In this document: positions 1-64,000 of the stretch, one piece after another
Layout: the number at the start of each line of letters is the position of its first letter
How positions within the stretch are numbered: the first letter of the stretch is position 1
Assembly: GCA_963702895.1 (NCBI GenBank)
Contig: OY969767.1
Span: 1 to 64,000 of the forward strand
Direction: 5' to 3'
Length of the DNA: 64,000 bases
Source of the DNA: an uncultured Elusimicrobia bacterium
GTDB taxonomy: Bacteria > Elusimicrobiota > Elusimicrobia > 2-01-FULL-59-12
The notes under the pieces: generated by a model
What the model was told of the DNA's origin: nothing
What the model saw: only the letters and a program-made list of their open reading frames with translations
The model's database searches: none
Made by a program: the position numbers and the translations under genes

Positions 1-1
1 T

Positions 2-556
2 ATTTCGAGCTACGAGCTGCAACGCGCCTCGACTCCTCAGGTGTTGGTTCATGCGGTGAAGTCTGGGACCCCTATTCTTCAAACTGATCTCACGCCAGCA
101 TCCTCTTTACATAACGCGCCCATGAAATTGATCGCGCCATCCTCTAAACATGCGTATATTTTCAAACTGGATCGTCCATTTGGCCAGTTCGACAAGAGCA
201 TCACGGCAGGCAATCACATCGAAATTGTCCAATGGAATTCGAAGGACAAATCCAAAAAACGGGTGATTATCCGTGATGCTCGAGTTTTGGATACTATGCC
301 GGGCATTCAAAAAGGCAAAACCCCTGGAACACTCGCCATCATTGCCCTTAATTTTCAGGAAGCTGAACAACTTAACAACGCATTAAATAAAGCAGGTCCA
401 TTGGCTGCGATCGTGTTGGATGTAAATAGTCCACAAACTCCAGTGAGGATTCAGCGCTACCAACCCAGCCCCATGATCACGATCAGTCCAAAATATGCCT
501 CGAGATATAAGCTGATAACCTCTTTGTCGCAGGAGCGAAAACTGCAGTCGATGTGA
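2..556 (+). CDS. Flp pilus assembly CpaB/RcpC-like protein, 5'-truncated by the window edge
   Basis: Frame is open from position 2. End of a SAF-like segment (VHAVKSGTPILQTDL) followed by an RcpC-like pattern (ITAGNHIEIV...IIRDARVLD...ALNFQEAEQL). Visibly more AT-rich than the rest of the window. Confidence 0.55.
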   Translation: MSSYELQRASTPQVLVHAVKSGTPILQTDLTPASSLHNAPMKLIAPSSKHAYIFKLDRPFGQFDKSITAGNHIEIVQWNSKDKSKKRVIIRDARVLDTMPGIQKGKTPGTLAIIALNFQEAEQLNNALNKAGPLAAIVLDVNSPQTPVRIQRYQPSPMITISPKYASRYKLITSLSQERKLQSM

Positions 557-602
557 ATAGCTGATTGAAGTCGCCCATCATCTTCTATCCTCGAGTAATC
601 AA

Positions 603-862
603 GGACGGTCCTAACTAATCAACCTTTCTTTTGCTGCGATGGCTCATGTCTCGCCCCGCCCGTCTGGATGCCGCCGACAAGAAATCGGAAGTACAACGAC
701 AGTTTAAGACGGCGGGCATGGCTTGCGGGAGCTGGTGGAGCGCGTGGCCAAGGCCACCGATGTCATCGCCGGCGGCTGGTCAGGCTGCGCAGCGGGGCTT
801 GAAAGGGGTTCCGAAGTCGAAAGCGGCGCAGTGGGCCAAAAAGTGAATTAGTTAGACCGTCC
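603..862. mobile_element. Internally deleted IS remnant / MITE, 260 bp
   Basis: Terminal inverted repeats GGACGGTCCTAACTAAT (603-619) and ATTAGTTAGACCGTCC (847-862) match except for one extra C. Interior has short broken reading frames and no complete transposase. Confidence 0.6.
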
Positions 863-895
863 CTCTGCCGTCTCTGCCGCTCGCTGTTTCTCTCC

Positions 896-973
896 GTAAC
901 GGGGTATCAGAGTAACGGGGTATCGGTGTAACACCTTGCTGTGACTCCGATACTCCGACACTCCGTTACTCCG
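896..973. repeat. Imperfect palindrome built of 8-bp tandem units
   Basis: Left arm gtaac-ggggtatc-agagtaac-ggggtatc-ggtgtaac, 8-nt loop, right arm gtgactcc-gatactcc-gacactcc-gttactcc. Lies just downstream of the argC stop. Confidence 0.85.
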
Positions 974-981
974 GTACGACC

Positions 982-2001
982 TCATAGGAGGCCCGCCGTC
1001 TCTTCCAACCCGAACATCAGATTCATGTTCTGTATGGCTTGGCCGGCGGCTCCTTTGACGAGGTTGTCCAGCGCCGCCGTGATGATCGCTTCTCGACCGG
1101 AGGCAGACACGGAAATCCCGATCTGGCATTGGTTGGTATAGGTCACGGCTTTCACTTCCGGTGATTCATAAGCGCCCAGCACCGTCACGAAAGGTTCTTT
1201 CATGTAATAAGAAAGATAGGCCTCGCGCAAAGACTCCGCCGTCCTCTTCTTCGCCAAGGGCGCATAGAGGTTGGCAAGGATCCCCCGGTTCATGGGAGCC
1301 AGCTGCGGGACGAAAATTAACTCGTTGGAGATTTTACCAGCGCGTGCCCACTCTTGGTCGATCTCGGGCTGGTGGCGATGGCCTTTCAGGGCATAGGCCT
1401 GCATGCTCTCATCGAGCTCCGAGTAAAGATAAGCGGCCTCCACTTTGCGGCCGGCTCCTGAGATGCCGCTTTTGGCATCCACGATGATGGGGCCCTTGCC
1501 GAGAAGCTTCCCGGTGACAAGCGGCAGTCCTGCCAAGATGGCCGTCGTTGCGTAACACCCAGGGTTGGCGACCAGGCGCGCCCCACGAATCTTGTCGCGG
1601 TAGCGCTCCGGCAGGCCGTAGACCGCTTCTTTGATCAAGGAAGGGACAGGATGCTTACCATACCAAGACGCATATGTCTTGAGGTTCGTGATTCGAAAGT
1701 CTGCCGAAAGATCAATCACCTTGGTTCCTTTTTGAAAAAGCTGCGAGGCCGTCTTGGCCGCCGTGCCGTGCGGCAGGCCAAGAAAGACCACATCCGAATC
1801 CGTCGCAATTGCGGACAAGTTCGGCTTTTCCAGGATGTGCCGGACTTTGCCCTTCAGGAACTTGTGAATGTGCTGCACCGGCTGGCCTGCATAGCTCTCC
1901 GATGTGAGGTGTCGGACCGACACGTCGGGGTGTCGGACCAGGTAGCGCAAGAGTTCTCCGCCTGTATAGCCTGTGGCTCCAACGATCGATACGCGAATCA
2001 T
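982..2001 (-). CDS. argC: N-acetyl-gamma-glutamyl-phosphate reductase
   Basis: GATGYTGGEL NAD(P)-binding motif, VIDLSADFR, ANPGCY catalytic Cys, SGISGAGR, DNLVKGAAGQAIQNMN. Confidence 0.97.
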   Translation of the reverse strand: MIRVSIVGATGYTGGELLRYLVRHPDVSVRHLTSESYAGQPVQHIHKFLKGKVRHILEKPNLSAIATDSDVVFLGLPHGTAAKTASQLFQKGTKVIDLSADFRITNLKTYASWYGKHPVPSLIKEAVYGLPERYRDKIRGARLVANPGCYATTAILAGLPLVTGKLLGKGPIIVDAKSGISGAGRKVEAAYLYSELDESMQAYALKGHRHQPEIDQEWARAGKISNELIFVPQLAPMNRGILANLYAPLAKKRTAESLREAYLSYYMKEPFVTVLGAYESPEVKAVTYTNQCQIGISVSASGREAIITAALDNLVKGAAGQAIQNMNLMFGLEETAGLL

Positions 2002-2696
2002 GGTTTTTCCTTTTCTCCGAAGAGAATGACAACTTCGCCCATGGGGGGCTTTTCCGACAGGCGCGCTCGCAAGTCCCTGGCGCTTCCTCTTAAAAACTCC
2101 TCGTGAATTTTCGTAAGCTCGCGCGCCACGACGACCGGGGCATCGGGCCCCGCGACCTCTTCGATCCAGCCGATCGTTTCAGCGGCCCGGTAGGGAGACT
2201 CATACACGACGACCGTCGCCCCGGTTCCGGAGGCTTCTTTCAGGACGCGCTTGGCGCGGGAGGGCCGCCTCGGGAGAAATCCTATAAAAAAGAACCGCTC
2301 TGTAGGGAGTCCCGATCCAACCAGGGCCGTGATCGCCGCGCAGGGACCAGGCAAAGAGACAACAGGCAGACCCGCCTGGATCGCGGCTTGGACCAGGGGC
2401 GTTCCCGGATCAGAAAGTCCCGGGGTGCCTGCGTCGGAAATCAGGGCCACGCGTTTATGGGCCTGAAGTTCCCGGAGGAGCTCCTCGGTGCGTTTCGGCG
2501 AACTATGGGCGTGGTAACTCCAAAGGGGCTTGGAGATGCCGAGATAGTTCAAGAGGCGTACACTGTGCCGGGTGTCTTCGCAGGCGACGAGATCTGCCCG
2601 TTTAAGAGCTTCCACGGCCCGCAAGGTGATGTCCGAAAGGTTGCCCAGGGGCGTTGGAACAATATAGAGCGTGCCGGTCGGCCAATGCTGTTCCAT
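1998..2696 (-). CDS. rsmI: 16S rRNA (cytidine-1402-2'-O)-methyltransferase
   Basis: LYIVPTPLGNLSDITLRA, ACEDTR, SDAGTPGLSDPG, YESPYR, RELTKIHEE motifs. 4-nt overlap with argC. Confidence 0.96.
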   Translation of the reverse strand: MEQHWPTGTLYIVPTPLGNLSDITLRAVEALKRADLVACEDTRHSVRLLNYLGISKPLWSYHAHSSPKRTEELLRELQAHKRVALISDAGTPGLSDPGTPLVQAAIQAGLPVVSLPGPCAAITALVGSGLPTERFFFIGFLPRRPSRAKRVLKEASGTGATVVVYESPYRAAETIGWIEEVAGPDAPVVVARELTKIHEEFLRGSARDLRARLSEKPPMGEVVILFGEKEKP

Positions 2697-2705
2697 GGGG
2701 AAGCG

Positions 2706-3833
2706 CTAGGCCTCTCGGGAGGCCAAGACAGCAGCGCTGGGCTGTTCGGTCGTTGGGATGCCTTCCCGCTCGAAGCGCTCCACCAGGCGAAGGAAAAGAT
2801 CGACGAGCTTGGGATCAAATTGGGTGCCGGCCTGGCGACGGAGCTCGCTGATCGCTGCCGCCTTGGGCATGGCTTTGCGATAAGGCCTGTCCGAAGTCAT
2901 GGCGTCCCAGGCGTCCAGGATCTGGACCACCCGCGCGCCGAGAGGGATTTCTTCACCGGCGAGTCCTTCGGGGTATCCCGAGCCGTTGTACCATTCCTGA
3001 TGGTAGAGCACAATTGAACCGATTCCCTGAAGCGCGGCGACGGATTCCAGGATTGTTTTCCCGAGCCGCGCATGGGTTCGCATGAGTTGACGTTCTTCCG
3101 GGGTGAGCTCGCCCGGTTTTTTGAGGATCGCGTCATCGATGCCAATTTTCCCGATGTCATGAAGCAACGCACCCTCTTCAAAGATCTGAATGAGGGCTTC
3201 CGGCAAAGCCAGTTCATTCGAGAGGGCGCGGGCCAGCATTTTGGTGCGTTTCGCGTGCCGGTGGGTGTAGGTGTCCCTCGCTCCCAAGGTGCGCGTGAGG
3301 GCCTCGACGATTTCTGCCCGGTTCCTTTTCGCCTCGCGAAAGAGGGTTTGGTTCGCCAAAATGAGCGTGACTTGCGTGGCGAGAAGCAAGAATAACGATT
3401 TGTCTTCAGCGGAAAATGTTTTCTGGGAGGGGCGCGCGGCAGCCAAAATCCCCAAGGGCTCCGCCTTAAAGTGGAGGGGTTGAACGAGCAGCGGCGCCGT
3501 GAGCAACGAGGACAAGTCCTCAGCCGAGAGGAGGCGCATGGTGGAAAGCGTTTGGGGTAAAAAGCCCCGCGCGGCCAGCGGCGCAAACTCCAGCGTCAGG
3601 GGATCGTAAACAAGAAAAAGAGCCTGCTCCGCGTGCAGGAGCGCGTGAAAGATGTCGACCACAGCTTCCGCGAAGGGCCTTTCCGGGATCTGCCCATCCG
3701 GGGCCACTCCGAACGATTGCAATCGACCCAGAACCCCCGCCAGGCGCGCCGCCTTGCCCTGTTCTTTCTCAAGCTCGCTTTGGAGGTCCTGGAGGTGTTT
3801 TTTGAGGAGAGCGTTTTCCTTCCACCACCACAT
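2706..3833 (-). CDS. GAF + HD-GYP domain protein (probable cyclic-dinucleotide phosphodiesterase)
   Basis: N-terminal coiled coil, GAF-like segment, then RDTYTHRH, LLHDIGKIG, HQEWYNGSGYP, DAWDAMTSDRPYR and GTQFDP. Confidence 0.9.
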   Translation of the reverse strand: MWWWKENALLKKHLQDLQSELEKEQGKAARLAGVLGRLQSFGVAPDGQIPERPFAEAVVDIFHALLHAEQALFLVYDPLTLEFAPLAARGFLPQTLSTMRLLSAEDLSSLLTAPLLVQPLHFKAEPLGILAAARPSQKTFSAEDKSLFLLLATQVTLILANQTLFREAKRNRAEIVEALTRTLGARDTYTHRHAKRTKMLARALSNELALPEALIQIFEEGALLHDIGKIGIDDAILKKPGELTPEERQLMRTHARLGKTILESVAALQGIGSIVLYHQEWYNGSGYPEGLAGEEIPLGARVVQILDAWDAMTSDRPYRKAMPKAAAISELRRQAGTQFDPKLVDLFLRLVERFEREGIPTTEQPSAAVLASREA

Positions 3834-3840
3834 GAGCGCT

Positions 3841-3883
3841 ATTTTAGCTCAAATTGACAACCTTCGAATATATCGTGTATAAA
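3841..3883. promoter_or_regulatory. Overlapping divergent sigma70-like promoters
   Basis: Plus strand: TTGACA (3854-3859), 18 bp, TATAAA (3878-3883) ahead of ndk. Minus strand: TAAAAT (3846-3841) 7 nt before the HD-GYP ATG. Confidence 0.6.
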
Positions 3884-3893
3884 ACAGATCTCC

Positions 3894-4415
3894 ATGGGCA
3901 ACGCCAATATTCAAAACACGCTTGTCCTCGTCAAGCCCGATGGCCTCAAAAAGTCCCTCACCGGCAACATTTTAACCAAGCTCGCGGAGACCCGCCTGAT
4001 TATTGTGGGCGCGAAAGTGATCAGTGTCACCCAGGAGCTCGCGGAACAGCATTACATCCACCTCAAGGACAAACCTTTTTTTCCGGACCTCTTGAACTAT
4101 CTTCAGGGCAAGATCTATGGAGAGGAATATCAGCGGGTGCTCGCCATGGTTTATCGGGGCGACAACGCCATCCAAAAAGTCCGGGAGATCGCAGGCGCGA
4201 CGAACCCCGAAGAGGCCGATTCCACCTCCATCCGCGGCGCTTATGGCCGCATCACCACCAAGGGCGTTTTTGAAAACGTCATCCACGCCTCCTCGTCTCC
4301 GGCAGATGCCGAGCGCGAGATCAAGCTCTGGTTTAAGCCGACCGAAATTGTCGGCAGCATCTACCCTACCCAAAAAACACTCACCGAAGCGCGCGAAGAA
4401 CTCGTCTGGGCGTAG
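3894..4415 (+). CDS. ndk: Nucleoside diphosphate kinase
   Basis: TLVLVKPDG, EQHYIHLKDKPFF, GATNPEEA..SIRG, ENVIHASSS with the catalytic His. Confidence 0.95.
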   Translation: MGNANIQNTLVLVKPDGLKKSLTGNILTKLAETRLIIVGAKVISVTQELAEQHYIHLKDKPFFPDLLNYLQGKIYGEEYQRVLAMVYRGDNAIQKVREIAGATNPEEADSTSIRGAYGRITTKGVFENVIHASSSPADAEREIKLWFKPTEIVGSIYPTQKTLTEAREELVWA

Positions 4416-4424
4416 GGGCGCTCA

Positions 4425-4567
4425 GGCTGATGGCTCTCTGTTCGCTCCGTACACCAGTCGCTCACCAGAGAGCCATCAGCCTTCGCTTGGGGAAGGTTGT
4501 GAAAGGCTTCTGTTCGCTCCGTACACCAGTCGCTCGCCAGAGATCGCCCAGCCCTCGCTCAGGATGA
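4425..4567. repeat. Two copies of a hairpin-loop repeat downstream of ndk
   Basis: tctgttcgctccgtacaccagtcgctc(a/g)ccagaga occurs twice (about 4437 and 4509). The first sits inside a 16-bp stem ggctgatggctctctg/cagagagccatcagcc. The region ends in a REP-like cgctcaggatga. Confidence 0.75.
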
Positions 4568-4586
4568 TTGAATTGGATTAATGGTC

Positions 4587-4620
4587 GTCATCCCGGCGGA
4601 TTGTTAGCCGGGATCCATCA
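4587..4620. repeat. Single REP-like palindrome (GTCATCCCGGC...GCCGGGATCCATCA family)
   Basis: Same consensus as the copies at 9981, 15365 and 17124. Confidence 0.8.
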
Positions 4621-4660
4621 TTTTGAAGTTCAGGTTGGGTCAGAATGGGGACAGACGCCG

Positions 4661-4951
4661 CTAAAATTTTCGCTTTCGAGTCATTCTCCAGGCGACGAAC
4701 GCCCAGGCGACGCCCCAACAGAGGAGGGATTGTAAGACACTGGAATCCTTCAGCTTGAGACCGCCAAACGGGAGGCTGTAGAACCGACCGTGCCCCGAGA
4801 TGTGCACGATCATCACCCCGATCGACACATAGCTCAGAAGGGCCAGCGCCAAGCTAAAAAAGACGATGAAAAGCCATTTTTTCTGCTGCATCCGAGCGTA
4901 TTGCGATACAGCCAACAGCAGCAGAATCAAGCTGATCAAGAACGACAGCAT
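4661..4951 (-). CDS. Small hypothetical membrane protein (about 3 TM segments)
   Basis: 96-aa ORF with three hydrophobic stretches and a basic C-terminus, co-directional with upstream genes. Confidence 0.6.
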   Translation of the reverse strand: MLSFLISLILLLLAVSQYARMQQKKWLFIVFFSLALALLSYVSIGVMIVHISGHGRFYSLPFGGLKLKDSSVLQSLLCWGVAWAFVAWRMTRKRKF

Positions 4952-4966
4952 GAGGGATGAGCCGCC

Positions 4967-5725
4967 TTATGATTTTGGAGAGGTGACGCGGTATTTAACG
5001 GAACGAACGCGGTAATCCACATTGTTTAAAACCCATTTCCACAGCTCGTTCTGTTGCGCGGGGTCAAGGCCAGGCTGGAGTTGCGCCGTCCAACCCTTCA
5101 TGACCTGTTCGTCCACCGTCCACATGCGAAGCCGACGGCGCGCGACCCGGGTCTCCCACTGGCTGCAGAGGGTCGGAGTGGGGTAAAGCAGGCGCAAGGT
5201 GACCCGGCGCGAGAGGAATTCTAAGGAAGAAACGTCCACCTGGCTGATACGCTCCTCTTTTTCCCCTGCGGTATCCGGGACCCCATCGGTGGCCAGAACG
5301 ACTTCGATCGGCGTCAGCGAGAGATTGCGCTTTTGAGCGATCAGTGCGACGCTGCGAAAGAAGGTGTCGAAATCTGTGTTCATATCGGACTTCGGAAACC
5401 ACTTTTTGAGGTCGGACTCAATCTCGGCGACCGACTTGCCCCTGAAATCCTCAATCGGCCGGAAGGACTTGGTTTCATCCGCGCTGTTCCCGCCGATCGT
5501 CCCCACAAACAGGGCCTTCACAGGCTCTAAGTTTCCTAAGCCCAATATATGTCCATGAATGTAATAAGAAAGGAACCGGAGGGCGTCGGGATAATGTCCT
5601 GTCCCGTGGAAGGACCCGCTGACGTCAATACCGACAAAGAGCGCGACCTGCTGACGACGGCCTCCGTCTGCCAAGCACGGAGAGGCCGCAAGGATGCATG
5701 CCAGAGCAAAAGATAACTTCTTCAT
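4967..5725 (-). CDS. Exported vWA-like protein
   Basis: Signal peptide MKKLSFALACILAASPCLA and MIDAS-like elements VGIDVSGS, NTDF, VLATDG. Confidence 0.7.
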   Translation of the reverse strand: MKKLSFALACILAASPCLADGGRRQQVALFVGIDVSGSFHGTGHYPDALRFLSYYIHGHILGLGNLEPVKALFVGTIGGNSADETKSFRPIEDFRGKSVAEIESDLKKWFPKSDMNTDFDTFFRSVALIAQKRNLSLTPIEVVLATDGVPDTAGEKEERISQVDVSSLEFLSRRVTLRLLYPTPTLCSQWETRVARRRLRMWTVDEQVMKGWTAQLQPGLDPAQQNELWKWVLNNVDYRVRSVKYRVTSPKS

Positions 5726-6939
5726 TTTCCAGCCTCCTTCATGGAGATCAGATTTTGAAGAAGCGTTTTGGTTTCGCCCGCCTGAGCGAGGTCCTTGAGC
5801 GGCACACTGAAAAGAGGCTTCGACAAGAACAGGACAAAGCAGAAATTGAGGGTCGTGGCGACGACCTGGAAGATCGGCAGAACAGCTGCTTCCAGAAGCG
5901 CATGAGCTTCGTCTTTAAACCATTCCTGCTCGCTTTTCAGCTTTTTGAACATCACATCCAGGCGCTGCTCCGCCCCAGCGCTGGCGGCCTTTGGCGTGCT
6001 CTCGCTGCCGAGACGCTCGCGGGCAATGAGTGCCAGAAGCGTCGGCGTCCCGTAGCGTCCGAAGAGAAACCAGACCATCGCGCGGATGCCCACCCATCCA
6101 AAGGCGGAAAGCAGCGTGACCGGCACAATCCCCATCTGCCAACCGGTTTGCGATGCAATCCACGGGGTCAGGGAATCGATGAGTTCGCGATAAAGGAAAG
6201 CGACTTCGACAAACATCACAAAGACTTCGACGATCGCCATCTGAATGATGGCTTTGACGTCTTTCTTCTCGGCCGCCTCCACCAGGACATTCAGGCAGGC
6301 AAAACTTCCCGAGATGAGGAAGAACAGCATCACAAAGAGCACCGGGAGCAAGAAGCGATGCGTCTCGCTGCCGACCAAATCGCTGATGATCTCGGTCATC
6401 GTCGGACTCAAGATATAGGCAAACACCCCCGCTTCGAGGATGGCCCAGAAGACGGTCATCAAAAACGCGATCCAAGGGACGCCCGGCTGACGCAAGCTGG
6501 CAGTGAAACGCCCCGTCAGCACAAACGGGAGCTCAAAGATCTCCCGTACGAGTTCCAGGGTGATCGTGGCCACGAGCCTTAAGAGGCCCCAGGCACATCC
6601 GAAGGCCACCAAGAGGAACTTGCCCATGCCTGCCCAAAACAGCCAGAGGCTCCGAGCGACATCCCACCAGAGCACAAGGAGGGTCCCCACAAGATTGAGC
6701 CGATGGCTCCGGAAGATCAAGGTGTAGCATGTGAAGAGGGTGCACCAGAGTCCCACCAGAAGGGACACGGCAGGCAGAAAAAGGAATATCTTTTTCAAGA
6801 TGGATACGGACCAGAGGTCTGAACCCCAGGCAGCCGCTAAGATATGCGCTTGAAGTGGCAAGAGCCAATTCAAGGGAACGACGACCAGTTCGAATAACCC
6901 TCTCCATTGTTCCGGAATCGCAGAGCTGATGGTAATCAT
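5722..6939 (-). CDS. Multi-pass membrane protein of unknown function
   Basis: AAGGAG RBS 6 nt before the ATG at 6939. Many hydrophobic helices. 4-nt overlap with the vWA-like gene. Confidence 0.8.
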   Translation of the reverse strand: MITISSAIPEQWRGLFELVVVPLNWLLPLQAHILAAAWGSDLWSVSILKKIFLFLPAVSLLVGLWCTLFTCYTLIFRSHRLNLVGTLLVLWWDVARSLWLFWAGMGKFLLVAFGCAWGLLRLVATITLELVREIFELPFVLTGRFTASLRQPGVPWIAFLMTVFWAILEAGVFAYILSPTMTEIISDLVGSETHRFLLPVLFVMLFFLISGSFACLNVLVEAAEKKDVKAIIQMAIVEVFVMFVEVAFLYRELIDSLTPWIASQTGWQMGIVPVTLLSAFGWVGIRAMVWFLFGRYGTPTLLALIARERLGSESTPKAASAGAEQRLDVMFKKLKSEQEWFKDEAHALLEAAVLPIFQVVATTLNFCFVLFLSKPLFSVPLKDLAQAGETKTLLQNLISMKEAGK

Positions 6940-6970
6940 AGGTTGCTCCTTATAGGCGAAGACGTTTCCC

Positions 6971-7021
6971 AAAGTTTAACAAAGCTTTACATCACTTACA
7001 CTAAATACTTCGCATTTACAA
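6971..7021 (-). promoter_or_regulatory. AT-rich promoter region with phased TGT(T)AA direct repeats
   Basis: aaagtttaac-aaagctttac tandem 10-mer plus further TTACA at 6996-7000 and 7016-7020. Confidence 0.45.
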
Positions 7022-7070
7022 GGGGAAAATAGATGCCCCTCGGCGGCACAGAAGAGCCGATGGGAATGGC

Positions 7071-9188
7071 TTAGCGCGCGAGGAGTTGTTTGGCGGTGGC
7101 CATGATGCCGGCGGCGTCGAGCCTGTTGCGGCGGTAATTCTCTTCCGTAGAGCCTGACCCGACGTCGCGGGCCAGCGGAGAGACATTCGCGCCGAGGCTC
7201 TTGAGGATGACCCCGGGCTTGCGGCCTTCCTTGCGGGCGGTGTTAATGGCTTCGGCGACACGATGGGCCAGAGCGTGCGCCTGGGCATCATGGACCGTGA
7301 GGACCGGCACGCCATCCTCCAAGTCCCGGAGGAAGGACGAGCCGGACTTTTGAATCTTGTTGAGGCTCACCACGTTGATCACGTTCACGCGGATGCCAGA
7401 AACGGCAAGGTCTTGGGCGGCCTTGATCGACTCGGCCACGGTGGCGCCGGAAGCCGCGATGATGAGATCAGCAGGCCCCTCTCCGCTGATGAGGTAGCTT
7501 CCTTCTTGGAGCTTCTTCACATAGTCCTTCACGCCCGAACGGTCGAGGTGCGCCACGCTGTGGCGCGTACATCGGAGGTAGATGGGATGCCGAGGAGCGC
7601 CGCCTTGGAGGACGCGCTCGACGATGAGGCGCGTGATCTCCGCCGCTTCCTGGGCGTCGGCCGGCTCATACATCTCAAAAAGATCGCCGTCAGGCCCAGA
7701 GAAATCGTCAATCATCCCGGGCGTGGAGACGCCCATCTGGCTCTTGCCATCCGGCCCCACACCACAGCCGGAGTGCGTTCCGACCGCGACATAGAAAGAG
7801 CCAAAGGCGGCCGCGTGATGAAGCTCGTCAGCGGCTTCCAGGAGGAAATTGTCGAATGTTCCGATAAAGGGAATGAGCCCTTCCAAGCCAAGCCCGGCGG
7901 ACTTGCCGCAGGCGTTGCACTCCGCGATGCCTTCCGGAAAGTAGGCGCCCAAGGGGTTGGACTTGCCGTGTCGGCGCGTCACTTTTTCCATCTCAAACAT
8001 TTGCACGGAATCCTGCAGGTCAGGGGAGGTTGCCACCACCTCGGGATAACAAGAGGCCAGATACGCCAAGGCCGAGCCAAAGCCCACGCGCGTGCCCATC
8101 GGTTTGTCCGTCACTTTGTAGGCGGGGAAGGCCACCTGCGCGGATTGGCGGATTTCCATGAGTTTCTCGCGACGCTCTTGAGAGTGCTGAGCGTTGAGCT
8201 GGTCCACATGGCCTCGGGTGGAGGCTGAAAGCGTACCCTCTTTCACAAACGCCGAAAGCTCTCCCGTATCCGGAGATCCCAGTCGTGCCTCAATGAGCAA
8301 CAAGGCTCTGGCGAGCTCGTCGTTCGTGGGAGCGACACCGTGAAATTTGTATTCGCCGGGCTTATGGTTCTTGTATTCCATGAAGTCGACGCCCTTGCCC
8401 TTGATCGTATCCACAATAACGACGGTCGGCTGGCCGGTGTGGTGAGCGTCTTTTTTGGCCTGAAGAAGCGCATTCCGCAGCTGGGTGATGAAGTCGCGGT
8501 TCTGGGCAGGCTCGGACGATTCCCCGGCGAGGGTGACGACTTTCCAGCCCAGGCCGGTGAAGACGTCCTCATAACGGATGCTGGCGACGTCCTGAATGCC
8601 CGCGGTTTGCTGGGCTTTGTTGCGGTTTAATATCCAGGTGAGGTTGTCAGTACCCAGGAGCGCGGCGTTCGAGGCCGCCTCATAGACCTGGCCTTCTTCC
8701 GCTTCGCCGTCTCCGATGATCGCAAAGGTGTGATAGTCGAGCCCTTTGTAGCGGGCCGCGAGCGCCATCCCGAGCGCTTTGGATCCCCCCATCCCGAGGG
8801 CGCCGGTCGAGCAGTCGACGCCTGGCGTGTTGCCCCGCGTGACATGTCCCTGGGCGATCGCATCCGGGTTTTTCCGAAGGTTCATGAGGTCGTCTTCGGA
8901 CCACCCTTTGAAGCCTGCTTCGACAAAGGCCGCGTAAAGCATCGGCGCAGCGTGCCCTTCGCTCAGGACCAGCCGGTCACGGTTGGCCCAGGAAGGGTCC
9001 TTGGCGTCATAGCGAAGGACGCCCCCGAAGAAAAGCGTCGACAGGACTTCGGCCAGCGACAAGGTGCCTCCCGGATGGCCGGAGCCTGCCTTGTTCAAGG
9101 CTTTCAAATTGAGAATACGCAAGCGCTCCGCTTCCAGGCGCAGCAGCTCGGCGATATCGACACGCTCTTTTTTGGTTATTGTGGGCAT
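7071..9188 (-). CDS. tkt: Transketolase (single chain, TPP-dependent)
   Basis: SGHPGGTLS, DRLVLSEGHAAP, TPP motif GDGEAEEG...WILNRN, TIKGKG, EGIAECNA, THSGCGVGPDGKSQ. Confidence 0.88.
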   Translation of the reverse strand: MPTITKKERVDIAELLRLEAERLRILNLKALNKAGSGHPGGTLSLAEVLSTLFFGGVLRYDAKDPSWANRDRLVLSEGHAAPMLYAAFVEAGFKGWSEDDLMNLRKNPDAIAQGHVTRGNTPGVDCSTGALGMGGSKALGMALAARYKGLDYHTFAIIGDGEAEEGQVYEAASNAALLGTDNLTWILNRNKAQQTAGIQDVASIRYEDVFTGLGWKVVTLAGESSEPAQNRDFITQLRNALLQAKKDAHHTGQPTVVIVDTIKGKGVDFMEYKNHKPGEYKFHGVAPTNDELARALLLIEARLGSPDTGELSAFVKEGTLSASTRGHVDQLNAQHSQERREKLMEIRQSAQVAFPAYKVTDKPMGTRVGFGSALAYLASCYPEVVATSPDLQDSVQMFEMEKVTRRHGKSNPLGAYFPEGIAECNACGKSAGLGLEGLIPFIGTFDNFLLEAADELHHAAAFGSFYVAVGTHSGCGVGPDGKSQMGVSTPGMIDDFSGPDGDLFEMYEPADAQEAAEITRLIVERVLQGGAPRHPIYLRCTRHSVAHLDRSGVKDYVKKLQEGSYLISGEGPADLIIAASGATVAESIKAAQDLAVSGIRVNVINVVSLNKIQKSGSSFLRDLEDGVPVLTVHDAQAHALAHRVAEAINTARKEGRKPGVILKSLGANVSPLARDVGSGSTEENYRRNRLDAAGIMATAKQLLAR

Positions 9189-9233
9189 CTCTTTGGGATT
9201 GATTCAGGTTTGGAGCGTAAGAATTTTAGCAAA

Positions 9234-10082
9234 TTAACGTGGAGCGTAAGGATTTTGAAGCTCCACGTCCAATGTATAGACGTCCGACGTCGTGATCCCC
9301 ACTTCGTTTTCAGCTGTCACCGTGACGCCGAAGCTGGCGACGCCCGAAGGGATCTCATCTTCCGGTCTCAGCGCGCTCACAAACGTGTCGAAGCGCCCCT
9401 GTTTGTCCAGCCTCAGCGGCCCATCATGAGCAATGCCGCGCCCCGTATCGAGGTGGTAGCGGACCTTGCCCAAGGTGCACGAACTCTCTGTTGTGACCTT
9501 GCCTTGCAGCCGGAAACGGAGCGATGGGATAGAAGAATAAGTCTTTTGGGTGGGGATCACCTCGAGCGTAACGGCGGGCGGACGGGGGCAGACGGCGACG
9601 ATCGTACCGGAAACACGCTCGGACCAGTCGCTGACATAAAGCACAGGTTTCCGCTTTTCCTTGGCCTGCCCGCGCGCCCGAATGCGATAGGCATAGGTCC
9701 CCGGCGCGAGGTCCAGGTCCTGATAGATCAGGCTTTTGGAGAAAAACATTTTGCCATCCGAGCGCTGCACCTCAAAGCCAAAGTCCTTGAAAAAGGGAAG
9801 TGCGTCCGGCTTGGGCCATTGCCAGGAAAGCGCGATCGCCGATTTCAAGGTGACGGCCTGCACGTTCAAGGGAGCCGGCAACTCGTTTTTAATCTCCGGA
9901 GGACGCTTCGCAGAGATGGCGGACGGCGAAAATAGAAAATAGACAATTGAAATTGAAAAGAATAACCACTGTCCCTTGATGTCATCCCGGCGAAAGCCGG
10001 GATCCATCATGTCTTTTACGTCAATGATAGACCCCGGCGTTCGCCGGGGTGACGACCAGGAGCCTAGGTTTTTATTATCCAT
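9234..10082 (-). CDS. Exported FN3-domain protein; start uncertain (10082 or 10010), N-terminus overlaps a REP pair
   Basis: Hydrophobic signal-like segment, then FN3-type PAPLNVQA..IALSWQW..FEVQRS..YQDLDLAPGTYAYRIRA. Confidence 0.7.
   Translation of the reverse strand: MDNKNLGSWSSPRRTPGSIIDVKDMMDPGFRRDDIKGQWLFFSISIVYFLFSPSAISAKRPPEIKNELPAPLNVQAVTLKSAIALSWQWPKPDALPFFKDFGFEVQRSDGKMFFSKSLIYQDLDLAPGTYAYRIRARGQAKEKRKPVLYVSDWSERVSGTIVAVCPRPPAVTLEVIPTQKTYSSIPSLRFRLQGKVTTESSCTLGKVRYHLDTGRGIAHDGPLRLDKQGRFDTFVSALRPEDEIPSGVASFGVTVTAENEVGITTSDVYTLDVELQNPYAPR
9981..10053. repeat. Inverted REP pair (BIME-like)
   Basis: gtcatcccggcgaaagccgggatccatca ... tgatagaccccggcgttcgccggggtgac, flanked by an outer inverted repeat at 9923-9947 and 10081-10098. 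Confidence 0.85.
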
Positions 10083-10104
10083 TGTCTATTTTCGCCGTAT
10101 GCCG

Positions 10105-13100
10105 CTAAGGAGCAAGGCTTGAGACATCAGGATATTGGTCTCGCAGGGATTTGTCGAGCGTTGTGGCCTTCTGGTAGGCCGCATCCGCTTTTTCGGTTTT
10201 CCCCTCTTTGAGATAAAGCCGGGCCAGGTTCAGATGCACCTGGGCGTCGGAGGGGTCTTTCTCGAGGGCTTGCGCGTAATTGGAACGAGCGGAGACAAAA
10301 TCGCCACGGAGATACGCGAGATTGCCCAGATTGTTGTAGGCCGCGCTGGCGGTCTTGGGGTCGCTTCGTGCCTTGATGAAATACTCTTTGGCTTCTTCAT
10401 AATGTTTGAAATCCACCGCGACGAGTCCGAGCCTTAACCAGGGAGCGCCGCTCGAGGGGTCTTGCGCGGCGGCCGCTTTGGCTCTGGAGAGGCTTGTTTG
10501 CCACTTCAAATCCACAAGGGCTTTCCAGTCCGTCAGGAATTTCTCTTCAATGGCTTCTTTGGGAGGGGCTTTGGCCCCGGAGGCGATCTCCGGCAGCGTC
10601 GCGGGCTCATAAGTCTTCCAGGCCGAGTGAATATCGATCACGCGCAGTTCCCCTCGCGCAGACCATTTCTGGTACTGCGCCGCTCCCTGTTTCCAGGCCT
10701 CGAGGAACGGCGAACCCAGCATCGTGGCTTCCAAGGGGATCCAGTAAGTTCCCGCGTAGGAGACAAGCATCGCCTCCGGCAGCCCCAGGGCTTCCTTTTG
10801 GGCCTCTCCCGTATCCAACATGATGAAAAGATGACCCGGCACGTCCACAGCGCAGGCGGCGACGGTGAGGCTTTCCAGCATTGAAGCGACGAGCGCCACG
10901 ACGTCTGCGCAATCACCGCTCTTGCGGGAAAGGGTCTCCCGCGCGAACTGAAGACTGTCCACGGTGCTCGAGTCGAGCGACACGCGGTCATAGGGATTAT
11001 GGGGCCTCGGCACGTAAGTGATGCCGTAGGTCCCCAGGGCGCTAAAAACCGCCCAGGCCGAGGCGATCGAGCTTGGGATAGGCGCCCCTTTGTGCGCTTC
11101 CACAAAGGGGACAGCCCCGTGCCTGGCGAAATCGATGACCGGAGGATCGTTGGGAGTCACAAAAGAAGCAAACGGTTCCTTCTGTTCCCAGCGGATGCTG
11201 TTTCGTGAATAAAGTTGAAACGGAAGGTTTTTCTCGAAGAAGACCGCTTGTTCCCCGGCAAAATAGACCAATTTCACCTGGGCCTGGATGGGGGTCGTTT
11301 CGCTCACCTCCAGGATTCGGTTGTTGAACGTGGCCGTGAAAGCGACCTCCTTTTCTTCCTTGGCCCGCAATTCCGGGATCACGGTCTCGGAAGGATAATC
11401 CATATACCCCTGAATCTGGAAGAGCACCTTGAGATTTTTAATCGGCACATTGCCTTGGTTGCGTACCGTGACGCGCCCAGCCGGGACGCGGCTATAGTAC
11501 TTGTAGTGAGCCGAAAAGATGTCCTCGATGTGTGTGGCCGTGATGTCCACGCGCGGGCCGCTTGTGATGGGCTTGGCCATGGCTTGCACACTCGCGGAAG
11601 GGACGCTCTGCGCCCCTTGCACCGATTGCGCGGCCACGGTGTACGAATAGGTGGTCTCGGGCGTCAGGGTGTCATCCACGAGGCTCGTTTCAACGGTTTC
11701 CTTGAGCTGCACGGACTCTCCCTGGGGACCAGCGCGTGTGACGACATAACGGCCGGGAATGCGCGTCTTGACCGGGTTCCACTTTAAGAGGACATGGCCT
11801 TCACCGCTTTCCACGACGAGGTTCGAGGGCGCAGGAGGCAGGAGCGCCACATGAAAAATCTGAACACGCCCTTCTTCCGCGATGGCCAGATCACCGTTTT
11901 CATTGAGCGTCGCGTCACGCGGCTTGTTCAGGAAGCCCGGCGCTTTTCCAGGCGCTCCAAAACCTCCAAGGTAAAACCCTTGTGGATCATAGGCGACGAC
12001 TCTGGATTTGGCGATGTCGAGCACATAGAGATTGCCTTCGCGGTCCACGACGACTTGCCGAGGCTCTTCGAGGGTTTCCGGACCCACCTTCCCCATTTCG
12101 CGTAAGAAAAGTCCGGAGGTATTGAAGGTCACAACTTTTTGGTTGCCGGGGTCCGCCACATGAACCTGCTCTTTGTCCCAGGCGAGCGCCCAAGGGTTTT
12201 TCAGTTGCCCGGGCCCGGTGCCCTTCTCTCCGCCTTTGTACTGAAAGAGGCCCTGGTGATTAAACGCCTGGAAAGCGCCCTGACCGGCATTGGCGACAAA
12301 GAGAAGCCCTTGCGGAGAGCAAGCCAAACCCTGCGGTTTAGAGAGGTTCTTAAATTCAAGCAGCAACTCTCCTTGTTTATTGAGTTTGACCACGCGGTTG
12401 TTGCCGGCATCGCTGATGAAAAGACTCCCCGAAGAAGGGGCCGTGGCAAGACCGGTTGGCGAACGAATCAGCAGCGACTTCTTCAAGTCCATTTGGGTCG
12501 TGCTCTTGGAGAGCAAATCATAAGTGACGAGTTCGCTCTTGGAGGTGGAAAGGGCATGCAACGTACCATCGGGGTTCCAGGCGAGAAGGTCCGCATCAGG
12601 AATAGCAAGTTCGAGGGACCGATGGACCTGCAAGCGCGCCACCGGGACTGGCGAAAGGGCCAGAACGGGTTTTTGTCGGGTGAGCGAAAGCGCTGTCACG
12701 CGCTTATTTTTGGAGTCACAAACATAAACGGCGTCCTCGAGCACCGCCAAGCCCTCGATCGCGCGGAACTGTCCCTCGCCCTGTCCCTTACGGCCAAAGA
12801 TGCCAAGGGTCTGGCCGTACATATCCAGCTCCCGGAAATGGTCATAGTCCGAGTCCGCGACGTAGAGCAGGCCCGAGCTCGACATCGCGAGCGCGTTCGG
12901 ACGAGCCAGTCCTTTCATTCCCGGTTCGATGCCCGACCAGGTCCTCAGTCGTTGCCCCGCGGCGGAGCGGACTTCGATCAGCTTGAGTTTCGGGTTCGAG
13001 GTATAAATCCTTCCAGCGGCGTCGACGGCCAAGCCAGCGACCGGAAAAGCTGTATCGATCACCTGGAGAAACACCCCGTCTTTCGAAAACAACTGGATCC

Positions 13101-13554
13101 GCGAGGATTCCTTGTCCACCACGAGCACCACCCCGTCACGGCTGATGGCGATGAGCCAGGGAGAAGAAAACTGACCCGCACTGGAGCCTCGCTGACCAAA
13201 GGCATTCACATACTGGCCCTCAGCGGAAAAAATCTGGACGCGCGCGTTGCCGCTGTCGGCGACATAAAGGCGGCCTTCTGGAGAGATCGCCACACCGCGA
13301 GGGGACGAGAATTCACCCGTGCCGACGCCGTGGCGGCCGAGGCTTTGGCTGTACTCGAGGTTGGAGGTGAAGAAGTGGATCTGGTGATTGGCGCTGTCCG
13401 CGACCCACAGGCGCCCCTGAGAGTCGACCGCGATGCTGGTGAGGGAGGGCGACTTGATGGTTTCAGGCAGCGAAAGAACTTTTTTGAGCTGGACGCTCTC
13501 AAACGCCTGCACTTGTGTGGCGAGAACAACAGCCCAAAGCCAACGGTAGCGCAT
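10105..13554 (-). CDS. Secreted NHL-repeat beta-propeller / FN3 / transglutaminase-like / TPR protein
   Basis: Signal peptide, many NHL repeats (FSSPRGVAI..LYVADSGNARVQIF), an FN3 domain, SGDCAD...PGHLFIMLD core, C-terminal TPRs (AAYNNLGNLAY). Confidence 0.85.
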   Translation of the reverse strand: MRYRWLWAVVLATQVQAFESVQLKKVLSLPETIKSPSLTSIAVDSQGRLWVADSANHQIHFFTSNLEYSQSLGRHGVGTGEFSSPRGVAISPEGRLYVADSGNARVQIFSAEGQYVNAFGQRGSSAGQFSSPWLIAISRDGVVLVVDKESSRIQLFSKDGVFLQVIDTAFPVAGLAVDAAGRIYTSNPKLKLIEVRSAAGQRLRTWSGIEPGMKGLARPNALAMSSSGLLYVADSDYDHFRELDMYGQTLGIFGRKGQGEGQFRAIEGLAVLEDAVYVCDSKNKRVTALSLTRQKPVLALSPVPVARLQVHRSLELAIPDADLLAWNPDGTLHALSTSKSELVTYDLLSKSTTQMDLKKSLLIRSPTGLATAPSSGSLFISDAGNNRVVKLNKQGELLLEFKNLSKPQGLACSPQGLLFVANAGQGAFQAFNHQGLFQYKGGEKGTGPGQLKNPWALAWDKEQVHVADPGNQKVVTFNTSGLFLREMGKVGPETLEEPRQVVVDREGNLYVLDIAKSRVVAYDPQGFYLGGFGAPGKAPGFLNKPRDATLNENGDLAIAEEGRVQIFHVALLPPAPSNLVVESGEGHVLLKWNPVKTRIPGRYVVTRAGPQGESVQLKETVETSLVDDTLTPETTYSYTVAAQSVQGAQSVPSASVQAMAKPITSGPRVDITATHIEDIFSAHYKYYSRVPAGRVTVRNQGNVPIKNLKVLFQIQGYMDYPSETVIPELRAKEEKEVAFTATFNNRILEVSETTPIQAQVKLVYFAGEQAVFFEKNLPFQLYSRNSIRWEQKEPFASFVTPNDPPVIDFARHGAVPFVEAHKGAPIPSSIASAWAVFSALGTYGITYVPRPHNPYDRVSLDSSTVDSLQFARETLSRKSGDCADVVALVASMLESLTVAACAVDVPGHLFIMLDTGEAQKEALGLPEAMLVSYAGTYWIPLEATMLGSPFLEAWKQGAAQYQKWSARGELRVIDIHSAWKTYEPATLPEIASGAKAPPKEAIEEKFLTDWKALVDLKWQTSLSRAKAAAAQDPSSGAPWLRLGLVAVDFKHYEEAKEYFIKARSDPKTASAAYNNLGNLAYLRGDFVSARSNYAQALEKDPSDAQVHLNLARLYLKEGKTEKADAAYQKATTLDKSLRDQYPDVSSLAP

Positions 13555-13560
13555 AAGGTC

Positions 13561-14439
13561 CTATCTCGCGTGCTTCTTCGCGAGCTGCAAGGTGTTGTGC
13601 AACAGCATCGCGATGGTCATGGGGCCGACACCGCCGGGGACCGGCGTGATCGCAGAAGCCCGGTCCTTCACGGCATCAAAGTCGACGTCGCCACAGAGCT
13701 TGCCCTGCGTGTCCCGATTGATGCCGACATCGATGACAACAGCGCCTTCTTTCACCATCGAAGCTTTGACGAAACGGGGTTGGCCCATGGCGGCCACCAG
13801 AATCTCGGCCTGCCGGCAGAGGGCCTCGAGGTTTTGGGTCCTCGAGTGACACATGGTCACCGTCGCGTCCAAAGCCTGAAGCATCATGGCGACCGGTTTG
13901 CCCACGAGCTTCGAGCGGCCCAGCACGACGGCGTGACGGCCAGACAACGAGATGCTCGAACGTTGGAGGATTTGGATCACCCCGTGGGGTGTACAGGAGA
14001 GCGGCGATTGGCCCGAGGCCATCTCCGCCCAGTTCTTGTACTCGAAAAGCTGGCCCAGGTTAAAGGGATGGAGCCCGTCGGCGTCCTTGCCGGGATCGAT
14101 GGCTTCCAGAGCCGGTGTGGAATCGGCGTTGCCTGGCAAGGGAAGCTGCAGGAGGATTCCGTCCACTTTGGGGTCGGTGTTGAGCTTCTTGATGAGCGTG
14201 AGAATCTCCGGCATGGAGGTGTTCGGAGCCAAGGGATGATGGAAGGACTCCAGACCCACTTCGGCACATGCCTTGATCTTGTTGGCAACGTAGGTGTGCG
14301 AGGCAGGGTTCTCTCCCACCAGGATCGTTGCCAGGCCTGGCTTGCGCCCGGACATTTTCATAAAGGCGGCAGATGCCTCTTTGAGCTCGAGTCGAATCTG
14401 AGCGGAGATCGCTTTGCCATCCAGGATGTGAGCACTCAT
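13561..14439 (-). CDS. folD: Methylenetetrahydrofolate dehydrogenase/cyclohydrolase
   Basis: GILLQLPLP, KDADGLHP, CTPHG, GRSKLVGKP, ITPVPGGVGPMTIAML. Confidence 0.97.
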   Translation of the reverse strand: MSAHILDGKAISAQIRLELKEASAAFMKMSGRKPGLATILVGENPASHTYVANKIKACAEVGLESFHHPLAPNTSMPEILTLIKKLNTDPKVDGILLQLPLPGNADSTPALEAIDPGKDADGLHPFNLGQLFEYKNWAEMASGQSPLSCTPHGVIQILQRSSISLSGRHAVVLGRSKLVGKPVAMMLQALDATVTMCHSRTQNLEALCRQAEILVAAMGQPRFVKASMVKEGAVVIDVGINRDTQGKLCGDVDFDAVKDRASAITPVPGGVGPMTIAMLLHNTLQLAKKHAR

Positions 14440-14457
14440 AAGGGATCCTTAATTCAT

Positions 14458-15357
14458 CTAAACATCACGCAGCAGGCCGGGTGAAGATGGCTCCCGAAGT
14501 TTGCGCAAGTGTTCCAGAACTTCACGGGTCGCGTGCGACTTGTTCAGTGTATAAAAGTGGATGCCCGGCGCGCCTTGATGCAGCAACTCTTCGCATTGCC
14601 TCGCCGCATGCGCGATGCCCAGGCGCGTCACCGCGGCGAGGTCACCCTGCACGGCTTCGAGCTTCGCTTTAAAATCTCCGGGCAAAGAGGCCCCGCAGAG
14701 CGTCGTGAAGCGCTGAATCTGGGAATAATTCGTGACCGGCATAATGCCCGGGATGATCGGCACGCGGATGCCGGCTGCGCGCGCCCGGGCCGCAAAGTCA
14801 AAATAATGGCCGTTGTGAAAGAACAGCTGGGTGATAATGAAGGAAGCGCCCACCTCCACCTTACGCTTCAGGTTCACCAGATCCGCTTCGAGGCTCGGCG
14901 CCTCGGGGTGCTTCTCCGGATAACCCGCGACCCCAAAGCAGAAGCCTTTGCGCCGGACTTCCGCCGCGAGTTCGTTGGCGTAGCGGTATCCTTGCGGATG
15001 AGGCTGAAAGGCTTTCTGGTCCTGCGGCGGATCTCCCCGGAGCGCCAGAACGTTTTCAATGCCCTTGCCCGCAAGATCTTCCAAGATGGACCGGATTTCT
15101 TCCTTGGAATGTCCCACACAGGTGAGGTGGGCCATGGTTTCAATGGTGATGTCTCTCTTGATGCGGGAGACGAGCTCGAGCGTCTTCGCGCGCGTGCTGC
15201 CCCCCGCACCGTAAGTCACGGAGATAAAATCGGGTCGCAAGTGCTGAAGATCTTCCAGCGTGCGCACGAGCCGTGCGGCAGCCTCGTCATCTTTGGGCGG
15301 GAAGAATTCAAACGAAAAGAGAGGTTTTCCAGTGTTGAGGAGCTTAGAGATCTTCAT
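14458..15357 (-). CDS. metF: 5,10-methylenetetrahydrofolate reductase
   Basis: FSFEFFPPK, SVTYGAGG, AHLTC, LALRGDPP, AGYPEKHP, ITQLFF, HFYTLN. Start placed at MKISKLL (15357). Confidence 0.96.
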   Translation of the reverse strand: MKISKLLNTGKPLFSFEFFPPKDDEAAARLVRTLEDLQHLRPDFISVTYGAGGSTRAKTLELVSRIKRDITIETMAHLTCVGHSKEEIRSILEDLAGKGIENVLALRGDPPQDQKAFQPHPQGYRYANELAAEVRRKGFCFGVAGYPEKHPEAPSLEADLVNLKRKVEVGASFIITQLFFHNGHYFDFAARARAAGIRVPIIPGIMPVTNYSQIQRFTTLCGASLPGDFKAKLEAVQGDLAAVTRLGIAHAARQCEELLHQGAPGIHFYTLNKSHATREVLEHLRKLREPSSPGLLRDV

Positions 15358-15358
15358 T

Positions 15359-16015
15359 TTAGTTGTCACCCCGGCATGCCCTAAGCCGGGGTCTATCAAA
15401 TTCAGATCGGAATGATGGATCCCGGGTCTCCAAGCACCCGGCGACCCTCCGCCACACGACAGGCGGAGAGCGCCGGGTGTGTGGCGCTCGGCCCGCCGGA
15501 TGTCTGGAGGGCCGGCTTACGTCGCGCCGGGATGACGGCATTATGGTCTCTCCTGCAAGAATTCCCAGCTTCCGGGCCAGGATTTCCAGATTTTCGCAGT
15601 CCTCCCGATTATAACGGAGCAAGAGCTCCAGGGCCTCTTGGTCGCCGCGCTCATAGGCCGCCCAGAGTTTCATCGCCTGAAGGCCATCGACACCTTCGGT
15701 GTCCCGGTGGATCCCAAGCGTTCTTTCCACCCCTTTGAGGCCGCCTTTGAGTTTGCGCTTCCAGCAGTCATACATGAGATCGCGGTGTGGAATGGTCCGG
15801 GCGAGCGCCACCCCCACCCACTTTTCGATGACCGGAAGGTCAAAACCAGTCCCGTTGTAGGTAAAGAGGCGTTCCACTCCCTCCAGGGCTTCCATCAGGG
15901 ATTTCCGATCAATCTTGGGGGCGATGAGCTGGAGGGTGGACTCGCCGCTCTTGTAGATGCCGATGACGGTGATGGTCCGTTCCCAGGACGTCTCGATGTC
16001 AAGGTAAGCAAACAC
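15359..16015 (-). CDS. RNase H-like (YprB/RNase_H_2, DEDD) exonuclease-domain protein with a repeat-derived C-terminal tail
   Basis: YLDIET, TYNGTGFDLP, HRDLM, GGLKGVER.LGI, LLRYNRED. The last ~60 codons run through the REP element. Confidence 0.8.
   Translation of the reverse strand: MFAYLDIETSWERTITVIGIYKSGESTLQLIAPKIDRKSLMEALEGVERLFTYNGTGFDLPVIEKWVGVALARTIPHRDLMYDCWKRKLKGGLKGVERTLGIHRDTEGVDGLQAMKLWAAYERGDQEALELLLRYNREDCENLEILARKLGILAGETIMPSSRRDVSRPSRHPAGRAPHTRRSPPVVWRRVAGCLETRDPSFRSEFDRPRLRACRGDN
15365..15536. repeat. Inverted REP pair with a 90-bp mini-hairpin cassette (15426-15515) inside the right REP stem
   Basis: Removing 15426-15515 restores gatggatcccggc..gccgggatgac. The cassette is 86/90 identical to 17188-17277. 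Confidence 0.85.
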
Positions 16016-16222
16016 GGCGGAGTTACCAGACAGCGGGGCTGCCGGACGGCGGAGCTACCAGACGGCGGATCTGCCGGACGGCGGATCTGCATAGCGGTGG
16101 ATCCATCCAGCGTCGAATCTGCTCTACGGAGCATCCTCCGGATATTCGACCCGCCGTTAGGTTGCTCCGCCATATGGCTGATCCGCCGTATGGCTGATCC
16201 GCCGTATGGTTGATCTGCCGTA
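16014..16222. repeat. Large imperfect palindrome of 16-bp tandem units
   Basis: Left arm about 5-6 x cggcggatctgccgga-like units, right arm about 5 x ccgccgtatggctgat-like units in inverted orientation. Fills the intergenic space. Confidence 0.85.
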
Positions 16223-17077
16223 TCATGGTGCGACGATCATAGCTTTTTCGTCTGAGACGGCGAAACTGACGCGGCGCCTGGCCGAAGGAGGCGGCTCGCC
16301 GTCTGCCTGCGGCCAAAGGTCGGCATCGGCTTCGATGTCAAGGCGTGAGGTGTGAATCGTCAGAATTCGCTTCAGTTTCGCTGGGCGTCCCAGGCGCCCG
16401 AGAACGAGAATCGAAAGAAGCTGCCATTTTGGGATCACAGGTACGAGCGAGACATCCAGCAAACCGTCCTGGAGGCTCGCCTGCATTGAAAAACGCAGAC
16501 CCCCCGAGAAATACGGAGCGTTGCAGACAAGTCCCATATAAAAGGATCCTTCCACAGTTCCTTTGTCCCACGTCGCGCGTAAGACCAGAGGACGAAAAGC
16601 CTGGAGCGTTTGCAAAGGCTTTCGGCGCTGTCCGGGTGGGTCAGGAGGGCGGCCAAATCCGGCGTTATTCAGAAAGAGCTCCTGGTCCATCCTTCCAAGA
16701 TCGATCGGCTTGCTCTTGCCGGAGCAAGCCAGATGAAAAGCCTCATCGACGCCCTGGCGACGAAGCCCCAGAAAACGGGCGAAGTCGTTGCACGTTCCGG
16801 CAGGCACAACGGCGAGCTCGCACGAGGCAAGGCACTTTTTTTGAGAAAGGGCGTTGATCGCCCGGTGCAGCGACCCATCCCCCCCCACGACGACCACCCG
16901 GGAGCATCCTTCTTCGATCGCTTGATCGAGGAGGCGCTCACTCGAGGCGGGGAGCCGGCGCTCCACCTCGCCGAAGCGCGGCGTCCATCCCAATCGCTTC
17001 GCGTGCCTTGCGGCGACCTCGCGCCAGTCCCAGCGATTCTTGGCGTGTGCCGGATTTAAAAGAAAGAAGATTTTCAT
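16223..17077 (-). CDS. Diacylglycerol/lipid kinase family protein (YegS/DAGK-like)
   Basis: FLLNP, VVGGDGS, VPAGTCNDFA, IDLG, CNAPYFSGG, QADGE. Confidence 0.88.
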   Translation of the reverse strand: MKIFFLLNPAHAKNRWDWREVAARHAKRLGWTPRFGEVERRLPASSERLLDQAIEEGCSRVVVVGGDGSLHRAINALSQKKCLASCELAVVPAGTCNDFARFLGLRRQGVDEAFHLACSGKSKPIDLGRMDQELFLNNAGFGRPPDPPGQRRKPLQTLQAFRPLVLRATWDKGTVEGSFYMGLVCNAPYFSGGLRFSMQASLQDGLLDVSLVPVIPKWQLLSILVLGRLGRPAKLKRILTIHTSRLDIEADADLWPQADGEPPPSARRRVSFAVSDEKAMIVAP

Positions 17078-17123
17078 ATTACGGCCAGGGGACGCTCATT
17101 AGATCTCACGTACTCCCCCGGGT

Positions 17124-17293
17124 GTCATCCCCCCCGGTTGTAAGGGGGGGATCCATCAGGTCATGAGATCGACTTGATGGATCCCGGGTCTCCACACTCC
17201 CGGCGACCCTCCGCCACACGACAGGCGGAGAGCGCCGGGTGTGTGGCGCTCGGCCCGCCGGAAGTCTGGAGGGCCGGCTTTCGCCGGGATGAC
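17124..17293. repeat. Inverted REP pair with the second copy of the 90-bp mini-hairpin cassette (17188-17277)
   Basis: gtcatccccccc..gggggggatccatca ... tgatggatcccgg[cassette]ctttcgccgggatgac. Confidence 0.85.
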
Positions 17294-17329
17294 AGATGAT
17301 TGTTCGATTGCGAAGAATGTCCTCTCGAC

Positions 17330-18379
17330 TTATTGGACCCATATCGGATTGGAATAGATCCACGGCCGCCAGCGCCCGCTGACATATTGTTTGGCCTCGA
17401 TGCGGTAGACCCCCGGCAGATCGATGTCCCACTGCAGGACGGAGCGGCGGGCTTCTTCCTTGACGACGCGTCCATCACGGACCAGGCACACCTTCCCGGC
17501 GCTCGGGAGCCTGGCTTCGAGGATCGCTTGGCCACGTCTGGCGAACGTCCCGCCGGGGAGCGCTTGTTTCGAGTCGTCGTAAACTCTGAACAGAAAACCC
17601 GTCGGGTCCTTCCAATAATCGAGGGAGATATAGGACTGGCCCTCTTTAAGCGCCGCGAGGATCCGCTGCTCATCCAGCGCAGCCTCCTTCGTGAGAGGTT
17701 CCTCCAGAAGCACATGTGTCCGGATGGTCCGAAAGGCAAAGTCAAACGGGAAGACGACTTTCCGAAAGCCGAAGAATGAACGGCGATATGCGTGATTGTC
17801 GATTTCTCCGATGGCCACACAATGACCCTTCTGCGTGAGATCATCCCAGCGGGCCAAGGTCTTGGCGAGAGGCCCTCGTAGCGCGTGAGCGGGCCTGAAA
17901 CAAGCCAACCAAGAACTCCAAGGACTACCGAGCGATGCGTTCCAATCGCTCATCAAGTCCCAGACGGCCAGGCCTGCGTAGCCGCGTGCGTCCCAGGCGA
18001 TCCAAGGATAAGCCCGACTTCCAAAAAGCGGCGCTCCGGCATGATCGGGATGGCTGATAAAACCAAATCCCCCCTGGGCGTTCACCTCATCGATATAGTG
18101 CTGAGGTTTCGACTCTGTTTTCCATACGACGACAGGCTTCGAAATGCCTAACGCTAAGTAATGGTTGTAGCGCGGCGAAATCTCTTCTCCTACGATCAAG
18201 AGGACTTGCCGGCAATACCCGGCGGCCTGTTCGTGCCTGGCGTCCAGGCGAAAATGGTCGGCCAGGATGGCAAAGTGAAGGCCCGCCTTGGCGGCACGAT
18301 CCACGATTTCCGGGAGAGGGACCCGGGCATCGTAGGAATAGCTGGAGTGAAAATGGATGCTACCGGCGTAATCGTACAC
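17330..18379 (-). CDS. PHP-domain metallohydrolase (CehA/McbA-like)
   Basis: GSIHFHSSYSYD, LADH, GEEIS, HYL, ISHP, IDNH metal ligands and C-terminal WIYSNPIWV. Confidence 0.82.
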   Translation of the reverse strand: MYDYAGSIHFHSSYSYDARVPLPEIVDRAAKAGLHFAILADHFRLDARHEQAAGYCRQVLLIVGEEISPRYNHYLALGISKPVVVWKTESKPQHYIDEVNAQGGFGFISHPDHAGAPLFGSRAYPWIAWDARGYAGLAVWDLMSDWNASLGSPWSSWLACFRPAHALRGPLAKTLARWDDLTQKGHCVAIGEIDNHAYRRSFFGFRKVVFPFDFAFRTIRTHVLLEEPLTKEAALDEQRILAALKEGQSYISLDYWKDPTGFLFRVYDDSKQALPGGTFARRGQAILEARLPSAGKVCLVRDGRVVKEEARRSVLQWDIDLPGVYRIEAKQYVSGRWRPWIYSNPIWVQ

Positions 18380-18403
18380 GGTGATGAATAGTCAGAATTT
18401 GGC

Positions 18404-18589
18404 TTAAGCCTGAAAGATGTCTTTCGCGCCGAGGAGAGGATACATCAGCCATGCCTTCAGGCACAAGCGGAGACTTCGCGTGGGGGCATGCACTTCCCTG
18501 ACGGAAACGCGCCAGCCCGGCAGAGCGTAGGATTGCTCTTCTTTCAGGCGGGAAATTCTCGCTTCAAGCTGCTCTTGAGGGTTGCTCAT
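18404..18589 (-). CDS. Small hypothetical protein (61 aa)
   Basis: Co-directional, overlaps the upstream gene by 26 nt and fills the gap before the PHP gene. Confidence 0.45.
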   Translation of the reverse strand: MSNPQEQLEARISRLKEEQSYALPGWRVSVREVHAPTRSLRLCLKAWLMYPLLGAKDIFQA

Positions 18590-18968
18590 CGTTCATGTAC
18601 TTCCACATTTTGGCGAGAAGATTCTTCTTCACGGCTTCGGTGTTGAGCGACAGGGTTGTTTTGGCGATGGGAGTTGCTTCCGCAGGCGCTGTTGCCAAAG
18701 GGGCCGGACGCTCGGGGGCACTCTGGGCGGGCGCCGGCGGTACCGGGGGATTGGCCTGTGAAAGCAGCGGTTGGCTTTTCTCAAGGATGGACATGCGCGC
18801 TTCCATACTTTCTAACTTTTCCGAGATATGCTCCGCGATCTGTTCGAGCGATTGCAGGCGCTTTCGGTCGACGGAAGAGGGCGCTTGCGGCGCCGGCGTG
18901 GCGGCGCTTGGCAGCGGAACCTGGTCGCTGGCCGGCACGCTGATTTCTGGAATAGGAAGGATTCGCAT
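18564..18968 (-). CDS. Pro/Ala-rich protein with a short coiled coil
   Basis: Starts 1 nt after the upstream stop. Two Pro-rich tracts flank LQSLEQIAEHISEKLESMEARMSILE. Confidence 0.7.
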   Translation of the reverse strand: MRILPIPEISVPASDQVPLPSAATPAPQAPSSVDRKRLQSLEQIAEHISEKLESMEARMSILEKSQPLLSQANPPVPPAPAQSAPERPAPLATAPAEATPIAKTTLSLNTEAVKKNLLAKMWKYMNDEQPSRAA

Positions 18969-18969
18969 G

Positions 18970-21258
18970 CTAGGCCGCCTTCATAAAGGGGTGCTTGTTG
19001 GGAGGGCGAAGCCATGCGAGCAGCGACTGCATTTCCTGCATTTGCTGCCGGATGGCGGTGAGCGCCTTTGCGGCTTCGGCGCTGGCTTGCACCGCGCCTG
19101 AGGCAGCCGCCTCTTGGCTGGCCGCTGTCATGGCCTCGGTGTTCAGTTGCTGGGCCTCCACAAGGGTTTTCTCCCAGCGCGCCTGGGCTTCGGCCCACTG
19201 TTTTTCTTGTTCCGCCCAAGCTTTTTCCTTTTCGGCCCAGGCTTCATCGCGCTCGTTGCGCTCCGCCTGGAGTTGGGCGACGGTGTTCTTCCATTCCACT
19301 TGTGCGCGCATCATCGCTTCCATGTCGCGGCGCAGCGCGGCGAGCTCTTTTTCCGTTTGGGTTTTATACAGCACGAGCTCATTCTTCTCCTCGCGCAAGG
19401 CTTCAAGCTCTTCTTCCTTGTTCTTGATGACGCCTTCATGATTGAGGATCATGCCTTCCTGGTTCTGAATGACATCCTCCTGATCCTGAATGACCCCTTG
19501 CTGCTTTTGGATGACCCCTTGTTGGTTTTGGATGAGCTCCTGTTGGGATTGCGCCTCGGTTTGAAAGTTCTTCAGGCTTGCGAGCTCCATCTCCAATTGG
19601 GTTTTCCCTTCTTGAGCGGACGCCAGGCTCTTCGTGAGGTCATTCAGACGGTCTTCCAGGTTGGAGTCCAGCATCTGCAGTTCTGCGATGCGCTGGAGAT
19701 ATTGCCTGTTTTGCCGCTCACGCTCGGACTGCTCTTCTTGGAACCTGGCGGTGGCGAGTTCTTGCTCTTGGAGGAGCGATTCCAGGCGTTGGCGGTCTGA
19801 CGTTTTCGTCGCTTCTTCTTCTTTCTGGAGCGTCTGAATCCGTTCTTGGAGGAGTTGGATTTCCTGTTCCGCCTGCTGGCGGTCGCTCTCCATTTTGGCG
19901 GCGATGGCCTTTTGAGCTTCCAGCGCCTGGCCCAGTTGAGCCTTCAATTGCTGCACCACCGGCTGATGCTCCTGTTCCCACTTCGTCTTTTCTGCGTCGA
20001 GTCGCCTCTCATAGGTTTCGGGTAAATGATGGAGCGCCTCTTCACGCATTTCATGACGGACCTTTTCGATTTGCTGACGCAGCGACGCACGTTCGGCTTC
20101 CAGCCGCCCGGCTTCTTCTCCCTTGTTCTGAACGGCCTTCCGGAGAGATTCGTTCTCCGTCCTGACCTGAGAGATCGTGCTTTCCCAATAGTCGGTTCTT
20201 TCTTCTTCGCGCCGCGTGAAATCGCGCTTGATCTGCTCCTCCATCCGCTTCAAGTCAGCGCGATGACGCTCCTGTTCCTGTTGCCGCTGGGATTCTGAAA
20301 TCTGAAGTTGATTTTGGAGCATCGCCACCTGGGCCTTGATGGCCCCCGCTTCCCGGACCTGCGCGTCGAGTTCGCTCTGCAGCGCGCGAAGCTCGGCGGA
20401 TTTCTCTTTTTCCAAGGACCGCCGCTGTTCGGCCGCCTCTTCGCGCAAGCGATCCTGGGCCTCTTCCTTTTCTTCTTGGGCTGACTTAAAGTGTTCCGCG
20501 TCCAGTTCCATCTGGCGCTTCGCCTGCGCGAGCTCCTCTTCTTTTTTGCGGAGCGTGTGGGTCCACTGCGTTTTCTCCTCCTGATAGCGCTCTTCGACTT
20601 CCCGGAGTCGGCGCGAGAGGTTCTTTTCGACATCCTGTTCAATGAGTTCTCGTTCCTTCAGCTGATTCTTCAAGGCCATCATCCAGGACGCGCGCTCTTC
20701 CGTGAGCCGCCGCTCGAGCTCCTTGGTCTGATTTTCCGCTCGCGAGCGAGATTCCTGAAGGTCCTGCTCATGTTTTTCCCGCCGGAGTTTGTCTTGCATC
20801 TCACGAAGCTGAGTCTCGACGCGCGAGGACAGGGCTTCTTCTTCCTTGGCCCGAAGGCTTTGGAGCAGCACTTTTTCCTGTTCATCCTTCAGCTGTTTGC
20901 GTAACTCCTCCAGTTGGGTCTCCATGGTTTTCTTGTTCTTCTCCTGGTCCTCAAAGCGCTTTTCCATCTCCTGCAGGCGTTGCTCGAACGCTGATGGGCC
21001 CGTTCCTGGCAAGGCCGGAAGCCCGGCAACGGGCGCAGAAGGCACAGGCGATGCCGGACGCGCGAGGGGCGTGGGCATGGAAACCGGAATCGACGCAGGG
21101 GCCCCCAAAGGCGCAGGCGTCATAGGGCCCGGAGGGACCCCCAGCTGCGGTGGAAGCACATTCCCGGCTGAGCCCCCTGCTCCCATGCGCGGTGGCGGAG
21201 GTGGCACGGGTTTGTGTGCCGACGGCGGCGGTGGTGGAACGGAATAGTTATCAGCCAT
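18970..21258 (-). CDS. Long coiled-coil protein with Pro-rich N-terminus (762 aa)
   Basis: About 90 Pro-rich residues, then continuous E/Q/K/R-rich helix. No ATPase motif. Confidence 0.85.
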   Translation of the reverse strand: MADNYSVPPPPPSAHKPVPPPPPRMGAGGSAGNVLPPQLGVPPGPMTPAPLGAPASIPVSMPTPLARPASPVPSAPVAGLPALPGTGPSAFEQRLQEMEKRFEDQEKNKKTMETQLEELRKQLKDEQEKVLLQSLRAKEEEALSSRVETQLREMQDKLRREKHEQDLQESRSRAENQTKELERRLTEERASWMMALKNQLKERELIEQDVEKNLSRRLREVEERYQEEKTQWTHTLRKKEEELAQAKRQMELDAEHFKSAQEEKEEAQDRLREEAAEQRRSLEKEKSAELRALQSELDAQVREAGAIKAQVAMLQNQLQISESQRQQEQERHRADLKRMEEQIKRDFTRREEERTDYWESTISQVRTENESLRKAVQNKGEEAGRLEAERASLRQQIEKVRHEMREEALHHLPETYERRLDAEKTKWEQEHQPVVQQLKAQLGQALEAQKAIAAKMESDRQQAEQEIQLLQERIQTLQKEEEATKTSDRQRLESLLQEQELATARFQEEQSERERQNRQYLQRIAELQMLDSNLEDRLNDLTKSLASAQEGKTQLEMELASLKNFQTEAQSQQELIQNQQGVIQKQQGVIQDQEDVIQNQEGMILNHEGVIKNKEEELEALREEKNELVLYKTQTEKELAALRRDMEAMMRAQVEWKNTVAQLQAERNERDEAWAEKEKAWAEQEKQWAEAQARWEKTLVEAQQLNTEAMTAASQEAAASGAVQASAEAAKALTAIRQQMQEMQSLLAWLRPPNKHPFMKAA
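19420..19545 (-). repeat. 21-bp (7-aa) tandem repeat inside the coiled-coil gene
   Basis: QELIQNQ QGVIQKQ QGVIQDQ EDVIQNQ EGMILNH EGVIKNK. Confidence 0.8.
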
Positions 21259-21269
21259 GGGAATTCTCC

Positions 21270-24200
21270 TTAGGAAGCCTTTCTTTCATCGATAGAAGCC
21301 TGAAGTCGATCCACCCAGTTTGCCAATTGTGAATTGTTAGGGTCCAGCTCTTTGGCCAGCGCCGCGATCGTCATCGCCTTGGCCATGTCGCCCTGGGCGT
21401 AATACGTCAGCGCCAAATATTGGTAGGCCGCCCCCCAGCGGGGGTCCTTTTGCACACATTTCTCGAAGGCCCGCGCAGCCGCGTCCCACTGTTGGGACTG
21501 GTAGGACGTCACACCTTCTTCAAAAGCGTTCCAAGTCGCGGCGCTGGAGATCCCCTGCTTGTTGGGAGAGCGCTGGCCTCTTTGGCGAAGCCCTTCCATG
21601 GTCTTGCGCAAAGATTCCGCCTGCTCTTTGGCGCTCTCGCGGAGCAGGTCCATCTCACGACTCCGGGCCTCAAGCGTCTCGCGCAGGGCCTGGGTTTTCT
21701 GCTCGCCATCCGCCAAGAGCGTCTCGTAATGTTCTTGCAGGCTTTCCCGCTCGGCGCTGATGCGGCGAAGGTTCTCCTCTAAAGCGCGCTTTTGATGTTC
21801 CATCGTTTGCACGATCTCAGAGGACCCCACCATTTCCTCTTTGCGGAGCTCGGTGTGGCGGAAAGTCAAGTCGCTCAGCTCCTGGCGCCGTTCCCGGAGT
21901 TGTTTTTCGAGGTCCGTTTTTTCCGCCTCGTAGCGCGTTCGGGCGCTCGCGGTTTCCTGACCGAGCTGCTGGCGCAGCTTGTCGAGCTCTTCGGCGCGCC
22001 GCTTTTGCTCATCCCGAAGCCGCTTCTCCCTTAGGACCAGGCGCGCTTTAAGCATCTTGAGCTCATCCTCTTTGGCGTGGATGCGCGTTTCCCAGCTGCT
22101 GCGCTCTGCTTCCAGGTCACTCGTCAGATGCCCCAAGCGATCCTCCAGGGGACGCCGATCTCGCTCCATCTGGGCCTGGAGCCGCTGCTTGTGGGTCTCC
22201 ATACTGGCTTCCTGGAAGGTGATATCCATCTTGAGCTTCGCCATGGCTTCATCGGTTTGGCGCAGCTCCGCTTGGAAGCGGTTTTGCATACTCACGAGCT
22301 CATGTTCTAAATGGGCTTTTTCCTGCTGGAGCGCCTGCTTATCGGTCTGCCATTGTTCGAGGGTGGCCTGCCATTCGCTTTCGGCCTTCTTTTCCTGGCT
22401 GCGAACGGCTTCTGAGGAACGGGTCATTTCTTCATCGCGCTCTTGGAGGCGCTTCTCAGAGGCCTGGACGAGTTCCTCTAATTCCTTCTCTTGTTTGCGA
22501 ATGCGGACGGCCAGGTCCTGGCGTTCCTGGTGGGACGCCCTCTCAAACTCTTCGGTATCGTTTTTGATCTGAGCTTCACAGCGCGCGAGCTCCTGGCGCA
22601 GGGCACTCAGCTGGTCGGCCTTTTCCTTGCGAAGGGCCTCCCAATGATCCTGGGCCTGGCTGACATGGAGCTTCAATTGTTCCGTTTGCGCACGCAGGGT
22701 GTCATTGGTCCCGCGCCAGGAGGCCACTTTCTGATTGAATTCCTCCCCCAGGGCTTTGAGGTGCTCTTTGGAGCGCGCGAGTATCCCCTGCAGCTCCTGC
22801 TCTTTGGCCGCGAGCGCCGCTTCTTGAGATTGACGCGTATCCTGAATGCGCTTCTGCAGAGCGGCCAGATTCGTCGCCATGGCCTGCTTCTGCGCTTCAA
22901 AGACCGAGTTCTTCTGGGCGATCTCCTGGTCCCGCTGGGCCTTGAGGCGCAGGATCTCATTTTCGAGTGCCGCGATCTCCTTTTGTCTGGTTGCGAGCTG
23001 TCGCTCCGAAACCTCCTTGCGGTCCTTGAGCTTCCACTCCAGTTCCTCCTTGGCTTTTTCCAGCTGGAATCGTTCTTCCGCAAATTGTTTCGCGAGGCGG
23101 TCCAGCTCGCCCTGTCGCTCCGACTCCTTGCCCAAAAGGTTCGCCTGCAAAGCGGCAATCTCCGAATCGCGTTCCGCCAGTTTCTTGGCCCATTCTTCTT
23201 GCGTCAACGCGAGCGTCTTCTGGAGAGCGACCTCTTTTTGCTTGCCGCGACGTTCATAGGCCGACAGGGCCTTCTCAAAACGGTCGAGCGTCCGCTGGTG
23301 CTTTTTCTGGGCTTCCGAGAGCTGCTGCTGAAGTCCCGCGATGACCCCCTCGCGCTCTTGGATCTGCTGCGGCTGAAGCGCCTCTATCGATTGGATCTCT
23401 TGCTCGATGTGCCGAATGATGTCTTGGAGAGTCCGGGACTTGAGCGTCGCTTGGTGAAGCAGTTCACGCCGCTGCGTTTCATGCGCCACGGCTTGGGCGC
23501 GAATTCGTTCTTCCAGATCTTGGATCTGCTTGGACTTTTCTTCGTCGGCATCTTGGGCCGAGCGCAGGACCCCCTCCCGCTCGGAAGCCAAGGACTCCAG
23601 ACGCGCCTTCCACTGGGCACGCTCGTCCCTGATGCGGGCCTCCAGAGCAGCCTTGTCCAAGCGCTCCTTTTCCGCCAGTTGACTCAGATGCGCCTGAGCC
23701 TCCTCTTGCTCCTGATGCAGCTGCTTCATCTGTTGCTCGTGGCCTAAGCGTTCTTGTGCGAGCGCTTCTTCGACCGCCAACTTCGTTTCCTCGAGGGGTT
23801 TGAGATCAGCGGCAAAACGTTGTCCTTCCTGCGCGAGCATCGCGACCTGTTGGGCCTCCTGCTTGTGGAGTTCCTCTTGGAGCGCCAGGCTCTCTTTTTC
23901 CTTCTTCTCGATCTCCTCCTGCCAGTGTGTCCGGATCCGGTCTGTTTCGGCTTGCGCGGAGGTGATCTGCTTTTCAATCTGCGACCGCTCCGCGTCTAAA
24001 ATCTGTTCTTTCACGCGCAGGTTCGAGGCAATCTCTTTATGCTTGAGCTCCAGGCCCTGTCGCAGGGACGCCAGTTGTGACGCGTTGGACTGAATGACGG
24101 CCCGCGCTTCTTCCCTGGCCCGGGCCAAATCGGCTTCGAGCGCCGCGGTGCGCGCTTTGATGCTTTCAGACTCTTTCTGCGCGGACTGTTTCTTCTCGTG

Positions 24201-26099
24201 CAAGGCCTCCTCGAGTTCTTTGGGAAGGGTTTGCAGGCGTGTCGCGAAACTCGCGCGTTCTTTTTCTTTGCTTTGCAGGAGGCCCTGGATCCTGGTTTCC
24301 TCATCCTTCTTCATGGTCAGGAAAGCTTCTAAGGCCAGGCGGCGTTCCTCGACGCGCTTCTGAAGGCGATCTCTCATTTCCTGGGACCGCTGCAGGAGCG
24401 CCTCTTCTTTTTGGCGGTGATCGTCTTCCAGCGCCTGAATGACAGCCAACTGGTCCTTTTGCGCTTTCTCGCTGCTCTCTTTGGTCCGAGCCAGGTCCCG
24501 TTCGACGGCGCGCAGTCTGATTTTGACCGCGTCCATCTCGCGTCCCAGTGTTTCTTCCTGCGTCTCATAACGCTTGCGCAGTTCCGCTTCCTGAGGACCG
24601 ACGGCCTCTTTGGCCTCCTTAAGCGCTTGGTCGCGAAGACGGAGCTCGTCCTGCCACCGGAGCTTGGCCGTCTCGAGCTCACGCTCGGCGTTCGTCTTCT
24701 GCTCTTCGAGGGACTGGATCTGGGCCTGCAGGGACGCGTTTTCGGCCTCGTTCTTCTCTTTCAGTTCCGTTTGGTGCTGTTGATGAGACATCACGAGCGA
24801 GGTCTGTTCAGACCTGAGTTTTTCCAAGATGTCCGAGCGGCGGGCCTGCTCCTGTTGATAGCGGGCCAGGAGCGTCTGGTGCTCTTGGCACAAAGACTCT
24901 TTTTCTGCGGTGATCACGGACAGACGCGTCTGCAGATCGACTTCCATGGAGCGCAGTTTCGTGTGAATGTCGTCCTTGAGACTTGCGATCTCCTGTTCTT
25001 TGGCTTCCATGGACCTCTGCCAGCGGCTTTGCTCTTCCTGCATCTGGTGCTGCAGGCTGTGCGTTTGCGCTGTGAGGCTCGCGACAGCCTCCTGAAAAGC
25101 TTTTTGGATCTGATCCAGCTGTCCCTTGGCTTCACTTTCCGTGAGAAGCATTTTGACTTTGAGCTGCTGGATCTGTTCATCCCGCTGGCGGGTCAATTCT
25201 TCCCAGTTCTGCGACTCCTTGCTGATATGCGCTTTGAGCGAGGATAGTTTTTCCTGGGCCCTTTGCTGGCGAAGAGAGATCTCATGCAGGCGGCGTTCCT
25301 GCTCAAGCTGCCAGACGGACTGTTTTTCCTGAAAGGTGGTGTGCAGGCGCAGGCGCTCCTGTTCTTTGGTTTTCACCGCTTCTTCCCAGGCTTTGCGTTT
25401 GTCCGCCCACTGCCGCTCGAGTTCTTTGATGCGCGTCTGCCACAATTCCATCGCGGCCGCATGCTGCGCCTGGCGCTGCTTCAAATCATGTTCAAGAGCG
25501 GTCTCGCGCCGCAGAAGGTCTTGTTTGAGACTGGCGAGTTCCGTTTCTTTGGCCTGAAGCAAATCCTGCCACTTCTTTCTTTCTTCAAGGAGTTTGGATT
25601 CCTGTTCTTTCAGGACCGCTTCGGCCCGATCGGCCGCTTCCTTTTCGGCCTCCTCCGCCTGCGTCAAGGCCGCCTTTGTTTTCTGTTGCTCCGTTTCGCT
25701 CTGTGTGTGGGATTCCTGGACGATCTTTTCCCTTTCCTTGAGCGTTTTCTCCCACTGCTTCATGTCGTCCTGAAGCCGGCGTTCGAAATATCGGATTTCC
25801 CTGTCCGCGTCCTGCTGAAGAAGCTGCAAAGCCTGCCCTTGCGCTTCGCGCGTGGTGCGTGTTGAAATATCGATTTTCCCCAGCGTCCCGCGAAGGGCCA
25901 GGATCTCGTTTTCAAGCGCCTGAAGCTTTGCTTCGCCTTCCGACTTTTCTTTGCTGATGAGTCGGCCGAGCTCTTCCAGGGTGGGGCTTTTCTCAGGCGG
26001 TTTTTGGGGAAGCGGCGGTATTTCGGCCCGTTTTGGGTCCGGGGGCGGCGCGCCGGAATCTTTTTTTATAATCGATCGAAAATGGTCAGACAGTGACAT
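21270..26099 (-). CDS. Very long coiled-coil protein with 61-residue repeats and a C-terminal TPR (1609 aa)
   Basis: W-x3-hydrophobic-x2-[KR][ED] motif recurs at 61-residue spacing. TPR-like end (FEEGVTSY..AARAFEKC..AYQYLALTYY). Confidence 0.88.
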   Translation of the reverse strand: MSLSDHFRSIIKKDSGAPPPDPKRAEIPPLPQKPPEKSPTLEELGRLISKEKSEGEAKLQALENEILALRGTLGKIDISTRTTREAQGQALQLLQQDADREIRYFERRLQDDMKQWEKTLKEREKIVQESHTQSETEQQKTKAALTQAEEAEKEAADRAEAVLKEQESKLLEERKKWQDLLQAKETELASLKQDLLRRETALEHDLKQRQAQHAAAMELWQTRIKELERQWADKRKAWEEAVKTKEQERLRLHTTFQEKQSVWQLEQERRLHEISLRQQRAQEKLSSLKAHISKESQNWEELTRQRDEQIQQLKVKMLLTESEAKGQLDQIQKAFQEAVASLTAQTHSLQHQMQEEQSRWQRSMEAKEQEIASLKDDIHTKLRSMEVDLQTRLSVITAEKESLCQEHQTLLARYQQEQARRSDILEKLRSEQTSLVMSHQQHQTELKEKNEAENASLQAQIQSLEEQKTNAERELETAKLRWQDELRLRDQALKEAKEAVGPQEAELRKRYETQEETLGREMDAVKIRLRAVERDLARTKESSEKAQKDQLAVIQALEDDHRQKEEALLQRSQEMRDRLQKRVEERRLALEAFLTMKKDEETRIQGLLQSKEKERASFATRLQTLPKELEEALHEKKQSAQKESESIKARTAALEADLARAREEARAVIQSNASQLASLRQGLELKHKEIASNLRVKEQILDAERSQIEKQITSAQAETDRIRTHWQEEIEKKEKESLALQEELHKQEAQQVAMLAQEGQRFAADLKPLEETKLAVEEALAQERLGHEQQMKQLHQEQEEAQAHLSQLAEKERLDKAALEARIRDERAQWKARLESLASEREGVLRSAQDADEEKSKQIQDLEERIRAQAVAHETQRRELLHQATLKSRTLQDIIRHIEQEIQSIEALQPQQIQEREGVIAGLQQQLSEAQKKHQRTLDRFEKALSAYERRGKQKEVALQKTLALTQEEWAKKLAERDSEIAALQANLLGKESERQGELDRLAKQFAEERFQLEKAKEELEWKLKDRKEVSERQLATRQKEIAALENEILRLKAQRDQEIAQKNSVFEAQKQAMATNLAALQKRIQDTRQSQEAALAAKEQELQGILARSKEHLKALGEEFNQKVASWRGTNDTLRAQTEQLKLHVSQAQDHWEALRKEKADQLSALRQELARCEAQIKNDTEEFERASHQERQDLAVRIRKQEKELEELVQASEKRLQERDEEMTRSSEAVRSQEKKAESEWQATLEQWQTDKQALQQEKAHLEHELVSMQNRFQAELRQTDEAMAKLKMDITFQEASMETHKQRLQAQMERDRRPLEDRLGHLTSDLEAERSSWETRIHAKEDELKMLKARLVLREKRLRDEQKRRAEELDKLRQQLGQETASARTRYEAEKTDLEKQLRERRQELSDLTFRHTELRKEEMVGSSEIVQTMEHQKRALEENLRRISAERESLQEHYETLLADGEQKTQALRETLEARSREMDLLRESAKEQAESLRKTMEGLRQRGQRSPNKQGISSAATWNAFEEGVTSYQSQQWDAAARAFEKCVQKDPRWGAAYQYLALTYYAQGDMAKAMTIAALAKELDPNNSQLANWVDRLQASIDERKAS

Positions 26100-26111
26100 G
26101 GGCGTGGTATG

Positions 26112-26139
26112 AGTTTAGGGCGAAAAGACAGCGTTTCAA
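26112..26139 (-). promoter_or_regulatory. Sigma70-like promoter for the coiled-coil operon
   Basis: TTGAAA (26139-26134), 16 bp, TAAACT (26117-26112), 12 nt before the ATG. Confidence 0.5.
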
Positions 26140-26280
26140 GCTTTTATTTACGGCCACCTGGCGTTGATCGCAAGAAACAAAAACGCACCTATATAACAAT
26201 ACGTTCTTGCGGGTGACTTTCTTCTCAATCTGATCGTGGGGATGGGTTAGGGGCCGGCTCATGATGTCTTCCTTATATAG

Positions 26281-27912
26281 CTACTCCGGACGCAGCTGTT
26301 TCATGAACTCTGGGATTTCCTTGTCGCCTGGGTCGATCTCGAGGACTTTGGACCAGAGTTTACGCGCGCGTGTGTGGTCATCGAGGAGGAAGAACGCCGA
26401 TCCCATGATTTTCAATGACGTTAAATCATTTGGATTAAAGTCCAGAATGTCCTGGCATTTCTTGATGGCGACATCATAGCGGCCCTCCAGGATCGCCTGC
26501 CTTGCGTCAAAGACCTTTTGATCGATGGGCGAGAAGAGTTCAGGACCTTTCGGAGGATCCGTTTTGTCCATGTTCGCTTCCGCCTCAATCTTGTTCAACA
26601 GAGACAAGAGTTTGTCGTTCTTGGGGTCTTTGTAGTAAGCCTGCCGCAGCGAGGCGACCGTCCCTTTCACATCATTGTTGGCGTAATAAAGGAGAGCCTT
26701 TCGGGTCATTTGCGCCGACTCCTCTTGTCCCATCGAGCTGGGCACGGTTGCCACCACTTTCTGGAATCTTTCCGCGAGGGTCTGGACATGCTTATTGGTG
26801 GGGTCGGCATCCAGCGCCGCCTGGAGTTGTTCCTGCACCATCAGATAATTGCCCTTTTGCGCGGCGCCAAACGCCTTTTGGACCATCTGGTTGACATTCT
26901 CCTCACGGCGCTCCAGGACCGATCGGCCGAACTTCCAGGAGACGCCCATGCGTGTCGAGCTGCCCAAGGCATGAAGTCCAATCGAGTAATCCAGAGTGAC
27001 CGATTTGATGGTGTAGCCAAATCCAACGTCCGTTTCCCGGATGCCTTCACCGAGGCCTCCTTGCACGCCAAAGCGGCCCTTAAAGCGTTTAGAAAAACCA
27101 AATTCGCCGCCCATGTGCCATCCGAGACTGGCGCGCGCGCTCTTGTCGATATCAAAGGCAAGGAGCAGGCGCTTTTTAAAGAACTGATCCGATACGCCAA
27201 ACCGAAACATGAGCGGCATGACGTCTTCGGTATCCCCGGAGACTTTCGCGTAGACGTTTTTCATCACCAGGCCCAGCCGCCTTCGCCCTTCTTTCATGTC
27301 GATCAGGGCGCCCAAGTCCGCGGTTAAGGAGGAGTCCGAGGACGTGTCCACGCTTCGAGAGAGTTTGTTCAAGGCTGTTCCGATCGAAACACGATCGACC
27401 ACCTTACGGCCATACGACCAGCTCAGGGCCGACTCTTCGACAGCGAAGTTTCCTGCCGTGTTGTAGCTTGTGTATTGCTGGGTGGTGGAATCATACGTGG
27501 CGGTGACTTTCTCAAAGCCGGCGCTCGCCAGCTTTGCCATGCTCAGACCCCAGGCGCTTCCCCCCTTTTTCGAGGGCTTGACGAAGGCGTAGTAGTCAAG
27601 AGTTGTGTCCGCGAAGAGTGTGGCTTTCATCAGCGTCAGTTCCTTGCGAGTCAGCTGGGAAAGACCGGCGGGGTTCCAGTACCCGGCGCTCGCGTCATCG
27701 GCCACACCGACGAAAGCAGCTCCCATGGCGAGGGACCTTGCGCCGGCGCCGTAGGAGAGCCATTGGCCAGGCTGACCGCCTGTGCCCGCGGCTTGGAGGG
27801 AAGACAGAGGAAGGAGAAGGGAGACAGCCACAAGAAACGCGAAAGCATTCCCTGTGCTTCCAGAGAATGAATGCGAAACCGCACGTTGGATCCGGACGAG
27901 TCGGTTCGTCAT
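26281..27912 (-). CDS. PorV/PorQ (FadL-like) outer-membrane beta-barrel protein with C-terminal TPR domains
   Basis: Signal-like segment, then GARSLAMGAAFVGVADDASAGYWNPAGL, amphipathic beta strands and a helical TPR tail. Start set to ATG 27912, just downstream of the riboswitch. Confidence 0.85.
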   Translation of the reverse strand: MTNRLVRIQRAVSHSFSGSTGNAFAFLVAVSLLLPLSSLQAAGTGGQPGQWLSYGAGARSLAMGAAFVGVADDASAGYWNPAGLSQLTRKELTLMKATLFADTTLDYYAFVKPSKKGGSAWGLSMAKLASAGFEKVTATYDSTTQQYTSYNTAGNFAVEESALSWSYGRKVVDRVSIGTALNKLSRSVDTSSDSSLTADLGALIDMKEGRRRLGLVMKNVYAKVSGDTEDVMPLMFRFGVSDQFFKKRLLLAFDIDKSARASLGWHMGGEFGFSKRFKGRFGVQGGLGEGIRETDVGFGYTIKSVTLDYSIGLHALGSSTRMGVSWKFGRSVLERREENVNQMVQKAFGAAQKGNYLMVQEQLQAALDADPTNKHVQTLAERFQKVVATVPSSMGQEESAQMTRKALLYYANNDVKGTVASLRQAYYKDPKNDKLLSLLNKIEAEANMDKTDPPKGPELFSPIDQKVFDARQAILEGRYDVAIKKCQDILDFNPNDLTSLKIMGSAFFLLDDHTRARKLWSKVLEIDPGDKEIPEFMKQLRPE

Positions 27913-27918
27913 GTCTTC

Positions 27919-28078
27919 TTTCGGTAACCCCGCTAGCCTCGATGTTCTGGGCGGCCCGGAGTCCGCCACACTTCTGGCGGACGATGCATTCGCATCGGCT
28001 TTGCGTCCCCGTCTTACGACGCACGCCACACTTCTGGCGCGTCCGCCGGTCTTCTGGCGGAGGTTTGCCTTTGTCGCT
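27919..28078 (-). ncRNA. c-di-GMP-I (GEMM) riboswitch interrupted by two hairpin-pair insertions
   Basis: Minus strand reads GGCAAACC[40 nt]CGTC-GTAA-GACG-GG-GACGCAAAGCC[36 nt]TCCGG-GCC..GGC-TAGCGGGGTTACCGAA. This matches the class-I consensus once 28022-28061 and 27961-27996 are removed. Confidence 0.85.
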
Positions 28079-28127
28079 TTTTGGCCCCGTCTCCCCGAGA
28101 GTCCGAGGAGAACTATGCTACGGTCTG

Positions 28128-28155
28128 AGTATAAGGAAACGACACGTTATTGCCA
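28128..28155 (-). promoter_or_regulatory. Candidate promoter for the riboswitch/porV-like transcript
   Basis: TGGCAA (28155-28150), 16 bp, TATACT (28133-28128). Confidence 0.4.
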
Positions 28156-28348
28156 CTTATTTCCAGTGGTGGTTAAGCAATGTGTCGAAAAAACGATAGG
28201 AATGTGGGGTTATAAAGAACTGGCTGATTTTGCGATTCGAAATGAAACCGACATGTTAAATCTTCTATTTTCCCCCACCTCAACGATTTGTAAATGATTT
28301 AAAACGTGCCCGAGACCATGGGGATGAGGGCTATGGAGCGGATGGATC

Positions 28349-31300
28349 TTAGTGGATAACACCAATCTTGCGGATGACGGTCGACGATCCTTTGGCTCCT
28401 CCCACCTTAATTTGTGCGAGGTAACCACCTTTGGCGACTTTCTGGCCGGATTCATTCGTGCCATCCCATCCTTCAGGAGGAACCGTGTTCGGGCCCTGTT
28501 GGCCGCCCGGAGAGCCTGAGGGGAAGCTCCAGCTGATGACACGGTAACCCAAGAGATCGTAGACGACGATATCCACCTGGGCGTCGGAGGCGAGCAGATA
28601 AGTAATAAAGGTCCGGCCTTCCACCCCGCCCTTGCGTGTATCGACCGGGTTGGGATAATTCGACACTTCCGAAATGATTTCTTGCGGAAGGCCTGTGTCA
28701 ATCGTCGTCGAGAGTGTGGACCATTCGCTCGTCGAGCCCGCGCGATTGATGGATTGGATCTGATAGCGGTAGAAGTGGCCTGCCGCGCGAGCAGCGCCCG
28801 TCTCACCGTTTAAGAATTGCAGCGGGCTTGTGGTCCCCAGGGAGGCCATCGGGGCGGCTCCAATGCGAGAAGGCGCGCCGCCCACCTGCCCGCTGCCGAA
28901 GGTGAAACTCGGCGTGGAGGTCTGCAGGATTTCGACCGGCACAGGGTTGTTGTCGGTGAACTGGCGCACGCGATAACCGAAGAGACCGGAGGGCCCCACC
29001 GTTTCCGACGGTGTCCACTGGACCGTGATGACACCTGAAAGAGCGGAGACAGGGAGATTCAAGAACGACCCTGGCGGCTCAGGTTTGCTGACGTCCACAT
29101 GGACCACGCCGACTTTGACGGGCGAAGGCGGAAGGGCCAGTCCATTGATGGTCGCCAGCGTTCGGACGTGGAAGTAATAGATGGCGCCGTCTGAGAGCCC
29201 AAGCCCCGTGAGGGTCAAGGGCGGCGGCGAGGCAAAGTTCACCCAACCGGTCAGCGTCGGAGAAATCGAGGTGCTGCTGGAGGCGCTCACGCCCACTTGA
29301 TAGGAAATGGAAACGTTCGACGGCAGCGGTGTCGAAACCGTCAGGTACCAATCCGCCCTGACTTGGTCCTGTCGATTGACCCAGGCATCCGGGAAGAACG
29401 TTCCCTGCAGCGGTGAAGTGGGATCCGTCGTGAGGTCGGGCCGCATCGTGATCGTGGCGATCTGGATCGTCTGGAAGTTGTAAATTTCGACGAGATTGCT
29501 TCCCAAGGGGTAGACGTTCAGCGGGTCCTGGAGCGCTGTGGAAGGCTGCATCGAGATGGCGGAAGAAGAGCTGATTTCCAAGCCGGCGCGGTGTCCTTGC
29601 GTGGAGGTGGTCGATCCATCGACCGTGTTCATATCGGCGGCGATGAGCAGCGTGCCACCCGACGTATTGAAGGTGACGGGCGAACTCAGCGGAATGATAG
29701 CCGTTCCGCCCAAGAACTGCCCGGGGGCCGTGCCCCAGTTGAGGGAGCCGACCAGGGGGTCCGTCGCGTCGATCTGGGTGTTGAAGTTGGTGTCCCAATA
29801 CACGTAGAGCTTGGAGAAGTCGCCGTCACCGACGACATTGGGCGGTGTGCCAAGGGAATATTGAATGGTTCCCGTTTGCGTGAGCGTCAAGGTCGACAGG
29901 ATAACCTGGTTGATGCTGGGTGTCACCGTGAGGCTCAAGATCGGCACGCGCGACTCGCCCTGCAAAGCCGACTGCGGGGCGAGCGAGGCGGCGCTCACGC
30001 GAACGAGCAGCGGACTGATGGAGATCTGCCGTGAATCGTGCGGGAGATTTCCCGCATCGACCGTGTCCACGCCCGCCGGCACAAAGGACCCGCCAAACCA
30101 GCCGGGATCTTGGATGCTCACGCCCTCGCTGTTGTTGGAGGTGGCGCTGGTCGCGATGTCGTAGGCAATAAAGTAAGTTTGTCCCGTGGGGTTAATGACT
30201 TCAGGTTTATAGAGAGAGAGCGTCGTCGTCTTGGCCGCGGTCCCATTCGGGTCTGGCGTGACATAGGTCCCGGTCGCCAGGAGAACGTCCACCGCGGGGT
30301 CCAGGAGGCCGTTAAAGTTCGCGTCACGATAAAGTTTGATCGCCGCGATGTCCTCATTGGAGCCCTGGGTCTGGATCGCGCCCTGGCCGATGCGCGCGAC
30401 TTTCAGGGTCTTGAGCGTCACAAAGGCGACGGGTGTCTTCAGTGAGAATTTGAGGACCGGCACGTTGCTATCGCCCTGTGTGGCGGAGACCGGGGCGATC
30501 GTATTGTCCGGAGTGAAGGTGACCGTGTCGGCATATTCCGTGATGGAAGACAGCCGCGTGACGAGGGGCGGCGTATTGGCGAGCACCACGATCTTGGGCG
30601 ACACGACGCTAAAAGCCGCTGCGCCAGGGATGGATGCCCCCACGGTCACTTCTTCTCCCGTGTCCTGCGCGCCATCGTTATCGAGATCGCGGTAGGGGGG
30701 AGCGAAGGGATTGATGTCATAGGCCACAAAATAATTCACCCCTGTAAACTTATCGCCAACGTTCGGGACCACCTGCGGCGTGACAAAGGTCATGGTGGTC
30801 CAATTCGATGAGAAATTGTTCGTGCCGTTGGTGACCAGTCCCGGTTTCACGAGGCTGTCGGCGACAAGTGTATCGTTGAGCACGCCGTAGAGGCTTCGCC
30901 CCATGGTATGCGCGGAGGCCGTGGTGCCAAGGAAGCCGCGGGTGAGCCCGGTGAACTTATTCACCCCGTCGTTGGCATCAAACTTAATCAGTTCATTATC
31001 GATGAAGAGCACACCCGGACCTGCCGGGAAAGCGGTGGAAACCACCACCTGAAGACTGTTGTCGGAGGCGGTGATGTTGCTCAGCAAGGTGCTGCGCGGT
31101 GTGGGATTGCCGTCATCAAAGAGGCCGTTGTCGTTGATGTCCTTCCAGAGGTCCACATGCACGACATCCGCGTCGTCCGGGTTGAGTCCTGTCCGCTGGA
31201 CGCTCAGGGACTGCCACAGGACCGTGTTGTTGCTGGCCTTCACATTCACTTTGGCGACGGGCACATTCTGCTGGTTCTGCTGGACCGATGTGGCCAGGAG

Positions 31301-31648
31301 GTCCGTGAAGGTCACCGTCATCGAGTCGACCGTGGCGCCGATGATGTGAGACCCCGTCTGGATCGGGAAGTTTGCGGGGCTGATGCTGTGGATGCCGTCT
31401 CCTGCGGTGAGAGCGCCCACAATCAAGGAGTCCTTGGCCAGCGCGTTGATCGCGAAGACGTCATTGGCCGTCGCCGATGGATTGATATCAGCGGTCACGT
31501 AGAACACACGCGGGGTCGTGCTGACGAGGACGTAACCCGGAGAACCGGCGGCAGGATCGTTGACTGTGATACGCGAGCTGCCGAACTGCATCACGCCGGA
31601 CCCCAGCAAGGTATTGTTGATGCCGACATCCCCCGCGGCCGTGCGCAC
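28349..31648 (-). CDS. C-terminal part of the giant surface protein: Ca-binding-like beta-sandwich modules, FN3-like domains and a T9SS type-A/FlgD-Ig-like terminal domain
   Basis: Same module types as the end of the upstream ORF. No signal peptide. Ends with SNYPNP..ITYLL..VYDLLG..WDGTNESGQKVAKGGY..RKIGVIH. Confidence 0.85.
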   Translation of the reverse strand: MRTAAGDVGINNTLLGSGVMQFGSSRITVNDPAAGSPGYVLVSTTPRVFYVTADINPSATANDVFAINALAKDSLIVGALTAGDGIHSISPANFPIQTGSHIIGATVDSMTVTFTDLLATSVQQNQQNVPVAKVNVKASNNTVLWQSLSVQRTGLNPDDADVVHVDLWKDINDNGLFDDGNPTPRSTLLSNITASDNSLQVVVSTAFPAGPGVLFIDNELIKFDANDGVNKFTGLTRGFLGTTASAHTMGRSLYGVLNDTLVADSLVKPGLVTNGTNNFSSNWTTMTFVTPQVVPNVGDKFTGVNYFVAYDINPFAPPYRDLDNDGAQDTGEEVTVGASIPGAAAFSVVSPKIVVLANTPPLVTRLSSITEYADTVTFTPDNTIAPVSATQGDSNVPVLKFSLKTPVAFVTLKTLKVARIGQGAIQTQGSNEDIAAIKLYRDANFNGLLDPAVDVLLATGTYVTPDPNGTAAKTTTLSLYKPEVINPTGQTYFIAYDIATSATSNNSEGVSIQDPGWFGGSFVPAGVDTVDAGNLPHDSRQISISPLLVRVSAASLAPQSALQGESRVPILSLTVTPSINQVILSTLTLTQTGTIQYSLGTPPNVVGDGDFSKLYVYWDTNFNTQIDATDPLVGSLNWGTAPGQFLGGTAIIPLSSPVTFNTSGGTLLIAADMNTVDGSTTSTQGHRAGLEISSSSAISMQPSTALQDPLNVYPLGSNLVEIYNFQTIQIATITMRPDLTTDPTSPLQGTFFPDAWVNRQDQVRADWYLTVSTPLPSNVSISYQVGVSASSSTSISPTLTGWVNFASPPPLTLTGLGLSDGAIYYFHVRTLATINGLALPPSPVKVGVVHVDVSKPEPPGSFLNLPVSALSGVITVQWTPSETVGPSGLFGYRVRQFTDNNPVPVEILQTSTPSFTFGSGQVGGAPSRIGAAPMASLGTTSPLQFLNGETGAARAAGHFYRYQIQSINRAGSTSEWSTLSTTIDTGLPQEIISEVSNYPNPVDTRKGGVEGRTFITYLLASDAQVDIVVYDLLGYRVISWSFPSGSPGGQQGPNTVPPEGWDGTNESGQKVAKGGYLAQIKVGGAKGSSTVIRKIGVIH

Positions 31649-34600
31649 AAAGGATCCCCGCTGTAGACCTTGAGACTGCTCAAGTCGGAATCAGCGCCCG
31701 TCATGCCGCCCGGGACGGCCCTGCCGAGATCGAGCGAGAACCAGCGGATGTTGAAGTTGGTCTCATCGTAGAGGGTGAGTTTCATCACGGCGACATTGCG
31801 CATGCCCTGCGTATAGCTCACGCCCACATAGTTGGGCGCCTCCACATTGTTGATGAGAGTGAAGGTGGAGTGGCTGGGCGGGCTCAAGGGGTCACAGCTG
31901 CTCGTGACGCAGCGCGCGACCGTATTGAGGACATTGGCGGTGATGCTCTGATAGGAGATCGCCTCGCCATCGATCACGAGCATCCCCGACGACGGAAGCC
32001 CGTTGGTGGTGTCGAGCGTCACAGAGTTATCGGCCGGCTGGATGGGGGCCAGGAGGCGCGGAAGAGGATAGCTGCCTGTGTCATTCGAGAAGTAATATTC
32101 CTTGTCGACGTGCAGGGTCTGCGGGCTGGGGATAATGGTGCGCAGCTTGGAGGCCGCGGGGATGTTCGTACTGGAGGAGACATTGGGTGCTGAGACGCCG
32201 ATATAGGTGGCGGATGTGACGGAAACGCCAAGCGTCATTTGAGGATTGGCTAAGGTGGCAATATCAAAGGTCACAAAATAGTTGTTTAAGTTGCGGGCTT
32301 GCGTATCAATTTTGAGCGGACCGGTGGTCAAATCGTTCAGGTCCGAGCTGTACGTGGTCGTATCGAAAACGATCTTGGCAAGCCCCGCGGCCGGATTTCC
32401 GAAGACGCCTGTGCCGATGGGCGGCGCGTCAGCGACCGCGTTAAAGAGCCCGGTCCCCAGCTTGTCGACCCAGATCTTGATCCTGGCCACATCCGCGTCG
32501 CTGGAGGTCCCCGTACGGGCAAAAGTTATATTCTGCAGAGCGGCCCGGGCTTTGTCGGTCTTCAGGCTGAAGCGCATGATCACTTGATTGGTGCTCCCCT
32601 GCTGCAAGGAATCCGGTGTGATCGTGATCGGAACGTCCGTCGAGGTCAAGACCACATAGTCGGCGTACTCGAGGATGTTCGAGATATAGGAGACCGATTG
32701 TCCCCCGACGGAAGGCAGCCCAATATTTCCGGAATAGTTCCCAACGGTCTTGGGAGCTTCCACGACGAAGTACGTGGTGGAACGAATTTCGGCGCCGAGC
32801 GAAGCGACCGTATTGACCTGCGCCAATTCGTTGATGTCATAGGTGAGGAAATAGACCTCGGGCGTGGCGCCGAGCGCCTGGCCGCTCAGGAAGCCCTGCG
32901 GGTCGATGATGGACATGTAGGCCTGTCCTTCGACGACGCTCCCAACCAGATGCGATGAGATCGTTGTGCCATCGATGCCGCGCGTGACCCCGGTGAGCTC
33001 GTTGTTCGTCGCGTCAAGTCCTGCGTAGGTCATCATTTCGCTCCCAATATTGAAGCGGCCCGGAGCGGGTGGGAATACAAAGGCGTTGGACACATGCACG
33101 ATATCCGTCGAAAGGTCCACGCTTTGGGTGAGGACCGCTTGTGCAAAAGTGTTGGTTTGGTTCGAGTTCGTCACTTGGATGTCGGTGGCCACATCGAAGA
33201 TGCCGTTGCTGTTGCTGTCGAGATAGAGTCGGATGGCCTCCACGTCCCGCGCCTTGTTGAGCCCGTTGGGATTGCCTCGGTCCAGACGCAGGTGCGTGAG
33301 AATCGCCGTATTGACGACGCCGCCACCGGAGGGGTTTCTCGCCTGCAGGGTCATTTTCATGATCGGTACGTTTTGATTGCCTTGGGTGGCGACGGCCGGG
33401 ACCGAGAAGCCGCCCGCGGGGTCGTTGACGCGCGACAGGTCCAACTGATCGTTGGAGGGGTTCACCGTGATGGTGGAGGAATTGATTTGCGCAAACGACG
33501 CGACCTGTCCATCGGTCGGGAAGATGTCCGACGGACCGCGCACGCTCATCCCCTGGCTGGCCTGCACGGCCGCGGGGCTGATGTCATACGTCAGGAAGAC
33601 GTAGCTGGTGGTGGGCGTGACGATGAGATTCGAGGTCAAAGTCACCGTCGATTCCTGATTGACGAAAGGTGTCACGCCCGAAATCAGCGCGTCGATCGAA
33701 GACTCGAGCGTTCCGTTGCCGTTGACGTCCTGGTAAATCTTGACCCCCGTGATATCAAAATCGTTGCCGGTGCCGGAGCGCGTCACGCGGATCTTGTTGA
33801 CCACGCCCTGGAAGGCATCGGTCCACATCGCCAGCCGCAAGAAGCCCGCCGCCGTTACGCCCTGAATTAAGTTGTTTTGCTGAGCAAGACCCGAGCCGGG
33901 GTTCCACCAAGCGGCGATGTCTTGCCCCTGGACGCGGATATTCGCGGGCTGGCGAACCACGGGTGAGGTGCTGGTCAGCATTTGGAAGTTATTGCTCGCC
34001 ACGCCCAGCCCTGAGACCGTGATCTGGGTCGGATCGGTGATTTTAAGTCCCAGGTTGGCGGGCAGCGGGGTGACGGTGGAGCTCGAGATACGTACGGCCA
34101 CGAAGAGGTTTTTCTGCTGAATGGCGGTCACGGTCAGATTAAGGTTGGAGAAGGTGGCGACACCGCTCACAAACGTCGCCGTGGTCAAGACCTGATCATA
34201 CGTCGGCAGGCCGCCATAAGAGGTTTCGGGATCCATGACGCCGTCACCGTTGGCATCATAAACCAGCTCCAGCTCCGAGATATCGGAATCACCCAGAACT
34301 CCAGACACGGTTTGTTTGGCCACACGGATCTGCGAGACGACGGTGCTTGAGGAATACGTGGGCGGCAAGAGCGCTAAACTCAGGCGTATCATGGGGACCG
34401 GGATAAAGTCGGTGGGCAAGCTCCCGTTTCCTTGGGCAATGCTCGTCTTGCCTTGCCACGGTGTGCCGACCAGGGCCAATTGTTTGGCGGCGTAGGTCGG
34501 GTGTGCCGGGGAAACGGGAGCTAGGTCGACGGGTGTGACCACAATCCCGGCTGTCACGACATCGCCAAGAGAATTCACCGGGATGGTCCGTGCGATATCG

Positions 34601-37600
34601 TTTGTCCAGCCGCGGACCAGGGTCTCCGACGAATCGAAGGAGTTGTTGCCGGGGACCAACGCCGGCACCGGCGTCGCGTAGTCGGTGGCCCTCACTTGCA
34701 GGGTCTCCTGGATGCTGTCGCTGATGAGAAGATTGCCGTAGACGCCGCGATCGGCGAGCGTAAAGGTGTAGGTGCTAATCGGCGTCGCGGGCGCGGAGGC
34801 GTCCGCCAGGAAGACCGTGTCCGTGGAACCGCTCGTCGTGAAATGAATGCTTCCGGTGTAGTATTGGCCGTTCTTCGGGTCGCCTGTGGCGACGTTCCCG
34901 AATTGGTCGCGCGCCGAGAAGGTGCCGAAAGGCAAGAGCGTGTTCACAGGGAGCGGCGTTGCCGCGACATGCGCGGTCTCAATGGTGATATACGATGCCG
35001 GCGCTGGAGAGATAAAGTGGGTGATGCGGGCGTCCGCCAGGACGTTCGCGTTGTCGTGGGCGACCATCGTGTGCGTCCCCTGGATCATGTCGTAGTAATA
35101 CATGCTGACTTGGGAGGAACCGCTGGTGAGCGGCACCGGCAGCACACTCGGAGCGCCTCCCGAAATATTGACGAAGGTATTCAGGTTGGCCGGGCTGATG
35201 CCACCGCGGGCGCCGCTGGAAGGCAGCGTGGAGGTCGCGTTATCGATATAGAACGCGATGACGGTGTTGCTCGAGACGGGCGAGACATTGCCGAACGCGT
35301 CTCTCGTCTGCGCCGTGATGACCGTCGTGGTCGGAGCGCCCACGAGGTAATTGGGCTCGTACTGGACCGTGGTGCCTGCAATCAGGTAGCGCGATGGCGT
35401 GATGAAGGCCAGCTGGCTGGGCGGTGCGGCCTGGACCGTGTAAGTTGAGGTCGCCGAGCCCCATCCGGAGCCCGACTTGGACACGGTCACTTGATGATTG
35501 CCCGCGAGCGTATCCACCATATAAAAGGTTGTTGTGCTTTGGCCTACAGCAAGAAGCGCCGTGCCCGTCCCCGAGCTATAGGAACTCGTGCTGTAGGGTG
35601 TCATGAATTTGAGAGTGCCGGTCGAACTGGAGGACAGGTCGAAAGCCGCCGTGGGCCCGCCAAAATCTCCGGTTAAAATCGGTGAGGGGTTGCCGTAAAT
35701 GTCCTGCGTGGCCATGGTGAAGACTTGGCTCGTCGTCCCCGCGACGAGCGTCGAGGGCGCCGTCAAGAAGCCGAGGTTATAGATGGAGCTAGGAACAATG
35801 TTGACCGGCTGGGAAGCCGTGCTCCACGACACGCCATTCACCCACGCGGAAATCCGTGGACTTGAAGAAGGAACAGCGTAATTCACACTGGCATGGGTGT
35901 CCAGATAGTAGAAGGTCGCGCCCCAAAGTCCGGAGTTAATGACGATCGAGGTCGTCGAGGCCTGGAAGCCAGGCGCTGTAGGAGGTGGCGGTGGCAGGAT
36001 CGCGGTCGACGCCGAAAAGCCGTACGCGTCAAAAGAAGAAGACGCCACGCGGTTGCTGAGGAGCTGAACGGTCATGGAGGAAGCCGTCGGTGTGGGGTTC
36101 CCGTAGGTGTCCTGCATTTGTACATTAAACGCGGAGAGGTTGAGGTCTCCCGTCGGATGCAGTGGAAGTCCCGCCTGGAGGGTCCTGGCGGGCGTGTGGA
36201 AGGCCATTTTGGCCGTAACACCAGGATTTACGATCAGGTTGTACGGTATGCGGATATTGGCGTTGCTGTAGCTTGATCCCACATACGCCTGGAGGATCCA
36301 CGTGCCCAGTCGTCCATCTTCCTGTGGGGTCGAGGACATCTTGTCAAAATAGACAAACGATTTTTGAGATTCCCCGCCCGTGAAGCTCACACCCGAGATC
36401 GGCGTTCCCCCTGCTGTCTGGAATTCAAAGTCATGGCTGGACGACGAAAAGCCACGGCCGGCATGCGTCGCGACTTGGCTGTTCGCCGAGTAATCCAGCG
36501 AGACATTGAGGTTCGCGAGGGTCGTGGGGTTGTCAAAGTCGTCGCGGCGCTCCATCACAAAGGGCGTCAGGGACGAAGCGAGCGTCCCGGCGGTTTGTGA
36601 GACAGGCGCGGAGAGATACGCCAGCTTGCTCGTCGTACCGCCGGTGGTGGTCATGCGCCCGGAGGTGTTCGAAACCAAGAGCGCGCCGACGGTCGCGGAG
36701 AACCGAACTTGGGATGAATCTCCTGCTTTGGATGAGACGTAGTAATAGAGTCCCGAGGAGACGCCGATGGTGCCGCTCGAGTCGGTGACAACGCTGCCGA
36801 TGGGAACAGGCGGTGTCGAGGAGGAGGCGGTCACGCTCGCGGAAAGGGTCCCCGTAGCGCCGACCACGCCAAAGGTGGAAAGGGTCACCACGATGCCGGC
36901 GCTTGAAGCGTAGTTGTTATAGGAGTCCGCGAGCTTGGCAAAGATCGGGTAGCTTCCCAAGGAGCTTAAGGACCCTGCGGGGACATTCACGTCCGCGGCC
37001 GGGCCCACCACAAACTGCGAGGGGTCACCCGCGGTGATGGTTAAGTAGGGTCGTGTCGAGTACACCACGCCACCACTTCCCCATCCCCTCTCGGAGGTGA
37101 TGTTGATGGGGTCGGAGGTGTCATAAGCCTTGATCCAGCGACTCCCGGCCGCGTACAGAGAGAAATAGTTCGTCAGGCAAATTTGTCCCGCGCCCGAGAT
37201 GAGGTTATAGTTTGTCGTCCCGGGCAACCAAGCGGGATTCTGGGCCGAATCCGTAAGTCCGCCGTTCGAGGTTGTTTGCGCGTCAAAGGAAATCGAGGTC
37301 TGCGTCACCGGGTCGGTATAGGGGCCTGTCGACATCACGTTATGGTACTGGTCATGCATGACGACGCATCCCGAGAACGGCTGCCCAGCGATGGCGGAGG
37401 CAGGATAGTTTGTGAAATGGACGTGATGCTTTTGGCCTGGGTAGACAGGAATGGCGGAACTCGTGCCCGAATTCACGCTCTGAGGCGACGTCGGTGTCGT
37501 TGAGGCTGTGATCATGAAGCTGGCCTGCGCGGAACTTGGCTTCACCGTAAAGTTGAGATACCCCTGGCCCGGCAGAAGTGAACTGGGATTGCCGGGTGAG

Positions 37601-40600
37601 ACCCACATGACGCCTGAGTCGTTGCCTGTGAGCTGGACCTCCGGCATCGTGCCGGTTGGCACGATATTGTATTGGGCGTCTGTCTGATAAACCGTGACGA
37701 CAAAATTCTGACCCGCGACCTGCGGACCGGGCGTGCCGGTCTTGCCTGTGGCCGATCCTGGCACAAGGGTCTCACCAGGAGCAAGGACAAGGAGTTGAGT
37801 GGCGGCGCCCGGCACAACCGTGAAGGTCCCCGAAACCGGCGATGTCGAGGCAGTCCAGGTGGTCCCGCCGTCCTGCTGATTCGTATCAACGGCCGCAGCG
37901 GTATGGCTTCCCGCCGTGCGCATCTGGACCGTGAAGACGCCTTGCGATTGACCATTGACAAAGGTTTGCGTCGCGGAGACGACACCGAAGGTGTCTGAGG
38001 TGACGATCGAGAGGTCTTCCGCGTTGTGGCTGGTCACCGGGTTAAAGTAAGTATCCACCACTTTCACCGTGGCCGAAACCGGCGAACCGGCGGTCAAGGT
38101 CGTGACGGGCCCCGATTTGCCGGGCGCGCCGGAGCCAGGTGTTTCTGATTCCACGGGCATGAGCAGAAGGAGGTTCGATGCGGTCCGCGGACTGGCCGTC
38201 AGGATTGATGAGACAGAGGTCGTCCATGGCGGCGCGTGTCCCGCCGACACATCGGTGAGGACAAACTGGTGTGTGGCCGCCTTGAAGAGCGACATGCCCG
38301 CAAACGTCACTTGCCCGGTCAGGGCCGTCGTGTTTTCAGTGGCCGACGGGATCGACGCGTAGGGATCGGTATTGTTCTGGACCGAGATTTGGATGGACGC
38401 GCTGTTGGCGCCGCTCGAGGCAGGCGGGACCGTGATGATGTTGTAGAACTTGTCTGTGACAAACCCCACCACGTTCAAAACGTTGCCGACGGTATAAGCG
38501 GAGACAGGACCGGTCTTGCCCGTGGCCGTTCCGGGCGCGGCGGACTCGCCCGGCAAAAGGGCGAGAAGATTGCGGGTGAAGCCGCTGGAGCCATTCGCCT
38601 GAACAGGGACTCGCGAGGACGTGAAGGCGGTGTAAGAATAGGTCGAGCTGGCTTGCAAGGTCCACCCTTGAGTGGAGGCTGTGACCAGGTTGTAGCTCAC
38701 CGCAAAGGAGCCCGTGCTGATATACACCAGGACCGGATCTTTTCCGTCAGAGGTCCAGGGGCCCGTCGAGGTATTGTTGGGATCCGAGGACACCAGACGT
38801 ACGGGCCCCGTGGCGCTTGTCACCGGGTTCCAGAAGGCGTCCACGAGACTCACCGTCACTCTAAACATATTTCCCGCCAGTTGTGTATTCGGAGTTCCCG
38901 TAACTCCTCGCAGCAGCGATAAATTGCCGGGGACCGCTGTCTCGCCCGGGAGGACGAGCTGGACTTTGGAGGCCGCTGCCGCCGTTACGGTGAACGTCGA
39001 TGAGGCGGTGGCCAGGACCGGAGAATCACTATTGTTGTCTACGGCAAAAAGGGTCGTTAACCCCGCGGTGTAGGGATTGACAGTGTTGACCGTGAGTTGT
39101 CCCGCGACGAGGCTGAAAGAGTCCGGGTTGACGTCATAGGGGTCACTCGTGTAAACGAAGACGGGGTTGCGTCCTGTGGACACCACGTTGGAATATTGAT
39201 CGGTCGCGTAAATCGTCGCTTCAAAGGCCGTGCCGGCCGTTTGGGTTGATGCGATGCCGGTGTAGCCGCCGAGCGTGCCGGGGTAGTGCGTCTGGCCAGG
39301 CAGTAGGATCAGCAGTTTTGTGGGACCCCCCGGCGCCACCACCACATTCGTGCTGGTGTCCGGCAAGTAGAAGTTTCCTGTCGCGGTGCTGGCCGCGAAG
39401 GACCAAGCTCCCGTGGTGACCAAAACAGCCCCGAAGGTCGCGGAAGCCGTGCCCGGATCGAGCGACTGCGGGTTTCCGCCGATGAAGGCAGGCTCCGTAT
39501 CATTCGGGTCGGTGCTCAAGAGCTGCACGCTGGGCAGAGCGGCATTGGTCTGCACGTTGTAGTAAGCGTCCGTCAGCCTGACCGTGACGTTGTAGGCTAT
39601 GCCGGCTGTTGCGTTGGAAGGTGAGCCAGTGCGTCCTTCGATGGTGACGTTGCCCGGGACGGCGGTTTGATTGGGCAGCAAAAAATGAAGTTTGGCGGCG
39701 GGCCCCGGGCCGACAGGAATCGTCGCGGAAGTCGCGGAGGAAAGCGTCGTGGCCGAACCGGATGTGGTCGAAACGCTCAGTGTCCATCCACCGGGGCTGG
39801 GATTGGCTTTGGCAAAGACCATCTGGAAGAGGGTCGTTCCGGCCGTGAGCGTCTGGGGCGCAAGGCTTGCCGCGTAAGGATCGTTGCTCGCCAGCGTCAC
39901 CTGAGCGTTGGCGGGGACAAGGTTCCAATTCGCGTCGACGGCATTGACGGTCACCGGGAAGCTGACACCAGCGGCCTGTGTGGTGATGCTCACGGAGGTC
40001 TTACCGGTCGGCGAACCCGGCGCGGCGGTCTCGCCGGGCACCAGCAGCTGGAGTTTGACAGGCACGTTGGCGAACACGGAGAACGTGGAGGATAAAACCG
40101 TCATGGAGCTGGGATCAAGCGCAGCGCCCGACTGCCACGTCGCGGTAAAGGAGGTGGAGGCTGTGGCGACTGTGAGCACGAAAGCATAGGTCGTGGTCCC
40201 CGTTAAGGGCAGGATTGGCTGAGGGGCATAGGTATCCGTGTTATTCTGCAGTTTGACGCTCACGCCGGCGTCGGCCACCACGTTAAAATGCTTGTCAACC
40301 ACACGGATGATCACATGGCTCGAGATCCCGGTCGTCCAAGCTTGCGTCGCGCCGGTTCGGCCTGTCCCATTGAGGTTATAGGTGCCTAAACCCCCCACGC
40401 CTGTTTCGCCGGGGAGCACGAGTTGCAGAGTCTTCTGCGTGCCCGAGCGGACAGGGATGCTCGGAGACACATCCGTCTGTCCGGGCGCAGTGAGCGTGAG
40501 GGCCCACCCGGAAGCATTCGCGGTGACAAAGGTCCAGGTGGAGATCAGCGATCCGCTGTTTAAGGACACAGGCAACGGATCGGTTTGATATTCACCCGGG

Positions 40601-43600
40601 CGGTGGTCGTAAGGATCGCTTGACGTCAAGGTCATCCCGCTAGGCTGGGCGCTGGTCACGTTGAAGTACCGGTCGACGGCGCGAAGGGTGGGGTTAAAGC
40701 TCGCCCCCGCCGCTTGGGTGCTGATGGTTGTCGTTGCTTTTCCTGTGGCGGTTCCCGGAGCGCCGGTTTGTCCGGGCACCAGAACTTGAACCGTACTGTA
40801 ATCGGTGGCTGCCATCACGAGCCCGCCCGATTGGTAAGGAGCTCCGGTCGTAAAGCCAGCTGCGGAGGCGTTGAGATAGGTTGTTCGTGTGCCGTTCGGG
40901 AAGATTTCGGCGGTCTTGAGCATGAACGGCATCGTGACGACGCCTGCGGACATGATCTTCGGGCTGTCGGTCGAAGGGGACACCATATTGGGGTCATCAG
41001 CGCTGAGTGTGACCACGGGGTTGGTGCTCGTCACGATGTTGTAGTAATTGTCCACAGCGCGAATTTGAACGTAATAAGTGGTCCCCACCATAAACGGCCC
41101 GGAAGGCGAACCTTGTTTGCCGGAACCGGCAGAACTTCCCTCCTGGCTGCTTTCCCCGGGTGCCAGCACCAGGAGTTTCGTGGCGACATCCGATTGAACG
41201 ATGACCCATGTCGACAAGCTCCTCGTGTAGGGATCTCCCGTGGAAGTGCTCGCCGTAATCTGCCAGCCCGCGGGGTTCCGAGTGATCATGGTCACGTTGT
41301 TGAAGACGGCTTGTCCAGTGGGATTGGGGTTGACGCCTGTTTGCTTGGAACCCAGGGCCGTGACGCCGGCGCTTGCGAACGGATCATCCGTCGCGAGCTG
41401 CACAAAGGTGTCGACCGTATTGGCCCGGTTGAAGTAGTTGTCGACAAGATTGACCGTCACGTCAAACGCCTGGCCGGCCGTAAACGGCTGGACGCCTCCC
41501 GTTCCCAGATCCCCATCGGGCAAGCCGCTGTAGCCGCCATTTTGTCCTTGGTCATAAGGGGCCTTGCCGGGATCCGACGTTTGACCTGGCAAGAGGACCT
41601 GGAGTTTGGCTGCAGGTCCCGCTCCAACGGTGACAGGGTCGGAAGTGGTGCTGATGAGGACTTGTCCAAGGTAACTGGGAAGAGTCGACACGGACACGGT
41701 CCATGGCCCAGGGGCTTTCACAAACGTGATCGCGAAGGGTGTGGGGCCGTTCACGACCTTGGTCGCCGGATCCACATCATAAGGATCGGTGGTCAGCATC
41801 TGAATTTGAGGCGTCAAGTCGATCCTGGGGTTGTAGAACCGGTCCGTGATGGTCACGGTGCTTATATAAGGAACACCAGCGGTCGCCGCGTCCGCAGTCC
41901 CCGTAAAGCCGCGCGCCGATCCCGGAACAGCGGTCTGGCCCGGCAGCACCAGCAGGATGTGATCAGAGGTTGTGGAGTTCACAACAATGAAGTTGGAGGT
42001 GTCCGAACTCACCGTGATCGCGGAGGCCGCCGTGGTCGCGGCCGTGACTTGCCAGCCAGGGGACGTGTTGGCGGCTTTGAACATGATATTGAAAGTGCCC
42101 TGACCGCCGATGCCTAAGGTGAGCGGGTTGGGCGCCACGGTTGCGTAGGCGTCTGTCATCGTCATGTTCACCGTTGGCTGAACGGCTTGAGCCACCTTGT
42201 TAAACCGGCTGTCCACCAGATTGACGGTCGCGACCCAGCTCGTTCCGGCGGTTGTGACCGAGGGCGAGCCTGTTTTGCCGACAGGCGCGCCAGGGACTGC
42301 GGTCTCTCCAGAGACCAACAGCTGCAGATGAACAGGCGTGCCGGTGTTGACCGGGATGGCGCTCGAAGTCGAGCTCGGCACGCTAAAACCGCTTGCGTAA
42401 ATCACCTGCGGACTGAAGGTGACGGTGGAAACAGCGAGCGTCACGTTGACGCCGGCAACGCTTAAGCCTCCGGAGAGATTCACCGTCCCGGCGGAGAGCG
42501 ACCCGTAGATGTCCGACAGCGACAGGGCCACAACGCCGTTTGTGGAGACCGTGTTGTAATAGGCGTCGACCGCGCGCAGAGTTCCGGCGGCCAGCGCAAA
42601 CGAGGTGCCGGCGGTCTGCGGCTGCGGCGTGCCTGATTTGCCGGAGTTCGCGAGATCGCCAGGGACCGCTGTTTCGCCTGGGACTATGATCTGGAGTTTG
42701 GCGAGAGTCCCGGCATCCACGGGAACGGGCGAGGAATTGTTGATGGCAAAGAGGTTGCCGCTGGCGGACCCGCTCGAGGTGAGGACCCAGCCTGGCGTCA
42801 GGTTTTTCGTCGCCAACTGCACGGAGGTGGCGAGGATGCCGCTGGTGGTCGGCGCGCCGCCCACGAGAGGATTACTGACATGCGGATCATTGGTTTGGAC
42901 GTAGATATTGGGCTGACCGACCGAAGGCGTCTCCACGAGGTTCCAGTAATCATCGACCGTGCGGACCGTGATGGGGATGGCCTGGCCGGCGGTGAAGGTG
43001 GCCGGGGCCCCCGTCTTGCCGCCCGTGCCGAGCGGGAAGTAGCCCGTCCCTTGCGCGGGGTTTTCTCCTTGGACCAGGATCTGTAGATTTCTCTTCGTGA
43101 CATCCGGATCGACGGCCAGCGACAGATAGGCTGCGTTAAAGCCTGAGGCCGTTGCCGAAGCGGTCGTGAGGGTGGGGGTTGTGCCGCCCAGATCCGGCGT
43201 GCGCTTGGTCACCCAGTTCCACTGGAAGGTGGTGGTTCCTTGCGTGAGCGTCTTCGCGAAGCTCGCCGAGGGTTTGGCGTTGGCGTCATCGGTGACGATG
43301 GTGACGGCGGGATTCGTTGAGATGATGTTTCCCCAGGTGTCCGTGGCGTCGAGCGTAAAGGTGATGGTGGAGCCCGCGACAAAGTGGGTGTCCGCAGCAG
43401 GGCCTACCGGCGAGCCGGTCTTACGGTCTGTGCTTCCGGGATCGGCGCTTTCTCCGTTGACGAGGAGCCGCAGGAATTTCGCGCTGCCTTGCCCGGAATC
43501 CGGATAGACCCTCGCCTGCGGCGACGTATAGGTGGGATTGCCGAGCCCCACCACGGTCGCCTGGAGGGTCTGATCGAACCCGTTGTAATCGACAGCCTTA

Positions 43601-46600
43601 AAGAGCGTCACGCTGTAGGTCGTGGTGCCGTTCACCATGTTCTTCGTGCCGATGCCGGTCGCGTGCGTGTCCTGAGGTGCGCTCAGGGTGACGGTGGCCG
43701 CCGAGCTCGTCTGGTTCCAATAAGCGTCCGTGGCATAGACGGTGACCATCTGCGCGGTCCCCGCAGTCCAGTTGGAGGGATTGTCCGGCGTGGCCTTGCC
43801 GCCTGTGCCTCCGGAGGCGGGCGTGTGAGGAGGCTTGCCCGTCATATAGGTTTCGCCCGGCAGTAGAATCAGAACCCGGTCAATCGCTCCTGAGGCGATC
43901 GGGATCCCTGCTACGGTCGCTGTGGAGTACGAGCAGGTGCCGACCTGGCAGTAGATATCCAGGCTCTGGGTCCCGGCTTGATACATCTGGACGGCGAAAT
44001 GGGTAGTGCCAGAGAGGAGGGTGTTCGTGGCGCCGTCAAGATCGTAAGGATCGGAACTCTGGAACCAGACAGACCCCGTCGCTGCGTTGCCCACGGGGTT
44101 GTAGTAATTGTCGGTGATGGTGGCGGTGGCGTACCAGAGCGTACCTGCCGTGATGGTCGCCGGACTTCCGGAGAGGCCATTGTTGGAGACATCCCCGGGG
44201 ACGAGTGTGAGTCCCGGCAGAGTCACCATAATCTTGGACGGGGCGTCGGCGACGACCGGCAAGAGCGGTGATTGAGCGCTTGTCAAAGCGGCGCCGGCGG
44301 TGGTCGAGACGCTCACGCGCCAACCCGCGGCATTCGCGGTGAGGAACTGGAAGGCGAAGACCGTTGTCCCGTTGACGAGGTTTTGCTGGACGTTGGTCGT
44401 CAGGGCATAAGGATCATCAACGGTCATCTGAATTTGGGCCCCGGCCGAGGCGACGCGGTTAAAGAGGCTATCGGTGGCGTTCACCGTGGCTGTATAGATT
44501 TGGCCCGCGGTGAAGGGTGTGCCGCTATTGGGTGTTCCGGTCTTTCCGGCCGGCGCGGCCGTTTTTCCGGGCACCGCGGTTTCCCCTGCGATCAAGAGCT
44601 GAAGTTGTGTGGCCGCGGACGGGTCGACGGCAAAGACCGTAGTGGTCGCACTCGAGTAGGCGTAGGTCTGCACGGCGCTCTGCCGCACGAAGAAATTCGC
44701 GGTGGTGGTCGACGCCCGGATGGCCGCCGACACGGTATACGAGCCGTTGTTAACCGTGAAGTTGGGCGCGGGTGATGTATAGGCGGGGTAGAGCGTGGCG
44801 TTCGCGCTGATTTGAACAGCCGGGTTCTCGGCATCGAAGATCCGGTTATAGAAGCGGTCGGTGGCGATCACGGTGACAGGCACCATCTGGCCGGCGGTCG
44901 GAGTGGAAAGGCCGGTCCCCGTGAAGGGCGTGCCCGTGCGTCCGCCGGGGGCCGCCGTCTTGCCAGGGGTGTAGGTCTCGCCAGGGAGAAGGGCCAAGAG
45001 CTGATGCGTGTGGAGGCCGCCATTGAGCGTGTCGGGGTTGACGACCACAGGCCCTGTGGTGATGGCCAGAAGAGCGGGCCCTGAGCGTGTGGAGGCGGTG
45101 ACCATCCAGCCTGACGGATTGGCGGTCTGGAACGGATGGTTGTAGGTGACGGTAAAGGTCCCCACGCCCGTTAGGAAGGATTTCGAATTATCCGGATTGT
45201 TGGGATCATAAGGATCGTTGGTCGCAAGCCTAATCCCCGTCGCGCCCGAGGCATAGCCGACTGCGTTGTACCAGGCGTCCGTCATGCGCACGGTGACCCA
45301 ATAATTCTCGCCTGCGATCGTGCTCGTCGGGGCATTGGTTTTGCCGATGGCAGATCCCGGCATGGGACTTTCTCCCGGCAGGAGGACCTGGAGTTTGGCG
45401 GCGGTATTGGCTTGCATGGCGAAACTGGGAGAGGTGTCGCCCATTACGGCGCCGGAAACCCAGAGAGTGTGATTGAGCGCCCCCGCGGCCGGCGTCTGGG
45501 CCGTGAGGAGCGTGATGGTGAAGGTGGTGGAACCGGCGGTGAGCGCCTTCGTGAGAGGAACGGTATCCGACGGTGTGCCGTAGACGTCATCGCTGTAGAG
45601 GCTGACGGCGGCATCGGTGGAGATCCTGTTATTGAAGACGTCCACGGCGTTGACCGTTGCGCTGAAAGAAGTGCCGGCCGTAAAGGGAGCCGCCGGGGCG
45701 CCGTTTTTGCCGGCGGGGTCTCCCGCGAAGCCATAATCCAGCGGTTTTCCGGGCTCCGCTGTTTCACCCTGGACGAGGAGCTGGAAATGGTCCAGAGCGG
45801 CTGGGTTGATGGTGATGTTGGAGACGGTCCCGGTGGAGTATTGATCGAGCGTCGAAGGATAGATGTTCAAGCTCTGGGTGCCGGTGGTGATCATGGTCAC
45901 GGCAAAGTTGGTGGTGCCGCCGGCCAGAGTGCTGGTGGAGCCATCGCGATCATAGACATCGGACGTCTTGAACCACAACGACCCTGTGCCGTTGTTGCCG
46001 ACGGGGTTGTAGTAATCGTCGGTGATGGTGGCGCTGGCAAACCAGAGGCCTCCGGCGATCTGCTTGTCCGGAGTTCCCGAGAGGCCGCCCTGGGAGACAT
46101 TGCCGGGGACGAGTGTGAGTCCCGGCAGAGTCACCATGATCTTGGTTGGCGTATTGGCGGCCACGGGCAGCGCAACGGACTGATCATCGGACAGGGCATC
46201 GCCAAAAGATGTGGAAACGCGCACGGCCCAGCCCGATGGCGTTGCAGTCAAAAACTGCAGGTTAAAGAGGGTCGTCCCGTTGATGAGGTCCTGTTGGATA
46301 TTGGTCTGAACCGCGTAGGGATCATTCACTGTCATCCGAACCTTCGCCGACGCTGAGGTGACGCGGTTAAAGAGGACGTCGGTCGCGTTGACAGAGGCGG
46401 TGGAGATCACCCCCGCCGTGAACGGCGTCGCGGGCGACCCGGATTTTCCGGTGGGAGAACCAGGATTCGCAGTTTCTCCCTGGATCACCAGCTGCAGCCG
46501 GGCGGCAGGGCCTGCGCTCACACCGAAGTTGCTGCCTGTGTTGGCGTTGTAGACGTAGGTTTGCACGGGGGCCACCTGTGTAGCGGTGAAGAGATTGGTG

Positions 46601-49600
46601 CCTCCGGCCTTATTGACGCGCGCGGTAATCGTTGAGGATCCGAGGCTCAGCGTGAAATTCGCAGACGGCGTGAAGACGGGGTAGGTCGAACCGCCTGCGT
46701 TGCCCGTCATTTGTACAGAGGGATTTTCCGCATCGTAGATCCGATTGTAGAAGCGGTCGGCGCCGATGACCGTGACGGGGAAGTTTTCCCCGGCCACAGG
46801 GATCGCGTGCCCAAGAGCGGCGGTGAAATCGACAGATCCTTGTTTTCCGTTGCCAGCCGTGTTCCCTGGGTCATAGGTTTGACCTGGCATCAGGACCAGG
46901 AGACGATGAGTGTGGAGGCCGCCGGTATAGGTGTCAGGACCGACCACCACGGGGCCGGCTGTGGCCGGTGCCGCGAGCGGCCCGCCCACGGTTGATACGG
47001 CAACGTTCCAACCCGTTGTGTCCGCCCGCTGGAAGGGATGATTGAAGGTGACGGAGTAATTGCCCGCCCCAGCGGAGATCCACTTGGAATTGTCCGGGTC
47101 CGTTGGATCATAGGGGTCGGTCGTCGTGAGGGAGAGGTTCGTGGTCTGGCCACTGTTGCCGACCGCGTTATACCAGTTGTCGGTGAGGCGAACGGTGATG
47201 TTATAGTTTTCTCCCGCGACCGCGGGTGTAATCGAGCCCGATTTCCCTCCCACGGCGGCATTGCCCGGGATGGCGCCTTCCCCTGGCAAGAGGATCTGAA
47301 GTTTACTGGGTGGAGTGGCCGCCTGCATCAGGAAATCAGGAGACTGATCTCCCGCCAAGGTCCAGGTCGAAACAAAATGATGGGTGATGGCAGCCGCGGA
47401 AACGTCCTGGGCAGTGACGAGAGTGGCTGTGAAGGTGGTGGTGCCAGCACTGAGAGCTTTCGAAAGGGCTGCCGTGTTGTTGGGCGTGCCATAAGCATCA
47501 TCACTCGTGAGGTAAACGACGCCATTGGTCGAAATGATATTGAAGAAGTCGTCTGTGGCATTGACCGTCACCGAAAGTGAGGTCCCCGCTGTGACAGGAT
47601 TTCCATTGTTGGGTTGACCCGACTTCCCAGGGGGGCTTGCGGAGACATTTCCGGCCTCAGCGGTTTCGCCTGTGACGAGGAGTTGCAGGCGCGAAAGGGT
47701 GGCTGGGCTGACCGTGAAGAAGGCTGAGACCGTGGAGCCATAAACCGTGTCGGGATCGGAGGCCTGCAACCTGTGCGAAAGCGCTGGTCCTGCGGTGTTG
47801 AGCGTGACGGTTGAATTAAAGAGGGCCCTGAAGCCTGTGCTCCCAGGATTGCTCATTTGCTTGCTCGAGGGCATGACCGCGTACTGATCGAGCGGGAGCG
47901 AAGCCGCCGTGAGCTGGACGTATGGTAGCGCGGGACCCGATTTGATCTGGTTAAAGTAATCGTCTACGAGTCGGACTTCGACCTGGGAGATGGCCGTGCC
48001 TGCCGTCTGCGGGTTGGGCGTGCCTGTTTTTCCCGGGCCAGCCGCATAGGCACTCGAGCCCGGTGTGGGTGTTTCACCCGGCAGGAGGACCTGGTAGTGG
48101 AGGATGCCTCCGAGATTCGGGCTCACCACGATATTGGAAATGGTTTGTGAGCTGACCGTGGTGCTGTCCACATCCACGACGGTGAAGTTCCAGGTCGTTG
48201 TAGCGGTATAGGGAATCAAGGCGGCGAAAGCTTTCTGCCCCTGGTTCATGGAGCTGGTGCTGTTGCCTGTGGCGTAAAGATCGTTCGACTGGAGATAGAC
48301 CTGGTCGTTGACGTTGGCGCTGTAGAGAGGCCCTTGGCCGCGGTTTCGGTTCCAATAGTGATCGGTCGCATGGACCGTGACAGGGAACGCGACGCCCGCG
48401 GTCGCGGAACCAGGCGCGCCGCTGTTGGTCTTGCCGCTTCCGGCCGGCGAGGTCCCTTCGTCATAAGTCTGGTTGGCCGTCATCACGCGCAGCTTTGTCA
48501 CAGGACCGGGCCACACAGGGACATACGTTGAAATGTCCGTGATGTACTCGCCGATGATCTGATCGGTTGCCGTGATGACCCAACCTCGTTGGTTGCGATT
48601 GGGATGATCGTTGGGAGAGAAGGTATTGTTTTGCGTGTGGAACGTGATGGTCGCAATCGCAACGCCATTGACCAAACCCACCGACGCAGCGCCCGAAACA
48701 TTCGGGTCATTGACCGTCACGTCCACGGTTGGCATCACAAGGCTCCCCGTGATCAGGTTATAGAAGCGGTCTACCAGGCGCACCGTCATGGTGCTGCCCA
48801 GCCCTGCAAATTGCCCAAGCGGGCTCCCGGATTTGCCGCCATTCGTGATCCCGTAGGGCGGCAGGCCCGCTACAGCGGCTTCCCCTTGCAGAATTAGCTG
48901 GAGGCGCTGCGTGTTGGCGCTGGCCGTATCCGGGTTCACGGAGAAGGAGGTGGAGACATAGCTTGGGTTCGTCATGGCGGAAGTCGATTGCACGACTTGG
49001 GAGCCGGCTGTGACAGGTACGAACGCAAAGAGGGTGGTGCCGGAGACGAGGGTCTGGGAAGAAGGCTTCGCCGCGTAGGTGTCATTGGCAAGGAATGCCC
49101 AAATCTTGTCCGTGTTGTCGCTCGTGTCGGTGTTGAAGTACGTGTCGACGCCATAGACCGTGGCCGTCAAGGTCTCGCCCGCGAGCATAGCGTTCGGTGT
49201 GCCTGCTTTGCCTGTCGGGGAACCAGGCACATAAGTCTGGCCGGGCAGAACCACGAGCATCCGATTGGCGGCGCCCGCGTTAATCGTGATATTGGTCGAG
49301 GTGTTGGCCGTCCCCGCTCCTGAGGCTGAGAAGGTCTGGACACCTGAGGTCACCAGGGCATGTGCGAAATTCGTTGTCCCAGAGGTCAAAGGCCTATTGC
49401 CAGGGGTCGCCGCATAAGGGTCACTCGTGACGACTTGGACCGTGCTGGGGCTGCTGGAAGGCGTGACGTTCCAATATTGGTCAACGGCGTTGACCGTCAC
49501 ATTAAAGGGCGAGCCCGCCGTAAAGTTGAGCGGCACGGTATTCTTGCCGGCCGGCGCCGTCATTTTGCCGCCTGCATTGCTTTCTCCCTGGATGAGGACT

Positions 49601-52600
49601 TGCAGGCCGACGGTGGTGTTCGGGATCACGTTGATGCCCGATTGAACTGCGGGAGACACCGCGGGTCCTGCGACCGCTTGAACGGTGAGAGACCGGTTGT
49701 TGGCCGCTTTGACGGGGACAAGGCCTCCGCTAAAGACATGAACACCCAGGTCGGCCGCCGTAAACGCGTAATTGGCTGGCAATCCATTGCCCGAGCTTTC
49801 AGGCCCCGCCCCCCCATCCATCAGGAAGCCCACGGTTCCCGTATAGGTGACGGCGACGTTGCCGCCATTATCAAGGGCCGTGACCGTAATATCTCGTGAA
49901 GTGCCAGCCGTGATGGCGGTGGTGGTGGTCACGCTGATCTGCAACTGAGAAGCCGGCAGTGTGACGATAAAGCTGTTTCCATTGCCCGTGCTGCCGACCG
50001 TTTCAATGTTCCCCGCGCGGTCCAGGGCGCGAGCTTTGGCCCAATAGCGCTTACCGGAAATCCAGATGCTCGCGGTCCCATAGTTCCAGTTCGCGGCACC
50101 GGAGGCGTCAAACCAAAATTCGGAAGTGCTCGAGAAGGAAGAATTATTGACCGCCGTGAAACTGGAGGGATCAAAGAAATAATCTTCAGGGCCCGCGGTC
50201 TGGCTTGTGGGCGCGTTATCCAGGCGCAAGGAAATCTGGACTTTGTTCAGGCCCGCGGGTCCCACATCCGAGGCGGTTCCCGCGACGTTCGTCGGGTTTT
50301 GCTGCACATCCCCGTCCACCGGGAAGGTGACGGTCGAAATCGGAGTATCGGTGTCGAATACAAAGGTGGAGGTTGTGGAGACCACATCGGTATTGCCTGC
50401 GATATCTTTCGCCAAAGCGTGGATTCGATACGAAGCGCCATTGATGAGGCTGCCGGCGTTAAGCCCTGAGGCCCAGTAAGACCAGGGCGCCGTGCTCGTC
50501 GCCAAGAGCATATACTCCGTGGCCGCGCTGAAGATTGATCCGTTAAAGTAATTCGTGTTGCCGCCTGAGATTTCAGCGATGGACAGTTTGACGTTGGCAA
50601 CGCTCGAAGGGAATAAATTCGGGTCATTGGAACTTCCGGTGATATTGGTCAAGGGCTGCGTCACCGAGTAAGCGTTCCCGGTGACGGGCTGCGTGATGGT
50701 CGTGGTGGGCGAAGTCGAATCGACTGTAAAGGAGATGGTGCTGTAGGCGACTTCCACATTACCCGCGTTGTCGGTCGCCCTGGCTTCCACATGGTACTTG
50801 TCATCACCAAAGTAGCTGACCAGAAGTGTCCCGGTCTGGCTCCAGGTGTAGTTGGGCAACACTCCAGGTGTCACGGTGGTGGCAAGCGGGAAACCTTCGG
50901 CTGTTCCTGAATTATCAAAGAGGCCCGAAATCGGGTTCAGATAAAGCCCATCGGAAAAGCGGCCAATGCGCACTTTGACGCTGGAAATCCCGGAACCGTT
51001 GGCGCTTGTATCAAACGCCGCGCCTGCCAGGGAAGTGATTCCGGCGCTCAGGATCGTGCCATCAGCAGGCGAAGTCACGGTGGACGTGGGTGTCGTCGCG
51101 TCCACATTGAAGCGAACGCCCCCCGCGATGAAACTCGGATCGGCGGGGATGTTGCTGGCCTTGTCGACACCACGTACGAAGAGCCGGTAGTAAGCATTCG
51201 AGCTGAAGGCGCCGCTGAGGCTTGTGTAGGACCAGGTGCCGGAGGAGGCGCCCGTAAAGTTCGCGGCCTGCCAAGGGTTGCACGAGCTGGAGCAGTCTCC
51301 CGTCCAGGCACTGCCATTCCAGTAGCGGTTCAGAGCGTCTGTCACCGCGATATCCATCCCTGAAATCCCTGATCCGGAGACCGTGTCATCAGCCGTTCCC
51401 GTAAAGCTGGAGACGGTTCGGTAATAGCCGCCGTTGGTGGGCACGGTAATGGTGGAAGCCACATTGACATTGTCAAAGAGAATCGTGACACCGACCCCGG
51501 CGGGGATATTGGCCGCAAGCGCCCCAAACTCCGCGTTTTCAGCAAGGTCTGTGGCCCGCGTCACGAAGCGGTAACTCTGGCCGCTGACGAGGGCACTCTG
51601 CAGGCCGCCCGGAACGCTCACCGTCCAGGTGTTCGGCGATGTTGTGGTGGTGTTGGTCACCGTGAAATAGGAATAGGTCGGGTCCGTTCCATTAAAGTTC
51701 GTTCCATTCCACCAGTTCGAAGAAATCGCTTTGATGCCCAACTGTATGCTTGAGGTGGAGATGCCAGCGGGGTAGTTGTAGATGCTTCCGGGGCTATCCG
51801 TTGCTGTTCCGGAGACGTTCGTGAGCGTCCTAAAGTAATTGCCGCTGGGCGACGTAATGGCCGAAGTGGGTTTCTGGACGTCATAGACAAAATTGACGGA
51901 AGCGTTGCCTGGATTCAGGGCGTTATCCGTAGCCGTCACGCTGAGTTGATAGAGGTGGTCGTTCACAAAGCTGATGCCGGCTCTGTCAAAGGACCAGGTG
52001 GCGGGTGATCCTCCGGCGGGTGAGGAGGTGTAGAGGTTAAAGGCGCCGGTGACGTCCTGCAGAGTGAGTGTGACGGTGGAAACCCCGGTGGGGTTGGAAC
52101 CTGGATCGGAGGAGGTGCCGGCGAAGGGCGTGGATAAGAGGACCTGGGAATAGAAGCCATTATTGGTCGGCTGGGTAATCGAGACGGTCGGCACCTGGGT
52201 GTCATAGGTGAAAGTGGTGACCTGGGTGGCGTAGCTGTTGCCGGCGAGGTCCGCGAACTGGGCGCGCAGGTAATAGATATTGCCGGAGGTAAGAGCCCCT
52301 GCCGGGATGGTGTAGAACCAGTTCGTGGCGGTGGTGGTGGTGATCCAGGTTTGGACGGTGGGTGCGGACCAGGCGGAACCCGTCCAGTAGGACTTGGCGG
52401 CGCCAAGGCCCGTGGAGATTTCGACTTGCAGGGTGTTTAAGCCAGCCAAGTCATCGGAGGCTGAGCCATACATGCCGATGGTGCTGCTCGAGAGGTTGGC
52501 GTTGGCGTAAGGGTAAGTGATGGCGCCGGTGGGACTCACGTCATCGAGTTTAAAGGAGGCGATATCGGTGCCGATGGAGGCAGGCACCGAGAGGTTGCCG

Positions 52601-55600
52601 GGGGTGGCGCCGCCGGCCGAGAGGGCGTTATCTTCGCCGCGGACTTCCATTTTAATGAGGCGGCTCGTTCCTATGGCGGGCCAGCTGATATCAAAGGGAT
52701 ATGTCCAGGCGCCGGATCCGGAGGTGCGGGTGCGCCAAGCGGTGTCAGCGGTGACGGTGTACGAGGAGAAGACGGCGCCGTCGTAGTAATAGGTGTCAGG
52801 CGCCAGGAGGTACGAGAGGCGGATTTGGTAGTTCTTGACGCCGGAGGCGAGTGACAAAGGATCGGTGATCGTTCCTGCCAAGAGGGAGCCGGTGGCGGTC
52901 TTGCCGATATTGGCTCTTTGATAAGAGGGAGTGCCCGCGGGATTGGGGACGGTGATCGCGATGTTGGGGGCGGCGGTATCAATGATGACCTGGATGGAAG
53001 AGACGTCGACCGTAAAGACGCTCTGGGAAAGTCCCGAAGGAGCAAAAGCTTTCGCGACGAGGAGGTATTTCTGATTGCCGAGGAGCTTGCCGGCGAGACC
53101 CGCTGGGGCGAAGGACCAGGAGACGGGGTTCGTGGTGGCGGTGGAGGTCACGCTGATGAAGTTGGGGACGGCTTGCGGGCCAACGGTGAAGTTGTAAGAG
53201 CCGTCCATCCAGAGACCGTTGCTGAGACTTTGGATGGCGACTTGGACATTGGAGATGCCGACGTCGCCGGTGGCGGTGCCGGAGGTGATCGACAAAGAGG
53301 TCACGCCGGAGGTGGAGGCCAGGACCGGCATCGTGATGACGGCGGTGGGTGCGGCGGTGTCATAGATGACGGTGATGCCGGCGCCTGCTGGGATATTGGC
53401 GGCGGAGAGACCGAATTCGGTATTGCCGGCGATGTCGGTGGAGCGGCTGATGATGAAGTAGGTGGAGCCCGAGAGCAGTGCCGACTGCAGAGCCGCTGGG
53501 AGGTTGTAGGACCAGGTACCACTAGAAGCCCCTATATAGGAAGCCGTGGAGTAGACAGGGTTGGCGGCGGCAAAAGAAGCGTTGTTCCACCAGGATCCGC
53601 CGACAAGCTGTACGGCGACGGAAACGCTCGAACTATAGATGCCGGAAGGATAGGTGGGTGAACCGATCTGGTCACTCGCGCGGCCTGTGACTTGAGTCCA
53701 AGAGGTGATGTAGCCGGCGGCCGGGGAGGTGATGGCCGAAGTAGGTTTCTGGACGTCATAGACGAAGTTGAGAGCGGCGTTATTCGAATTCTGGGCGTTA
53801 TCGGTGGCGGTGACCGAGAGTTGATAGAGGTGGTCGTTCACAAAGCTGATGCCGGCTCTGTCAAAGGACCAGGTGGCGGGTGATCCTCCGGCGGGTGAGG
53901 AGGTGTAGAGGTTAAAGGCGCCGGTGACGTCCTGCAGAGTGAGTGTGACGGTGGAAACCCCGGTGGGGTTGGAACCTGGATCGGAGGAGGTGCCGGCGAA
54001 GGGCGTGGATAAGAGGACCTGGGAATAGAAGCCATTATTGGTCGGCTGGGTAATCGAGACGGTCGGCACCTGGGTGTCATAGGTGAAAGTGGTGACCTGG
54101 GTGGCGTAGCTGTTGCCGGCGAGGTCCGCGAACTGGGCGCGCAGGTAATAGATATTGCCGGAGGTAAGAGCCCCTGCCGGGATGGTGTAGAACCAGTTCG
54201 TGGCGGTGGTGGTGGTGATCCAGGTTTGGACGGTGGGTGCGGACCAGGCGGAACCCGTCCAGTAGGACTTGGCGGCGCCAAGGCCCGTGGAGATTTCGAC
54301 TTGCAGGGTGTTTAAGCCAGCCAAGTCATCGGAGGCTGAGCCATACATGCCGATGGTGCTGCTCGAGAGGTTGGCGTTGGCGTAAGGGTAAGTGATGGCG
54401 CCGGTGGGACTCACGTCATCGAGTTTAAAGGAGGCGATATCGGTGCCGATGGAGGCAGGCACCGAGAGGTTGCCGGGGGTGGCGCCGCCGGCCGAGAGGG
54501 CGTTATCTTCGCCGCGGACTTCCATTTTAATGAGGCGGCTCGTTCCTATGGCGGGCCAGCTGATATCAAAGGGATATGTCCAGGCGCCGGATCCGGAGGT
54601 GCGGGTGCGCCAAGCGGTGTCAGCGGTGACGGTGTACGAGGAGAAGACGGCGCCGTCGTAGTAATAGGTGTCAGGCGCCAGGAGGTACGAGAGGCGGATT
54701 TGGTAGTTCTTGACGCCGGAGGCGAGTGACAAAGGATCGGTGATCGTTCCTGCCAAGAGGGAGCCGGTGGCGGTCTTGCCGATATTGGCTCTTTGATAAG
54801 AGGGAGTGCCCGCGGGATTGGGGACGGTGATCGCGATGTTGGGGGCGGCGGTATCAATGATGACCTGGATGGAAGAGACGTCGACCGTAAAGACGCTCTG
54901 GGAAAGTCCCGAAGGAGCAAAAGCTTTCGCGACGAGGAGGTATTTCTGATTGCCGAGGAGCTTGCCGGCGAGACCCGCTGGGGCGAAAGACCAGGAGGCG
55001 GGGTTGCCTGGCGCGGTGGAGGTCACGCTGATGAAGTTCGGGCTGGCTTGAGGGCCGACCGTGAAGTTGTAAGAGGCGTCCATCCAGAGGCCATTGGCGA
55101 TATTTTGGATGGCGACTTGGACGTTGGAGATGCCGACGTCGCCGGTGGCGGTGCCGGAGGTGATCGACAAAGAGGTCACGCCGGAGGTGGAGGCCAGGAC
55201 CGGCATCGTGATGACGGCGGTGGGTGCGGCGGTGTCATAGATGACGGTGATGCCGGCGCCTGCTGGGATATTGGCGGCGGAGAGACCGAATTCGGTATTG
55301 CCGGCGATGTCGGTGGAGCGGCTGATGATGAAGTAGGTGGAGCCGCTCAAAAGAGCCGACTGTAGAGCCACCGGCAAGTTGTAGGACCAGGTGCCGGAGG
55401 AAGCGCCTATATAGGAAGCGGTGGAGTAGACAGGATTGGCGGCGGCAAAGGAAGCGCCGTTCCACCAGGAGCCGCCGAAGAGCTGGACAGCCACCGAGAC
55501 GCTGGAGCTGTAGATGCCGGACGGATAGGTGGGCGAGCCGGTTTGGTCTGAGGCGCGGCCGGTGACTTGGGTCCAGGAGGTGACGTAGCCGGCGGCCGGG

Positions 55601-58600
55601 GAGGTGATGGCCGAAGTGGGTTTCTGGACGTCATAGACGAAGTTGACCGAAGCGTTGCCTGGATTGAGGGCGTTATCGGTGGCCACCGCGGTGAGTTGAT
55701 AGAGGTGGTCATTGATGAAGCTGATGCCGGCTCGGTTAAAGGACCAGGAGGCCGGCGAGCCGCCGGCGGCAGAGGAGGTGTAGAGGTTAAAGGCGCCGGT
55801 GACGTCCTGCAAGGTGATGGTGACGGTGGACACCCCCGTGGGATTAGATCCCGGATCGGTGGAAGTGCCGGCGAAGGGTGTCGAGACCAGGACTTGGGAA
55901 TAGAAGCCGTTCGAGGTCGGCTGCGTAATCGATACGGTCGGCGCCTGGGTGTCGTAGGTGAAGGTGGTGATTTGGGTGGCAAAAGAGTTACCGGCCAGGT
56001 CCGCGAACTGGGCGCGGAGGTAATAGATATTGCCGCTGGTGAGGGCGCCTGCCGGGATGGTGTAGAACCAGTTGGCGGCGGTGGTGGTGGTGATCCAGGC
56101 TTGGGCGCCAGGGGCCGACCAAGCCGATCCAGTCCAGTAGGATTTGGAGCCTGCGAGGCCGGTGGAGATTTCGACTTGGAGGGTATTCAAGCCCGCTAAG
56201 TCATCGGAAGCGGAACCATACATGCCGATGGTGGCGCTGGAGAGGTTCGCGCTCGCGTAAGGATAGGTAATGGCGCCGGCGGGAGCGACGTCATCGAGTT
56301 TAAAGAACGTGATATCGGTGCCGGTGGAGGTGGGGACCGAGAGGTTGCCGGGGGTGGCGCCGCCGGCCGAGAGGGCGTTATCTTCGCCGCGGACTTCCAT
56401 TTTGACGAGGCGGCTCGTTCCTATGGCGGGCCAGCTGATATCAAAGGGATATGTCCAGGCGCCGGATCCGGAGGTGCGGGTGCGCCAAGCGGTGTCAGCG
56501 GTGACGGTGTACGAGGAGAAGACGGCGCCGTCGTAGTAATAGGTGTCAGGCGCCAGGAGGTACGAGAGGCGGATTTGGTAGTTCTTGACGCCGGAGGCGA
56601 GTGACAAAGGATCGGTGATCGTTCCTGCCAAGAGGGAGCCGGTGGCGGTCTTGCCGATATTGGCTCTTTGATAAGAGGGCGTACCCACCGGGTTGGGAAC
56701 GGTGATGGCGACATTCGGTGCGGCGGTATCAATGATGACCTGGATGGAAGAGACGTCGACCGTAAAGACGCTCTGGGAAAGTCCCGAAGGAGCAAAAGCT
56801 TTCGCGACGAGGAGGTATTTCTGATTGCCGAGGAGCTTGCCGGCGAGACCCGCTGGGGCGAAAGACCAGGAGGCGGGGTTGCCTGGCGCGGTGGAGGTCA
56901 CGCTGATGAAGTTCGGGCTGGCTTGAGGGCCGACCGTGAAGTTGTAAGAGGCGTCCATCCAGAGGCCATTGGCGATATTTTGGATGGCGACTTGGACGTT
57001 GGAGATACCCACATCCCCGGATGCGGTACCGGAGGCAATCGAGAGGCTCATGACGCCGGAGGTGGAGGCGAGCACCGGCATCGTGATGACGGCGGTGGGG
57101 GCGGCGGTGTCATAGATGACGGTGATGCCGGCGCCTGCTGGGATATTGGCGGCGGAGAGACCGAATTCGGTATTGCCGGCGATGTCGGTGGAGCGGCTGA
57201 TGATGAAGTAGGTGGAGCCCGAGAGCAGTGCCGACTGCAGAGCCGCTGGGAGGTTGTAGGACCAGGTGCCGGAGGAGGCGCCTATATAGGAAGCACTGGA
57301 GTAGACGGGGTTGGCGGCGACGAAGGAAGCGCCGTTCCACCAGGATCCGCCGACAAGCTGTACGGCGACGGAAACGCTCGAACTATAGATGCCGGAAGGA
57401 TAGGTGGGTGAACCGATCTGGTCACTCGCGCGGCCTGTGACTTGAGTCCAAGAGGTGATGTAGCCGGCGGCCGGCGACGTAATGGCCGAAGTAGGTTTCT
57501 GGACGTCATAGACAAAATTGACGGAAGCGTTGCCTGGATTCAGGGCGTTATCCGTAGCCGTCACGCTGAGTTGATAGAGATGGTCGTTGGTAAAGCTAAT
57601 GCCGGGTCGGTCAAAGGACCAAGTGGCGGGCGTGCCGCCGGCGGGCGAGGAGGTGTAGAGGTTAAAGGCGCCGGTGACGTCCTGCAGAGTGAGTGTGACG
57701 GTGGAAACCCCGGTGGGGTTGGAACCCGGATCGGAGGAGGTGCCGGCGAAGGGTGTCGAGACCAGGACCTGGGAATAGAAGCCGTTGTTCGTGGGCTGGG
57801 TGATGGAGACCGTTGGCGCCTGGGTGTCGTAGGTGAAGGAGGTGACTTGTGTGGCAAAGGAGTTGCCGGCGAGATCCGTGAACTGGGCGCGGAGGTAGTA
57901 GATGTTGCCGGAGACGAGGGCGGCGCCGGGGATGGTGTAGAACCAGTTGGCGGCGGTGGTGGTGGTGATCCAGGTCTGGGAGGTTGGGGCGGTCCAGGTG
58001 GATCCGGACCAGTAGGACTTGGCGGCGGCCAGACCCGTGGATATTTCGACCTGGCTGAGGGTGATGCCCGAGAGATCATCGGAGGAGGATCCGAACATGC
58101 CGACGGTGGCGCTGGAGATGGTGGCGTTGGCATGGGGATAGGTGATGGCGCCCGCGGGCGGGTTGATGTCGACGTTGAAGCTGACACTGATCGGGGCGCT
58201 GACATTGCCGCCACCCGTGCCGTCGCCGAGCGAGGCATTGTCCACGCTGCGTGCCTGGAAGGTCATCACGTGGCTCGCGTCGGTGGGCCAGACGATGTCT
58301 TTGGTGTAGAGCCAGCCCGAACCAGCGCCAAACCACGCGCTCGTCGCAGTGACCGTGAAGGAAGAGAACTGATTGGCGTTCCCGTCCCAGTAATAGGTGT
58401 CATTGGCCAGGAGGTAGGACAATTGGATCTCGACATGATGAACGCCGGACGCGTAGAGCCCGGCATCCGAAGTGGTCCCATGGAAGCGTGACACCGTGCC
58501 GGATTGCCCGATATTATCCGGCTGATAGGACGCTCCTGCCGTGGGAGGGGCGATCAGGGCCAGGGTCGGCGCCGCTTTATCGACGGTGATGATGTACGAA

Positions 58601-61600
58601 GAGCTGTTCACCGTAAAGGTGGACTGGCTGTTGCCGGCCACATCGACGGCCTGTGTGACGAGAGTGTATTTCCGGTTGTTCTGGAATTTCACGTCCAGGT
58701 TGGCCGGTGCGTACGTCCAGGCGGTGGCGTTTGAGGAGGTGGTGGTCGCGATAAAGTAGGGGGTGCTCTGGAGGACATTGAATCCGGAACCATCAAACCA
58801 GGACTCATCCGTATGGCTGTAGATCGCCAGGTTCACGATGTTGTTGACATTGTTGTCGACGGCGGCTCCCGAGAGGCTTGGAAGCGACTTGATCCCCGCG
58901 AGCCCGGCAGCCGGGATCGTCAGTGTGGCCGTCGGGATGACAATGTCGAAGGTAAATGCCGCGTGCGCCAGATCCAGGGAGTTCCCGGCTTTGTCCACCA
59001 TGATCTGATGGGCCACATAGGACCTGTTGTTCTCCCAGGCCCCCGTGCCTGTGTCGATCTGGAAATAGGTGGTCGTGTAGCTCCAGATGCCTCCATTGAG
59101 CGTGGCGGGCAGGTCCGTCACAACGGCGGCGAGCGCGGTGAAAGTCGAGCTTTGCCAGTTCCAATATTTGCTTCCATCCTCAGCCCGCGCGACACGGAAA
59201 TAAGTCTGCGTCATCAGGCCGGGCGAAACATCTGTGGCCGTGCCGGAGAGTGTGGGGAGGCTGTTGAGGTAGAGCCTGCTGTCGGGAGCGGTCATCACGC
59301 CCGAGGGGGGCGTGTCGTCGATGACAAAAATGACGGACTGCGGAGAAGCCTCCACGGTTCCGTTCAACAGGTCTCTGGCCAGGGTGTAAAGCACATAGTT
59401 GTGATTGGTCGACCACTTCACTTGCGGAATGCTGAGCTGCCAGGTCCCCCCGGAGAAGCTCGTGACGCCGACATACCCGTTAAAAGTGTGAGTCGACACG
59501 AAGTCGGCGCCGTTCCATACTTGATCGTCATCGCCGGAGCCGCAGGTGATGTCCACGCCGCAATCGACGAGTTGCGCCTGAACCGTCGTGGCGTTGGCGG
59601 CGGTCCCCTGCAGAAGGATGATGTTGGAGCGCAGATGCGGGTTCGTTCCGTCCGGGGAGATGATCACGCTCGACGGAGGCGGGCTCTGGAGGGTGACCTG
59701 AACATAGGACGTGTTAAAGAGCGGGGAACCTGGCTTGGGGGCGCCATTGGCGGCCAGGTCCACGGCTTTGGCGAAGATGTTGTAGGTAATCCCGGTAATG
59801 CTCGTCGCCCAGGTGGGCGTGGAGCTTCCCGTGGCGGTCCACGCTCCCGTGACGGAGTCTACCGATGTGGCGTTCAGAAAAACCTCACTCGCTGAGTCGA
59901 AAGCCCCCGAAACGGGGCTCCAATAGAAGCCGGTGTCGTTTCGCTGATAGGAGAGCTGAACCGTGTTGATGATCCCGGGCGCGACATCGGTGGCGTTTCC
60001 TGTGAGCGTGTTGAGGATGAACAGGGGCGTGCTGCTGGGCGTTGTAATCGTCCCTGAAGGCGCGGTAAAGTCCGCCGTGAAGGTGGACGTGGAATAGGCC
60101 ACCTGGCTGTTGCCGGCTTTGTCCGTCGCGTAGGCTTCCGCGGAGAAGGTCACGTTCGTCAGCCACAGCGACTGAGGCAGAGTCCAGAACGTTGTGGAGG
60201 GGGTCAGGCTCGCGCTCTGCCAGGTGTTGGCCGTGGCGGTCCACGATGAGCCGGTCCAGAACGAGCTGAAGGAATCGGTGCTGATGCGGACCTTGACGCT
60301 GGCAATGCCGCTCGGGACATGGCCGGGAGCGACCAGGGCATCGGTCGAAGTTCCCATCACGTAGCCCGTCTGGCTCACATAACCACCGGCGGTCGGGTAC
60401 GTGATGGCGGCGGTCGGCGTGGAGAGGTCCATGATGAAGCTGATCGTGCTGTAGGCCACTTCGATGTTCCCCGCGAAATCCGTCGCCTTGGATTCCACAA
60501 AATACTGATAGCCATCCACGAACAACGAATACTGACCGGGCGTCAGCGTCCGGCTCCAGTTGTAATTGGGGAAGACGGCCACGTTGACCGTGGCGGTGAA
60601 GGGGAAGTTCAGCGCGGTTGGCGTGGCGTCGAAGTCCGTGATGAGAGGATTTAAGTACTTGCCGTCGGACCGGCCCACGCGGCACACCACATTGGCGATG
60701 CCGGATCCGCCGGAGCTCATGTCCGTGGCGGTCCCCGCCAGGGCGGGCGCCATCGTGCCAATGTTGGAATTATTCGCGGGCGCTGTCGTCACCGATACGG
60801 GGACGGTGGCGTCGACCGTAAACACGGTACCGCCCGCCGTAAACGTCGGGTTGGCCGGCGTGTTGCCCGCGCGGTCAATCCCGCGAACAAAGACCCTGTA
60901 GGTGGCGTTCGAGCTGAAGGTCCCCGCGTTAAAATCATTGTAAGTCCAGGTGCCGCTGGAGCTTCCCACAAAGGTCGCGTTCTGCCACGGGTTGCAGGCG
61001 CCGCTGCAGTTGCCCGTCCATTCGGTTGCCGTGCCGGCCCAATAGCGATCGATGGTATCAATGAGGGCGATGCTGACGGTGTTCACACCGGATCCGGTGA
61101 GCGTGTCGGTCGCGGTGCCCGTGATGGACGAAACGAGAACATAGGAGTTGTTGTTCGCGGGGAAACTCACGGCAGAATTGGCGGTCGCGCTGTCAAAGAG
61201 GATGGTCAGGCCGACGCCCGCCGGCAGGTCGGAACTCAGCGGTCCAAATTCGGCGTTGCCGGCCGTATCCGTTGATCGCGTGACGAACCGGTAGGTTGTT
61301 CCTGAAATGATCGCGCTCTGCAAAGCGCCGGGGAGCGTATACGTCCAGGTGTTCGGCTGCGGGGTGGTGGTGTTGGTCACGGTGTAATAGACCGGGTCCG
61401 CGGAAGCGGTGAAATTCGCGCCGTTCCACCAGTTGGAGCCCACCTGTTTAAAGGCCAGCTGAACGCTCGATGTCGAAAGGTTCGCGGGGTTGGCGTAGGT
61501 CGTCCCTCCAGGATTGTCGGTTGCCTGCCCGGTCACATCATCGAAATCGGTCATGTACGGAGGGGCAGGGGAGGTGATCGTGCTGGTGGGCTTGGCGACG

Positions 61601-64000
61601 TCATAGAAAATTCTGTTGGTGACCGACACCGTGTTGCCTGCGCTGTCGGTTGCCTTGACCGTGATGTCATAGCGGCGATCGTTGAGGAAAAAGAGGTCCG
61701 CGTTGTCGTAAGTCCAATTCGCGGCGGTTCCTTGAGCGGGGAGATAGAAAGGACCGCCGGCGGTATAGGTGGAGCCGTTGAAATAAAGAGGCCCCCCATC
61801 GACGTTCGTGATGCTGAGGGTGACGGTGGACACGCCCGTGGGATTGGAGCCGGGATCGGAGGAGGTGCCGGCGAAAGGCGTCGAGACCAGGACCTGGGAG
61901 TAGAACCCATTGTTGGCGGGTTTCGTGATGGCGACCGAGGGCGCCTGGGTGTCGTAGGTGAAGGTGGTGATTTGTGTGGCGAAGGAGTTGCCGGCCAGAT
62001 CGGCGAACTGGGCGCGGAGGTAATAGATGTTGCCGGAGACCAGCGCCGCGCCTGGAATGGTGTAGTACCAGTTGGCGGCAGTGGTGGTGGTGATCCAGGT
62101 CTGGGAGGCCGGGGCTGTCCAGGTGGAGCCGGACCAGTAGGATTTTGAGCCGCCCAAGCCCGTGGAGATTTCGACCTGGGTGAGGGTGATGCCCGAGAGA
62201 TCATCGGAGGAGGGTCCGAACATGCCAATGGTGGCGCTGGAGATATTGGCGTTGGCATGGGGGTAGGTGATGGCGCCCGCGGGAACAATATCATCGATCT
62301 TAAAGGTCATGACATCGGTGCCGGCCGTGGTCGGGACGTTGATGTTTCCTGTGCCGGTGCCATCGGCGCTCGTCGAGTCGTCTTCGGCGCGGGCTTCCAT
62401 GGTGATCGAGTAGCTTTGGCCCGCGCTGGGCCAGGCGATGGAGAGGCCGTAGGTCCAGGCGCCGGCGGTGGCGGTGTTTTGCCAGGCGGTGTCGGCGGTG
62501 ACGGTGAAGGAGGAGAAGGCGGCGCCGGTCCAGTAGTAGGTGTCATTCGCCAGGAGATAAGAGAGCCGCAATCCCACGTTCTTGACGCCGGCGGCCAGAG
62601 GTCCCGTATCGGAGGAGCTTCCGGACAAGAGCGAAGCCGGTTGGCCGATGTTGGCGCGCTTGAAGGAGAGGTTGTTGGAGGCCGGCACGGTGATGGAGGC
62701 TGAAGGCTCTGTGTCGTCATAGGTCAGGGTCATGGAGGAACCGGGCGAAGCAAAGGTGGATTGGGTGAGGCCTGAGGGCGCGGTGGCCGAAGCCACAAAG
62801 ACGTATTGGGCATGGTCCGTCAGGGCCGCGGCGAGATTAACAGTGTAGGTGGAGACCCACGTCAGGCTGCCGGAGGCGCCGATGAACCAGGGGTTGGCCT
62901 GGTTCTTGGTGAAGTTGGTGCCGTCAAACCAGAGGCTGGGGGATCCGATCTTCTTAACGGCGAAGGCGACGCTTCGGATGCCGACGTCGCCGGAAGCGGT
63001 GCCGGTGATCTGAGGGAGCTGGTTGAAGGTCAGATTGGCCGGCAGGGACGCATACGTGGGAACAGTCATCACGGCGGTGGGTGCGGCGGTGTCATAGATG
63101 ACGGTGATGCCGGCGCCGGCGGGGATATTGGCGGCGGAGAGACCGAATTCGGTATTGCCGGCGATATCGGTGGATCGGCAGATGATGAAGTAGGTGGAGC
63201 CGCTGGTGAGAGCGGCCTGCAGGGCCACGGGCAGGTTGTAGGACCAGGTGCCGGAGGAAGCCCCTATATAGGTAGCGGTGGAGTAAGCGGGGTTGGCGGC
63301 GACGAAGGAAGCGCCGTTCCACCAGGATCCGCCGACAAGCTGTACGGCGACGGAAACGCTCGAACTATAGATGCCGGAAGGATAGGTGGGTGAACCGATC
63401 TGGTCACTCGCGCGGCCTGTGACTTGAGTCCAAGAGGTGATGTAGCCGGCGGCCGGGGAGGTGATGGCGGAGGTCGGCTTCTGGACGTCATAGACGAAGT
63501 TGAGAGCGGCGTTATTCGAATTCTGGGCGTTATCGGTGGCGGTGACCGAGAGTTGATAGAGGTGGTCGTTGGTAAAGCTGATGCCGGGTCGGTCAAAGGA
63601 CCAGGCGGCGGGTGATCCTCCGGCGGGTGAGGAGGTGTAGAGGTTAAAGGCGCCGGTGACGTCCTGCAGAGTGAGTGTGACAGTGGAAACCCCGGTGGGG
63701 TTGGAACCTGGATCGGTGGCGGTGCCGGCGAAGGGTGTGGATAAGAGGATTTGGGAATAGAAGCCATTATTGGTCGGCTGGGTAATCGAGACGGTCGGCA
63801 CCTGGGTGTCGTAGGTGAAGGTGGTGACCTGGGTGGCAAAGGCGTTGCCGGCGACGTCGGTGAAGGAGGCGCGCAGGTAATAGATATTGCCGGACGTGAG
63901 CGCGGCGCCTGGGATGGTGTAGTACCAGTTGGCGGCGGTGGTGGTGGTGATCCAGGTCTGGGAAGCCGGAGCGGTCCAGGTGGAGCCGGACCAGTAGGAC
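31591..64000 (-). CDS. Giant Ig-like repeat surface protein/adhesin (over 10,700 aa in this frame, 5' end beyond the window)
   Basis: One uninterrupted Thr/Ser/Gly/Ala-rich frame, still open at 64000. Tandem DT.AP...IT.P Ig-like domains, then about 32 L-PGE-..PG..GK.G.P..TAG units, then D-x-N-x-N-G modules. Confidence 0.93.
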   Translation of the reverse strand, partial: SYWSGSTWTAPASQTWITTTTAANWYYTIPGAALTSGNIYYLRASFTDVAGNAFATQVTTFTYDTQVPTVSITQPTNNGFYSQILLSTPFAGTATDPGSNPTGVSTVTLTLQDVTGAFNLYTSSPAGGSPAAWSFDRPGISFTNDHLYQLSVTATDNAQNSNNAALNFVYDVQKPTSAITSPAAGYITSWTQVTGRASDQIGSPTYPSGIYSSSVSVAVQLVGGSWWNGASFVAANPAYSTATYIGASSGTWSYNLPVALQAALTSGSTYFIICRSTDIAGNTEFGLSAANIPAGAGITVIYDTAAPTAVMTVPTYASLPANLTFNQLPQITGTASGDVGIRSVAFAVKKIGSPSLWFDGTNFTKNQANPWFIGASGSLTWVSTYTVNLAAALTDHAQYVFVASATAPSGLTQSTFASPGSSMTLTYDDTEPSASITVPASNNLSFKRANIGQPASLLSGSSSDTGPLAAGVKNVGLRLSYLLANDTYYWTGAAFSSFTVTADTAWQNTATAGAWTYGLSIAWPSAGQSYSITMEARAEDDSTSADGTGTGNINVPTTAGTDVMTFKIDDIVPAGAITYPHANANISSATIGMFGPSSDDLSGITLTQVEISTGLGGSKSYWSGSTWTAPASQTWITTTTAANWYYTIPGAALVSGNIYYLRAQFADLAGNSFATQITTFTYDTQAPSVAITKPANNGFYSQVLVSTPFAGTSSDPGSNPTGVSTVTLSITNVDGGPLYFNGSTYTAGGPFYLPAQGTAANWTYDNADLFFLNDRRYDITVKATDSAGNTVSVTNRIFYDVAKPTSTITSPAPPYMTDFDDVTGQATDNPGGTTYANPANLSTSSVQLAFKQVGSNWWNGANFTASADPVYYTVTNTTTPQPNTWTYTLPGALQSAIISGTTYRFVTRSTDTAGNAEFGPLSSDLPAGVGLTILFDSATANSAVSFPANNNSYVLVSSITGTATDTLTGSGVNTVSIALIDTIDRYWAGTATEWTGNCSGACNPWQNATFVGSSSGTWTYNDFNAGTFSSNATYRVFVRGIDRAGNTPANPTFTAGGTVFTVDATVPVSVTTAPANNSNIGTMAPALAGTATDMSSGGSGIANVVCRVGRSDGKYLNPLITDFDATPTALNFPFTATVNVAVFPNYNWSRTLTPGQYSLFVDGYQYFVESKATDFAGNIEVAYSTISFIMDLSTPTAAITYPTAGGYVSQTGYVMGTSTDALVAPGHVPSGIASVKVRISTDSFSSFWTGSSWTATANTWQSASLTPSTTFWTLPQSLWLTNVTFSAEAYATDKAGNSQVAYSTSTFTADFTAPSGTITTPSSTPLFILNTLTGNATDVAPGIINTVQLSYQRNDTGFYWSPVSGAFDSASEVFLNATSVDSVTGAWTATGSSTPTWATSITGITYNIFAKAVDLAANGAPKPGSPLFNTSYVQVTLQSPPPSSVIISPDGTNPHLRSNIILLQGTAANATTVQAQLVDCGVDITCGSGDDDQVWNGADFVSTHTFNGYVGVTSFSGGTWQLSIPQVKWSTNHNYVLYTLARDLLNGTVEASPQSVIFVIDDTPPSGVMTAPDSRLYLNSLPTLSGTATDVSPGLMTQTYFRVARAEDGSKYWNWQSSTFTALAAVVTDLPATLNGGIWSYTTTYFQIDTGTGAWENNRSYVAHQIMVDKAGNSLDLAHAAFTFDIVIPTATLTIPAAGLAGIKSLPSLSGAAVDNNVNNIVNLAIYSHTDESWFDGSGFNVLQSTPYFIATTTSSNATAWTYAPANLDVKFQNNRKYTLVTQAVDVAGNSQSTFTVNSSSYIITVDKAAPTLALIAPPTAGASYQPDNIGQSGTVSRFHGTTSDAGLYASGVHHVEIQLSYLLANDTYYWDGNANQFSSFTVTATSAWFGAGSGWLYTKDIVWPTDASHVMTFQARSVDNASLGDGTGGGNVSAPISVSFNVDINPPAGAITYPHANATISSATVGMFGSSSDDLSGITLSQVEISTGLAAAKSYWSGSTWTAPTSQTWITTTTAANWFYTIPGAALVSGNIYYLRAQFTDLAGNSFATQVTSFTYDTQAPTVSITQPTNNGFYSQVLVSTPFAGTSSDPGSNPTGVSTVTLTLQDVTGAFNLYTSSPAGGTPATWSFDRPGISFTNDHLYQLSVTATDNALNPGNASVNFVYDVQKPTSAITSPAAGYITSWTQVTGRASDQIGSPTYPSGIYSSSVSVAVQLVGGSWWNGASFVAANPVYSSASYIGASSGTWSYNLPAALQSALLSGSTYFIISRSTDIAGNTEFGLSAANIPAGAGITVIYDTAAPTAVITMPVLASTSGVMSLSIASGTASGDVGISNVQVAIQNIANGLWMDASYNFTVGPQASPNFISVTSTAPGNPASWSFAPAGLAGKLLGNQKYLLVAKAFAPSGLSQSVFTVDVSSIQVIIDTAAPNVAITVPNPVGTPSYQRANIGKTATGSLLAGTITDPLSLASGVKNYQIRLSYLLAPDTYYYDGAVFSSYTVTADTAWRTRTSGSGAWTYPFDISWPAIGTSRLVKMEVRGEDNALSAGGATPGNLSVPTSTGTDITFFKLDDVAPAGAITYPYASANLSSATIGMYGSASDDLAGLNTLQVEISTGLAGSKSYWTGSAWSAPGAQAWITTTTAANWFYTIPAGALTSGNIYYLRAQFADLAGNSFATQITTFTYDTQAPTVSITQPTSNGFYSQVLVSTPFAGTSTDPGSNPTGVSTVTITLQDVTGAFNLYTSSAAGGSPASWSFNRAGISFINDHLYQLTAVATDNALNPGNASVNFVYDVQKPTSAITSPAAGYVTSWTQVTGRASDQTGSPTYPSGIYSSSVSVAVQLFGGSWWNGASFAAANPVYSTASYIGASSGTWSYNLPVALQSALLSGSTYFIISRSTDIAGNTEFGLSAANIPAGAGITVIYDTAAPTAVITMPVLASTSGVTSLSITSGTATGDVGISNVQVAIQNIANGLWMDASYNFTVGPQASPNFISVTSTAPGNPASWSFAPAGLAGKLLGNQKYLLVAKAFAPSGLSQSVFTVDVSSIQVIIDTAAPNIAITVPNPAGTPSYQRANIGKTATGSLLAGTITDPLSLASGVKNYQIRLSYLLAPDTYYYDGAVFSSYTVTADTAWRTRTSGSGAWTYPFDISWPAIGTSRLIKMEVRGEDNALSAGGATPGNLSVPASIGTDIASFKLDDVSPTGAITYPYANANLSSSTIGMYGSASDDLAGLNTLQVEISTGLGAAKSYWTGSAWSAPTVQTWITTTTATNWFYTIPAGALTSGNIYYLRAQFADLAGNSYATQVTTFTYDTQVPTVSITQPTNNGFYSQVLLSTPFAGTSSDPGSNPTGVSTVTLTLQDVTGAFNLYTSSPAGGSPATWSFDRAGISFVNDHLYQLSVTATDNAQNSNNAALNFVYDVQKPTSAITSPAAGYITSWTQVTGRASDQIGSPTYPSGIYSSSVSVAVQLVGGSWWNNASFAAANPVYSTASYIGASSGTWSYNLPAALQSALLSGSTYFIISRSTDIAGNTEFGLSAANIPAGAGITVIYDTAAPTAVITMPVLASTSGVTSLSITSGTATGDVGISNVQVAIQSLSNGLWMDGSYNFTVGPQAVPNFISVTSTATTNPVSWSFAPAGLAGKLLGNQKYLLVAKAFAPSGLSQSVFTVDVSSIQVIIDTAAPNIAITVPNPAGTPSYQRANIGKTATGSLLAGTITDPLSLASGVKNYQIRLSYLLAPDTYYYDGAVFSSYTVTADTAWRTRTSGSGAWTYPFDISWPAIGTSRLIKMEVRGEDNALSAGGATPGNLSVPASIGTDIASFKLDDVSPTGAITYPYANANLSSSTIGMYGSASDDLAGLNTLQVEISTGLGAAKSYWTGSAWSAPTVQTWITTTTATNWFYTIPAGALTSGNIYYLRAQFADLAGNSYATQVTTFTYDTQVPTVSITQPTNNGFYSQVLLSTPFAGTSSDPGSNPTGVSTVTLTLQDVTGAFNLYTSSPAGGSPATWSFDRAGISFVNDHLYQLSVTATDNALNPGNASVNFVYDVQKPTSAITSPSGNYFRTLTNVSGTATDSPGSIYNYPAGISTSSIQLGIKAISSNWWNGTNFNGTDPTYSYFTVTNTTTTSPNTWTVSVPGGLQSALVSGQSYRFVTRATDLAENAEFGALAANIPAGVGVTILFDNVNVASTITVPTNGGYYRTVSSFTGTADDTVSGSGISGMDIAVTDALNRYWNGSAWTGDCSSSCNPWQAANFTGASSGTWSYTSLSGAFSSNAYYRLFVRGVDKASNIPADPSFIAGGVRFNVDATTPTSTVTSPADGTILSAGITSLAGAAFDTSANGSGISSVKVRIGRFSDGLYLNPISGLFDNSGTAEGFPLATTVTPGVLPNYTWSQTGTLLVSYFGDDKYHVEARATDNAGNVEVAYSTISFTVDSTSPTTTITQPVTGNAYSVTQPLTNITGSSNDPNLFPSSVANVKLSIAEISGGNTNYFNGSIFSAATEYMLLATSTAPWSYWASGLNAGSLINGASYRIHALAKDIAGNTDVVSTTSTFVFDTDTPISTVTFPVDGDVQQNPTNVAGTASDVGPAGLNKVQISLRLDNAPTSQTAGPEDYFFDPSSFTAVNNSSFSSTSEFWFDASGAANWNYGTASIWISGKRYWAKARALDRAGNIETVGSTGNGNSFIVTLPASQLQISVTTTTAITAGTSRDITVTALDNGGNVAVTYTGTVGFLMDGGAGPESSGNGLPANYAFTAADLGVHVFSGGLVPVKAANNRSLTVQAVAGPAVSPAVQSGINVIPNTTVGLQVLIQGESNAGGKMTAPAGKNTVPLNFTAGSPFNVTVNAVDQYWNVTPSSSPSTVQVVTSDPYAATPGNRPLTSGTTNFAHALVTSGVQTFSASGAGTANTSTNITINAGAANRMLVVLPGQTYVPGSPTGKAGTPNAMLAGETLTATVYGVDTYFNTDTSDNTDKIWAFLANDTYAAKPSSQTLVSGTTLFAFVPVTAGSQVVQSTSAMTNPSYVSTSFSVNPDTASANTQRLQLILQGEAAVAGLPPYGITNGGKSGSPLGQFAGLGSTMTVRLVDRFYNLITGSLVMPTVDVTVNDPNVSGAASVGLVNGVAIATITFHTQNNTFSPNDHPNRNQRGWVITATDQIIGEYITDISTYVPVWPGPVTKLRVMTANQTYDEGTSPAGSGKTNSGAPGSATAGVAFPVTVHATDHYWNRNRGQGPLYSANVNDQVYLQSNDLYATGNSTSSMNQGQKAFAALIPYTATTTWNFTVVDVDSTTVSSQTISNIVVSPNLGGILHYQVLLPGETPTPGSSAYAAGPGKTGTPNPQTAGTAISQVEVRLVDDYFNQIKSGPALPYVQLTAASLPLDQYAVMPSSKQMSNPGSTGFRALFNSTVTLNTAGPALSHRLQASDPDTVYGSTVSAFFTVSPATLSRLQLLVTGETAEAGNVSASPPGKSGQPNNGNPVTAGTSLSVTVNATDDFFNIISTNGVVYLTSDDAYGTPNNTAALSKALSAGTTTFTATLVTAQDVSAAAITHHFVSTWTLAGDQSPDFLMQAATPPSKLQILLPGEGAIPGNAAVGGKSGSITPAVAGENYNITVRLTDNWYNAVGNSGQTTNLSLTTTDPYDPTDPDNSKWISAGAGNYSVTFNHPFQRADTTGWNVAVSTVGGPLAAPATAGPVVVGPDTYTGGLHTHRLLVLMPGQTYDPGNTAGNGKQGSVDFTAALGHAIPVAGENFPVTVIGADRFYNRIYDAENPSVQMTGNAGGSTYPVFTPSANFTLSLGSSTITARVNKAGGTNLFTATQVAPVQTYVYNANTGSNFGVSAGPAARLQLVIQGETANPGSPTGKSGSPATPFTAGVISTASVNATDVLFNRVTSASAKVRMTVNDPYAVQTNIQQDLINGTTLFNLQFLTATPSGWAVRVSTSFGDALSDDQSVALPVAANTPTKIMVTLPGLTLVPGNVSQGGLSGTPDKQIAGGLWFASATITDDYYNPVGNNGTGSLWFKTSDVYDRDGSTSTLAGGTTNFAVTMITTGTQSLNIYPSTLDQYSTGTVSNITINPAALDHFQLLVQGETAEPGKPLDYGFAGDPAGKNGAPAAPFTAGTSFSATVNAVDVFNNRISTDAAVSLYSDDVYGTPSDTVPLTKALTAGSTTFTITLLTAQTPAAGALNHTLWVSGAVMGDTSPSFAMQANTAAKLQVLLPGESPMPGSAIGKTNAPTSTIAGENYWVTVRMTDAWYNAVGYASGATGIRLATNDPYDPNNPDNSKSFLTGVGTFTVTYNHPFQTANPSGWMVTASTRSGPALLAITTGPVVVNPDTLNGGLHTHQLLALLPGETYTPGKTAAPGGRTGTPFTGTGLSTPTAGQMVPVTVIATDRFYNRIFDAENPAVQISANATLYPAYTSPAPNFTVNNGSYTVSAAIRASTTTANFFVRQSAVQTYAYSSATTTVFAVDPSAATQLQLLIAGETAVPGKTAAPAGKTGTPNSGTPFTAGQIYTATVNATDSLFNRVASAGAQIQMTVDDPYALTTNVQQNLVNGTTVFAFQFLTANAAGWRVSVSTTAGAALTSAQSPLLPVVADAPSKIMVTLPGLTLVPGDVSNNGLSGSPATITAGTLWYATATITDNYYNPVGNAATGSVWFQSSDPYDLDGATNTLLSGTTHFAVQMYQAGTQSLDIYCQVGTCSYSTATVAGIPIASGAIDRVLILLPGETYMTGKPPHTPASGGTGGKATPDNPSNWTAGTAQMVTVYATDAYWNQTSSAATVTLSAPQDTHATGIGTKNMVNGTTTYSVTLFKAVDYNGFDQTLQATVVGLGNPTYTSPQARVYPDSGQGSAKFLRLLVNGESADPGSTDRKTGSPVGPAADTHFVAGSTITFTLDATDTWGNIISTNPAVTIVTDDANAKPSASFAKTLTQGTTTFQWNWVTKRTPDLGGTTPTLTTASATASGFNAAYLSLAVDPDVTKRNLQILVQGENPAQGTGYFPLGTGGKTGAPATFTAGQAIPITVRTVDDYWNLVETPSVGQPNIYVQTNDPHVSNPLVGGAPTTSGILATSVQLATKNLTPGWVLTSSGSASGNLFAINNSSPVPVDAGTLAKLQIIVPGETAVPGDLANSGKSGTPQPQTAGTSFALAAGTLRAVDAYYNTVSTNGVVALSLSDIYGSLSAGTVNLSGGLSVAGVNVTLAVSTVTFSPQVIYASGFSVPSSTSSAIPVNTGTPVHLQLLVSGETAVPGAPVGKTGSPSVTTAGTSWVATVNLVDSRFNKVAQAVQPTVNMTMTDAYATVAPNPLTLGIGGQGTFNIMFKAANTSPGWQVTAATTAASAITVSSDTSNFIVVNSTTSDHILLVLPGQTAVPGSARGFTGTADAATAGVPYISTVTITDRFYNPRIDLTPQIQMLTTDPYDVDPATKVVNGPTPFAITFVKAPGPWTVSVSTLPSYLGQVLISTTSDPVTVGAGPAAKLQVLLPGQTSDPGKAPYDQGQNGGYSGLPDGDLGTGGVQPFTAGQAFDVTVNLVDNYFNRANTVDTFVQLATDDPFASAGVTALGSKQTGVNPNPTGQAVFNNVTMITRNPAGWQITASTSTGDPYTRSLSTWVIVQSDVATKLLVLAPGESSQEGSSAGSGKQGSPSGPFMVGTTYYVQIRAVDNYYNIVTSTNPVVTLSADDPNMVSPSTDSPKIMSAGVVTMPFMLKTAEIFPNGTRTTYLNASAAGFTTGAPYQSGGLVMAATDYSTVQVLVPGQTGAPGTATGKATTTISTQAAGASFNPTLRAVDRYFNVTSAQPSGMTLTSSDPYDHRPGEYQTDPLPVSLNSGSLISTWTFVTANASGWALTLTAPGQTDVSPSIPVRSGTQKTLQLVLPGETGVGGLGTYNLNGTGRTGATQAWTTGISSHVIIRVVDKHFNVVADAGVSVKLQNNTDTYAPQPILPLTGTTTYAFVLTVATASTSFTATWQSGAALDPSSMTVLSSTFSVFANVPVKLQLLVPGETAAPGSPTGKTSVSITTQAAGVSFPVTVNAVDANWNLVPANAQVTLASNDPYAASLAPQTLTAGTTLFQMVFAKANPSPGGWTLSVSTTSGSATTLSSATSATIPVGPGPAAKLHFLLPNQTAVPGNVTIEGRTGSPSNATAGIAYNVTVRLTDAYYNVQTNAALPSVQLLSTDPNDTEPAFIGGNPQSLDPGTASATFGAVLVTTGAWSFAASTATGNFYLPDTSTNVVVAPGGPTKLLILLPGQTHYPGTLGGYTGIASTQTAGTAFEATIYATDQYSNVVSTGRNPVFVYTSDPYDVNPDSFSLVAGQLTVNTVNPYTAGLTTLFAVDNNSDSPVLATASSTFTVTAAAASKVQLVLPGETAVPGNLSLLRGVTGTPNTQLAGNMFRVTVSLVDAFWNPVTSATGPVRLVSSDPNNTSTGPWTSDGKDPVLVYISTGSFAVSYNLVTASTQGWTLQASSTYSYTAFTSSRVPVQANGSSGFTRNLLALLPGESAAPGTATGKTGPVSAYTVGNVLNVVGFVTDKFYNIITVPPASSGANSASIQISVQNNTDPYASIPSATENTTALTGQVTFAGMSLFKAATHQFVLTDVSAGHAPPWTTSVSSILTASPRTASNLLLLMPVESETPGSGAPGKSGPVTTLTAGSPVSATVKVVDTYFNPVTSHNAEDLSIVTSDTFGVVSATQTFVNGQSQGVFTVQMRTAGSHTAAAVDTNQQDGGTTWTASTSPVSGTFTVVPGAATQLLVLAPGETLVPGSATGKTGTPGPQVAGQNFVVTVYQTDAQYNIVPTGTMPEVQLTGNDSGVMWVSPGNPSSLLPGQGYLNFTVKPSSAQASFMITASTTPTSPQSVNSGTSSAIPVYPGQKHHVHFTNYPASAIAGQPFSGCVVMHDQYHNVMSTGPYTDPVTQTSISFDAQTTSNGGLTDSAQNPAWLPGTTNYNLISGAGQICLTNYFSLYAAGSRWIKAYDTSDPINITSERGWGSGGVVYSTRPYLTITAGDPSQFVVGPAADVNVPAGSLSSLGSYPIFAKLADSYNNYASSAGIVVTLSTFGVVGATGTLSASVTASSSTPPVPIGSVVTDSSGTIGVSSGLYYYVSSKAGDSSQVRFSATVGALLVSNTSGRMTTTGGTTSKLAYLSAPVSQTAGTLASSLTPFVMERRDDFDNPTTLANLNVSLDYSANSQVATHAGRGFSSSSHDFEFQTAGGTPISGVSFTGGESQKSFVYFDKMSSTPQEDGRLGTWILQAYVGSSYSNANIRIPYNLIVNPGVTAKMAFHTPARTLQAGLPLHPTGDLNLSAFNVQMQDTYGNPTPTASSMTVQLLSNRVASSSFDAYGFSASTAILPPPPPTAPGFQASTTSIVINSGLWGATFYYLDTHASVNYAVPSSSPRISAWVNGVSWSTASQPVNIVPSSIYNLGFLTAPSTLVAGTTSQVFTMATQDIYGNPSPILTGDFGGPTAAFDLSSSSTGTLKFMTPYSTSSYSSGTGTALLAVGQSTTTFYMVDTLAGNHQVTVSKSGSGWGSATSTYTVQAAPPSQLAFITPSRYLIAGTTVQYEPNYLVGAPTTTVITAQTRDAFGNVSPVSSNTVIAFYIDNATSTLPSSGARGGISPANLNTFVNISGGAPSVLPVPLTSGSSQVSMYYYDMIQGTHTMVAHDNANVLADARITHFISPAPASYITIETAHVAATPLPVNTLLPFGTFSARDQFGNVATGDPKNGQYYTGSIHFTTSGSTDTVFLADASAPATPISTYTFTLADRGVYGNLLISDSIQETLQVRATDYATPVPALVPGNNSFDSSETLVRGWTNDIARTIPVNSLGDVVTAGIVVTPVDLAPVSPAHPTYAAKQLALVGTPWQGKTSIAQGNGSLPTDFIPVPMIRLSLALLPPTYSSSTVVSQIRVAKQTVSGVLGDSDISELELVYDANGDGVMDPETSYGGLPTYDQVLTTATFVSGVATFSNLNLTVTAIQQKNLFVAVRISSSTVTPLPANLGLKITDPTQITVSGLGVASNNFQMLTSTSPVVRQPANIRVQGQDIAAWWNPGSGLAQQNNLIQGVTAAGFLRLAMWTDAFQGVVNKIRVTRSGTGNDFDITGVKIYQDVNGNGTLESSIDALISGVTPFVNQESTVTLTSNLIVTPTTSYVFLTYDISPAAVQASQGMSVRGPSDIFPTDGQVASFAQINSSTITVNPSNDQLDLSRVNDPAGGFSVPAVATQGNQNVPIMKMTLQARNPSGGGVVNTAILTHLRLDRGNPNGLNKARDVEAIRLYLDSNSNGIFDVATDIQVTNSNQTNTFAQAVLTQSVDLSTDIVHVSNAFVFPPAPGRFNIGSEMMTYAGLDATNNELTGVTRGIDGTTISSHLVGSVVEGQAYMSIIDPQGFLSGQALGATPEVYFLTYDINELAQVNTVASLGAEIRSTTYFVVEAPKTVGNYSGNIGLPSVGGQSVSYISNILEYADYVVLTSTDVPITITPDSLQQGSTNQVIMRFSLKTDKARAALQNITFARTGTSSDADVARIKIWVDKLGTGLFNAVADAPPIGTGVFGNPAAGLAKIVFDTTTYSSDLNDLTTGPLKIDTQARNLNNYFVTFDIATLANPQMTLGVSVTSATYIGVSAPNVSSSTNIPAASKLRTIIPSPQTLHVDKEYYFSNDTGSYPLPRLLAPIQPADNSVTLDTTNGLPSSGMLVIDGEAISYQSITANVLNTVARCVTSSCDPLSPPSHSTFTLINNVEAPNYVGVSYTQGMRNVAVMKLTLYDETNFNIRWFSLDLGRAVPGGMTGADSDLSSLKVYSGDPLCARPRGMSASTIPCWGPA
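51850..57900 (-). repeat. Three tandem 1875-bp (625-aa) near-identical units within the giant gene, with related copies at about 61860-64000
   Basis: The YDTQ[AV]PTVSITQP landmark recurs at about 57820, 55945, 54070 and 52195. Shadow ORFs recur at an exact 1875-bp offset (52671, 54546, 56421). Confidence 0.92.

Follow-up and report, generated by a model that had tools for sequence, protein, structure and literature searches.

A TPR-capped coiled-coil rod of 24 units of 61 residues from Elusimicrobiota and its possible role as a fixed-length scaffold

The open reading frame at 21270-26099, on the minus strand of the window (the whole 64,000-nucleotide stretch analysed), remains open throughout and encodes a protein of 1,609 aa. 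The protein begins with a short conserved motif and a Pro-rich linker that varies among relatives, continues as a 24 x 61-residue rod and ends, past a further linker, in a two-repeat TPR cap. The rod gene lies between a PorV/PorQ-family gene and a second coiled-coil gene, CC2, and the features of the locus are as follows.

26064..26099, minus strand: conserved N-terminal motif, residues 1-12, MSLSDHFRSIIK
25971..26063, minus strand: variable Pro-rich linker, residues 13-43, one of the few indel-bearing sites
21579..25970, minus strand: rod, residues 44-1507 (1,464 residues), built of 24 units that are each exactly 61 residues long
23370..23387, minus strand: helix break predicted by AlphaFold2, residues 905-909, N-terminal to the invariant Pro910
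21546..21578, minus strand: flexible rod-TPR linker, residues 1508-1518 (about 9 residues), pLDDT <50 at model residues 186-194
21273..21545, minus strand: TPR module at the C-terminus, residues 1519-1609, a pair of TPR motifs and one capping helix; contains GAAYQYLAL
18970..21258, minus strand: CC2, second coiled-coil gene, 762 aa, starting 11 nt past the rod stop
26281..28029, minus strand: gene for an outer-membrane barrel of the PorV/PorQ family, TPRs at its C-terminus, ending 181 nt before the rod gene
27920..28079, minus strand: candidate c-di-GMP-I riboswitch, just 5' of the PorV-TPR gene

Comparison of the N-termini of all full-length relatives gave the family pattern M-x-[LFI]-[FS]-[DK]-[KRH]-[FLI]-[KR], and M1, D5 and K13 were invariant or near-invariant in alignments A1 and A3. 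The rod unit has the consensus L-E-x2-L-x2-E-R-x2-W-E-x2-L-x2-K-E-x-E-[LI]-x2-L-x3-L, with a weaker second half, and AlphaFold2 modelled the TPR module as five helices at a pLDDT of about 90.

The original prediction had described early Trp anchors spaced by 61 and then 122 residues, and Trp was indeed located at residues 116, 177, 238, 299, 360 and 482. Three later Trp motifs, the spacing of which it had left uncounted, fell in the same register (726, 970 and 1336), as did an additional Trp at 1153, such that each of these positions equals 116+61k. Ten of the 18 Trp residues of the rod occupy a single residue class modulo 61 (p = 3e-12, a binomial estimate corrected for 61 classes). Furthermore, stacking residues 44-1507 in rows of 61 revealed a single register through all 24 rows with zero indels, and the top six lags of the BLOSUM autocorrelation were 122, 305, 244, 183, 61 and 366, with z of 10-13 against a maximum z of 4.1 among 300 shuffles; the periodicity thus runs through the entire rod rather than a few units. 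The repeat is exact in its spacing, the units being mutually ~10-30% identical, and 120 units could be aligned in 61 columns free of gaps. A super-repeat of 244 residues (four units) was not significant, with lag 4 at 24.4±2.7 versus 22-23 for lags 1-3.

Hydrophobic residues across the family were concentrated in columns 1, 5, (8), 12, 16, (19), 23, 26, 30, (33/34), 37, 41, (44/45), 48, (52), 55 and 59 of the unit, corresponding to a core pattern of 11-11-7-7-11-7-7, and Fourier analysis gave peaks at 61/17 and at 61/10. These columns and peaks fit the mixed heptad/hendecad period, 61 = 4x7 + 3x11, that had been suggested for the protein. Seventeen turns in 61 residues give 3.588 residues per turn; the corresponding values are 3.5 in heptads and 3.63 in a free helix (PMC9858780). 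The core residues are Leu, Ile and Trp, and structural biologists could use the family as a natural test of mixed heptad/hendecad design.

In sequence searches of Pfam, NCBIfam and the PDB, the TPR at residues 1519-1600 was the sole match (Pfam TPR_2 at 33 bits, cut-off 27, residues 1526-1554; consensus-TPR structures in the PDB down to 8e-21 over 1519-1591), and the ESM Atlas returned TPR clusters only, all below 0.9 and with low recognition. In these searches the protein therefore aligned over its full length to neither an SMC-type nor any other characterised family, which supports the earlier suggestion of a TPR-capped family that has not been described before. Literature searches found no description of a 61-residue coiled-coil repeat; none of the papers listed under Elusimicrobia with coiled-coil or with type IX secretion concerned this rod, and those listed under FliG-like, non-flagellated or MotA included nothing relevant. 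Those relatives that could be placed taxonomically all belonged to Elusimicrobiota, and the rod was present in 23 of the 401 genomes sampled.

No rod indel occurred in any of the 31 full-length relatives that we identified, all of them distinct and with identities of 14-72%. Among 11 sequences at 40-72% identity, gap columns occurred solely at residues 9-43, 1509-1510 and 1605-1607, and indels among relatives were located in the rod-TPR linker (residues 1508-1518); alignment A4, with 12 sequences and identity down to 14%, was gap-free over 367 columns. In 25 distinct 24-unit rods, each placed with one offset, the core columns were 71-85% hydrophobic versus 10-18% elsewhere, and every homologue showed a single dominant phase modulo 61. 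Unit counts among the relatives were 24, 28 or 32, composed of 10 N-terminal units, a central four-unit block present in n = 1, 2 or 3 copies, and 10 C-terminal units; unit-level alignment mapped the extra units to the central block as copies of units 11-14 of 24. The spacing between the N-terminal anchor and the TPR differed from that of the window protein by -11 to +3 aa in 29 rows, by +244 to +246 in seven and by +490 in one, although the rule that length changes in blocks of four rests on just two length-change events. As a control, CC2 of the same genomes varied freely in length, from 673 to 1,083 aa, with gaps in 1,006 of 1,254 columns. To our knowledge, no other bacterial rod combines 1,464 residues in one 61-residue register, freedom from indels down to 14% identity and length changes by whole 244-residue blocks. 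This indel-free conservation and the 24/28/32 quantisation, together with the c-di-GMP operon and the link to flagellum-less FliG/MotAB described below, extend beyond the original prediction.

Long-period coiled coils of exact length are rare, and they usually point to a lattice or to a partner that is being measured, examples being myosin, tropomyosin and Scy; in the rods of myosin II, paramyosin, intermediate filaments and tropomyosin, length and register are conserved through packing at a fixed stagger or a fixed span of partner subunits. Rods that form lattices, including myosin II and intermediate filaments, characteristically combine indel-free length with a long-range period. In the original prediction, the protein would belong to a filament or scaffold family, and this long amphipathic rod, with its long-range period and indel-free length, might act as an autonomous cytoskeletal filament in the manner of intermediate filaments, crescentin, FilP and Scy, its staggered lattice shaping or stiffening the cell while the nearby motor and PorV genes would be mere inherited neighbours. 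We consider this rather unlikely. The rod shares with myosin II, paramyosin, intermediate filaments and tropomyosin a long-range period superimposed on the coiled-coil pattern, but the periods of those proteins are 28/196 or about 39 residues versus 61 here, and no sequence relationship was apparent. Moreover, charge-stagger analysis of three rods, parallel and antiparallel, yielded only intrahelical i±3/4 signals and no favoured stagger, which argues against such a lattice. The rod protein gave no Pfam filament match, and its rod is 1,464 residues long, and has a 61-residue period, versus the ~310-residue heptad rod, with linkers and a stutter, of eukaryote-type intermediate filaments and crescentin-like proteins.

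The comparison with Scy drawn in the original prediction stands as an analogy only: this protein resembles Scy and FilP in being a very long bacterial rod with a regular hendecad/heptad repeat and a periodicity near that of an undistorted helix. In the details, the comparison fails. The Scy repeat of 51 residues and 14 turns, or 3.64 per turn (PMC3718342), is absent here, as is the DivIVA-like N-terminal domain that Scy and FilP share along with Ala-rich cores, the Scy rod exceeding 1,000 residues (PMC9858780). The present rod instead has 61 residues in 17 turns (3.59), Leu/Ile/Trp cores, a TPR cap and a home in another phylum; we found no DivIVA match in Pfam or NCBIfam and no sequence similarity to Scy or FilP.

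The position of the extra units raises an antiparallel dimer or fold-back connector resembling SMC/Rad50 arms, in which mirror pairing would forbid indels and only a centrally symmetric block could be duplicated. The extra units do copy the central four, and with ten units retained on either side, all mirror pairings would be preserved; a parallel homodimer, by comparison, would tolerate any indel. Nevertheless, the prediction of residues 654-1020 with AlphaFold2 ran the helix continuously through the rod centre at 776, and its sole break, at 905-909 (pLDDT 84), was off-centre; the adjoining Pro910 (P257 of alignment A4) was invariant in 12 of 12 sequences. Conservation showed no mirror symmetry about the rod centre (r = -0.05), and exact central reflection did not map the set of 12 strong core columns onto itself. 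Neither an ATPase head nor a hinge domain was found, with no match to SMC_N, AAA or hinge families in Pfam, NCBIfam or the PDB, and we regard such pairing as improbable.

We then considered the neighbouring genes. CC2 starts with a polyproline stretch, is conserved over about 95-260 and bears the motif [IF]W-x-WL-x-KP at its C-terminus; it lacks the 61-residue period and did not match the unit HMM, yet a CC2 homologue lay 3' of the rod gene in every locus examined. On the other side, the PorV-TPR gene, the start of which is likely the ATG at 27912, matched NCBIfam PorV_fam at 93.6 bits (cut-off 90) as well as Pfam UPF0164, and it is conserved upstream in relatives. The candidate riboswitch preceding it, an interrupted aptamer, was sub-threshold (23 bits versus a gathering score of 35; E 0.037 over 701 nt), and at the gathering threshold Rfam gave no match in 17000-33000; a c-di-GMP-I or -GGC aptamer above gathering was, however, present at the equivalent position in 7 of 7 relatives' loci. 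In the 181 nt between the PorV-TPR and rod genes, Rfam likewise gave no match. Because this gap contains a promoter-like site, riboswitch control of the rod gene itself stays putative, and the site counts against a rotor-associated scaffold. Also nearby are an Ig-domain ORF of 10,736 aa and a protein that weakly matches a T9SS-type C-terminal domain, and the operon neighbours comprise a PorV-family barrel, Por_Secre_tail or CHU_C proteins, PorP/SprF and giant Ig-domain surface proteins. Within the family, synteny is weakly informative because close relatives also share downstream housekeeping genes.

Such neighbours would suit a secreted or surface fibril, comparable to streptococcal M proteins or other coiled-coil adhesins and exported with the adjacent surface proteins. 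By sequence and Pfam, the rod protein has neither a signal peptide nor a hydrophobic N-terminus, and in place of a T9SS C-terminal domain it ends in a TPR whose closest domain relative is a rotor protein tail read as cytoplasmic; a surface fibril is accordingly the least credible of the readings, a highly improbable one. The lack of a signal peptide points to a cytoplasmic location.

The rotor in question is a FliG-TPR protein, present in 23 of 23 rod-positive genomes. In 16 of the 18 rod-positive genomes outside family f1, even at a rod identity of just ~25%, the rod gene comes immediately after that of FliG-TPR in one co-oriented cluster, and the order PorV-TPR, FliG_M/FliG_C-TPR, rod, CC2 was observed in genomes G073, G177 and G119. 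The TPR of the rod and the TPR tail of the rotor were 27% identical (E 2e-7), both containing AYQYL, and rotor tails came up in a profile search with E-values from 1e-11 to 1e-16, a modest similarity given that TPRs readily resemble one another. The rotor tail follows the second hydrophobic segment and the FliG domains of that protein, a position that may be read as a cytoplasmic topology. This adjacency, the common TPR tail and the riboswitch at the operon head in all seven loci argue against a filament acting independently of its neighbours. In its favour, the rotor gene adjoined the rod gene in 0 of 5 genomes of family f1, including the source genome, where the two lie 2.3 Mb apart and FliG-TPR adjoins MotA and MotB; MotA was absent from the rod's contig in 5 of 5 genomes checked. 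Furthermore, 161 of 401 genomes had FliG-TPR but no more than 23 had the rod; most rotor-bearing genomes thus lack it, and the motor functions in its absence. Both observations count against a scaffold dedicated to the rotor. FliF, flagellin and FlhA families gave no match in the source genome (estimated 98% complete), the controls matching in 4 of 14 genomes. The link to the flagellar motor (FliF MS-ring, FliG, MotA5B2 stator) and its flagellum-less Elusimicrobiota derivative lies in the placement of the rod gene behind a FliG_M/FliG_C gene in most lineages and in the homologous TPR tail, whereas no flagellar motor is known to possess an equivalent of the rod.

We tentatively propose, at somewhat less than an even chance, that the rod is a cytoplasmic, weakly supercoiled coiled coil with a predicted length of ~217 nm, serving as the 9-nm-periodic ruler of a c-di-GMP-controlled, flagellum-less FliF-FliG/MotAB envelope machine of Elusimicrobiota. 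Rod chains would pair into a coiled coil, and either staggered packing of the rods or a periodic binding partner would account for the strict register, by analogy with myosin rods, intermediate filaments and tropomyosin. The lack of a favoured charge stagger and of a 244-residue super-repeat counts against this proposal. The TPR cap and the N-terminal motif may dock the rod onto the rotor complex or CC2, and the rod would set distances in steps of ~9 nm, with totals of ~217, 253 and 289 nm for 24, 28 and 32 units. In a complex prediction run without controls, the rod C-terminal module (1447-1609) with the rod N-terminus (1-104) scored 0.18 against a mark of 0.32, which gives no verdict for or against a head-tail contact.

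A long shot is that the rod forms a toothed rack or measuring track, with a c-di-GMP-switched FliF-FliG-TPR/MotAB motor engaging 24-32 steps of 9 nm and positioning or driving giant adhesins, in a gliding-type machine unique to Elusimicrobiota whose reach would be set by 36-nm blocks. Taken as a rival to the ruler, the track would offer 24-32 evenly spaced Trp-Glu / Lys-Glu-x-Glu sites as steps for the rotor or CC2, converting rotation into stepwise linear motion; we rate it as quite improbable. The exact 9-nm spacing maintained across the phylum is consistent with it, as are the c-di-GMP aptamers and the operon partners (PorV-like barrel, proteins with T9SS-type C-terminal domains, PorP/SprF and giant surface proteins), which are also the likeness to Bacteroidota gliding and T9SS. 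In that machinery, we know of no cytoplasmic periodic rod; the motor here is of the MotAB/FliG rather than the GldLM type, and an SprA-like match was sub-threshold only. The GldM family was unmatched, but its positive control was silent too. The track is conjectural throughout: the rod would be cytoplasmic and the adhesins external, no force carrier across the envelope was found in the operon save the rotor's periplasmic ring domain, and only 23 of the 161 rotor-bearing genomes have the rod. A vacant function nevertheless exists, in that the flagellum-less motAB/fliG of free-living Elusimicrobiota have no assigned role, being called unclear in a preprint (bioRxiv 10.1101/2022.07.08.499144). 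The rod offers a testable handle on that role, and if it is a scaffold or track of MotAB/FliG, it would belong to a new kind of ion-driven envelope machine.

Finally, the unit profile was searched against 1.84 billion representatives, giving 76 matches at E <= 1e-3, all of which were checked by sequence. These included nine full-length family members and many short fragments in the same phase; the remainder were unrelated tandem-repeat coiled coils without lag 61. Protein P0022 was rejected as unrelated to the rod family despite its near-identical 61-aa repeats. A newer Pfam release may already contain a model touching the family, and relative P0003 carries a precomputed match to PF27974.1.

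The original prediction placed Trp anchors 61 residues apart in a coiled-coil protein, and this spacing held in the full product, which we call the rod protein:

21270-26099, minus strand: single open reading frame of 1,609 residues, the rod protein

Ten Trp, at residues 116, 177, 238, 299, 360, 482, 726, 970, 1153 and 1336, all lie at 116+61k, so that one mod-61 class holds 10 of the 18 Trp in the rod (binomial estimate 3e-12 after correction). Stacking residues 44-1507 as 61-residue rows kept a single register over 24 rows with no indel, and the top six BLOSUM autocorrelation lags were 122, 305, 244, 183, 61 and 366 (z 10-13, against a maximum of 4.1 in 300 shuffles), followed by lags 25 and 36. 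From the Trp positions, the register and the lags, it therefore follows that the whole rod is periodic, rather than a few units. Identity among the units is just ~10-30%; what is exact is the unit spacing, not the unit sequence.

Using MAFFT, 120 units from five proteins fell into 61 gap-free columns, twelve of which (1, 5, 12, 16, 23, 26, 30, 37, 41, 48, 55 and 59) were 53-83% hydrophobic, with five intervening core positions (8, 19, 33/34, 44/45 and 52) that were weak or basic. The resulting 17 core positions per unit are spaced 11-11-7-7-11-7-7 (36 + 25 residues), in agreement with the mixed heptad/hendecad period proposed at the outset. The best-conserved columns were W12 (38%; aromatic or hydrophobic in 66%), K/R19 (74%), E/D20 (69%), L26 (62%) and E/D22 (57%). 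The core periodicity of 61/17 = 3.588 residues per turn falls between the values for heptads (3.5) and a free helix (3.63; PMC9858780). The supercoil would accordingly be left-handed with about one third of the usual twist, and a full turn would take 250-310 residues if the helix has 3.64-3.63 residues per turn. A rise of 0.148 nm per residue would make each unit 9.0 nm long and the whole rod 217 nm.

The composition of the rod protein is of the coiled-coil type (E, L, Q, A, R and K account for 1,091 of 1,609 residues), and only its last 90 residues were matched, as TPR, by Pfam, NCBIfam and a sequence search against all PDB chains. The lack of any match to these resources outside the TPR upholds the earlier proposal of an undescribed family with a TPR cap. 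Searching the ESM Atlas returned TPR clusters only, all below 0.9, and a literature search found no publication on the protein. One relative, P0003, carries a precomputed match to PF27974.1, a family outside the Pfam set searched here. Across the family, the first 8-12 residues form an N-terminal motif (for example MSLSDHFRS, MDLFKKRK or MNIFDKIKN), which leads into a linker that is rich in Pro or polar residues and varies in length. From a 12-row alignment, AlphaFold2 predicted residues 654-1020 as helix (pLDDT 84) with one break at 905-909, immediately before the invariant Pro910; residues 1325-1609 were predicted as helix up to 1509, a disordered 9-residue linker and five helices corresponding to two TPRs and a cap. 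Neither a signal peptide nor a hydrophobic segment was found in the rod protein, and for this reason we take it to be cytoplasmic; that it is a secreted fibril seems highly improbable.

We compared the register across relatives. Gaps among 11 sequences of 40-72% identity were confined to residues 9-43, 1509-1510 and 1605-1607, leaving the 1,465 residues between the end gaps entirely gap-free, and region 654-1020 showed zero gaps over 367 columns in 12 sequences with identity down to 14%. Each homologue had a single dominant mod-61 phase, and in 25 distinct 24-unit rods, with a single offset each, core columns were 71-85% hydrophobic compared to 10-18% elsewhere. The distance from the N-terminal anchor to the TPR differed from that of the window protein by -11 to +3 residues (29 rows), +244 to +246 (7 rows) or +490 (one row), which represent 25, 5 and 1 distinct proteins after twice-fetched genes were dropped; the small differences are located in the rod-TPR linker. 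Unit-level alignment showed that the ten N-terminal and ten C-terminal units are collinear across length classes, and that the block of four in the middle (units 11-14 in 24-unit rods) occurs once, twice or three times, a 'blocks of four' rule supported by two duplication events only. The rod is thus indel-free and quantised in length. As a control, the product of the adjacent second coiled-coil gene (CC2) from the same genomes ranged from 673 to 1,083 aa, and 1,006 of the 1,254 columns in its alignment contained gaps, some of these ORFs being cut by locus ends. Within the rod, we detected no 244-residue super-repeat, no preferred charge stagger and no mirror symmetry of conservation. Two rival readings of the rod are improbable: an antiparallel or fold-back connector and, very slightly less probable still, a true rack or track for the flagellum-less motor described below.

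A word-indexed search of 5.8 billion clusters yielded five homologues of 1,617-1,621 aa, and a profile search brought the total to nine, two of them ~25% identical. Six loci on GTDB contigs carried a homologue, every one titled Elusimicrobiota or Elusimicrobia. Strong matches (E below 1e-40) occurred in 23 of 401 sampled Elusimicrobiota genomes, including four of the five others of the source's family and some eleven further families; the two largest families sampled had none (0/118 and 0/89), one additional genome held a rod fragment only, and the remaining profile matches span the TPR only. The rod proteins are a new family restricted to Elusimicrobiota among taxonomically placed members, some metagenome proteins being unplaced. 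The 61-column unit profile gave 76 matches in 1.84 billion representative proteins: nine full-length family members, many same-phase fragments and, for the rest, unrelated tandem repeats. One of these unrelated proteins, P0022 (581 aa), has nine near-identical tandem 61-residue copies (lag-61 z = 45.7) and shares the period of the rod with a different sequence and without a TPR.

The neighbourhood of the rod gene in the window comprises the following features:

18970-21258, minus strand: CC2 (762 aa), starting 11 nt past the rod stop
181 nt upstream of the rod gene: PorV/PorQ-family barrel with TPRs, PorV-TPR (NCBIfam 93.6 bits, cut-off 90)
before the PorV-TPR gene: c-di-GMP-I riboswitch candidate, below threshold (23 bits vs 35)
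28349-31648, minus strand: 1,099-aa ORF without Pfam match; weak NCBIfam match (E 1e-3)
31591-63801, minus strand: giant single ORF of 10,736 aa; Pfam Ig-like matches only (Big_13, Big_3_3)

Long insertions in two loops account for the low score of the candidate aptamer. In 7/7 relatives' loci, the cluster is headed by an aptamer above gathering score, of the c-di-GMP-I or c-di-GMP-I-GGC class, among them two distant relatives with a tandem pair of c-di-GMP-I aptamers, both above gathering (L046 12310-12703 and L048 13142-13582). In the 1,099-aa ORF, the weak match covers the last 107 residues and is to the C-terminal end of a T9SS-dependent protein; the ORF is 60-72% identical in relatives, invariably between the giant ORF and PorV-TPR, and the C-terminal 2,000 aa of the giant ORF show 57-72% identity in relatives' loci, again upstream of the rod cluster. 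A CC2 homologue follows the rod gene in all loci examined. CC2 has a polyproline head (e.g. KPVPPPPP) and a conserved coiled-coil region, with a C-terminal [IF]W-x-WL-x-KP motif in many relatives; examples of Trp-rich ends are KIWLWLTKPVLKI and LLAWLRPP. The polyproline runs and Trp-rich ends could be ligands for the TPRs of the rod cluster. Further downstream, a 1,149-aa protein (10105-13554, minus strand) with NHL beta-propeller repeats, an fn3 domain and C-terminal TPRs is conserved at a downstream position in relatives' loci.

Three distant genomes share the order Por_Secre_tail/FlgD_ig protein (small or giant), PorV-TPR, FliG-TPR, rod and CC2, with a CHU_C protein and PorP/SprF after CC2 in two of them. 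FliG-TPR measures 622-635 aa in these three and combines FliG_M and FliG_C with a TPR tail. Outside the source's family, it is the gene immediately upstream of the rod in 16 of 18 rod-positive genomes, the other two being broken by contig ends. The source genome's orthologue, at 2.30 Mb, is 40% identical to that of the distant genome G073 and immediately precedes the motor genes:

G000:C1:2298000-2302200 (L042 7033-11166): FliF-like/FliG_M/FliG_C/TPR protein, then MotA and MotB

This rotor protein consists of an N-terminal hydrophobic segment, a second hydrophobic segment, FliG domains and TPR, the stretch between the two segments presumably being periplasmic. At ~1.837 Mb (L043) there is a second FliG_C paralogue, beside a PorV-like barrel and another MotA. 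FliF, flagellin and FlhA families had no match in the source genome (single contig, estimated 98% complete), in searches whose controls matched in 4 of 14 genomes. According to a preprint (bioRxiv 10.1101/2022.07.08.499144), motAB, flbD and fliG are retained in free-living Elusimicrobiota although genes for flagellar structure are missing, and what these retained genes do is unclear.

The rod TPR and the rotor tail are 27% identical (E 2e-7) and have the AYQYL motif in common; furthermore, the rod family profile also picks up rotor tails, with E values of 1e-11 to 1e-16 and frequently from ~55 residues before the TPR. By sequence, the TPR cap is related to the rotor tail, and the rod holds a conserved position in a riboswitch-headed cluster. 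We tentatively favour, at a little under even confidence, a rod protein that forms an extended coiled coil, has its register conserved because it would pack in a fixed lattice or bind a periodic partner, and may act in the flagellum-less motor system as its scaffold or ruler. Several findings count against a scaffold or ruler: FliG-TPR adjoins the rod in 0/5 genomes of the source's family; although FliG-TPR is present in 161 of 401 sampled genomes, among them all 23 rod-positive ones, most rotor-bearing genomes are without a rod; in the five genomes examined for it, MotA was absent from the contig that carries the rod; a promoter-like site precedes the rod gene; just two duplication events stand behind the 'blocks of four' rule; and the tests for a charge stagger, a 244-residue super-repeat and mirror symmetry were negative. 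An autonomous cytoskeletal filament is the less likely but still credible alternative.

Closest to the proposed scaffold or ruler in manner of working are Scy and FilP, along with myosin, tropomyosin and similar lattice rods. The comparison with Scy originally drawn survives as a likeness between long-period rods, but not beyond it: the rod protein belongs to none of the four, differs from all of them in repeat length, terminal domains and phylum and has no sequence similarity to them. It represents a long-period coiled-coil rod whose geometry is unusually strict and quantised and whose genomic partner was unexpected. Elsewhere in the source genome, a 1,813-aa ORF (G000:C1:1187754-1190987, minus strand) matches surface_SprA, a T9SS translocon family, in four collinear segments, all of them sub-threshold (at best 63 bits, cut-off 200).

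Follow-up and report, generated by a model that had tools for sequence, protein, structure and literature searches.

The window considered here, i.e., the whole stretch of 64,000 nt which was analysed, carries on its minus strand a gene coding for an outer-membrane protein of the PorV/PorQ family (Table 1). This PorV-like gene is followed by a frame of 1,609 aa which ends in TPR. Upstream, and in the same orientation, one open frame extends over 10,736 aa (31591-63801, minus strand); after it comes a 1,099-aa frame which weakly matches a T9SS-dependent M6-like protein (E 0.001). Directly before the PorV/PorQ-family gene, the minus strand from 28079 to 27920 reads as a 160-nt class-I c-di-GMP aptamer with three conserved blocks, and the start codon is located 8 nt past this aptamer. 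Two pairs of hairpins are lodged within it, one in helix P2 and one in helix P3. A first-pass annotation of this DNA had proposed either an expanded c-di-GMP-I riboswitch which covariance models may miss or an aptamer disrupted by mini-elements; the coordinates and lengths which it gave for the inserted hairpins proved exact, on the minus strand. Further upstream, a promoter-like element was found by consensus scan, and a block of the form tggc..N..cttatact precedes the aptamer in nine family-level orthologous leaders. The native leader also contains a 26-nt segment with a hairpin of its own which, searched as a repeat by BLAST, returned itself only.

Table 1. Features of the PorV/PorQ-family locus and related repeat copies in the window (A1, alignment of family-level leaders; R1, covariance model of the double-hairpin repeat).
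Feature	Position	Strand	Evidence or remark
PorV/PorQ-family outer-membrane protein, C-terminal TPR region	26281-27912, ATG 27912	-	NCBIfam NF033709 93.9 bits (cut-off 90); Pfam UPF0164 + TPR
Remainder of P3 including 3' strand (GGGGTTACC)	27960-27926	-	RF01051 alignment, A1, fold
P3 insert, 14-nt hairpin + 22-nt repeat-family hairpin	27996-27983, 27982-27961	-	between AGCC and TCCGG; A1 gap versus insert-free alleles
Junction core GACGCAAAGCC	28007-27997	-	invariant block of A1
Distal P2, 4 pairs + GTAA (GNRA) loop	28021-28010	-	sequence
P2 insert, hp1 20 nt + hp2 20 nt	hp1 28061-28042, hp2 28041-28022	-	after second pair of P2 5' strand; R1 match
Core stretch GGCAAACC	28069-28062	-	sequence
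26-nt leader segment with 22-nt hairpin (28111-28090)	28090-28115	-	absent from same-genus G003; present in X2
Promoter-like GTGGCA, 17-nt spacer, TATACT	28128-28156	-	consensus scan; inferred transcription start
Repeat copies in the window	15448-15488 and 17210-17250	.	R1 58.9 bits each

The identity of the aptamer was assessed with the Rfam c-di-GMP-I model (RF01051). Run on the native sequence, as the first-pass annotation had suggested, this model matched 27920-28079 (minus strand) over its whole length (model positions 1-87), with all core blocks, at 23 bits and an E value of 0.032 in a 601-nt search. The native aptamer is hence sub-threshold with regard to the gathering score of 35 bits, because of the insertion penalties, its alignment containing insertions of 50 and 58 nt where the model has 10 and 25, respectively. 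No Rfam family was found at gathering level within the 64-kb window, and the 23-bit score by itself would be weak evidence for an aptamer. The identification is secured by the orthologous leaders, of which the insert-free ones score high. Among the 40 relatives searched (the label G000 being that of the source genome with its native aptamer), 21 have an RF01051 match upstream of the best homologue of the PorV/PorQ-family gene, including eight relatives of the same taxonomic family in which the match directly precedes the homologue. These orthologous leaders score from 39.7 to 70 bits, and the plain aptamers of 84-87 nt found in G004, G007, G009 and G005 reach 65.6-70 bits. Such natural insert-free alleles, for which the first-pass annotation had suggested an alignment of orthologous porV leaders, were used as a stand-in for the insert-deleted sequence in RF01051 scoring. 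The 84-nt leader of G004, at 70 bits, is the most direct comparison: when the nine family-level leaders are aligned with MAFFT (A1), the native sequence has exactly 76 columns of its own (40 + 36), and the shared columns are identical at 74 of 84 positions, with 10 substitutions. Moreover, 45 of the 46 columns which are invariant among the eight other family-level orthologues are kept in the native aptamer, the single change being located in the 5' tail. At the level of sequence, the aptamer core and its orthology to high-scoring, insert-free riboswitches are thereby established, and both the class-I assignment made under the inserts and the suggestion that covariance models may miss this variant are borne out, the latter at the gathering threshold.

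The G of GGC and the C of TTACC are present and invariant in A1, and we tentatively take them to be G20 and C92 of Vc2 on the basis of the Rfam alignment and of the Vc2 numbering. The roles initially assigned to these two residues, favoring c-di-GMP over 3'3'-cGAMP, agree with those sections of PMC6140456 which deal with G20 and C92 in ligand choice and with the G20-to-A change in cGAMP-sensing relatives. Compared with RF01051 and the Vc2 aptamer of Vibrio cholerae, the native aptamer has the same conserved junction sequences (GGCAAA, ACGCAAAGC and GGGGTTACC), a P2 helix with a GNRA loop, a three-helix layout and a position just upstream of the start codon. It differs by its length (160 nt versus about 85) and by the two additional hairpins present in each of P2 and P3, which are predicted to form four-way junctions. 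No tetraloop receptor of the 11-nt type was recognised in P3 among the family-level alleles.

In the predicted fold, the four inserted hairpins have pair probabilities of at least 0.9, except for their outermost pairs (0.55-0.86), consistent with the initial description of self-folding inserts. Within P2, the two hairpins lie flush, both against one another and against the helix segments which enclose them, and the P3 pair is followed by a single T which is bulged in the insert-free alleles. With two basal and four distal pairs closed by a GTAA loop, the native P2 totals six pairs, as found in the insert-free alleles. The same sum, with a GNRA end, was read from the sequences of five of the six insert-bearing P2 helices, the native one included (2+4, 3+3, 3+3, 4+2 and 3+3), the sixth (L001) having 3-4 + 3 pairs. 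A six-pair sum with a GNRA loop is what would be expected of a P2 whose two parts are coaxially stacked in a four-way junction, so that the tetraloop keeps its place. A four-way junction had been suggested by the first-pass annotation, and these data fit it. Its additional rule that the inserts sit 3' of a CC does not hold, since related alleles carry hairpin pairs after GTC or GTCG. Genome repeats tolerated in the peripheral helices of an essential RNA are known from the RNase P RNA of heterocystous cyanobacteria (STRR inserts), which is likewise a case of repeats in a structured RNA, although both the RNA and the repeat type differ. In the 5S rRNA of Halococcus morrhuae, an insertion is accommodated as a four-way junction which leaves the canonical fold undisturbed, according to the part of PMC7530397 devoted to it. 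This helix insertion in a structured RNA is similar to what is predicted here; however, it concerns an rRNA and a single long insert which is not a dispersed repeat, and its structure has been solved, in contrast to the present one.

How the hairpin pairs are distributed among alleles was deduced from 15 leaders, comprising the native one, those of eight genomes and those of six metagenome contigs. The P2 pair is found in four of them (native, G008, G010 and L161) and the P3 pair in two (native and G003), and ten have neither. In A1, the P2 insert is absent from G002, G003, G004, G005, G007 and G009, i.e., also from both same-genus genomes which possess the gene (G002 and G003). The P2 pairs of the native aptamer, G008, G010 and L161 follow helix pair 2, 3, 3 and 4, respectively. 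G008 and G010, which belong to two genera, have a common P2 pair and conserved cores, and their aptamers score 40.4 and 46.4 bits, respectively; the P2 hairpin of these genomes was tried as a repeat and rejected, the pattern finding only itself and chance-level matches. At the P3 site of G003, the identical 14-mer is located at the same position and is followed by a different 20-nt hairpin.

Further alleles were obtained from contigs of public runs (Logan; X1 to X4), which are short and show presence only. The runs found for this stretch were DNA runs of small share, and no RNA run was listed. The flanks of the X2 contig are almost those of the native locus (142/145 and 58/63 identical) and its P3 pair is present. 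It has no P2 pair: 31 letters, corresponding to the 5' core and to an uninterrupted P2 of five pairs with a GNRA loop, replace 28008-28077. Together with the six family genomes, this contig supplies alleles free of the P2 pair, which the first-pass annotation had proposed to look for in relatives. Since the distal P2 stem of X2 differs from the native one by three fully compensated pairs, the two alleles are related by block exchange and not by simple addition of 40 nt, and the history of the P2 insert would accordingly be one of block replacement rather than clean insertion, as far as the aligned sequences tell. In the X3 and X4 contigs, from two other studies, the complete aptamer is present with its two hairpin pairs and is identical at 155/158 positions; there are three differences from the native sequence, and the one tabulated (28032) lies in the hp2 loop. 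In both X3 and X4, the two flanks are unlike the window and the same in both studies, with a new start codon about six bases past the aptamer. These contigs bear directly on whether copies of a repeat were wrongly threaded into the leader by an assembly or chimera artefact. The inserts are members of a repeat family, and repeated sequence is notorious for misleading assemblers; such an artefact is nonetheless extremely improbable, as the genome is a single 2.72-Mb contig, the independent X3 and X4 contigs carry the aptamer with both inserts, the P3 pair is found in X1 and X2, and G003 has the same 14-mer at this site.

The origin of the inserted sequence was traced within the genome itself. 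The word GCCAGAAGNNNGGC has 18 occurrences in the 2.72-Mb genome, and the native aptamer accounts for three. The pattern CCGCC-N8-GGCGG has 97 sites, versus 13-32 for spacers of N4 to N7 and 25 for the reversed control, and two such hairpins stand side by side at 27 places. A covariance model (R1) was built from an alignment (A2) of 20 adjacent hairpin pairs, none of which came from the native riboswitch. With filters off, it matched 28022-28061 with exact ends and over the full model on both strands, at 45.9 bits (plus strand, E 2.1e-7) and 43.7 bits (minus strand, E 5.9e-7), the repeat unit being nearly symmetric. In this repeat, two hairpins stand next to each other, each with about 6 pairs and an 8-nt loop; the loops are of the ACACnnCn and nGnnGTGT types and are roughly reverse complements of each other. 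The P3 insert is matched from 27962 to 27992 (25.8 bits, E 0.0021), as one good unit and a short unrelated hairpin. The 22-nt P3 hairpin has 18/18 bases in common with the copies located at 909345 and 910832; with hp2 the agreement is 16/16. The 14-nt P3 hairpin is unique in the genome. The mini-elements invoked in the first-pass annotation correspond, by this measure, to a full copy of a dispersed repeat in P2 and to a member of the same family in P3, close relatives and an X2-type strain being devoid of the P2 insert.

Genome-wide, R1 gives at least 152 strand-matches at E <= 1, with 150 of 3148 first-look candidates scored, at no fewer than 86 distinct places. By a crude test on open frames, as opposed to gene calls, 43 of these 86 places are in no open frame of at least 150 aa; the open frame measures 150-299 aa at 23 places and at least 300 aa at 20. 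When up to 150 candidates were scored per genome, R1 matched (E <= 0.001) eight of the ten other same-family genomes and none of the 30 other-family genomes of the class, with counts ranging from 0 to 77 strand-matches per genome. The inserts of G008/G010 and of G003 had no R1 match. Several features of the copies deserve mention. The two copies of the window (Table 1) lie each at the centre of one of two near-identical composite palindromic elements (15380-15560 and 17140-17320), of which the genome contains no fewer than four further copies with the same flanks. Many R1 places are flanked by sequence of the GGATT..AACC type, resembling a split tRNA T-arm, and five tandem copies, 82 nt apart and with T-arm-like flanks, are located at C1:2455081-2455450. 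Complementary flanks around the repeat copies were not enriched (at least three flanking pairs in 3 of 65, versus about 5% for the null). Structure-only scans for double hairpins were discarded as a count of the family, being noisy (6726 versus 5697 in a Markov control; 666 versus 442). The AGAAG-type hairpin loop was similarly rejected as a special motif (73 versus 39-92 for nine permuted loops), and a loose hairpin pattern in the window gave 5 matches versus 2.28 expected, 8 of 100 shuffles reaching 5, so that this count is of little value by itself. The likeness of the hp1 loop to the ribosome-binding stretch preceding the start codon (AGAAGAC in both) was treated as a coincidence, because this loop fits the repeat family.

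These properties are reminiscent of bacterial REPs, for which dimers with partners 1-5 bp apart, copies inside genes and copies nested in palindromes are described in the relevant passages of Di Nocera et al. (2013; PMC3733652). Similar to the REP/BIME elements presented in these passages, the Elusimicrobiota repeat is short (about 20 nt), G+C-rich and dispersed at many places. It often forms dimers, with partners 0-2 nt apart, occurs in some instances in frame within genes or within palindromes, and varies strongly in copy number among related genomes. In contrast to these elements, no unpaired GTAG or CGTC tail was recognised among the copies listed and no convincing RAYT was found: no GTAG was seen in these copies and CGTC, where it occurs in some of them, is within the stem, and the search for a RAYT (Y1 transposase) gene gave a single PF01797/Y1_Tnp match, which scored 23.3 bits against a cut-off of 23 and covers profile positions 10-64 of 121 in a frame of 89 aa. 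A further difference is that copies are located inside a riboswitch aptamer, which the same passages of PMC3733652 do not report. Judged from their sequence, the inserts are best described as a lineage-specific, REP-like double-hairpin repeat and not as a new aptamer architecture.

A hairpin site is also present within the PorV/PorQ-family gene. At 27840-27862 (minus strand), about 50-70 nt into the reading frame, a terminator-like hairpin is followed by a T-rich run. At the corresponding site of the orthologues (L035-L042), a different hairpin is found in every case, always in frame and between conserved flanks, the one of G005 being a copy of the double-hairpin repeat (L041:726-768, R1 37.3 bits). 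This site may serve as an attenuator, or it may simply be one more hotspot for hairpins.

To place the native aptamer among its relatives, 51 aptamers were inspected by eye, namely a first set of 22, 20 chosen for length, three more from the source genome and six metagenome leaders. A flush hairpin pair was seen in 14 of them. Three sites are used: P2 on its 5' strand (native, G008/G010, L161, L001 and L071), the junction between GAC and GCAAAG (L073, L074 and L077), and the position after AGCC at the base of P3 (native/G003, L078 and the trio L052/L053/L076). By eye, no fewer than nine separate placements were counted, and none is on a 3' strand. L073, L074 and L077 (G007:C6, G010:C5 and G008:C2), from three genera, have the junction pair in common and score 30-39 bits with RF01051. 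In L052, L053 and L076, from three genera of family f6, the P3 pair after AGCC has stems which are wholly different yet paired, and which are not related to R1; this trio looks like a stable variant with a branched P3.

Such recurrence might indicate that the hairpin pairs are selected functional parts, which could scaffold folding, dock a hairpin-binding factor or tune the kinetics. Flush pairs at three sites of c-di-GMP-I aptamers, never outside the 5' strands and the junction, would be in keeping with this role, as would their number (at least nine placements in 14 of 51 aptamers, 20 of these 51 having been chosen for length), the placements common across genera with compensated stems (G008/G010, L073/L074/L077 and L052/L053/L076) and the expanded aptamer, which precedes two different 5' coding ends and is identical there at 155/158 positions. 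A selected role is nevertheless quite improbable, considering that the P2 pair is missing from the closest relatives and from the 98%-identical X2 strain, that its positions vary (after pair 2, 3 or 4), and that ten of the 15 orthologous leaders have neither pair and score best. Furthermore, the inserted sequence is a generic genome repeat whose copies are also in reading frames and tRNA-like stubs. A related proposal, unlikely though worth entertaining, is that the pair is a structure-seeking mobile element of folded-RNA genes, or a recruited four-way-junction module which tunes c-di-GMP aptamers. If structure-seeking, its sites would be the P2, P3 and junction of riboswitches and, elsewhere, tRNA-like T-arms. 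Fitting either form of this proposal are the placements themselves, all of them on 5' strands or in the junction as judged by eye, three independent ones at the same bond (AGCC|TCCGG or equivalent), and the occurrence of the expanded aptamer, 98% identical, before two different genes.

The interpretation which we favor, and which is probably correct, is that of a working c-di-GMP riboswitch with passenger hairpin repeats in P2 and P3. A flush hairpin pair would turn each of these helices into a four-way junction, in which the original helix halves would stack on each other, P2 retaining six pairs and its GNRA loop and P3 its base. Owing to this stacking, the ligand pocket and the switch are predicted to still work, the hairpins being passengers and not parts concerned with the ligand. 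Regarding expression, the start codon is found 3-9 nt past CCGAA in the nine genome-derived leaders, with a frame open into the mature protein, and at the same spacing in the six metagenome leaders. The 16S rRNA end has the standard CCTCC anti-Shine-Dalgarno and the leaders have A-rich stretches only. With the native start codon only 8 nt past the aptamer, the ribosome landing site must therefore overlap the aptamer 3' strand. We infer that the c-di-GMP-I riboswitch controls translation of the PorV/PorQ-family gene, and the 1,609-aa gene behind it is probably under the same control. Landing of the ribosome on the aptamer 3' strand would couple ligand binding to translation, and in the simplest case the ligand-locked aptamer would hinder initiation, making it an OFF switch; this direction is a guess, leaning only slightly to OFF. 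The six-pair P2 with its GNRA loop, the 45 conserved core columns and the start codon 8 nt downstream led us to read the native RNA as a probably working translational riboswitch. The recurrence of the expanded aptamer in a second context (X3 and X4) also speaks for function, and the proposed whole structure, at -60.3 kcal/mol, compares with an MFE of -67.8 kcal/mol.

Several observations speak against such a working riboswitch. The native P2 insert is two pairs from the ligand junction, nearer than in any other allele seen, and hp2 and the last inserted hairpin (hp4) have a common 16-nt core, so that mispairing is possible. When the RNA is folded on thermodynamics alone, pairing of the basal parts of P2 and P3 has a probability of only about 0.01, a value which is common in this class in the absence of ligand but offers no reassurance. 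The aptamer might thus be a decaying relic inactivated by the insertions, the gene being constitutive or otherwise controlled. In line with this are a sub-threshold score in Rfam, as found for all four RF01051 matches of the genome (18.9-31.3 bits), the proximity of the P2 insert to the binding pocket, the additional 26-nt insert of the leader and the identical cores of hp2 and hp4, which invite misfolding. A relic appears unlikely, however, in view of the retention of 45 of 46 invariant columns, of the P2 length and GNRA loop, and of the conserved start spacing of 3-9 nt. In addition, the tabulated one of the three differences of X3 and X4 falls in an inserted loop, and the older insert-bearing alleles of G008 and G010 have conserved cores. 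Of the two options initially offered, a sub-threshold variant and an aptamer invaded by mini-elements, both descriptions are thus retained, and it is the disruption which finds no support in the conservation of the core.

In the literature searched, supplements aside, no report was found of repeats inside riboswitch aptamers, of four-way-junction variants of c-di-GMP-I or of Elusimicrobia riboswitches. The native aptamer is a cleaner, doubly invaded case accompanied by a natural allele series; it is neither a new ligand class nor a new architecture. This graded series of one riboswitch, with no insert, the P3 pair only, the P2 pair only or both, at known positions, is in effect a natural insertion mutagenesis of an aptamer class whose structure has been solved, and could be used to ask how four-way junctions near the ligand pocket affect folding and affinity. 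For the biology of mobile DNA, riboswitch helices join the places where REP-like hairpins persist, and the native case would illustrate the load of additional RNA which a riboswitch may bear with its core apparently undamaged. Importance also attaches to riboswitch surveys, which depend on the thresholds of covariance models: all four c-di-GMP-I matches of this genome are sub-threshold, and regulons are therefore expected to be under-called in repeat-rich, uncultured lineages.

Large insertions are present in three of these four matches, i.e., in the native aptamer, L001 and L002. In L001 (C1:2340179-2340250 and flanks), two hairpins occupy the P2 5' strand ahead of a short distal stem which ends in a GNRA loop. 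Like the native aptamer, L001 has a P2 hairpin pair and is sub-threshold in Rfam; unlike it, it has the P2 insert only, is weakly matched by R1 (15.8 bits, E 0.33) and has a core closer to the GGC variant RF03167 (32.9 bits). L002 (C1:73953-74134) is a third c-di-GMP-I-like aptamer, of 23.9 bits, whose 5' end is adjoined by a double hairpin with longer loops (R1 26 bits) and whose P3 loop contains a 68-nt, nearly perfect hairpin of CTCAGAA-like heptamers.
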